A stretch of 52,488 bases of DNA. Origin: Nemertoderma westbladi. Its lineage: Eukaryota > Animalia > Xenacoelomorpha. The notes under the pieces were generated by a model. The model worked only from the letters and a program-made list of their open reading frames with translations. It was not told where the DNA came from and made no database searches. The stretch's first letter is position 1, and every line of letters starts with the position of its first letter. Where the stretch lies: contig JAUCBJ010006643.1 of the NCBI GenBank assembly GCA_032718475.1, positions 1 to 52,488 on the forward strand, read 5' to 3'. Positions 1 to 52,488 of this stretch are shown one piece after another. The position numbers and the translations under genes were made by a program.

Positions 1-380
1 ACTGACATTCATGTCTGGAAATTTGTATGCTAGTAGTGTGGTAATGTAATGGTAAACAGGACAAAAATTAAACTGTATATACATTATACAGTAGCTGTAG
101 CCTACATCAGTAGTTGATGTACAGTATAAATTTATAAAAATGTGACATAGTGACTGACACCAGAAAGACAACCTTTTAGGATAATAATGATAATGATATA
201 ACAAAAATGGATATGGCAATAATATATGTACGCCTTATGTATGATGTAGTCGTCATATAAATGACGAACTCTAGGCCTACTGTAAAATACTTTACAATAG
301 ATATTCAAAGAATGTTATCTTATTTGCTTACTTATGATATGATATTAATCAAAATGGTTTAAAGTGAGCAAGAGGGAAAT

Positions 381-1360
381 TCAAACTGATTCGTTCTCTA
401 CCCTTATTTCTCGCTCTTTGCGCTCCTCGTTCTCCTTCTCATCTTGCTCTCTACAGTTCCTGGCCACCCTCTCGGCCCTCTCTCTACACTCCCTCGCTAA
501 CTCTCTCTCTTTCTCCAACAGCGCAGTTTTCTCATCCAACTGCCTCTCTAATTCTTTCTGGTCTAGCGCCACCATGTCTAATTGACACGCCAGATCTATC
601 TCTAACACCCTTCTTGCTTTCGCGGAGGATGTAGCGGACTTGTCGGTCATGATGGACTCCCGTCGCCTCCCTGTCCTACTAACTTTCCCCCGCTTTCTGG
701 GGTTCTCGCTAACCGACGAGACCGAATCCTCGGGGTTAACCTCGGGTTCACCCTCGTGCGGATCTGCCCAACCCACTAACTTAATTCCCCTAGCATCCAC
801 TAAATACTGCCCTACGTACACTACCTCAGGCTCCATAACCCCGGATCGCCACAGTTCGAATAGTTCGGTGGCGCTCGCTCTCTCACTCGCCAGTTCTCCC
901 TGCCCGAAACGGACTAGATATCAGAAATGTTTATTCGACTCACGTAGCCGCTGGCTCAACTTCCCTTGGTTCACCTTCGCCCCCTCTCTGGCCTCCTTGA
1001 GCTGTTTCTTCATGGCGTTGTAGGCCCGTCGAAGCAGATTGCTGGTTCCGACATCCTCGTCGCCGACATCTCCTCCCCCTCTCCTGGTTCGGCGTCGTAC
1101 CGGCGGCCCCACCGTCGCCGTTCCGGTGGGCCATCCGTCGCCCTCGGCCTGTGGCTGGCCGGTGACTTCGGTACCTGGACCGCCGTCGTGCCTCGACTCC
1201 TCCCTTCCTCCTGGTAGACGGCCGCCCTCCGCTTGGGCTGCCGGATCGTCTCTAGCCGGCGAATCCGGCGTCGCGGGTCGATACCGTCGCGTCGCGGCCT
1301 CGCGGATCGTTAGGTTGGTGTCGTCCAGGGTCCGCGGCGGTGTACTCTCTCCCTCTAAAT
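381..1360 (-). pseudogene. Bel/Pao gag N-terminal region, truncated, with an in-frame stop
   Basis: ORFs 921..1112 and 381..836 share a frame and are separated by a single TGA at 921-923; the frame stays open up to ~1360. 'VNPEDSVSSVS...SATSSAKARR...' followed by an E/K/R coiled coil resembles Bel/Pao gag N-termini. It lies directly downstream of the LTR at 1377-1790. Confidence 0.7.
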
Positions 1361-1376
1361 CTCAGGGCTCATTTCC

Positions 1377-1790
1377 TGTAGTGACGGTGACGGTGCAAGA
1401 TGTCACCGGTCTGCACTCAACTAATGACTGAATAACTGAAATGGTAGCTCAACACATTGGGAATATATCTAATCATTCCTACATTACCGTGGCCTCTCTC
1501 CAGTGGATGCTTTCTCCCGCTCCTATTGGCTTATAACCTACTTCACGCCTCTCACCTCTGTGGGAGTGCTTCCCTCCCCCCCCCCCCCCCCCCCCCCTGT
1601 TGGTTGTTTGCTCTCTCGAGGTGGTTTGACCTCCAACCTCCCTTTGTGTGGCTTTTGGGGTGTGTGTTATCCCCATTATTTGGTGTGATACGAGATTGGT
1701 TGTTATCAATCTCGTATCTCCAATATTGCTGAAAAAGGCGCCACTTCCCAACTTTATGGGGGTAATGGAGTGGAATTGAATCCGCTCACA
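1377..1790 (-). mobile_element. 5' LTR of a Bel/Pao element
   Basis: The minus strand reads TGTGAGC...CACTACA (TG..CA). It shares the blocks CCCATAAAGTTG, AGCAATATTGG, ACGAGATTG..CTCGT and GTGCAG, in the same order, with the LTR at 47574-48102. Confidence 0.75.
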
Positions 1791-2542
1791 ACCTCCTGAG
1801 GATAATAATGGTTGTTGGAAGGAGATAGAAGCCCCAACATGGCGAAAAAAACATCCAACTTATACTACAAAATTTGACTTGCAGAATGAAAAGTTAGTAA
1901 AGGAAAATGTAGAGCTTCAATTGGCTGAGCTCACACCAGTAGAGTTATTTGAAAAAATGTATGACTCAGAAATTCTGAATTTATTCAAAGTAGAGAGTAT
2001 TCGCTATGCTCATGAACAGAAAAATGAGCCCAATTTTGATCTATCAACTGATGAACTTAAGTCATTTATTGGTTTCCTGTTCTATACATCATATCATACA
2101 TTAGCCGCAGAACATTTTTATTGGTGTAATGATGATGATATGCACTTGCGATTTGTTGCGGTTTGAAGGGTGCGGGTCAAGGCCACAAACTTATTGTGGA
2201 AAGTGTGAGGTTACCCTTTGTGTTGACTGTTTTGCTCCCTACCACACTCAATAATTTGGTATTATAGATAAATATAAGATAAATATATGGTAAATCTAAT
2301 ATTTAATTTTAATTCTTGAATCTATGGAACTAATCTCTGAACTATGAAAATAGCAGTAAATCATGGTATTTTTATATATGCTATTTACCAGTGGCATCAT
2401 ATGAGATCAGTCAAAAAATATAGGAAGGGTTACATTTTTTCGAATTTTTTTTTCAAATTATTCTTGATTACCCCCCAAAACCTAAGAAAATGAAAAAAAA
2501 AATATAATTATCACCCAGCTTCTAGTTGCGGTAAATAATGGG
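1791..2542 (+). mobile_element. Internally deleted piggyBac transposon (3' part)
   Basis: ORF 1879..2166 has piggyBac N-terminal motifs (TPVELF, ELKSFIGFL, FYW). 2159-2254 in another frame reads GCGSRPQTYCGKCEVTLCVDCFAPYHTQ*, the piggyBac C-terminal Cys-rich domain. The DDD core is missing. The element ends ...ATGGG|TTAA (TTAA at 2543-2546). Confidence 0.85.
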
Positions 2543-3763
2543 TTAAATATCAGTGTAGCACGAACCCTCTTATTTATTACACTGCTTCTGGGGTCTAACG
2601 TATATCCTCGACAGGTCACTCGTGGGCCGACAGTATGATCCCTGAGCGAAACCGGAAATTACATGGGAAGGGAGGTAGGCATTCTACTAGAGAGTGTCTG
2701 TGGAATCGTATAATGGTGTTTCGACTATCTCACAACCGATGAAAGATATCCCTCTGGTGACCTTTACTGGGAGGAGTTCCCTTACAGAATGTAACTATTG
2801 CGCCCAAATAAATATAAATCAATAAAATGCACTCAAATGTCCCCCTATTCCAACTATGACTTAAAATGACCACTATTTCTTATTCCCCCCATTAGCTATA
2901 ATAATTATTAAGATTTCCTACTAAATACTCGATATAAACTGTAATAATGTATTGCTTCAACTTCTTTCCGAATAGCACTAATATTATTTATCTAAGAAAA
3001 AAAGCAAAAAATTCGAGTCTACTTTCTTACTTACTAACTTAACACTTTAACTATTTACCTACTTTTAAAAAAGATCCCATAGCACTATCTAGGTGTTGAC
3101 TAACGTGTTCTTGAATATACTGAAAATTATCATTTAATGTCAATTTGACATCAAGGCGCGGTTCGGTGAGTTCATATATATCGTGACCATAGAGCCAGAA
3201 CAACACACACCAAAAAATGTGGTTTCGAGAAAAATACAAAAAACCTTCTCATTTCACTCCACATGGATCCCGTCTCCTAAAATTTTCGACAGAGGTCTGG
3301 GAAGATACAATGATATATTTTATTATAGTGTCTAGTATTCAGAATTAATTTTCTTAATGAAAAAAACGGTTTTTTTCGTTATTTTTGAAAGAGGCAAAAC
3401 AACACATACTGAAATTTAACATTACTCTAGTCGGTGTGTGTTGTTTTACCTCTAGGATTTTGTCACAGAAACAGAACAACTCACATCATTCCTCGACTAT
3501 TGAATGGTTTTTGTTGTTTTTCCTGGCAAAGTGTGATAGATATTTAAATGGGAAATGTTTAACATTACAAATATTAAAATTAAATCAAATTTTAGCATTT
3601 AATTAAGCAATTAAATCATGAGGATATGCAAACCTAGACTGACATACTGTTTATTATACAGTAGTGTTAAATTACACATTATTATACTGTTTACTTGTTT
3701 TTTATAGGCCTACTGTTTATTATTACAGTTGTAGTAACTTTCTGTTTTTTAGCAGTTTTTTTA

Positions 3764-6479
3764 TCAGTTATCTATATACATATCTTCGTATTCATCTTCT
3801 ACATCGGAGCTTGCTAGCTCATCTGCAACAGTAGCAGAGGTCTTTATATTCCAATACCATTGATGGTATGCTCCCGGTATTACTCCAGAATTACACAACC
3901 CAATCAAATCCTTCTTCAGCTTCGGAGAGACCCTTGGCATTTTGGCATATGCAGGTGGAGGAAGTTTCACCCTCCTCCCAACTGGGCCGTTTCGCATCGT
4001 TGGTTTCTGCAAATGCACTTGTTCCATGTCTCCATTGCATGCTGTTTTGTAGAATATACGGACCTCTGTATCACATTGTTCAAATCGCATAACATGTAGT
4101 TTAGCCCATGGGACTTTTTCTCCTTTGGAGTTTGAGAGATCTAGTGGAAATAGGTATTCACTATTCTTCCAGTTGTAAATATCACTCGTTTTGATTCCTT
4201 CAACTTCATAATGGGATGGTGTAACACGAGCTCCACTCAGTATTGGGATCCAGTCATTGGGAACCCAAGCTTGTGTACTTTTAGATGCATGTTCTATTCT
4301 TGAGTGCATCGAATCAGCACTGAGGTAGGTATGGCCAGGAAGAAGATACAGTAAAACGATCGTCTTGATGTTTTTACTTTGGAGAAGAAAACAGTAAAAC
4401 ATAGTTAATACCAAGCGGTTCCTATTTTGTCCACCGCAGCAATCACACTGAGCAAATATCCCACTAGCTTCGGGATGATTTAGATCTATCCACAGCAGTT
4501 CCTTCCAGAGGCAACTCGCTATTTCATTTGATCCGCGCTTTACGATTGTCTGGTCCCAAAAGTAACAGCATCCACGTTTGGATTTAGTATGGAAGACAGT
4601 AAAATTGTAAGCAGCTAACTTTCTAGAAAACCCAAGCAGCATACTTTTGCCCAATGGAGTGTTTAGAACCTTTTCCAAATCAAACGTTATACTAAGTAAA
4701 CCTTGATCACTCCTTGAACGCTCCTCTAATTTTTCTTTCTGTTCATATATCGCCTCCTTCTCTTTCATATGCTCATCGTAACCCTCGACAACTTCACCGC
4801 GGTCATGTCTGAAGCAAAGAACACACTTATCCTTTTTGGGTACATGGACAGAAATGTTATATTCTCTAAAAATTTCTGTAAATTTCCAAAAGTGAACAGG
4901 TTCTTCCTTTTCTATCTCAGCTCCGTTTTCTAATTCCTTTGTATACTTCGCGTATATAACGGGCAATGACTTTAACTGGCTTTATTTAATCTTATGAAAG
5001 TGGAGCACAATTCCGACATTACTGCAAATCATAAAATCTTATTTAAATTTTGTACTGTGTGTGTGCCCTAGCATTCCACCAGTTTTCCATTGGTAACATA
5101 TTTACTTACAATAGGCCTATAGGGTTCCTGCGTTCTGTGGTCTGACTTCTGTTTTGGGCTAGGTGGTAACAGAGTTGATGGTGCGATTAATTTAGGTCAT
5201 TGGTGCATTATAGATAGGCTTGGCTAATTCCCTGTCCAGCTGACGAGGTGTCGAGGATTAGCGCGTACTGGTCCAAGACACCAAAACGCAACCATATTTT
5301 TCACAAATTAATTATTTTTGCCTCAGTCATACCCCTTTCACGGCGACAAAATTGTCATATATTTTCTTATAGAATATAGGCTTAGCTATTGTGCAGTTTA
5401 TTAACGGTATCATTTAGTGTATGGTGGGTAGGCTTAGGGTTAGGGTTGCGACACATACCTGTATGTTTAGCATGTATTTATATTATTGTTTGTGTTTGTG
5501 TGTTTGTTGTTCTTCGATGACCCTAGGGGTCGAGAAATATTTTGGGCTAAATGTCCTGATTCTATATTTTTTATTGGGGGTGTAAGACTCCTGTTCTTCC
5601 ATTAATTTAATTTAATATATACATACCAACCTCCTATTAGTCAGTATGTCGTTAACATCAATTATCATTTAACTGGGGTGGAATATACTTCTTGTTAGTT
5701 TTTTTCCTCGTATAATGAGAGGGCACAGCTGGTAGAGATTCTATAAAATCTCTAACCTTGTTGGTTCTTTTAACTGGTGTTTTATTCTTAGGCTCATGGC
5801 GACCTCGTTCATCTTTCTTAGCAATAAAGTTGCCCGTCCTTCTCTGCCGTACATGGCGCAGTTTGGCTAAACTTATATCCAAAGTTGCTGTAAGAAATCT
5901 TCGACACACATCTACCAGTTCACCTCCTTTAGGCATATTATACGACACTGTTTCAAATTTTCGTGCAGGTTTGTCTTCATTATAGTGCCTCTTAACCGGC
6001 TTTATATTTTGTCTTGCCAGAAGCCAATCATTTTTTTGAACCTCATTTAGCTTATAGTAGCCAGTGAAAACAGCTTTCCGATCATCTTCGGTCCATTCTT
6101 TACAGGCATTTGGACATCGCTTTGCCGAACAGCATGGGTTTTCTCTCACAACTTTTGCAGGTCGTCGCACCTTTTCCTTCTTATTATTTTTGGTGAAATA
6201 TTCCTTACCAGATGATTTAGCGGACTTACGCACATTACATTTCCATGCTGCTTTATTGGCCTTCTTTCGCCCCTTGCCAGGCTTCCTCATATGTTTCCCT
6301 ACGACGTCATTGCTATTGACTGGAAGGACATAATACCTAGACACATTTGAAGTAGCATTATCTTCATCATCACTAGAACTAGATGATGCAATATTATCTG
6401 ACTCTGTAAACTCCAAGTCATGAACATTCTCCATTTGTACATTGGCATCACCCACTGGTGAATTCACAATTGAGCACAT
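3764..6479 (-). pseudogene. Sola1-type DDE/D transposase interrupted by an insertion (ORFs 5658..6479 and 3764..4966)
   Basis: Motifs SHYTRK..KKY, PKKDKC..C, FDLEKVL, RKL..YNFT, RGSNEIASC, CDCCGGQNRN and GHTYLSADSMHSRIE. Removing the insert plus one TSD copy restores ...YIPPQLKSLPVIY... in frame. Confidence 0.85.
4980..5667. mobile_element. ~690-bp non-coding insertion with 9-bp TSD
   Basis: TTTAACTGG is duplicated at 4971-4979 and 5668-5676. No TIRs. Contains degenerate hammerhead-like motifs and TTAGGGTTAGGG. Confidence 0.8.
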
Positions 6480-7469
6480 ATGATTTAAATGATAATTTCT
6501 ATAAATAGCCCTAACTCCGTTATAACTAATTTTAAAATAAGTATTATGTTAATTTAAGTTTGATTCAATACTAACATGATTTAAAAATATTACTTTAAAA
6601 AACTGTACTCAAATAGTTTATGACTAAACGTCCATTTTTGACGACTTGTTTTTTGCTGTGTTTTAGTCCCAGCGGCAAAAAAGTCCCTTATCGCGACAAA
6701 AAAACGCGGCAGTGAAATATGGTTCCAAAAAAAGAGGCCAAAATTATTGGATGATGTTAAGATGTTTAAAATCGCAGGTGCTCAGCTGCAAAATAATCAC
6801 ATGCTGTCCCTAGTATATCTGTATCAAAACTTTCAACTGGTTCGACTAAAACTCGATTGAAGTTAATAACCACGGATCCATCATCATTAAGAACAGAATT
6901 CACATCACGTAATAGACCTGACATTGTTTGTGGCCGAAAAGGCTCATCATCAAATCCTAAAAACGACATTACTGTACCGGTAATCTACATTACCCGATTA
7001 AATCGTGTCGATGTGTGGAATAGTTCATATTAATCAAATTTGCCGCCAATTTAAATACATATTCCAGAATAAATTGGCTTCTTTTGATTCGTTGACGTTT
7101 ATCATATTCATGAGTTGCCATACATTGCATTGTGTGGTATGGGTTATTTTGCCTCTGCTAGGGTGTGTGTGAGATGTTTTCCTTCGAATACGTGTGGTAT
7201 GTGTTGTTTTACCTCTGATAGTTTTCAACTTCCTTCTAAACGGACTGACATACAAGTCTAGGATTTTAACATAAGATGTAGAATGCCATCTTGAGTAATT
7301 TTGGCGAAAAAATTTTTTTTTGAAAAATTGTGGTATGTGTCGTTCTGGCTCTATGGTCACGATATAAGTTCTATATAAGTAAACAAACGCCGGTTGGTCG
7401 GTGGTGGAGTAGATTGGGAGTTGTTGGAGGGAGTTTTGCGTTTCCGAGAAAAGAGTTGAGTGAAGCTAA

Positions 7470-7590
7470 CATGAGGATCCAGTTACTATAAAATTAAATC
7501 AAGATGACTTTGTTGGTGACGATGTGTTGTTGGTCACTGAGAGTCAAGTGAAACGAATCAACAATGCTTATAAGTTGAGTAAAGGTTTAA
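7470..7590 (+). pseudogene. Short fragment resembling a Polinton/Maverick (adintovirus-like) small core-type protein
   Basis: Translates as HEDPVTIKLNQDDFVGDDVLLVTESQVKRINNAYKLSKGL, which fits the V-x-I-x-L...G-x-D-x-L-x-x-T-x-x-Q...AY...KG pattern as I recall it from Polinton proteins. Confidence 0.5.
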
Positions 7591-8154
7591 ACAAAAGCAC
7601 AAAAGTATAAAATTTAATGCTTGACTATTCAAAATTATTTTCCTTTGAAGACCAGCACCAATGGAATCATGTATAGAATATATTATCACGCAGGTATTTG
7701 AATACATTTTCGAGAGTACAATAGAGGTGGCCCATAACTTGAACACTCCCTAACCTATGTGTCTTACAGTTTAGTTTTACTGGAAAAGATTCGGTAATGA
7801 CACTATAAGCCCAGATTTCGCCATTAAACCCAGAGATCTTTGCGGCCTTAATGATTCCTGTCATCTCCCACTCTCCCACAAATGCATCATGCATGGCTGT
7901 GTCTGTATAGTCACTACGGATAATTCGGAAACCTTAACTGATGATAGGTCGTGCAATAATTTTGAACTCTTCTCCATTTTCAATTCTCTAGTGTTGTAGT
8001 GTTGTGGCATAATTATTATTATTATATTCTTTAATTCATCCAAAACAATAAATTTGTATCAAGAAAACTAATTGCTGGACATAAGCAATGGTCCTACAGT
8101 AAAATAATTATTTATTTAAATGAACTAAATATGTATGTATGTAGCACAATATTA

Positions 8155-8844
8155 TTAATAAATAGTAAGCATTGATTTCCACCGGGAGCCAGTAATACAA
8201 TTGTTAACAATAGCAATAACTGAGCTATCACTTGAGTCTAACCTTCTAGTTATGCTGTCAATTGATTGAGCACGTAAATGAGTGAACATTGGGATATTGT
8301 TCATTCCAAAAAATAATGACATGCTAGACCTAAACGGTATTTTGAAAAATAAACGTGCTGCCTTATTATACGCTACTTTAAGACGATTGTATACAGAATT
8401 TGAATAATTTAAACGACACCAAAGTGCATTGCAATATATCGGGGTTATAAATGAAATAAATAATAACTGAGACAGTTTCAGCAGGAGACACGCTACATCA
8501 GAACTCGCTAAGTTAAACGGCGGGATATTACTGAGACAGGCAGGAGTAAAGCGAGGTTTTCTCTCATCGCTCAACTCAACAAACAGCGAGCACTCAAACA
8601 TATCGATAACGTCGTTCACAATTGACTTACGCATTCCCTGACCTGATTTCCGTTGCTTAGAAAATGCCGCAGTGCTCTTATTACCAGGTATGCAATCTTG
8701 GAGGAGTTTCTTCGCTTCCTTCAACATTTCATCGCTAAACTTTGACCAGTTTTCCACAACATCAATCAGAACCGATCGTGGAAAACCCATTGTGACGTGG
8801 CCGCACCAAAGGTATGACAATACATCACTTCCACATGTCTGCAT
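8155..8844 (-). CDS. Internally deleted CR1/L2-group LINE: in-frame fusion of ORF1 N-terminus and ORF2 C-terminus
   Basis: aa 1-127 resemble CR1-group ORF1 N-termini (LKEAKKLL, IVNDVIDM, PRF..CLSNIPP...DVACLL). aa 128-229 resemble the RT ORF2 C-terminus (IYCNALW, LKVAYNKAARL, RRLDSSDS). An AATAAA-rich tail lies near 8110. Confidence 0.65.
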   Translation of the reverse strand: MQTCGSDVLSYLWCGHVTMGFPRSVLIDVVENWSKFSDEMLKEAKKLLQDCIPGNKSTAAFSKQRKSGQGMRKSIVNDVIDMFECSLFVELSDERKPRFTPACLSNIPPFNLASSDVACLLLKLSQLLFISFITPIYCNALWCRLNYSNSVYNRLKVAYNKAARLFFKIPFRSSMSLFFGMNNIPMFTHLRAQSIDSITRRLDSSDSSVIAIVNNCITGSRWKSMLTIY

Positions 8845-10825
8845 TCGTTACTCAACGTATTATCCGTTCCAACCGTGCAACTGTACCGGTAACACGGTTT
8901 TAGTGCAGTATGCTTATCTGTATATCTAAACCAACGGTAGTACCTACAGCAGTATAGCTAGCAGTACAGATACAAAGCAAACAGATACTAAAAGCAATTC
9001 TTTTCTTCAATTCAATTCATAAGATGCTATAGATCCAGTTTGCCCAGGGCACACTCTGATTGCTGCTACACATGCTTCCATGAAGCCACCCCACATGTAC
9101 AAATTTGGTGGTGGCACAAGGCAGGAACAGGCTTTGCACTGACATTTCCATTTCAAGCAAACCATACAAATAGCAGTTTTCGCCTGAATAAAATCCAGCG
9201 ATTAGTAAGATCCTCGCTACTTTGACCACCTCTATTGGTGTCTTCAGGCGCAGACCAAAGAACATTTTTAAAGGACTCTTAGCTGTGCCTCCTCTAAGCG
9301 AAACTGTAGGATGTTCGATGCATTCCCATCCCATTTCAGTAACTAGGGCACGAATAGCTTCCAGTAATACTATTCGAGTCATTACCGGGTGTTTATTCAG
9401 GAGTTCTGTTAGTGACAGCGTTTTTCCTTTCTCATAAGTAACAAATCTTCGAACCAACAGTCTTGTTAGTGCCATTTTTTCCAGTTTAAAAGTTTTAGTT
9501 GAATTACTAATCACTATAGGCTAGCCTATCTGACATATAACTAGTTAAGTTGTTCGCGTTTAAAAGTGAGTTAGTTGATTACTAGGAGATGTTTCGATAA
9601 CAACTGTTGAAAAGCTGTATTGAAAAAATGTTTTAATATTAACAGGTTAATATTAACATTATACAGTAGGACAATATAATAATAATACCCACCCAATGAA
9701 TTGTGAGACGGGATGCTCAGGGATCTGGTTACAGGTACAGTCCCAATCCCAATAAACATTAACTTGGTCATTTTGGCGGCCAAAACGACCAAAATGGCCA
9801 AATATAAATTGCGGCATTCATGAAAGGAACTTCTGAGGCAAGTTGGCTTGGCTTGTCAATCAAAGCCAGTGAATAGAGGCTGAGTGTAAGTAAAGCCCAG
9901 GATGTTGGCAGATAGAAAAAGGCTTCAATTTCCGGACATTCCCTCCCCAACCCCCCCCCCCCCCCCCCCCCCGGACAGTTCCATTCCGTTCGAGTAGGAC
10001 ACTACTGTTTTATATTTCGCACGTTTATTTTTCATTTTGTAAGGTAAACGGACCGCTTGTATCCAGACAAGTTGTACAGTATCCAATTTCCCTTTCTTAG
10101 CTCAGAAATTTATATTTTGCATCCCGATTTTACATTTTGTATCCACGTGTTATTTATGGATTTCATCAATTCAATTACACTGTATTGTTTGCTAATCTTT
10201 AAACAATTAATTAGATGACCTATATATTCCATCTGTTTCTCCTGTTCAAAGCAAAATCTAATCATGAATACTTTTTCACTGTAACTCGTAACTCAACCAA
10301 TTGGTCCTTTTTCGAAGAAATCCTACATGGGCATTTTGGAGCTAACCCGCCACTACTGCTTGGCTCACTGGAAGTGTATTTAGGTAAAGCTCTATTGTAG
10401 GCTGTGGCTCTGTTTAAGCTTAGCTGAGCCAAGACGACAGACATTTAGGATGGGAACACGAACATACCATATTATCCTTCCCCTATTCATTTCAATGGTA
10501 GCCAGCTTGTCTTTCCCACACTGGGGGTAGACCATTGCCATTGGTTAGCTGTATGCTATTGTAATACAAGGAGAGCGGCAGGATAAAGGGAAATGCCAAC
10601 CTCACTAATAAGGGGCTGGTCCCACAGGTCACTTTAAGGTAGGGGGTACAGTAGGTACTACAGTTTACATGTTCAAGGGCGTCAGTCCCTAGTCGCTAGC
10701 CCATAGTCTGTCATGGAGTTCCTGTTGTAGTTTCAGGCGCTTTCACTCAGTATCCTAGTGTCCAGGAAGTTGGGAGTTGAGTGTGGGTGGGTGGATTGGT
10801 GTCCCCCACGCAACACCGCAGTGTC

Positions 10826-11228
10826 AGAATACTACAAAACCAAGAACAACGACCCAAATAATAAAGACCTGTACAAATACAAAACACATGGGTTAACTCT
10901 CGTTTATTGTTTTGGTTCGCCAACACGCCTCTGTAACCTGCTTCTTTACTAACCTGCTCCTTTAAATGGCAATGTGACCTCACGCTCTCTGGCAATGGGA
11001 CCTAAAGCTCTTTGGAACCTAACGCTCTTTGGGACGTAACGCGACTTTACCTCTTTGTTTTGTACAGGTCACAATGAGCGTTAGGTACCATTGCTATTTA
11101 AAGGAGCAGGTTAGTAAAGGAGCAAGTTACAGAGGCGTGACGGGGGATTCAAAACAATTAACGAAAGTTAACACATGTAACAAGATGTATGCCGGTCTTT
11201 ATAATTGGGTCTTTGTTTTGTAGTCACC
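10826..11228. mobile_element. Foldback MITE, MULE-like
   Basis: Imperfect ~155-bp inverted arms (10832-10989 vs 11076-11223) and a 10-bp direct flank CCGCAGTGTC at 10816-10825 and 11229-11238. Confidence 0.75.
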
Positions 11229-11299
11229 CCGCAGTGTCCGCGAATTATACATTGTAGAAAAGTATTTAATAAAAATTTTATTATAAAAAAAAATATTAT

Positions 11300-11470
11300 T
11301 GAAATTAATTTCCGAAATTAACATCCCGAAATTAATTTATGGACGTCCATTAATTAGTTATTTCATTACGATTCTGATTGGTTGATAGATTAATTTCGGG
11401 ACGTCCATAAATTAATTTCGGGACGTCCATAAGTTAATTTCGGGACGTCCATAAATTAATTTCGGGACGT
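11300..11470. repeat. 22-bp tandem repeat ATTAATTTCGGGACGTCCATAA with inverted upstream copies
   Basis: About 4 direct copies at 11389-11470 and reverse-orientation copies at ~11320-11350. Confidence 0.85.
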
Positions 11471-12183
11471 TCAGATTATTATACATACTCCTCCTTTAAC
11501 GAAGCCCCATTCAACTCCTTTTATAAGACTGTGTACTCTATCAATGCCTCAGTGGGCGGACTCCAGTACTGCAAGGCTGCCTTGTAAGTTAACAATCTGT
11601 CAATAATAAAAATGAAAGCGAGCCGACATTTAGTCAGATCCACCAAATGGATGGCCAAGGAGACATACTGTCTGGATTGAGCTGATTCGAGTTAAATCGC
11701 TTCGCCAAAAGTAGCCCATAGAAATACACTACATTTTTTTGGTGATTTTGGCCGCCAAAACGACCAAGTAACTGCCTAAAGTATACAGATGTGTGGACCT
11801 AACGCTACCAGGCTGCCAGGCTACATTGTCCACAAAAGAGATTCTCAAAAATGTTTCCATTTCAAGCACAACTTTTATATATTAGCCCAATTTATTAATT
11901 TATAGGCCTATAGGCTAATGACAGACAGAATGACTACTGGTTGCCAATAGGCGGTAGGCCTAGATAGCTAGATGATATATATATTTATTATACATTTATT
12001 ATAGGAAGGGATCTAGGGGTCTTAACCTCGAGTGATGAGTTTATTTTACCGAAAATAACTTATCTTTTATTGGCGCAATTGTAGGACTACTGTAATCCCA
12101 TCACATGCGTACTTTTTAACCGGGTATTTTACAAATTTAGGAATCGCGTATTTTTTCTTGAAATTATCTCATATCTCTCCAAA

Positions 12184-12224
12184 CCACGTACGCGTTTCGA
12201 CCTTACTGGGTCTCATCAGCGTAC
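12184..12224 (-). ncRNA. Minimal type I hammerhead ribozyme (Penelope-like element type)
   Basis: The minus strand reads TACG-CTGATGA-GACC(CAGTAA)GGTC-GAAA-CGCG-TA-CGTGG: intact CUGANGA/GAAA core, 4-bp stem II, palindromic ACGCGT stem III and a GUA cleavage triplet. Confidence 0.8.
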
Positions 12225-12441
12225 TACTACTAGTATCGGCATGCTGCATTGCAGCTGCATTTTTAAGAATGCTGTGCCGGCTTGTCGACAAAATTGCGCC
12301 GCCACAACTCCCTATCACCCATGACATTTGCTAGATCATCCGCATCTTCAAGGCCAGTGTCCTTTAAGATTCGTCTCAAGAAAGTCATGGGCTGTCCACC
12401 ATGCTTATTTACTCCATGAGGCTGCCAAAGTACAAGATTAT
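12222..12441 (-). mobile_element. RTE-clade LINE 3' fragment
   Basis: Near-identical reverse complement of 12751-12970, with a (TAG)n tail. Confidence 0.85.
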
Positions 12442-12581
12442 GACAAGAATTGACTTTTCAATGTTGATTAAGCATCGCTCTGACTTGGAAAATTGACGTG
12501 TTTACATAATTCGACTTTGCACAATTGTTTATTATGAGTAAAACTATAATGGGTAATTTTGACCCAAACAGCCCTTTGCGT

Positions 12582-12978
12582 CGTCGAAGAATGCTACGCC
12601 GGGTACATTGTGTCAAGTACAATGCACACATCTCCAACCAGACACTATATAACATTGGAGGTGTCTCATTGGTTCCCCCAAGCTTGACACTAGAACAAAA
12701 TCGCCTCCGCTTTGCAGGACATTGCTTTCGCCGTGAGGACCAGCCAGTGCATAATCTTGTACTTTGGCAGCCTCATGGAGTGAATAAGCATGGTGGACAG
12801 CCCATGACTTTCTTGAGACGCATCTTAAAGGACACTGGCCTTAAAGATGCGGATGATCTAGCAAATGTCATGAGTGATAGGGAGTTGTGGCGGTGCAATT
12901 TTGTTGACAAGCCGGCACAGCATTCTTAAAAATGCAGCTGCAATGCAGCATGCCGATCCTAGTAGTAGTAGTAGTAGT
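12582..12978 (+). mobile_element. 5'-truncated RTE-clade LINE with TSD
   Basis: ORF motifs RMLRR, ISNQTLY, RLRFAGHCFR, LVLWQP and DRELWR; (TAG)n tail; 12-bp TSD AGCCCTTTGCGT at 12570-12581 and 12979-12990. Confidence 0.9.
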
Positions 12979-13114
12979 AGCCCTTTGCGTTGCCTTCTAA
13001 ATAATAAAAGTCATATAAAAAAAAAGTGTTAAAGTAAAAGTTATTGTGACCCCGTTACATTTGGATAGAGTATAAAAAAGTAGGAGAGGTCATGAAATAT
13101 TGTGACCCCAATAA

Positions 13115-13480
13115 TTATATTGAATTTTGTACAGTACATGTAAACTTAGAACTCGCAACAGTGGGCGTAAGGCGGACTCCGAGTGGAAGAGAATTCCAAA
13201 TATTGGGCGCAGCTACAGCTAAATATCGATTACAGTAGCTCTCTAGGTTAAATCGTGGGATGATGGGGAGACCCTGGTCACTGGAGCGCAGTGGGCGTGG
13301 TTGATAGTGTGGATGCAAGAGATCAGTAAGATAGGCCGGAACAATATTATTAAGGCACTTATATGTCAAAAGTGCAAATTTATTATCAATACGGCGCAGA
13401 ATAGGCAGCCAATGAAGATCACGCAACACTGGTGTAAATGTGCTCTGTTTTACCGAAACGTAACTTTATTGCCGAATTAC
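13115..13480 (-). mobile_element. L2/CR1-group LINE ORF2 C-terminal remnant
   Basis: LRDLHWLPI..RI..K..LLTYK, PAYL, RPLRS and AAPNIWNSLP. Confidence 0.85.
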
Positions 13481-13544
13481 AACTCTTGTCGAACGTGATA
13501 GTTGCCGAAACGCGATGTAACCACTGCGCTGCGACGTACAGTAC

Positions 13545-14025
13545 CTGTATGTAAGTGGTCGCCAGGCGCCCGCAGTCTGTCTGTAACTGGTCGCCAGGCG
13601 TTAGCAGTTGCCTGTATCTGGTAGCCAGGCGCTAGCAGTATGCCTGTAACTGGTATCCAGACGCCCGCAGTCTGTCTGTAACTGGTAGCCAGGCACCAGC
13701 AGTCTGTCTGTATCTGGTAGCCAGGCGCTAGCAGTCTGCCTGTAACTGATATCCAGACGCCCGCAGTCTGTCTGTAACTGATAGCCAAGCGCCAGCAGTC
13801 TGTCTGTATCTGGTAGCCAGGCGCCAGCAGTCTGCCTGAAACTGGTAGCCAGGTGCCAGGATTCTGTCTGTAACTGGTAGCCAGGCGCCAGCAGTCTGCC
13901 TGTAACTGGTAGCCAGGCCCCAGCAGTCTGCCTTTAACTGGTATCCAGACGCCCGCAGTCTGTCTGTAACTGGTCCTGTAGCCAGTCGGCAGCAGTCTTT
14001 CTGTGACAGTTAATCATAAGAATGT
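13545..14025. repeat. 32-bp minisatellite (GCAGTCTGYCTGTAACTGGTAGCCAGGCGCCA), ~15 copies
   Basis: Direct inspection. Confidence 0.95.
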
Positions 14026-14596
14026 AATTTAAAGTGATAACTAACACACAGTGGTATCTATACTAAGGTACTAATAATTGTTCTATAAAGGTCTTAATAC
14101 TTGCCGCCTTTGATTGCCTTTATCAGACTTTATTCATTGCATAAGTAATTGCCTTTGTCAAAAGTGTATAAATAGGAGGAGTTTTAGGCATTAAAACCAT
14201 TCTCTATCATAAAATTATCTTAACTTTAGTTACAAAGTTATTTACAAATACTGTAAAAATGTTACCCGTAAGTCTTAAACTATTTCCTCTGCTGTCAGCT
14301 CTTTTCCTATTCCAGATAAGTTTATTTAATGCATAAAGTATTCATTTAGCGTTGTTATCTGAATTATTCATTTAATGATTTGCTCACGTGAATAAAGAAA
14401 CCCTTTATTTAGGATGTTAGATTTATTCATCAAAACAAATAAAATGTTTTCTCACAGAATTATTCCACAAACAGAAATTTTATTTAAACGGATAGCATCC
14501 TAGAGAGAGTGACAACGCATACATGACTGTAGCCAGCAGCCAGTTCCTCACAAACTGTCTGTTGTTAGTTATTCAGTTCACATTTATTTTGGTTTT

Positions 14597-16917
14597 TGTG
14601 GGGCGAGCCACGAAGTGAGTGAGCCTTAGCGTAGTGGTACCATTAATCAACCTGTGGGGCGAGCCACGAAGTGAGTGAGCCTTAGCGTAGTGGTACCATT
14701 AATCAACCTGTCGTTCTGTCGTTCTGTCGTGTTCAATTTTAAACGTTAATAACTCGGCCAATCTTTGATGAAATCTATCCAAACTTGGTACACATGTTGT
14801 TTGGCAAAAGTTTAGAAATTTTCCAAGTAGAATTTCCGTGTGGCCTTCGAGAAGCTAAGATAATAGCAGTTAATTAGTTAATTAAGTTGATTGCGGTGAA
14901 AACGCCATTTTCAACCTGCCTTTTAAAGGAAATTAATTGTTTTACAGTATAAGATTTAAATAATTATACTTAAAAATTATACAGATATAATCCCCATACG
15001 CCATTCTATTATAGTTTTTAATTAGTTTAAGGGGGGGGGGTACACCATTTTCGGACAACTCTTCTATTTATCACTCTCAGCGTTTCAAAATTGTTTGGTT
15101 TTGGCTATAATTTGGAATATAAGTGCCTAAGATGCTATTCTACATGACAGGTTAGAAAATTTTTATTTTTCGCTATTTAATATTAGTTAATACTAGTTAA
15201 CAACAAAAAAAACTTGGTTGCGGTTAAAACCCTAAGGCTTTTTCAATTTTGAATCTAATCACATGAAAGTTTTTTTATATGATAGATTAAAGATGGGGCA
15301 ACATAACTATCAGGCGAAATTTTGTGAAAATAATTCTGCACCGCTAGGTGGCGCTGCAAATTTATGCCTAATTTTTAGGTTTGTTATAAATAGTATTAAA
15401 TTTTATTAACAAATAATTTCGAAAAGTTGTCTGATACTTTTATGCAGGGTGGCTAAGTAGACACCCACAGAAAGTTTCAGACTAATTGCTCAAAAATTGT
15501 AGAAGTAGTAGGGTTTTGAAGTTGACAATTTCATAAAAAAAATATTTTGAGATAATCGACCTTTCATTATATATAGTAATAGTAATTTCAATAGGAATCC
15601 CTAAATGGAAATTGTTATAACTTAAAAACTAAGAGAGCTATTAAATAGCGGTTTTCAGATTTGGAAACACCATTCAATGGTGCATTATAATATATCATAA
15701 AAAAATTTCGACATATTTTTGACCAAAATGGTGTACCCCCCCCCCCCTTAAGTGATTTGCTTTAATAAATGTGTCTTTAATTGATCTAAACGTAATTAAA
15801 CCGCACAATTATTGAGTACAAATTTAATCCTTCCCATTATTGGTCAAGTCTCTGCTGGTGTGGAGCTAGCTGCTGGGAGTTGTGGCTGTAGACTGAGAGG
15901 AATTGTAATAGAGGCAACCAGTATTGCTATTCCAGCCCAATCACTGAATTGTGTTTATTATAGGCTGGACGGGCCGCATAACCGTTCGACTATTACTACT
16001 ATTGCTATCTCAGTTAAATGACAGATATAATAACATAAATACAATCCATGGCATGGCTGTTGTAGGCTTCTGAAATAGTTTATTCCACAATGTATATGTC
16101 TGGTTATTTTTTAATTGAATTTTTGCAAAGTAGTAAAATTAATGTTCTTAAAAATAATATTATTATTTTATATGTAACCTAGGAAATTAGCTACATTTTT
16201 TCGCTGCAGCTTTAAGAGTGTACATTGATTTAATATTATTTCAATACCCATATTACTACATCGGCATAAGATGCGTTGGCGTTGTATCACACATCTCCAC
16301 ATATCACACATCTCCACATAGATGTATCAACAGTTACTCGCACAGTTTCGAAACTTCGCATAGTTATAACTGTATAAAGATCGTCAGTCTGCGTTTAGGA
16401 AAAATATTTTATGACAAAACAGGACAAGCGACGAGCGCAACGAGGCATATAATGAAGACGAGTACTGCGTTGACTAAATTATTATATAAACCACCTGGCT
16501 TCACATATTGATCGCATCCCTAGTTATTATTATTATAAAGATCGTCCTAGCTTGCGTTTAAGAAATATATTTAAATACAAAACAGGACGAACGCAAAGAG
16601 GCTTATAATGAAAACGAGTACTGCGTTTATTATATTCCTATAAACCACCTAGCTTTGCATATTTAACGTGCGATTGGAAATAAGTTCGTGCTACCCTTCC
16701 GTGGGTGGTAGATGTCGCGGTTATGTATTGGTGGTTGGGAAGGGTGGGGGGGGGGGGGGGGGAGATTAAAACGGGTGAACACGTACTGTCCACCTTTCTT
16801 TGATTGATTGGTGGTGTGGGTATATTTCTCAAAACCTGATTTTGTGATACAGTCGCTGCATTTTAATTTGTATATAATAACTAGGCCTCGTGCTGCGCGA
16901 AGTCCCCACGAACGTGT
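14597..16917 (+). mobile_element. Helentron/HINE (DINE-1-like) non-autonomous unit 1
   Basis: Starts after a T-run with GTGGGGC (56-bp head duplicated), followed by a (CTGTCGTT)n microsatellite and the AATAACTC..AAACTTGGTACAC core. Ends with the inverted motif CCCCAC and a CACGAACGTG hairpin. Confidence 0.6.
15031..15747. mobile_element. Kolobok-like non-autonomous element
   Basis: TIRs G(10-12)TACACCATTTT and TTAA on both sides (15027-15030, 15748-15751). The paralogous empty site is visible at ~17230. Confidence 0.85.
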
Positions 16918-19310
16918 CGTTCTGTCGTTCTGTCGTGTTCAATTTTAAACGTTAATAACTCGGCCAATCTTTGATGAAATCTATCCAAACTTGGTACACA
17001 TGTTGTTTGGCAAAAGTTTAGAAATTTTCCAAGTAGAATTTCCGTGTGGCCTTCGAGAAGCTAAGATAATAGCAGTTAATTAGTTAATTAAGTTGATTAC
17101 GGTAAAAACACCATTTTCTACCTGCCTTTTAAAGGAAATTAATTGTTTTACAGTATAAGACTTCAATAATTATACTTAAAAAATATACAGATGTAATCCG
17201 CATACTCCATTCTATTATAGTTTTTAATTAGTTCAAGTGATTTGCTTTAATAATCGTGTCTTTAATTGATCTAAAGTAATTAAACCGGCATAAAAAATGT
17301 ATTCTCATTAAATACTGCTCATTTATTGGTTAACTCAAGTTGGCTTGTTTCCCAGCAACACTTGAGGTATTCAGTCAGCCTTGCTTGTAAGAGGCAGACT
17401 GCTGCTGCTGCTGGTAGCCATCCATTCACTCACTCTCCATTGAACTGGCTGATTGGAGGTGTGTGTGTATCGGGTTCAATGACATTAATATTATTACTAA
17501 AGTAACGTCGGGATGTTAATATTCACTGGAGCTATGAGTCTCTCTGGTTAGTTGAATGAATGAAATAAATAATTGTTTTACTGTTCCGAATATCAATGTT
17601 TATTTCTGTAGGCCAACTTACTGTATTATTATTTAATCTAAATGTACATAATAGTTTAAATAAATTATTTCACAATTTCATTCCAATTCATACTGCTTAC
17701 GCAACCATGCTAATTAGGTATATTAAATTGCAGGATTGTTTTTAATTAAAATTTTTACAGTGCAAACAAGTATATTGTATTTAACTGAAAGTTAATTTAT
17801 TTCGGTAAGTAGGCCTTGCGGTTTGTTAGTTTAGTTAGTATAATAAGTATCAAATATATTACGTGCTGCTGTACAGTAAACGCGGCTTTGCGTTATTGAA
17901 TTACAGAATTGGCGGTACAAAGTACATTAATAGGGATCAGGCATATTGCATTTATATAATTGTTGTTGTAAATGTACAATAATATGCGCCACTTTTATTT
18001 TAGTAACTGCAATGTGTATTTCATTTGTACCTGCAACCCATTAAAAAGGGCAGCTGAACATATCGCGGACAGGCTGACTATTCACCATAACAAAAAAACC
18101 CAAATCGCCGCAGTTCCACTTACAGTTCCATATTAGTCTGTTTTGCAATTCAACCCAATTTATCTGCTCTCTGCTACACGCGGTTTTATCCACGAGTTTT
18201 GTAAAGTCCCGACTTATCGGGAATGACATGAACTTAGCGTCCGGAATATTCTGAACAGATTAAATCTACTTGGCGCTGTAATACTGCATCCCGTTGTACC
18301 AGAAGTTATTAAAACATACCGGCCCCTCAAATGCGCTTGCAGTGGGTTAGAGAACAACATATACCGCCCCAGTACAACCGCTATTTTGATAAGGTCCAAT
18401 ATATAATATATATATATATGGTCTAACATATGATAGTTCACTAATCAGCTAATAGGCCTATTAATTCGTGAGATTTCAATTTATAAATAAAACTAATATA
18501 CGAGCTCATATGAGCTCAATTGATTGATTGATTGAAGGTATGACCGTTGTTGTGGGGGACTAGGTCTACCTGTCTAGCAGCTAATAACTCGTCCGTGGAG
18601 AGAATAATATAAGTCGAGGAACATAACGAAACGCGTTTAATTTATTTATTTATTCCAATTGGGGATGCTTTCTAACGCGGGAATGCGGTGCTATTAAACA
18701 TCAACACATTCCTGCGCGTGCGTCGATATTGTGCACCCTAATACTAACAACCCACCCAGACACCTCCTACCCCTCACCCCCCCCCCCCCCCCCCCCCCCA
18801 TCACCCAACATTACTATGTATAGATCAATGCAGCTCAATATATTAGTAAAGGTATCGTCTGATTAGCTTTCCTACACATTACCTCTTATCCTTGTAGTTG
18901 TTTATTTATTTACACTATTTTTTGTTGAGTAAATCTTTCTGATAGGGGGGGGGGGGGGGGGGGGACTTACTCTGGACGAGCGCAACGATTGAACGACGCT
19001 TATAATAATTAAGACGAGTACGGCGTTGATTATATTCATATACACCACCTGGCTTTGCATATTGAACGTGCGATTGGAAATAAGTTCGTTCTACCCTTCC
19101 GTGGGTGGTAGATGTCACGGTTATGTATTGGTGGTTGAGAAGGGTGGGGGGGGGGGATTAAAAGGGGTGAACACGTACTGTCCCCCTTTCTTTGATTGAT
19201 TGGTGGTGTGGGTAAATTTCTCAAAACCTGATTTTGTGATACAGTCGCTCAATTTTAATTTGTATCTCATAACTGGACCTCGTGCTGCGCGAAGGCCCCA
19301 CGAACGTGTT
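16915..19310 (+). mobile_element. Helentron/HINE-like unit 2, tandem to unit 1
   Basis: 16915-17285 repeats 14708-15030 plus 15750-15800; 18975-19310 repeats 16585-16915; the middle is unrelated. Confidence 0.6.
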
Positions 19311-19744
19311 GATTATTGCAGACTGGTTTGCTATTATTATGGCCTCCCCCAGTCTGATGTGTCCGGATATCCATATTGGTTGTCCAGTTGTCCTTTTTAG
19401 TTGTCTACTTGTCCGTATAGGTTATCCCCGTCACCACCATTTGGTGTCACCTTGTCCATAACAGGTCTACTCATGTCGCGTTGGATATCCGTCTGTCCAC
19501 GTCTGTTTCCCTGTCCATGTCTGTTTCCTTGACCACATTTGTTGTCCCGTTGTCCCCACACCAATTGTACCCCAACTCATATCAGTTTTCTTGTAACATT
19601 GTAATATTTGGTGGATTTTTCAACACTTTCTATTACAGGCCCATTTTTTGGAGTAGCATGTAAAATAATATTAGCGATGATAACACTTAATAAGTTAAAC
19701 AGTATTATTATTTATTTAGTAAATGTATTATTATTTCATCAATA

Positions 19745-20285
19745 GCTCTGCCGTGTAATGTGAAAAGACCGCAAGTCACAAAAAGTCATTTCGAGATTGT
19801 TGGTTTAAAATGTCCGTAAATTACAATTTTTTTACAACCCTACGCAATTGGGGGTGGGAAATTTTTCTATGTGATTATTTTTTACTTTCCATTATTATTT
19901 TGACGTCAGAGTTATTTTTTGTACTTACGGTATTTTTGAATTGTACAACCTATATGTAAATACATATTTCAAGATACATATTTCAATAAAACCGTATTTG
20001 CGTTTTCTTATTATCTGTGCAATGACAAAACACCGTAAGTCTTTCTGACTTACGTTTTTTTGCATAAATTTAAGTAGTTGCGGTCATTTGTAAGTATTGC
20101 ACCTTTTCCTTTGTAACACTATACATATGGTGTGACTTACGGCCTTTCTACATTGCATATCTCGAGAACTTGTCTAGATACGGTGTTCTCGATTATACCA
20201 TTAGATAGAGCGCATTATTTAGACCCAGAAAAAAGGAATTTTGAAAAAATGCGACCTACGGTCTTTTTACATTGCACAGCAGAGC
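19745..20285. mobile_element. MITE with ~36-bp TIRs, TA flanks
   Basis: GCTCTGCCGTGTAATGTGAAAAGACCGCAAGTCACA matches the reverse complement of the end at 20250-20285. Confidence 0.75.
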
Positions 20286-20311
20286 TATTTATAATTTATT
20301 TATTATTACAG

Positions 20312-21999
20312 GCAAATGATGGACAATGTGGAGCCATTAATGTAAGTTTATTAGTTATTTTAAATTATTATTTTAAATGTAATTTCATGCTATTTCATAG
20401 ATATTGTAAATGGTGACAAAGTTGAGTTGAATTCATAAAAGTTATAAAAATATTTCCTAACAGGTTACAGAGCCGGAAGAACAGAATACAGAGTTGAAAG
20501 AAAATATCAATGGGTTGAGTGACCAAGTAAAAGATATACTTACAAACCTAACTAACCAACTCAATGAACTAAATAACGATGTTAGTTTCTTAACCAGTAA
20601 TTATTTGTAACATAATTTGCTAAATTTAACTTCATACGATTTCATAGATATTGTAAGCGAGTTGAATTAATAAAAATTTATAAAAATATTTCCTCACAGG
20701 TTACAGATTTGGAAGAACAGAATACAGAGTTGGAAGGAAATATTACACAGTTGAGTGACCAAGTAAAATACTTAAATACAAACCTAACTAACCGATTCGA
20801 TGAGCTAAATAACGATGTTAGTTTCTTAACCAGTAATTATTTGTAACATAATTATTTGCCGTGTTGAAGTCCTTCAGTTTTTATTGATGTATTATGTTTT
20901 TATTTATTTGTATGGAATTAATTTCGCACTACCAAATCGCCAGGCCGACATATTTCCTAACTTTATATCGCAGTGCGACATTATTTCTCAGTATGTCCCT
21001 ACGCCATGTATTTCAGTATATCCAGTATGTCACCGCGTCATTATTAGGTTGTTCTAGAAAGTTTAAGTGCAAAACTACGAATAATTCCACCACATTAAAT
21101 CTTTTACGGCCCTCGTTCTATTATTTCACTAAACAAAATCACTCGTGCCGTAACGCTATAATGTGCTATTTTATGAGCAACGACGTAATATAGTTAGTAT
21201 TTAATTGCTCTACATGTTGGGTCGAAATGCCGGCGTTTAATGATTTCCCTAGAGAACTCCAACCCAACCACTGATCAGATGTGTGCAGAGGATTTACAGA
21301 ATTTAATAAATAATTTCAATTAATAATATTTCCTAACAGAATAAAGAGTTGGAAGAGTTCGTTTACAGGTTACATGATATATTGAATTCATCCATTACAC
21401 TGTATCAGCAAATGGCTCCTGGGCTATTAAAGCATAAAGATGGGGTGAAGATTCAACAAAGAGTTGATGGATCTGTTGACTTCTATCGAAACTGGGATGA
21501 ATATGTTGAAGGATTTGGCGACCCGAATACCAATTTTTGGTTGGGGTTGGAGACGATCCACAAGCTGAGTTACGGCGGTGTGAAGTTAAGAGTCGATTTG
21601 TGGTTCACTGGATCGGGACGGGTAGATCCCAATAATGGGGGAAATCGTAATACAAAGAAATACACCAACGAACACAAATACGCGGAATACAACAACTTCT
21701 CTATCGGATCAGCTGCAACTAATTATCGCCTACATGTATCCGGTTACCACGGTACTGCTGGTGACTCATTGGAGTGGCGGCAAAACGGTCAGCCATTCTC
21801 TACCAAGGACCGCGATAATGACGGGTTGGACTCCGCCAACTGCGCCGTAGAACATACTGGGTCGTGGTGGTACAAGTACTGCCCCGCGGACAGTAACTTG
21901 AACGGAGAATATGGTGGGGGGTGGAGGAAAGGACCTTATTGGGCTCATTTTACTATAGGGAATCCGGCTTCTCGAGTTGAAATTAAGATTTGGATTTAG
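20312..21999 (+). CDS. Coiled-coil + fibrinogen C-terminal domain (FReD) protein; exons 20312-20341, 20464-20580, 20700-20816, 21340-21999; first exon uncertain (possibly 19677-19718)
   Basis: AG/GT boundaries, all phase 0, give one open frame. FReD motifs QQRVDGSVDFYRNWDEY..GFG, FWLGLE, YRLHVSGY.GTAGDS, FSTKDRDND, NCA and WWY..C..SNLNG. Confidence 0.9.
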
Positions 22000-22630
22000 T
22001 AAAACTGTAAGTTTTATATAAAATTACTGAATAATTCCAATAGAGCAGCGTTGGAAACTAACTTTTACATTTAATTATAAAATATATAAAAAATTTTAAT
22101 ATATAATTTAATAAATAATATATTATTATAAATATATTATAAACTAGTAAATAATGATAAATAATAGAAAATAATAAAAAAATTGATATAATAATAAATA
22201 TTAATTAAAATATTTATATAAATATAAATAAAATATACAATATGGTATATTTGAGTGAAAAGTTCCTGAATAAATATATTAACGTTTTTTTTTTTACTAT
22301 GAATTTATTTACTTTAACTTTTTATTATTTATTTTGCAGTTTGAATTCCCAATAAGTTTTCGAAGAGACTGAATCTTGGCTATTCTGCTATATGTTACCA
22401 GTTTATATGTGTGATGGTTATGGGTTATTGGTTTATGTTTGGTTAATATTTACAATATATTAATAAATTATAGTTGCAATAACTTAACTTTATTTACTTA
22501 ACTTGATTAGACCAGGAGGGGCCGGTTGCAAATAAATCAACCTTAGCTAAGGTTAGCCTTAGCTAAGGTTAGCCTTAGCCACCAGACTCCATGCATCCTG
22601 GGGGAAACCCTACGCGACAGTCATGGGATG

Positions 22631-23940
22631 TGTTCGCGCTTTTAGACCTTTAGCAGTTTAACCTGCCAATTTTAATTGTCTTTTTGTATATCAATTATTT
22701 AATGTACTGAAGTTACATCAGCCTAAGCCAGCCTGTGCGCGACCATTCACCCACAGTTAAGGGAGACTGGATTCGGATGCTTTGATAGTGATTGCAGTGT
22801 AGACCTACTGTATTATTCGATTGATCGTTAATATATAATCTCTGACAATATATTTACTTTCGGGGAAATATTAACAGTTCCTTTAGGACGTGGCGCTTTA
22901 AGTATAAAACAGAGTTATGACTTATACTAATCACAACTGGATGGCTACTGAGTTTCGTAAAAGGCGCATTCTTTAGGAGATGCTTCATTAACCTTCACAC
23001 TACTTCACACGAATCGCTCTGATTGGCTGAGCCGAACAAAGAACAAAGAGAGATTCAGGTTCCGCGTTGGCAGTAAATCAGCTGACAGATTGCGTCATCT
23101 GAGTCATCTTTTAGAGTATTAAGCGCATTGCGGAGAAAATGGCTTGTTATGTCCGCTAAAGCACACATGCAGACATAGCGGGTAAAAATGGCTTGTTATG
23201 TCCGCTAAAACACCTACACAGTATATTGCGGAGAAAAATGGCTTGTTATATCCGCAAAAGCTTTTACAGGATGGGTCCGGACGCGAATATTATTCGCCAT
23301 CGTCCGTGGCTCATCCCATTGTCTGCGCGGATCCCGCATGCGGTGGCGCAGTGGCCTGGGGCTAGAGGACGGTGCTGGTCTCACCTCCATGGCGGATTAG
23401 AACAGTAGTACAGTAGCAAGTACTGAAGTAGCAAGTATGTAGGTCAGTTAGGCTAGGCAATAACAATTCGTCACCTTCAAGGCAGAACTATGAAGCGCCG
23501 TTTACGCCAAAACTATCTGAATAAATATTATACTCATGTTCGCGCTTTTGAAGACCTTTAGCAGTTTAACCTGCCAAAATTTATATGTCTTTTAGTTAAT
23601 TAAAACACCTTTAGCATACGACAATATTTTATGCTAATAAACAAAACATTACCCGAAGTCAGCCCATGCGCGATCATTCACCCGATGGATCTACACCCGG
23701 GAGGCTGAATTCGGCTGCTTAAATTTTATTATTGCAGTGTAAGGTTGCAGTGTAAACTTACTGTATTATTCGATTGATCGTTATTAATTAATTTCTGACA
23801 GATATTATTGGCTTTCGGGAAATATTAACAGTTCCTTTAGGACGTGGCGCTCTATCTATTTAAACAGAACTAGGACTTATACTAAACGCAACGATACTGC
23901 TTATGATTAAAGTATAAGGCGCATTCTTTAGGAAATGCTT
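22631..23940 (+). repeat. Diverged ~350-400 bp direct repeat pair (22631-22985 and 23537-23940) around three ~45-bp repeats (23130-23260)
   Basis: Shared blocks TGTTCGCGCTTTT, GACCTTTAGCAGTTTAACCTGCC, TACTGTATTATTCGATTGATCGTT, AATATTAACAGTTCCTTTAGGACGTGGCGCT and GGCGCATTCTTTAGGA. Confidence 0.85.
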
Positions 23941-26184
23941 TGTTACCAATCACAATCATACACACTATTCTGCCGACCGTCAGTAAATTTGATCACACAT
24001 AAAGAGAGCAGCAATTGACTCATGTAGGGTCTGCTAAATAACATTAGATTCAATACACACCACATTAATATAAATCGCAATTGTTATATATAGCCTGTCT
24101 CTCTAACCTGTAGTGTATCAAGAAAATTGGGAATTTTGGGTGATTTATCCGTATTCTCCAAAGAGCAATATTTCCATCAACAAATAGATACAATTAATAA
24201 CTGACGGTAAATAACAGTACAAACAATATGATTAATAGTGAGTTAATTAGATCAGATAAGTAATTAGGTCGGATTGATCGGATAACAGTTTATACTTTCG
24301 ATAATTTAAGCAGTTTTACTAGAGTTCTTCCCAAAAAGCCGGTGTTATGGCGAAAATGGGAACACAACAACAGAATCATATAAAATCATATGACTACCTT
24401 ACTATACGAGGATACCAACTACCCTTATTCCCCGAAGCTCCCGTCCAACACAGAGGATGAGCAGTGAGATAGGAAAATTCAGTTCAGTAGCTCTGGGATA
24501 GGTCAAAATCAACGCCCACTCAAATTCTATTGGCCGATACGGACAGCAGGGCTAAGGCAACCTCCCTAAGCTGGTTGGCCGATCGAACAGAACCCAGATA
24601 CTCTCGTACAGCCCATCAGCCAATAAGCTGGTAGCTTGCACTATTTTACCTATAGATCCCTTTTTAGAGTATTCAGCGACTGGGGGGAACTGGTTAGCAA
24701 AGCAAATGAATCAGTTATCCCACAAAAGCTTTTACACCGCTCCCAGAAAATGGGATTTAAGTCTATAAAATATACAAAATCACAGTTTCTAAAATATAAA
24801 AATACTCTAAACAGTTAGTCTTTCTTGCGCGGACGGCGTTTACGCAGTTTTTTAAAGCTAGCAAGAGTCCTTTTCTCTTTGGGGCGAGCCACTTTACGAG
24901 GAGGGCTATAACTCCTGGGTGAAGGGTGCAATATGATTGCATCAGAAGGTATGGGATTACGATCGGTATATCCGCCGGTCGAAGTACCGGGTTGATTGAC
25001 ATCAACGTCCGGGGAGAGGGGTCTAACGGCTTTGAGAGCTCGTTTCAAGGCAGCCGCTCTTACGGGTCCTTTACGAGTGGTCTGAATGAGGGCCGAGGGT
25101 GGACCATAGGCAGTTAGAAACTTCCTTGGTTTAATGGTTCTTTCCAACTCGCGTTCGCGGGCTCGGTACTCGTAAGGCCGTTAATATACTTCCTGTAACT
25201 CGGGGTGTGAGTTGACAAATAAGTCTCCATAGGCAGGGTCTTGACGGATAAAGTTTATTAAGTTGTAAGAATAGATGTCACTCGGATTAATGCTCCTGAG
25301 AAATTTGCATACATATTTGGTTGAAATACATTCTCCAACGCGCTTCAGTAGTTCATAACTTGATATGCGTGATTTCTGTTCGACAGAAGCGAATAGATAA
25401 GGATGGAACGCATAAACTCCTTCGTGAGCGCGTCCAGGATAATAACGATGGCGCGAATCACAATGTAAATCAGCGTTCGCTTCCCAAGCTCTGATGTAAC
25501 GTAGTGTGATCATTTCATCTACGCTTTCCAAATCGTGACAAAAAAGGGCAATCGAAACTGGCGCGTCCCTTTAGTTGACAATGGTGACATTGAGTCATAA
25601 ATTGAGGGCAAACCGCAAAAATGTGCAAGTTATTGAGTCTGTAATACGCGCAATAAATTTCCATCGTCGGTTGTTTGTGGAAATAGGAACAGCGGACGTT
25701 TGTGTCCATGGGCGTAACATGGTCTCTCGATGCGCATAACCGACAACGTTGCCGAGAAACATAGTTGGCATGGCGATAATCGTACGCAGTGAGACACTGT
25801 GGACCTTGATACCATTCCCATATGTAGTCGCTATCGCTACTCCGAGACGTGGGGGGCTGAATCTCTTCAGATTCTAAACATATGGGTTCGTCTTCCCAGT
25901 CTGTTACGAATATAATTTTCGTGATCTATTCTCGGTTTATCGTTACGACTACGCTGGGTATGATATTTAAATAGAACCATTTCCCTTTCGGTGTATACAT
26001 CGTCCGTATCATGTAAATCGGTAGGATGGCCGGTAGTTAAGAAGTCCATATACGTTCCATTACGATTCGTATAGCGAGCGGTGAATTTTCTATAGTCCAA
26101 TTCACGCGTAAGTTGTTCCTGGGACATCGGCGGTTCGATATAATGACCATCGTCCTCCGTAATAGTCGGATCGGCTTCACCGCG

Positions 26185-28868
<2,684 letters not shown>

Positions 28869-31145
28869 GTGATACTTCTTCTAGTGTTAAATTAACCGCA
28901 GATTCCAAATACAGTGACCGTTTTTACATATATTTTGTTCTTATGGAGATATTGGGGTTTAAACATAACGTATTTGACATGAATTGAAAAATGAGTTGAA
29001 AAATTAGTTATATAAGAATTAATTATTGGTAATGTCAACAACTGATATAAACAAAATATATTAAACATACAGTTATATAACATAATATCAGTTCGGGTAA
29101 ATACGAAGTTACATCAGCAATTAATTATTAAGCAGCACTAATAATAATTGTCATTCGAATCTCTTTAACAGTTTTATTAAAATCCCAGACAGTTTATTAC
29201 TTTCCTTTGCGGTTCCAAGATCATAACAATAGAGTAGAAACTCGTCCCTTGGCAGTGTTTGTGGTAGTAGCTGCATTGTTAAGAGCTTCTAAATGTCGTA
29301 GTCTGTTCTAAAAATAAAAATAATAACCATAAGTTTACATAGATCGTTTATTAGTACAAACAAATACTAATACTAATATTGTATTAACTGATATAGTTGA
29401 ATGTTGAACTGATTTTAACATTTATTACAAGGAACTGCAATAACTTATCAACTTTAAATAGTTTTATTAAAAGAAGCAATCCAGAACACAATGCAAAATA
29501 TAAGTATATGTAGTGAACTAGAATGTAATTAATTCAACTGTGCGATCCAACTCAACCAGGTTTATTTTCATTCCGAAGATGAATTCTCTCCATAGCTGCT
29601 CTCCTACTAACACAATGAACCGGCCCATAGAGATTCATTGACATCGGGAAATTCAAGGATTCTCATCGGTTGGCCGCCTCCATATCCCAGTTGATTTATT
29701 TTGTAAAATTGTAAATTAATAATTTGATGAACAATATTCTTATTGTTGTCTATAAAAACATGTGTACCTTTCGTTCTATTAAGCGAAAATTTATGTTTGA
29801 TAGCTTAAAAGAAAGCTACGTAATTCAGGATTATTAATATGTAAAAAACTCTTTATAACTCCTATGGGAAGTTACTCGTTAATGTGATTTTATATAAAAT
29901 GGCATTACGACCAGGTCGCGTTGTGATTACGTAACTCCGTACGGCCACATTTACTATCAGTTTCTGGGGATAGAAGGCCAATATATCATTTCGATTTGTA
30001 ATTTTTCTTATGAAGTAAGTTTGGTGATTGTCCTATATACTTTTTAATGTACTTTCCAATAGCAGAGGCACGTTATTCTAACCAAAACAATAAACTAAAG
30101 TTATTTTCGTCACCCCCCCCCCCCCCGCCATTAATTAGATACAATCGGCTAATTAAACCAGATGGTTTACCCGCTTCTCAATCTCTGCCAGCCGGTTGAG
30201 AATAAAATAAATATAATATTATTTACACAATAACATTAATTATTGTTTATAACATAAATGTTTGCTGATTATCTGTTATTGATATGACATCGACATTTTT
30301 CCAACTAACATTACAGGCCCACTAGATCACGACATACAAACAGCAGCTCAATTACTATTAACTCATATTGCCTACCAAACGGTCTAGGTACCAATGGAAT
30401 GTTCACTTTATTTTACTTGTAATCTAATGTAATGTAAAGTAAACAACGGACGAGGTTATAATATATTTGGCCGGCTGGAATCCAATCCAAAGTTATTTTC
30501 CTCTTCAATTTCCCTTTATATTTTTCGATTCAACTCGGTAAAAAAAATAGTTTTGGTTCGATTATTCGGCCTTTCGATTTGAATATTAAACTTTATTTGA
30601 CAGTAAATAATTAATTGTTTTTCTCATAAACTACATGATTTTTTATATAATATTCTCGATTCTCGATAGTCGATTGGACCCCAGTCTCTTAAAACAAACA
30701 ATCTTACTAACATTTGGCTGAAATCTCCAAAAAAACGAATAAAAGAGCGACAGTAACCTAGGTAGTTGTCAGTGAGTCTGTAATCTAGGTAAGTTGGGTT
30801 TTATTAACTCAATTAATGCCACATATGTGGCACAAACAATAATTTACATTGTAATTAATTATGTAGAAAATTGAGAATTCTAAAAATCTCATCAGTAATC
30901 CAACTTACTAACACAAACAATATAGAAGATAAGAGATAACGAGATAAATACATAACAATATTATAAATTCATATTGAGGTGAGCGAATTTATCGAGTTAA
31001 TAATAGGCTGAAATAAACATCTCGAACTATAGAGAGAGAATTATTGATTTTGTGCTTTTTAGATGTTCAAATTTGGAATTTTAAATGTGAAGGTTTATAT
31101 CGCAGCAGAAACGTTGTTGGAATGTCGTTACGTGTCGCTCACAGA

Positions 31146-31649
31146 TTAAACTTGGCAACTGAATACCGGATGAGAGAGGATTCTTCTTGCCTTCGGTCTG
31201 TCCGCTGGATTTATTCTCAAACATTGGCGGATTAAGTCCTTGAGACTGTCCGATAGTCTATCTGCTATGTCTGGGTGGCTTTTAGAGTTGGCGATCTGCA
31301 AAAAAAAGGATGAATAAGTTATTACATTACCTAATAATAATAATAATATTAAAAATAAATAAATAAAATTGATTTTAATATAATTTTGATAAAATAAAGT
31401 TATTAATATTAAAATGTTACCAACAAATTTTCTAATAACATTTGTTATTAAAATCTAATCTTCAATAAATCTACGAATACTACTGAATTCACTACAACTT
31501 ACTTCTGGAGCCATAAATGCGATGGTGCCCAATAGTTGACCCTGGAATTCCCCACCGAACGTTTATTGCGACTGCAGACGGGCTGCCGTAATACCAAAGT
31601 CAGACAGTTTCAGCTTCTGGCCGGTCGAGTCTACCAGAAGATTAGCGCC
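31146..31649 (-). pseudogene. MAP3K1: MAP3K1/MEKK1 kinase-domain exon remnants (31503-31649, 31146-31295)
   Basis: [48 protein letters not shown]|gtaagt, and cag|IANSKSHPDI..(frameshift)[49 protein letters not shown] is characteristic of MEKK1. Confidence 0.88.
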
Positions 31650-31779
31650 AAAATAATTGAGTAAACCTGAGTAAATGAATTTAAATAATAAGTTAATTAA
31701 TAAGTTCAGCCTTCTTATAGTAAGTCTAGCTACGTAATAATTATATACGGGATTATAATAAATAAATTACCTTTGCTTT

Positions 31780-34700
31780 GAATGAATTAATAGATTTATT
31801 TATACATTATGTAAAAACAATAACAAATACACCAAACAATGTACCGGTATAAAGGTATTGTCCAACATAACATATAGGATTACCCCTAAAGCTTTGCAGC
31901 TTATTTCCAAGGGGGTCCTTTATGTTACTTGGTTACAAATACAATATTACACTACGCTAACCTAAAACCCATATAAAACGTAATTACACTATGTACATGT
32001 ACAACTTTACCGAGAGCGTGACAATGCCCGACTCAACGATAAAGATACACAAGGTACAGAACAATTTATTATAAAACGTAATTACAGTATAAATAGTAAA
32101 TAATTAATAAACTAATAACTTACTGTAGGACTATTGTACCTATTTTTACATTGCACACGGAGATGAGATTTAACTGCAGATTTAAAAGAATGTTGATTAT
32201 TTAGGTTTTTAATTTCATTAGGCAGAGCGTTCCAATTTTTTATGCCGTTAAAAAAGAAAGTATCAGATTCAAAGGATTTACAATTCGGGAGGTAGAAGTT
32301 TGAAGCACTAGCTCTGGTACTGTAAGAGTGTGTATCGCGTACTCTGTTGAATTTTTGTTTTAGGTAATTGGGACATTTACCATTATACACTTTATGCACA
32401 TGGTTAAGGCGTAGCTGCTTAACTCTACTATCTAAGTTAAGTAGTCCAGATTCAGAAAAGTCATCTGGAGTTAGGTGGTGCCTAGGTTTGTAGTCTTTAA
32501 TAAATCGTACTACTTTATTCTGAGCTACTTGTAATTTACATTTAAGCTGTTTGGTTAAGCCTTCATACCAAGAAGAGCATGCATAGTCCATGTGACACTG
32601 TATTAAAGAAGAGCAAAGTAACTTGCGGGAGTCGGTGTTCAAACTATTTTTATTTCTGTATAGAAACCTAAGCCTACTGTTAACTTTCGAGAAAATATTT
32701 TTCACTGTACTTTCTCCTGATAAGCAGTTATCCAATGTGGCGCCTAAATATTTAACTTCCTTTTTATTTTCAATCTTATGTCCATTACTAGTGACTTCAA
32801 ACTTAGTTACCTTCTTTAACTTTCTTTTGGAACCAAACAAAATACTTTCAGTTTTACCGTAGTGAATGGATAGCTTATTATCAACCAACCACTCATTACA
32901 GGATTCTAGAACTGCACTTAACTTTTGGGAAATATGGATAGGATCTTTATGAGAGAAAATAAGAGCACTGTCGTCGGCATATAAAATGAGTTTAAAATCG
33001 GGATCTATACTACTTATCATATCATTTACATAGCATACAAAAAGCAGAGGACCTAATATACTACCTTGCGGTACACCACAGGTAATCTCTTGTACAGTAG
33101 ACAGCGATTTGCTAATGACTACAGTTTGACCTCTGTCTGACAGGTAGGACTTGAACCAGTCTATAGAACCTACACCCATCAGGCCTAACTTACCAAGCAG
33201 AATTTCGTGATCTACAGTATCGAAAGCCTTTTGTAGGTCCAACATTACCATACCAGTATATAAACCCTTTGCGTTATTACATCTAATTGTATCAGTTAAG
33301 TTAATAAGGCAGGTGTCTGTAGAATATGATTTACGAAAACCGGACTGAAGTTCATAGATCAGATTTAGCCTACTAAGATGTGCCTCCAGCTGTAGAAAAA
33401 CAGAACGTTCTAGAATTTTAGATACAATACTTAAGATACTAACAGGTCTGTAATTACAGGGTTCTACTTTACTATTCTTTTTATACAGAGGAACAACCTT
33501 AGCTAATTTCAGTTCGTCTGGTACTACATTATCTACGATAGAGTAATTAATAATAAAAGTAATAGGCACTTTAAGTACTTCAGCACCATCCTTAAGAAAA
33601 CGGGCAGGTATTAGATCTAGACCGGTACTTTTTGAGGCTGATAGGCTAAGTAGATTTTTAAAAACGAAATCCTCAGAAACGGGTTTTAAAAATAACTTTT
33701 CTGAATTTTGTAACTTTTCTAAATAAAAATTATTTAGAGTTTCGGACCCTATACTATATTTATTACTTGATAACGGTAACTTCTTAACTAAATTAGAGGC
33801 AACATTAGTAAAATAATTATTAAATAAATTACTAACTAGAGTATGATCATGAATCAGCTCACCGTTATCTTGCAGAACAATATTCGATTTAGATTTAAGG
33901 TTTTTATAACCTAAAGATTTTAGGGTAGACCATAGACTTTTAGGATTATCTTTATTCTCACTTATTTTGTTGTACAAATATTCAGATTTAGCTTTTTTTA
34001 TTTCCCGTTGGACAAGGTTTCTATATTTGCAGTAATTATTATAATCAGCTAAAACACGGTATTTCCTAAATTTATACAAATAGTTATCTCTTTCTCTGAT
34101 ATTACTAAGAATACCCGAGGTCATCCAGGGCTCAGTGCGTTGTTTAAGACTAATTTCTTTAATTGGTGCTACAGTATTAAGTGCCTTTAAAAATATATCT
34201 TTAAAAACAGTGTACGCAAGGTTAATGTCAGTGGCCTTAAAACAGGGTTCCCAGTCAGAATTAACTAACAAACTTAAAAAGCGTTCCTTGCTGTAATTTT
34301 TCATAGACCTAACTGTTACTGTTTTATGATCCCCGAAAAAAGATTTTTGTGTCTTTCTTGTGCAAAAAACTATAAAATGATCGCTTAGACCTATAGGTAA
34401 AACCCCAGATTGAGAAATAATATCGGTATTATTACAAAGGATGTGATCTAGTAAAGTAGAAGTTTTACTGGTAATTCTGGTAGAATCTCGAATAATTTGT
34501 TTTAAACCAAACAAATTTAAAATACTTTGGTACTGTTTACAGATGGGGGATGCTTTGTGATGGTAACAGATATTAAAATCACCTAAGAAATATATTTCAC
34601 AGTCTGACCTAAGATTACATAAAATTGTATTTTCAAAATTTTGCAAAAAATCTGATTGTTTAGGGGGCCGATATAAAGTACCGATTAAAATAGGTTTAGT

Positions 34701-35770
34701 TTTAGGAAGTAAAAGTTCCACCAGTAAAACTTCGTCACAAGTCTCTAAATCTTCCCTACGATTAAAAGCTAAATCACATCGAATGTAAGTACAGACACCA
34801 CCACCGTGTCTGTCCCTATCCTTACGTAAAACTACGTAATTATCAATATAAATTTCTCCATCAGAAACACTATCATCGAGCCAAGTTTCAGAGATTGTTA
34901 AAACTGCTGGGTTGGATTTATTGATTAAAATACGAATTTCGGAAAGTTTTGGAAGCAGAGATCGTGCGTTTAAGTGCAAAAAATGCAAACCTTTTTTCTT
35001 AAAAAAATTAAAAGTTTCACTCTCAGCATCACTTGGAGTTTGCAGAGGCGATGTGAGAAATGAATCGTCGGTTTCTGATTCTAAAATTGTATCATGAAAG
35101 GGAAGTTCGGTAAAAATACAGCTATTGCAGAGAAAACTTGGTTCAAGATTGTTTCTGGTGGAGAATAAATTACTGCGTTTCCTACGGTAACATTTTAAAT
35201 GTACAAATGTGTCACAACTCTCGCATTGGACGATCTTACTCCGAGAGTTTGTTCCTCGTTGACAGACGGGACAGTTGATCTTCGGGGCCCGCGTCCTGCT
35301 GGGTCCTGGGTTGGTCTCAATATCCCCAGCCAGAGACAGTAGACAGAGTTTAGCGATTAGGCCTCTAGATCGTGGAGAGGAGACCCAAGATCTTCTTCCC
35401 CGACGAGAGCAGTAGAGGCTAAATCCACTCGTCGACCACATCTCCGTCGATTCGGCGCGGCAGTTCGAAACGGTAGCGACAGGGTGTTCCGTAAACCAGT
35501 CCAATACGGGTATTGGGTGGGTTGCAGGGTTACCCCGCGGATCGGATGGTTCTGCCACAACGAAACGACCCAGAACGATGAAAACTGTGGAGATTAAGAG
35601 CGGGGACATTGTGCTGTCTGGCTGTAGTCTGACTCAGGGATAAAAACTGTATAGGCCTAGTACCGGTATCTTACTTGGTCTTATTGTCGGCAGGCCTACA
35701 GCTTGGTTCCGCCCCCCTTTTTGAATTAATAGTCCTTGCAATAACAAAGGATGGCGTCGTCCCGAAACAC
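31780..35770 (-). mobile_element. CR1/L2-group non-LTR retrotransposon, apparently single-ORF (boundaries approximate)
   Basis: Intact pol ORF, ~320-bp 3' UTR ending AATAAA..TTCATTCA, no ORF1 seen upstream. Confidence 0.8.
32112..35609 (-). CDS. LINE pol: hydrophobic leader, 2A-like peptide, PHD finger, APE endonuclease, reverse transcriptase
   Basis: 1165 aa with no stops. DIETNPGP; CPVC..CESC..HLKC..CNSC; HLNARSL, SETWL, YRPP, GDFN, LDHI, SDH; [33 protein letters not shown]. Confidence 0.97.
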
Positions 35771-37039
35771 TTTAATATAATATTTGATTGTGAAGGAATA
35801 ATTAATTATTGTAATCCGACGTAACAACTACCTACGGTAAGTAACACAGAAGTATTGTTATTGAATGAAATGACACTGGCCGTTGCCTTTGTATAAATAA
35901 AGCCCACTGAATGTAAACTGAAACAAGTAGGCTACGGTCGCGTAGGCCTGATTGAGATGGTATGCGCGATCAACTGTCTGTGAACTCTCTATGAACTCTG
36001 TGGTTGTATTAAAGAACGTTGTGTCAATGTAATAATAATGGATGGCTATGGCTAGCAAGGTAACAATGCAATGCGCCTGTACGCAGTGACTATAGTAAAG
36101 AACTCATTAGCATAAGTAGATTGGATATTGCCTTGAATGGACGCCATCTTGAATGGATATGTTGAGTGAAAACACAGGAACATGACGTTGGATTGGGCTT
36201 ATTTAGTATCTCTTGAAAAAGTAAATATACCACGAGACTCGTCATGTTGCATTCCATAAGATGTATATATTTTGAATATAATTTTTGATAGTATAATAGG
36301 AGTTTTTGCATAAAAACTAGCTTAAAACGCGATATTTTTTTGGAAAAAGCCGGGTTTAGCAAGATGAGTTGGTTGGGATGTCAACAAAGCTTATGATTCG
36401 CTGTTTCTGTGGAGACAAAGGGAAAATAGCTTCAACCATTATAGATTTAACATTAAGTGAAGGGGAATAATGGTTTGTCTTTTTCACAGAATTTTCGCCT
36501 GTACATTATTTGGAAAAGTTGAGGGTTTGATGGCGGGAAAGTGACAGATTCGGGAACTAGATTGAATTTTGCATAAAAAGTTTTTTTTTTAGCTACTCTT
36601 GAGGATCAAGTTTTCTATGTTTATTTTGCATTTTAAATACTAACTTTCTCCCCACCATTGAACTAATGGTAGCGTTTGAACGAATGTGAGTTCTTCGTTA
36701 CTAAAATGACATCATGATTACTGACTGAGCCTGGCTTAGAAACCACTAGTGTACTCTGAAAATAATGAAAACTTTGCCGGCCTGTAACTTTGGTTGACGT
36801 GGATGAAATTGGCTGATTTTAAGTTCATTAGAATGGGCGTAATTTTATCTTTCTGTTCATATTAAGTACTAATTAAAACAATGAAGAATAACCTTATTTG
36901 AAATTATAGTTATAATAACATAGTTGATACAATGGATCAAACGGGCCAGCAGTGGTATGTATGGTAATTATTTGTTATAGGCCTATGCATTGCGGCTAAA
37001 TGCCATGGTATGTATCATTATGTAAATGCTTGTGAAATG

Positions 37040-39480
37040 ATACTGGTATCGGTATCGGTGAATTAATATCGACATTGATTATTAATATTGGCATCGATAT
37101 TGGTTATTGTAATTGGTATCGATATTGGTTATTTATATTGGTTATGGATATTGGTTATTGGTTATTGGTTATTGATATTGGTTATTGGTGTCGATATTGG
37201 TTATTGATATTGGTTATTGATATTGGTTATTGATATTGATTATTGGTTAGTGGTTATTGATATTGGTTATTGGTTATTGGTATCGATATTGGTTATTGAT
37301 ATTGGTTATTGATATTGGTTATTGATATTGGTTATTGATATTGGTTATTGATATTGGTTATTGATATTGGTTATTGATATTGGTTATTGGTGTCGATATA
37401 GGTTATTGATATTGGTTATTGATATTGGTTATTGATATTGATTATTGGTTAGTGGTTATTGATATTGGTTACTGGTATCGATATTGGTTATTGATATTGG
37501 TTATTGATATTGGTTATTGGTATCGATATTGGTTATTGATTATTGGTTATTGATATTGGTTATTGGTATCGATATTAAAAAGGTTATTGATATTGGTATA
37601 GATATTGGTTATTGATATTGGTTATTGGTATCGATATTGGTTATTGATATTGGAATCGATATTGTGTATTGATATTGATATTGGTTATTCTTTATTGGTT
37701 ATTGATATTGGTTATTGATATTGGTTATTGGTATCGATATTGGTTATTGATATTGGTTATTGGTTATTGATATTAGTTATTTGTATCGATATTGGTTATT
37801 GATATTGGTTATTGATATTGATTATTGGTTAGTGGTTATTGATATTGGTTATTGGTATCGATATTGGTTATTGATATTGGTTATTGATATTGGTTATTGA
37901 TATTGTTTATTGATATTGGTTATTGGTTATTGATATTGGTTATTTATATTGGTTATTGATATTGATTATTGGTATAGATATTGGTTATTTATATTGGTTA
38001 TTGGTATCGATATTGGTTATTTATATTGGTTATTGATATTGAATATTGGTTATTGGTTATTGATATTGGTTATTGGTATCGATATTGGTTATTGATATTG
38101 GTTATTGATATTGATTATTGGTTATTGATTATTGGTTATTGATATTGGTTATTGGTATCGATATTGGTTATTGATATTGGTATCGATATTAAAAAGGTTA
38201 TTGATATTGGTATAGATATTGGTTATTGATATTGGTTATTGGTATCGATATTGGTTATTGATATTGGAATCGATATTGGCTATTGATATTGATATTGGTT
38301 ATTGTTTATTGGTTATTGATATTGGTTATTGATATTAGTTATTGGTATCGATATTGGTTATTGATATTGGTTATTGGTTATTGATATTGGTTATTGGTAT
38401 CAATATTGGTTATTGATATTGGTTATTGATATTGGTTATTGATATTGTTTATTGGTTATTGATATTGGTTATTGGTATCGATATTGTTTATTGATATTGA
38501 TATTGGTTATTGATATTGGTTATTGATATTGGTTATTGGTTATTGATATTGGTTATTGGTATCGATATTGGTTATTGATATTGGTTATTTGTTATTGGAT
38601 ATTGATTATTGATATTGGTTATTGGTGTCAATATTGGTTATTTATATTGGTTATTGATATTGATGATTGGTTATTGGTTATTGATATTGGTTATTGGTAT
38701 CGATATTGGTTATTGATATTGGTTATTGATATTGGTTATTGGTTATTGGTTATTGGATATTGGTTATTGACATTGGTTATTGGTATCGATATTGGTTATT
38801 GATATTGGTTATTGATATTGGTTATTGATATTGATTATTGGTTATTGATATTGGTTATTGGTATCGATATTGGTTATTGATATTGGTTATTGATATTGGT
38901 TATTGATTATTGGTTATTGATATTGGTTATTGGTATCGATATTGGTTATTGATATTGGTATCGATATTAAAAAGGTTATTGATATTGGTATAGATATTAA
39001 AAAGGTTATTGATATTGGTTATTGATATTAGTTATTGGTATCGATATTGGTTATTGATATTGGTTATTGATATTGGTTATTGATTATTGGTTATTGATAT
39101 TGGTTATTGGTATCGATATTGGTTATTGATATTGGAATCGATATTAAAAAGGTTATTGATATTGGTATCGATATTGGTCATTGGCATCGGTTATCAGTAT
39201 CGGTATTGATTATTGGTATCGGTTATTAGTATTGGAATTTATTATTGTTATCAGTATTGATTATTGGTATTGGTATTGGTTATTGGTTTCGGTATAGATT
39301 ATTGGTATTGGAAATCGGCATTGGTATTGATTATTGGTATCGGTTATCGCTATCAGTATTGGTATTGGTTATCGGTATCGATATTGATTATTGGTATCGG
39401 TTATTGGTATTGATTATTGGTATCAGTTATCGGTATTGGTATTGATTATTGGTATCGTTATTGGTATCGGTATTGATTAT
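37040..39480. repeat. (ATTGGTT/ATTGAT/ATCGAT)n satellite, dominant 13-bp unit
   Basis: Direct inspection; grades into the ACTGGT array over 39170-39490. Confidence 0.97.
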
Positions 39481-39483
39481 TGG

Positions 39484-41579
<2,096 letters not shown>

Positions 41580-41581
41580 TC

Positions 41582-43057
41582 CTCAGCTACAGTTCTAGTT
41601 GGTATAAGACCAAGAAACTAGTGGCGTATTGGAGAGCCTTTGGGAATTTCCTTGCGGGAGTCGGCAAGGACAAGAAAATCAGGACAACCATAGATCTGGA
41701 GGGAGCGGCCAAGGCAGTGATCCGCTATGAACAACGGAAGAACTACGGCGACGAGGTGGAACGCGTCGGTAACCAACAGCACCTCCGACGGGACAGCGAG
41801 CTGATAACGCTGTCGCCACAACTCAATGACGACGGGATTCTAGTAATGAATTCTAGGGTGGGATACAACAACAGCATAGTGGTACCACCGAAACCCATCA
41901 TCATTCCTACAGGATCGCCAATAGTCCACCAGATTATATGGGACTCCCACAAATCGATATTGCATGGGGGCACCAACCGAACCCTCACAGAGATAAGGAG
42001 GACCTATTGGGTCAAACAATTAAGGAAGAAGGTTAAAGCGGTAGTGGGGCAGTGCCAGACCTGCCGACAGGCGAAGAAGGAGCGAGCCATACAGGAGATG
42101 GCGCCACTACCGGCGAGTAGGGTAAGACAGCACAACCCGCCATTTACGCATTGCGGTGTGGACATGTTCGGGCCGATAAAGATCAAGGTGATGCGACACA
42201 CGGAGAAACGCTACGGTATTATCTTCGTATGCAACAATACGCGGGCGGTAGGGATAGAACTCGCCCAAGATGCAACCGCATCAGCGTTCATTAACGCCTT
42301 AGAAAGGTTTAGGGACCGCAAAGGTGGGACGATCGCAGTGATATACAGCGACAATGGCACCAACTTTGTGGGTGCAGAGAGTGAGATGGCAGAGGCCCTG
42401 GACATCTTGGAGGGGGAAGAAGTCAAGGCAGCCATGAGGAGATGTCAAGTAAAGTGGGAGAGACGGACGCCGTATGCACCACATACACTGGGATGCGTCG
42501 AGAGACTGGTGGGCAGTTCAAAGCGTCTAATGACGAAGCTAATGAACACCCACATGGTCACTGAGGACGTTTTACGGACAGTACTTGCGAAGTGCGAGGG
42601 GATCATTAATAGCAGACCGCTATATCCGGAGAATGATGACCCTGAGTCGTTAGACGTGCTGACGCCTCGCCATTTCCTGATGGAAAGGCCAGCGACCATC
42701 GATATGCGGGGTGTAGACCCAGATGACATACACTCCCGCCAAAGTTGGAAAGTCGCTAAAGCAATAAGCGCAGAGTATTGGAGGAGGTGGGTCGAGGAAT
42801 ACCTACCCACGCTCCATAAGCGAAGCAAGTGGAGGAAGCCGAACAGGGAGTTAAGAGAGGGAGATCTCGTAATCGTCACGGATGATACTATCATCAACAA
42901 CCAATGGCGGTTGGCGAGAGTTGTAGGCACCTACTCCGACGAGGACGGAAGAGTCCGATCGGTAGAAGTGCGAATAGGTGGAAAGATAGGTGCGAAGGAC
43001 AGAAAAACTTACAGGAGAGCTGTAGGGAAATGCTGTCTTCTAGAAGGGGCACCTTAG
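41582..43057 (+). CDS. Bel/Pao pol C-terminal part: integrase (HHCC, DDE) + DUF5641-like tail
   Basis: [88 protein letters not shown]. Confidence 0.95.
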
Positions 43058-43179
43058 AAGTGGAGTTAGTGCGTTGTTTAGTCGTCCAAGTTTTGGACTG
43101 AGGGGGGTGGGATTGAGGGCGAGACGCCCTTCCCACATATAAAATTTGCAAAATAAAATAAAAATAAATAATAGTACAT

Positions 43180-43810
43180 AGTAGGTACGCAGTTAGTAGG
43201 CAGAAGGTACGTTGTACCTAGTTAGTCAGTAGGTACGTAGTACCTAGAGTTAGTTAGTTAGTTAATAGGTACGTAGTACCTAGAGTTAGTTAGAGAGTTA
43301 GTAAGTACGTAGTACCTCGTTAGAGAATTAGTAGGTACGTAGTACCTAGTTAGAGAGGCAGAAGGTACGTTGTACCTAGTTAGTCAGTAGGTACGTAGTA
43401 CCTAGAGTTAGTTAGTTAGTTAATAGGTACGTAGTACCTAGAGTTAGTTAGAGAGTTAGTAGGTACGTAGTACCTAGTTAGAGAGTTAGTAGGTATGTAG
43501 TACCTAGTTAGAGAGTTAGTAGGTACGTAGTACCTAGTTAGAGAGTCAGTTAGAGGGTACGTAGTACCGATAGTTAGAGAGTTTGAGGGTACGTAGTACC
43601 AATAGATAGTTAGAGAGTTAGAGGGTACGTAGTACCGGTAATTAGAGAGTTAGAGGGTACGTAGTACCGATAGTTAGAGAGTTAGAGGGTACATAGTACC
43701 GATAGTTAGAGAGTTAGAGGGTACGTAGTACCGATAGTTAGTTGGAGAATTAAAGGGTACGTAGTACCGTTAGTTAGAGTTAGAGTTAGAGGGTACGTAG
43801 TACCATTAGT
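43180..43810 (+). repeat. Array of ~20 palindromic GGTACGTAGTACC units with variable TTAG/GAGA-rich spacers
   Basis: Period ~25-37 bp; ~158-bp higher-order duplication (43199 vs 43357). Confidence 0.95.
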
Positions 43811-44311
43811 TAGAGAGAGAGAGAGTAAGAGGTAGAAGGGTATATAAGATATAGATATTAGTTAGCAGTAAGTAGCGTTAGTAGCGAGAAGGGGGGCATA
43901 TGAGTACAGCTGGGTAAATCGTGTGGCCACACGACGTATACTGCTGTACTACATAGACCCACAGAGTAGGCCAGAATGTGGATTAGAGAATAGAATAATC
44001 CATAGACAGTAGTAAGTAGTAGGACAGTAGAATCGAAGTAAATAGAAAATAAATAAAATAGGGCTAAAAATTGTAGAATAGTGGCAACACAAGGGAAGTT
44101 ATTCTGGAACATAATAAAAGTAACGGACAGAAATCGAAATTAGGGTGTATTTACTAGCTTCAAAATTAATTAGGAATAATTTAGGTTAAAAGGCGCAGTT
44201 AAGTAGGAAGTAGGCCATTATCGAACTGTATAGAACATCCTAGATACATCACTCATCTGTATTGCGCCTTGGTAAGGCACCACCTTGCAGGTGAGCGAGT
44301 GAACGTTCGGA

Positions 44312-46861
44312 ATGGCGAGTAAGTTGATCAGAAAGAGAAAGGCGGAGTCAGGAGGAAAGGAGATACTGGTGGATTTCACCGAGAGACATCCGGAAGAGAA
44401 GACGAGAGGATACTACGAGAGGTTGGAAAGGGGTCACGTGGCACGAGCGCTGCAGGATCACTTCCGGGAGGCGCACGAACAGCGGCTGGTCGGGACCTAC
44501 GGGACCCCGTCGCTAGACAACGCGATCTTCCAACACTTCCACTATGTGGTGAAAGGGGACGAGGCAAAGTTCGGGATTCCGAAATACCCGAGGGAATCAC
44601 CGAGGAAGGACTGGAAAAGATTCATAGAGTCCGTCAACAGAGGAGGATATATGATCCTGGATGACGAGGGAACCGTGGAAGACGAAGCGGGTTCGAGACG
44701 AGGAACGGCAGGGTCGGCCAGGACCATACTCCTACATTTGGCCGCGCCAAATGGGGACATCTTCTTATTCGACCTAGGGACGTATGGGAAGAAGGACGGG
44801 CCGAAATTAGACCGATTACCGAAAGCGGTACAGGTCTTAGTAAGAGAGAAGTCGACGACGAAAGTGGGATCGGCGATTCGCGAGGACGCGGAGAGGATCA
44901 TCGGTCCGGACGCCACCAACCTCCTGGATATGCAGAAGGTCTTTATGGCCATGACGGCACCGGATGGATTGGGGGTAGTCGAAAACACAGGCCAATGCGG
45001 GGCGGTGGCGATGGGCCAATTATTGGGGCTCGTATGCCACAAACCGATGGACTGGGGGAAGTTTAGGGAAGAATACGGAGCAGAACTAGCGAACTCGCTA
45101 AAGTGGGGAGCGAGACCGGGAAAGCAGGAGGTATATCAGTTCCGCAGGGGAGCGATAAAGGTATATCAGAAGAGATATATCCTGCAGGAGGACTGGATAA
45201 TGATAAGTTTGCTTAATTTATTCATGACCGTGATTATTGAGAGGGAACCAGGGGCATTTCTGTTATTGGGATCACCCCTAAGCTACAGGAGAGCCTTTAA
45301 AGTGGCCTTTGACGGTCTGGTAGACCACCCGGGGCTGAAGGGCGAGTCGGTGTACTACAACAGCCGACATCTGGTAGACGGGGAGACAGATACACCATAT
45401 CAGAGATGGGAGCAGCTAGAGACGGATAGACGAGAAGCAAAGCGACTGGAAGAAGTCGCTAGACGGGAGAGGATAGAAGCAGAGGAGAGGGAAGAGGAGG
45501 CCAGGACACAGAGTTACGGCTTCGAGGAACAGGCGGGCCTAGACGAACTTCATTGGACTTCGTCAGGGAGTTCGGGGGAGTCTCTAGGGCGAGAATTGGG
45601 ATGGACGGTGGGATCGCCGAAACAGTCGACGTCGGGGTTGCAAACGATGCCCATACCAGCGGGCGCCGAGGGCGACCAACCGCCAAGGAAGTTAAGGGAG
45701 CTAGAGGGATGGAGAGCTACGGGCGAGAGCCAAGGCGGGAAGGGACACAGTGGATCCATCGGGATACCGGGATTGGAGACACTACCAGACGAGGAGGACG
45801 ACGACGACGAGTTCGGAGAGATGCCGCCCATCGAGAGGATAGGCCACTCGGACACGGACTGGGTTGGCGGAAGGGTGGTGACGGCCAGTGGGGCGAGGGC
45901 CTTCTGGAACAGATCCGGCAAGCGGACCTGGGTGCACGAGGAGCCGGCGATGGATTTCGCGGGGAGCACCATCAGGTTGGGCGAGCAACCGGGGACGGCA
46001 CCACGGATAGTATTCGGGGAGACGATGCCCGAGAGGGGCGGAGAGATCGACGTAAACAGGGAGACCAACGTAGAGAAGTTCGCCTACCAGCGACTCCACA
46101 GACCGCGGAGATCGCTTGGGACGAAAGACGAGGTGGGACGGGAGACATTGGTACTCGGCTGCGACTACTGTGGGAGACAGACCCACCGGGAAAGCAGCTG
46201 TCTATACCGGTTCCAAAAGGGAACCTTTTGTCTCTACTGTAGAGAGCCAAGCCACAGGATGGGGGCGTGTCCACGGTTGCATAACCGATGTCCAAAGTGC
46301 CACTTTCGGGGACACTACGGACGCGAGTGCGACTGGATGAACGACGAGGAGAAGTTCACGAGATTCGAGGAGTGGGCCGACGTCGGGGCCATGACGCGCC
46401 AGCGCATGAAGGCCCAGGAGTTCAAGTGGGGTTTCTTCCTTATCAATCAGGAGACTCACATGGAAATCATAAAGCGGAGGCTACCGTTTACCTACCAAGA
46501 GGTAGCAACGGCGGCGTCGTACGCTGGAGTGATGAACACGCAAAGGTATCTGGACAGGTGGACGCCAGAGAACCAAAGGGAGTTTAGGGATTTCTTGGCG
46601 GAGCACGTACCAAAGGCAATGAAAATGATCCTATGGGACGCCACTAGAGGGAGACAACCGGGCCATTCTGAGGGACCACCGGCGAAGCGATATCGGGCAC
46701 TAATAACACCAGCGCCCAAGGAGCCAACGACCGGGATCAGCAAGGAAGTGGCGGCGAAGGTCCGAAAGCAGAAAGCGGATGATGCCAGAGGAACGGTGAT
46801 AACCAAGAAACGGCCCAGGGAAGAGGACGCCAGGGGGAACTACCCCCGGAGGAACAGATAG
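44312..46861 (+). CDS. Retrotransposon accessory protein: DEDDy-like 3'-5' exonuclease + acidic linker + three CCHC zinc knuckles + basic tail
   Basis: 849 aa, ATG to stop. ExoI-like MILDDEG, LLHLA...FLFDL, LP..V..LV....TTKVG..IRED (ExoII), LLDMQ, ExoIII-like Q.RYILQED. Knuckles CDYCGRQTHRESSC, CLYCREPSHRMGAC and CPKCHFRGHYGREC. Confidence 0.85.
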   Translation: MASKLIRKRKAESGGKEILVDFTERHPEEKTRGYYERLERGHVARALQDHFREAHEQRLVGTYGTPSLDNAIFQHFHYVVKGDEAKFGIPKYPRESPRKDWKRFIESVNRGGYMILDDEGTVEDEAGSRRGTAGSARTILLHLAAPNGDIFLFDLGTYGKKDGPKLDRLPKAVQVLVREKSTTKVGSAIREDAERIIGPDATNLLDMQKVFMAMTAPDGLGVVENTGQCGAVAMGQLLGLVCHKPMDWGKFREEYGAELANSLKWGARPGKQEVYQFRRGAIKVYQKRYILQEDWIMISLLNLFMTVIIEREPGAFLLLGSPLSYRRAFKVAFDGLVDHPGLKGESVYYNSRHLVDGETDTPYQRWEQLETDRREAKRLEEVARRERIEAEEREEEARTQSYGFEEQAGLDELHWTSSGSSGESLGRELGWTVGSPKQSTSGLQTMPIPAGAEGDQPPRKLRELEGWRATGESQGGKGHSGSIGIPGLETLPDEEDDDDEFGEMPPIERIGHSDTDWVGGRVVTASGARAFWNRSGKRTWVHEEPAMDFAGSTIRLGEQPGTAPRIVFGETMPERGGEIDVNRETNVEKFAYQRLHRPRRSLGTKDEVGRETLVLGCDYCGRQTHRESSCLYRFQKGTFCLYCREPSHRMGACPRLHNRCPKCHFRGHYGRECDWMNDEEKFTRFEEWADVGAMTRQRMKAQEFKWGFFLINQETHMEIIKRRLPFTYQEVATAASYAGVMNTQRYLDRWTPENQREFRDFLAEHVPKAMKMILWDATRGRQPGHSEGPPAKRYRALITPAPKEPTTGISKEVAAKVRKQKADDARGTVITKKRPREEDARGNYPRRNR

Positions 46862-47564
46862 GTTCCCAGAGTCGAGGGAGAGAGACTGGGACTTGGACGT
46901 GGTACGCCTGGCAGGCGCCGCGCGGGATGTACAAACTATTAAGTACAAATTCAATTAATGCAAAATAATCATATAAGTGCAATTTGTATGTACGTACGTA
47001 GTAATTAGTAATCTAGAAATATACATACGTTCGGAGTAAGTACTATAGTCATACAACCTTTCTCAATTAGCTACTGGGACTGGGGGATAACTGACTATGG
47101 CACTATGGACGAGACACCAGACAATTTCACACTTCTTGAGTGCGACGGCACGAGAGGGGGGGGGGGAGATTCGTCAGAAGGGAAGAGACAGTCGAAGTGA
47201 GGTTGAGGGACGGAACAATAGTGCGGAGTGCGGAGAGAGTGCGGACGCAATTCTAGTGTGGGGGGGGAGAATAAGAGGCTGAGCGAGGGACGAGGAGGTC
47301 CGAGTGTGAGAGAGTTAGGGTGAGAGTGAAGGTGAGATAGGGCGGAAGTGTTGGGGAAACAAAAGTTGCGTGAAAGGTGAGCGCGATCGGCCCGACATGA
47401 GACGCCAGGCACACAGGGTAGCGTTATCATACCCATAGGGGGCGGCCTGGAAAGCCGACCCCGAGAGAAAAGAATTCCACCCCACGCCCGATACTAGATC
47501 GGGATCCAGCGGGATTGTAGCGCACTTTTTGGTTGATGCTATCTTCTTACCGGGAAGATAGCAT

Positions 47565-47573
47565 GGGGGGGAG
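47565..47573 (+). promoter_or_regulatory. Polypurine tract
   Basis: GGGGGGGAG immediately before the TGT start of the LTR. Confidence 0.75.
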
Positions 47574-48102
47574 TGTTAGCTTATCCAATCCCGCTAACAC
47601 CCCATAAAGTTGTAAGCCGATAAGCAATATTGGGAGCCACGAGATTGGATAGTTAACCAACTCGTGCCATCCCAATAAGAGTGGGAAGGAAGCACACAAT
47701 AGAGGGTCAGGGGCCAAACCCCTAACCCAGAGAGAACAGGTGGAGTGAACGGGAACACTCCACGGGGCGCCAACAAGGGTATCAACCAATCAGAGGGGGG
47801 CAAGGCATCGATTAGGTAGTAATTAGGCCAACCGTGTAATATAATCAGTAACCTATTAATCAGTAATTCAGTTATCTCAAGTGCAGTAGTGCTAGCTTAG
47901 GTTAGTTAGTTTAGATAGGGGAGCACGGGACTTTTAGTTACCGTATCCCGCCTTCCACATATCTATATCTATATCTATACCCATCGATTATTATACACCG
48001 AACATCAGAACTCATTCACCGTTTCGTTTACTCTTTATACACGGCGGGGACGCGTAAACTAAAATACCGGATAAATCGGGATCCCTCCTGGATCCCGTCA
48101 CA
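47574..48102 (+). mobile_element. 3' LTR
   Basis: TGTTAGC...CCGTCACA; follows the PPT; homologous to the LTR at 1377-1790. Confidence 0.8.
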
Positions 48103-48309
48103 ATACTAGGCCCCTATCCAATGTAACACCACCTTTGCCTTCCGAATTTTTAATCGGTCAGGTGAAATGTTACCAAATTAAATTTTCACCAGTTTACAAA
48201 TACATATTAGAAAAAGGTTACAGTAGGATACAGGGTTATGTTACATCATGTTACCTAACTGTGACTTATACATTACTACCCGTGCATGGGGTCATGTAAC
48301 AAACTAGGT

Positions 48310-49925
48310 CTACTACTACGATCGGCATGCTGCATTGTAGCTGCATTATATATATATGACATATATATTAAGAATGCTGTGTGCAGGCTTGTCGACAATA
48401 TTGCGCCGCCACAACTCCCTATCACCCATCATCACATTTGCTAAATCATCCCTATCTTTAATGCCAGTGTCCTTTAAGATGCGTCTCAAGAAATTCATGG
48501 ACTGTCCACCATGCTTATTCGCTCCGGCTCCATGAGGGCGCCAAAGCACAAGAATATTCACTGGCTGGTCCTCACGGCGAAAACAATGTCCTGCATAGCG
48601 GAGGCGGTTCCGTTCAAGTGTCAATTTAGGGGAGATTAATGGAACACTTAGATAGAGTCTAATTGGAGATGTGTTAATTGTACTTGACCCAATGAACCCG
48701 ACTCAGCATTCTTGTGAAAGTGCCATCCAGAGATTTTTTTGTTTACGTTTAAATATGAAGCGAGTTTGATGTCGTTCGCCATATGCTGATATGATAAAAG
48801 GAATTTGTTTTACTTAGAATCGTGGCTACCCTTACAACACCAATATAATTCGATTTTAATCCAGAGATTTGGTATACAGCGCAGCATGGACTCCCATATA
48901 AGAGTAGGCCTACTGGTACTACTGCTTCCATTACTCTAGTACTGCTCTATTCTATTATTATAATTTTTTGTTGGGCACAACGTTTTGCAAAGTCGGCAAT
49001 GACGCCCAGGTGGTATCGAACTGGTGACCTCATATACTGCCACTGTGCTCAACCCTATCCCCCACAAAAAGTTATAATAATATTCATTCACCCATAACAC
49101 AATAATAAATTATAAATGTTATTCTAAGGGACTTCCAAATCGTGAGCAGACTATTTAATGCTGCCCATGCCTTCCCCTTACGTATCCGAAGGTCTTCACC
49201 TGACTTTCTGATCTATGATCCCAAAGTAGCAAGTAGTCATCCACGACCTCAAGCAAGCCGTCCCTAGAGCTTACGCCCTTACGATCAGACATTTCTTGAG
49301 GGCTGTCTAGGTTGATTTTGGTCTTGGATTCTTCTTGGATTCTTACAAAAAGACCAACACTGGAAGCAACCTGCTCCAATGAGTAGAGGAGCCTTTGGGC
49401 TCCCTCTAGTGATTCTGAAAGTACCCATAAGTCATCAGCAAAGTCTAGATCAGTAAGGTACGTTGCTGGATTTCCTTTACTTCTTATGCCAGTAGGGGGT
49501 GTCACCATAACCCCATCTTTATTAAGATGGTCTAAGGACATGCGTAGAGCATAATCAACCACAATTACGAATAAACATGGTCTGATATCGTAAAGTGACC
49601 TGATAGCTGCAATAATTTCCTCAGGAATCCCATATGCTGCCCGTTTGCTGAAGATACGTGGTCGGGAGATAGAGTTGAAGGCTTTAAAGAAGTCAACAAA
49701 GATAATAGCCAGTTGTCTGTCTTTCTTTCTTTATTGATAACTCTTCGATTGTCCTTTTCAGAGCCAGAATAGGCTCCATTGTCCCACGGCCTTTACGGTC
49801 TCTCAACAGGATCCCTGATGCGATAATAGAATTCTGTTGTATAGCTTTGCAGCAATCGAGATTAACGAGATTCCACTAAAAGATCCACAGGTTGTTAGGA
49901 TGCCCTTCTTTGGGGCTGGGTGGGA
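48310..49925 (-). mobile_element. Degraded RTE-clade LINE (same family as the 12.2 and 12.6 kb copies)
   Basis: RLRYAGHCFRREDQP, LDFADD, and PKKG..GISLISIAAKLYNR remnants; (TAG)n tail at ~48310; frameshifts; a foreign stretch at ~48750-49130. Confidence 0.88.
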
Positions 49926-51678
49926 CCAACTTATTTGTTATCAGTTGTTTAGGGACCCTCTTTGTAATTGAAGAGATACGCCTATTCCTACTATTGGAAG
50001 AGACGGTAACAATACCTGCAATATCTTACTGTAAAATTTGTAAATCAAATCATAAATCCGACCTTCTCACCAAAACAGTAAACTCTAAGTAAGCGAATAT
50101 ATTGCAGTATCGATCTCTTATAACCGGTGAGGCAGAAAACAGTCTACGAGCAGACAAACTTCGATGAAACAAATCCCGCGCAGCGAATCCTAAAATCAGG
50201 CTGACTCACTGACGGACTAAGGGGCTCGTATACTTTGCCACGGTGTGATTTATATGGTTGGACAAAGGGACGCTAGCTAGGTACAGGCAGAGATTTGGAG
50301 ATGTCTAACTAGCGGGCAAAGCACAGTACGGACTAAGTTAATTTTATATATTTCGAGGTGTAAATAATTTCTAACGCGCGTGTGTTAATTCTGAACGGTC
50401 AAAAACAGTTTTGCTCCTTCACATATATAATTACTGGGTACGGTGTGCATTTTACGAATATTCTAATTTTGTAACTTGTAGGTCCAATACTCACGAATGG
50501 TAAGGTTCCTTCCCCTCTTGCGTATTTCCAGGACTCAAATTCAGGCATAAGGTTAATACTACGCCCAGAATTCGGCAATTTTAGGTACCAGGTCCCTGAT
50601 ACTAAGAAGAGATGTGTTAGTTTACTACTGTAGGCGTACGGGTACTAATAGCTATCCTGGCTCCTATCTAGAATTTTAGTCACCCAGGTAGTCCGGGTAA
50701 CTTCCTATTAGGGCGTTGGCGGGGACACGGTAGATGTTAGTATATCCCTGATAGCCTCAATTTATTTGCGCCTAGTGTAAACTGCCCTACCGCCTGAACG
50801 GTACAATCCCAATTCAGGTGAAAACACAGCAACCCCATAGCCTACAAGTTCTGATGTAATGGACACTGTCGTACTGCAAATAGTCACAGACGCACCTGTA
50901 CTTAGCAAGAGTTAAGCGTACAGTTTGCTGCATCCTAACCAATGTGTATGCCTTGTACCGGTGTGCCTACGTCCTATCTGCGTACTAGTATCTGCCTGCG
51001 CTCTCCCTCTCCCCCTTAGGAATGTGAAGGTCTACTGTGGGTTTTCCTGAATCAAGACAGTACAGTCCCTATGATGTAATTTTGGGCTTACAGCGTGTCA
51101 CTACTTCTACCTTTTGATCTTTTGGTCTTATACTTAGGTAGCAAGGATCGAACGCTGTCTAACCTTTCAGGCGATGGGCGAATAACTCTAAAATGGTATT
51201 GCGGGTTGTCTCTCGTCTACATTCCCGTGATGTTCCCGTTCATTGCTGCGGCCCGATCTCTAGCCGGCCATCCTGTCCCTGAGTTTGTTCACCGTAGTGA
51301 ATTCATAGTAAAACAGAAAAGCTGAGAGAATATTCTGACTTTATTACAGAAGACACAATTATAATACAATGTAATCTGAGAATAAACTAAGCACGACAGA
51401 ATATTGATAAGATAATAAAGTGAATACTAAAGTAGTAGTGAACTAATGAACGAAATCGCACCTTTTTATACCAAATTTGTGCCGCAATCAATCGAGAAAA
51501 TTCTCGATTGTTCTATAGATTCTAACAAGGTTTTAAAGATAGCTATTGGTCCAGCTAATATATAACTTGCACGACATTGGTTACAATCAAATAACTACAG
51601 CCTTATTGGTACAGACAAATGCAATTAATTTGTAGCGGTTAATTTAAATGAGTTGAAATTCTGCACAAAAAATAATTC

Positions 51679-51755
51679 GCACTTACTAGGATTCGAACTC
51701 GATACCTACTACACATATAATTTCCAACGCTCTACCAACTGAGCTACTGAACCAC
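51679..51755 (-). other. tRNA-derived (SINE-head-like) sequence with Pol III A and B boxes
   Basis: TAGCTCAGTTGGTAGAGCG...GAGTTCGAATCC on the minus strand; acceptor and anticodon stems are not well formed. Confidence 0.7.
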
Positions 51756-52488
51756 TTGACCGATAGATGTACAATAGATAGAACCAATACTAATGAGAAC
51801 TCAAAGCAATCTTTACAAAGTTAATTCGAATAAAATAAAATTTTGAAAATCCACGGCATTTAGGGAATATAATTCTATACCGCTCCATGAAAACAGGATA
51901 TTATCGTGCATAAAATATACGGTTTTCACCAATAATCAATCAAACTATAGAATACTTAGGGGCGTACTTACATATTTACAATTAAATTTCAAACAATACT
52001 TCCTTTCTACGTAATGATTCGATACAAAATAATTACAAATTCAAACTTTACGTATTTAAGGCTTTACTAAGTAAGTACAATATAAATCTAAATTAAATTC
52101 ACCAATATAAATCTATTGCATCTCAATATTGCATAAATTTAAACAATTACAAATACAAATAAATGAAAACAATAAGAAAGGCTCGCGAGTCTTCCATCTA
52201 CTATTGCATCCCAAATATTGCATAAATTCAAGTAATTACAAATACTTTCGTACCTAAATGTAGATTGCATAAGTTTGGAATAATTACAAATATGAGTCTT
52301 TCTGAGCACAAAATTTTCCATCTATAAAACTTTCTATTTCACTGTAAATACAAATACTGCTTATAAAATATAAATTGCATAATATTCGGAACAATATAAA
52401 TTGCATAAGTTCGGAATAATCACAAATATAAAATATAAATTCTTACAAATATAAATCTTTCAAATATAAGTTCCTTCTAAATATAAAC

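Follow-up and report, generated by a model that had tools for sequence, protein, structure and literature searches.

The extra open reading frames known from Bel/Pao (Belpaoviridae) elements are env-like, and what third genes other than env do in LTR retrotransposons has been a question since 2017. In that year, the bdelloid rotifer LTR retrotransposons Juno and Vesta, along with Athena/Terminon elements, were reported to carry a DEDDy exonuclease as ORF3 (Rodriguez, Kenefick and Arkhipova 2017, PMC5408684), and these genes are mentioned again in the accessible parts of two reviews (PMC5718144, PMC6431247). According to the accessible text of the original study, the rotifer proteins are RNase D-like with a DEED motif, are common to several element classes, and gave no selection or copy-number signal (PMC5408684). 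A cellular counterpart is the RNase D of Trypanosoma brucei (TbRND; PDB 7C42-7C4C), a mitochondrial guide-RNA trimmer in which a DEDDy exonuclease is followed, after a 28-aa linker, by four CCHC knuckles; in the available portion of its description this array binds RNA and boosts U-tail trimming (PMC7797062). Human EXD2 (PDB 6K17) is described, in the text accessible, as a host enzyme with an N-terminal membrane anchor (PMC6648332).

The locus presented here lies in a window of 52,488 nucleotides, the whole analysed stretch of contig JAUCBJ010006643.1 of Nemertoderma westbladi, to which all positions without a locus label refer. New here is a Bel/Pao-borne module of an EXD2-like nuclease and three zinc knuckles, termed ORF3 in the following, which is conserved across a broad lineage; DEDDy ORF3 genes as such are already known from rotifers, as the initial annotation had stated correctly (PMC5408684, as far as accessible). 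Compared by description, both kinds of ORF3 encode a putative DEDDy 3'-5' exonuclease after pol and have no transmembrane segment. The Bel/Pao protein differs in its DEDD/DEDE motif, a triple CCHC array, a further conserved domain and its descent with pol, whereas a knuckle array is not mentioned in the accessible text of PMC5408684. With TbRND it shares the order of DEDDy exonuclease and CCHC array, but it has three knuckles, a linker of ~270 aa and an extra domain at 15-17% identity, and the likeness is probably one of convergent architecture. From EXD2, the best profile match for the nuclease domain, it differs by the missing hydrophobic anchor, the added knuckles and its location on a transposon. 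The gag-pol layout of Belpaoviridae is the same as in the relatives described below, so that the nuclease ORF3 is the difference. In a literature search that left subscription journals, Repbase and GyDB outside its scope and covered sources in part, neither a Bel/Pao nuclease ORF3 nor a transposon exonuclease-CCHC fusion was found, and the DEDDy ORF3 genes met in print were those of the unrelated rotifer elements. The early view that the fusion is an undescribed Bel/Pao module thus stands for the literature searched, but the architecture is not unprecedented, because trypanosome RNase D has it.

The element copy in the window and its third gene

ORF3 is an unbroken frame between a Pao-type integrase on its 5' side and a polypurine tract and LTR on its 3' side, as had been proposed (Table 1). 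Upstream of it, the Pfam families Integrase_H2C2, rve and DUF5641 are recognized (E 1e-24), and this integrase with its DUF5641 C-terminus supports the assignment to Bel/Pao. It resembles Atlas clusters in which Arthropoda is the most frequent phylum, a weak pointer to the host. The distance from pol to ORF3 is 1.25 kb, with the tandem repeat inside the spacer. The 3' end of the element could be fixed at 48102, because the summed contig depth of three DNA runs, a measure that does not equal copy number, collapses at 48103 from thousands to about 26-52. Per run, 5,409 to 9,714 contigs of these three data sets align to 43830-48330, which indicates that ORF3 is part of a highly repeated family; no contig of the DNA runs bridges pol to ORF3, and full-length copies of this family were not encountered. 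The copy in the window is devoid of gag, RT and 5' LTR, and a second LTR of the element is not present within the window. As a GGTACT satellite replaces the 5' part and the second LTR is absent, the copy is truncated and ORF3 alone is intact. The initial description as a Bel/Pao retrotransposon with an intact extra gene therefore holds for the gene but not for the element.

Table 1. Positions of the element parts and of ORF3 features in the window
Feature	Position	Strand	Details
GGTACT-type satellite replacing the element 5' part	39488..41579	.	
Pao-type pol, C-terminal part (end of RNase H region, integrase H2C2, core, DUF5641)	41636..43060	+	stop at 43058-43060
Tandem repeat, unit 30-36 nt, in the non-coding pol-ORF3 spacer	43170..43830	+	
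TATATAA, alternative internal-promoter candidate	43841	+	putative
Candidate splice acceptor CCACCTTGCAG	44276..44290	+	AG at 44289-44290, 21 nt before the ORF3 ATG; putative
ORF3, single open frame, 849 codons (849 aa)	44312..46861	+	exonuclease, low-complexity linker, three CCHC knuckles, conserved C-terminal domain
Predicted DnaQ/DEDDy 3'-5' exonuclease domain, EXD2-like (about aa 61-343)	44492..45340	+	D117 (44660), E119 (44666), D192 (44885), Y289-x3-E293 (45176-45190)
Three CCHC zinc knuckles (aa 617-673)	46160..46330	+	exact C-x2-C-x4-H-x4-C, starting at C617, C640, C660; motif and alignment
Conserved helical domain 3' of the knuckles	46331..46600	+	FE-x-AD-x-G-x2-T ... WGF motif
Polypurine tract	47565..47573	+	sequence
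3' LTR, 529 bp, TGT...ACA	47574..48102	+	5' edge from polypurine tract, 3' edge from depth drop

The catalytic residues and the three knuckles lie where they had first been noted. D117, E119, D192 and Y289 are kept, and the fourth catalytic acid is E293, a D-to-E variant of the ExoIII motif Y-x3-D. In the full-length alignment of 31 sequences there are 12 invariant columns, every one of them inside the knuckles. Hydropathy detects neither a transmembrane segment in ORF3 (best 19-residue Kyte-Doolittle mean 1.45, within the ExoIII helix) nor a signal peptide (-0.43 at the N-terminus), in line with the original remark that an env-type architecture is missing. Having no membrane features and only nucleases as structure matches, ORF3 was ruled out as an env, and it was also ruled out as a displaced gag, as the gag of relatives retains its own knuckles. 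A Pfam search of the window protein gave no match, and as this holds for 57 of 57 ORF3 proteins (E 0.001), the protein is easily overlooked in annotations.

Fold and nearest relatives of the nuclease

In the AlphaFold model of ORF3, pLDDT values are mostly 80-95 in the nuclease core and the knuckles and below 50 across aa 403-611. The N-terminal domain is modeled with an RNase H-like DnaQ fold (Foldseek E 1.4e-05) and the model matches only DnaQ-like nucleases, with T. brucei RNase D as the best Foldseek match. The VIA-align comparison with the EXO domain of Nibbler results in a Z of 13.5 at an rmsd of 3.4 over 204 aligned residues; as NrnC and T. brucei RNase D tie with it (rows within 1 Z), the structure settles the superfamily, not the subfamily. 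In the profile of 31 full-length members, human EXD2 is the best match (E 1.7e-12), followed by Egalitarian, WRN (E 1e-3) and T. brucei RNase D, which is also a weak sequence match to the knuckles. EXD2 is again best with a second alignment (3.8e-10 vs 1.5e-4 for WRN), in which ExoI, ExoII and ExoIII are in register. The attribution to DEDDy nucleases of the WRN/Mut-7/EXD group was thus right with regard to DEDDy, by fold and profile, but the nearest profile is EXD2, not Mut-7 or WRN. Judged by this profile ranking, the ORF3 nuclease is EXD2-like and not an EXD2: the N-terminal transmembrane anchor and the host-gene context of EXD2 orthologues are absent. The helical domain behind the knuckles folds confidently together with them (mean pLDDT 79.8), and a structure search with the C-terminal domain gave no clear match (best Z 3.7), which is no proof of a new fold.

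Relatives behind Bel/Pao pol

Word-indexed protein searches are too insensitive here and did not return any relative, even with the family alignment. A protein search that is not word-indexed retrieved 78 proteins at E <=0.001, mostly via the knuckle region, and in 34 of these an N-terminal domain aligns with aa 80-330. The DNA motif of the knuckle region, which has one match in the window (0 expected), was found at at least 120 metagenome loci (about 300 estimated) and at 12 loci of a genome collection; a viral collection gave 0 matches. Since the scan used the knuckle motif, the survey covers only relatives with knuckles, and those without ORF3 or knuckles are invisible to it.

Among the matches listed, 92 loci have flanks that could be assessed, the remaining 40 being too short; 68 of the 92 carry the nuclease, 42 have a window-like integrase upstream, and 40 have both. 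Where more than 4 kb upstream is available, integrase and then exonuclease follow each other in 30 of 41 of the loci among these matches. The other 11 include six bacterial chance matches without a nuclease, three loci without an integrase (L005, L012, L022), and L047 and L059, in which integrase and knuckles occur without a nuclease. The relatives have one gag-pol frame of about 2,100-2,400 aa with Peptidase_A17, RT and integrase with DUF5641, and they possess a polypurine tract and an LTR. The Pao Peptidase_A17 (PF05380) was identified in 16 of 17 scanned polyproteins, the 17th being a gag-side piece, and BEL-type gag knuckles (CCHC-CCHC-CCHH) in all 12 relatives examined. In L023, remnants of ORF3 lie between two 797-bp LTRs that are 95% alike and end in CA; a PBS-like TGG follows the first of them. 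L033 and L060 each assemble as a 10.2-kb circle that consists of gag-pol, ORF3 and one LTR. The frame is hence found at the same place behind pol in dozens of other members of this LTR lineage. Fold, conserved acids and gene order all recur in divergent relatives, which is beyond chance, and as dozens of distant relatives keep ORF3 behind the core genes, it is likely an old and needed accessory part.

Several relatives deviate in detail. L047 (3341-6529, +) and L059 (6880-9648, +) are sister elements whose nuclease-less ORF3 proteins share their N-terminal part at 33% identity. L022 (5187-10931), a unit of ~5.7 kb bounded by repeats, has ORF3 yet lacks an integrase and may be a non-autonomous derivative, and L005, L015, L043 and L051 encode ORF3 variants of 1,300-1,600 aa with long N-terminal extensions that have no Pfam match. 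L124 (3542-9538, -) contains a deoxynucleoside kinase domain before the RT (polyprotein aa 583-778; PF01712, E 6e-46) and also bears the nuclease ORF3, the kinase being a second captured enzyme of nucleotide metabolism. L123, L124, L127, L128, L130 and L132 are eukaryotic Pao contigs in bacterial 'pond' MAGs and apparently mis-binned.

Descent and selection

Quick trees of ORF3 and of the integrase were compared for 32 elements that have both genes. Of the 14 starred integrase splits, 12 are found again in the ORF3 tree and none contradicts a split starred there; the patristic distances of the two genes correlate at 0.86 over the 32 elements, a value reached in 0 of 2,000 permutations. The window's element is a long branch without firm placement in either tree. 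The trees show no exchange of ORF3 between elements, as would be expected of a gene adapted to the element that carries it. Within the window family, 27 of the 34 variant sites listed for 44600-45250 are synonymous (10.8 expected), and the list contains neither an indel nor a change of a catalytic residue. Among nine close relative pairs, the nuclease dN/dS is 0.10-0.59, estimable in eight of them; these values are inflated, because the synonymous distance of ORF3 is lower than that of the integrase in most close pairs. Other copies of the gene are thus under purifying selection.

It could be argued that ORF3 is a captured host gene or passenger without a role for the element, as the copy in the window is truncated and immobile by itself and its expression is only deduced. 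We regard this as extremely improbable: tree congruence, selection and gene order contradict it, dozens of elements with integrases of about 30-60% identity share this position and architecture, introns are missing, and the complete lack of Pfam matches is unlike a recent host copy. That ORF3 is a real gene of the element, with its fold predicted by model and profile, a fixed place after pol, common descent with the integrase and purifying selection, appears to us almost certain.

Intact and catalytically dead forms

At 90% identity, 93 nuclease domains remain, which comprise 40 with D-E-D/E-D, six with E at ExoIII, 34 degenerate and 13 partial ones. All four acidic residues are therefore conserved in 46 of the 80 domains with a complete site, and catalytic residues are missing in 34. 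A DEED-like E at ExoII occurs in only a few members. The glutamate at ExoIII, present in six of the 46 non-redundant intact-site members, is a subfamily trait and not a private one, because five of the six forms cluster in one group that includes the window's (SH-aLRT 86). With the other four catalytic residues kept, E293 could thus be ruled out as a disabling private change, although it had been suspected to alter activity.

On the tree, the dead forms require eight changes, at least five of which are forced by starred branches, and starred clades with 17 and with 6 rows are among them; in the integrase tree, 13 of 14 dead forms make up a single starred clade. By this count, catalytic residues disappeared on at least five occasions from a gene that was itself retained. 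Trimming is not essential everywhere, because 34 of 80 domains are dead and yet dN/dS is 0.10-0.32 in three relative pairs with dead catalytic sites. This raises the alternative that ORF3 is mainly a non-catalytic RNA adaptor that, like Egalitarian, routes or protects the element RNA (in export, transport, germ-line entry or packaging), with any catalysis being incidental. The repeated losses under continued purifying selection agree with such a role, and so do L047 and L059, which retain the knuckle module without a detectable nuclease, and the occurrence of Egalitarian among the profile and structure matches, where its entries are complexes with RNA localisation signals, the one of the I-factor among them. 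However, the 46 complete domains retain all four acids even where they are only about 20% identical, which calls for selection on metal binding and catalysis, and the catalytic codons of the window family are unchanged by any listed variant, so that we consider a mainly adaptor-like protein quite unlikely.

Expression of ORF3

For the window's element, ORF3 may be made from a spliced transcript, for which a candidate acceptor lies just before the ATG, or from an internal one (Table 1). Similar acceptor-like sites precede the ATG in six of 51 relatives, all in one group that the integrase tree places close to the window's element (support 92, unstarred), although this set was picked after the sequences had been inspected. 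A splice joint was not seen in run X6, a run only guessed to be RNA, which speaks neither for nor against splicing. The window's own element has no readthrough layout.

Readthrough into an env-like ORF occurs in plant Sireviruses, and some relatives probably reach ORF3 by a comparable route. In 12 of 36 relatives, a count that is inflated by kinship, ORF3 is in frame with pol behind one stop and an open linker of 91-221 codons (0.7 expected from shuffles). The pol stops of these 12 are TGA in 11 cases and TGA-C in ten, with three TGA-CGG and two TGA-CAA-TTA, whereas the own stops of ORF3 are TGA-C in only five of 78; UGA-CGG and stop-CAA-UUA are documented readthrough contexts in the accessible text of PMC3159437. 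The sequence pattern makes readthrough no more than likely, because besides the kinship four further TGA-CGG cases are out of frame, three of the 12 in-frame relatives have later stops, and an ATG near the nuclease is retained in most elements, with one 37 codons before it in many relatives. The linkers are of low complexity and cannot be aligned except for 30-64 nt among four close relatives. The structure 3' of TGA-C stops is mildly stable (mean z -2.0, n=14, vs -0.7, n=22, mononucleotide shuffles), which we do not take as evidence.

Possible function

LINE-1 elements are restricted by uridylation, and the removal of host-added U tails would be one concrete form of the activity that ORF3 might have. 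As a whole, the best explanation seems to be that ORF3 binds RNA and trims 3' ends of nucleic acid that belongs to the element itself, a reading that we hold tentatively and at slightly below an even chance. The zinc knuckles would grip single-stranded RNA and pass its 3' end to the predicted EXD2-derived nuclease. While particles assemble and reverse transcription takes place, element RNA, primers or cDNA ends would serve as substrate, for example where they bear untemplated or host-added 3' tails. In relatives with readthrough, the fusion to Pol could carry ORF3 into the particle. The knuckle module may carry the main function, with the nuclease as an accessory that several clades converted into a binding surface devoid of catalysis. 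An action in cis is favoured because of the co-descent with the integrase and the likely Pol fusion, and the repeated loss of catalysis under purifying selection together with the likely readthrough shifts the interpretation further toward RNA binding and the own nucleic acid. Basic NLS-like clusters number 206 against 88 in shuffles, a 2.3-fold excess, and a nuclear role outside the particle would fit too. The stimulation of U-tail trimming by the knuckles of TbRND (PMC7797062, accessible part) is the described example of such a pairing.

Alternatively, ORF3 could be a suppressor of small-RNA silencing that over-trims or sequesters piRNAs, siRNAs or their precursors in trans. Its fold is common to the small-RNA trimmers Nibbler, EXD1 and RICE1, dead clades could still sequester RNA, the putative separate spliced message of the window's element would suit a free cytoplasmic or nuclear factor, and the host contains this family in highly repeated form (9,714 contigs in one run). 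On the other hand, likeness of fold cannot separate these enzymes and the profile favours EXD2 rather than a piRNA enzyme, the strict co-descent with the integrase and the likely Pol fusion in some relatives better fit a role in cis, and the rotifer DEDDy families are, in the accessible text, still covered by small RNAs without a clear gain in copy number (PMC5408684). We therefore think that a silencing suppressor is unlikely.

A wider proposal is rather doubtful: a whole Bel/Pao lineage would have domesticated an EXD2-derived nuclease with knuckles as a counter-defence or end-editing enzyme, delivered by splicing in some clades and by readthrough of the Pol stop in others, and repeatedly turned into a pseudo-nuclease. 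Together with the rotifer cases, a DEDDy nuclease as ORF3 would then be a third function that LTR elements acquired convergently more than once, one by which host-added 3' tails or small-RNA guides are removed. Should ORF3 trim such tails or small RNAs, an animal LTR element would counter host defence by means of an enzyme, which would be a rare case. The family offers dozens of diverged members with fixed architecture, purifying selection and co-descent with pol, as well as naturally occurring active and dead forms and two putative ways of expression. A single soluble protein and point mutants of it make the question of the third gene accessible to tests.

Further elements of the window

Long satellites of GGTACC/GGTACT and ATTGGTTATTGAT units occupy 26186-28869 and 37074-41579, and GGTACT arrays are present twice, one of them adjoining the truncated integrase. 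A non-LTR retrotransposon at 32112-35633 (-) has a single frame of 1,173 aa that combines a PHD finger, an AP endonuclease and an RT, and an RT fragment is found at 49155-49730 (-). A fibrinogen C-terminal domain exon or gene at 21337-21999 (+; PF00147, E 1.5e-35) is a marker of the animal host. An inverted-repeat element with arms of 221 nt (97%) lies at 12222-12970, and a partial copy of it, 80% identical, is located just past the LTR at 48310-48713.
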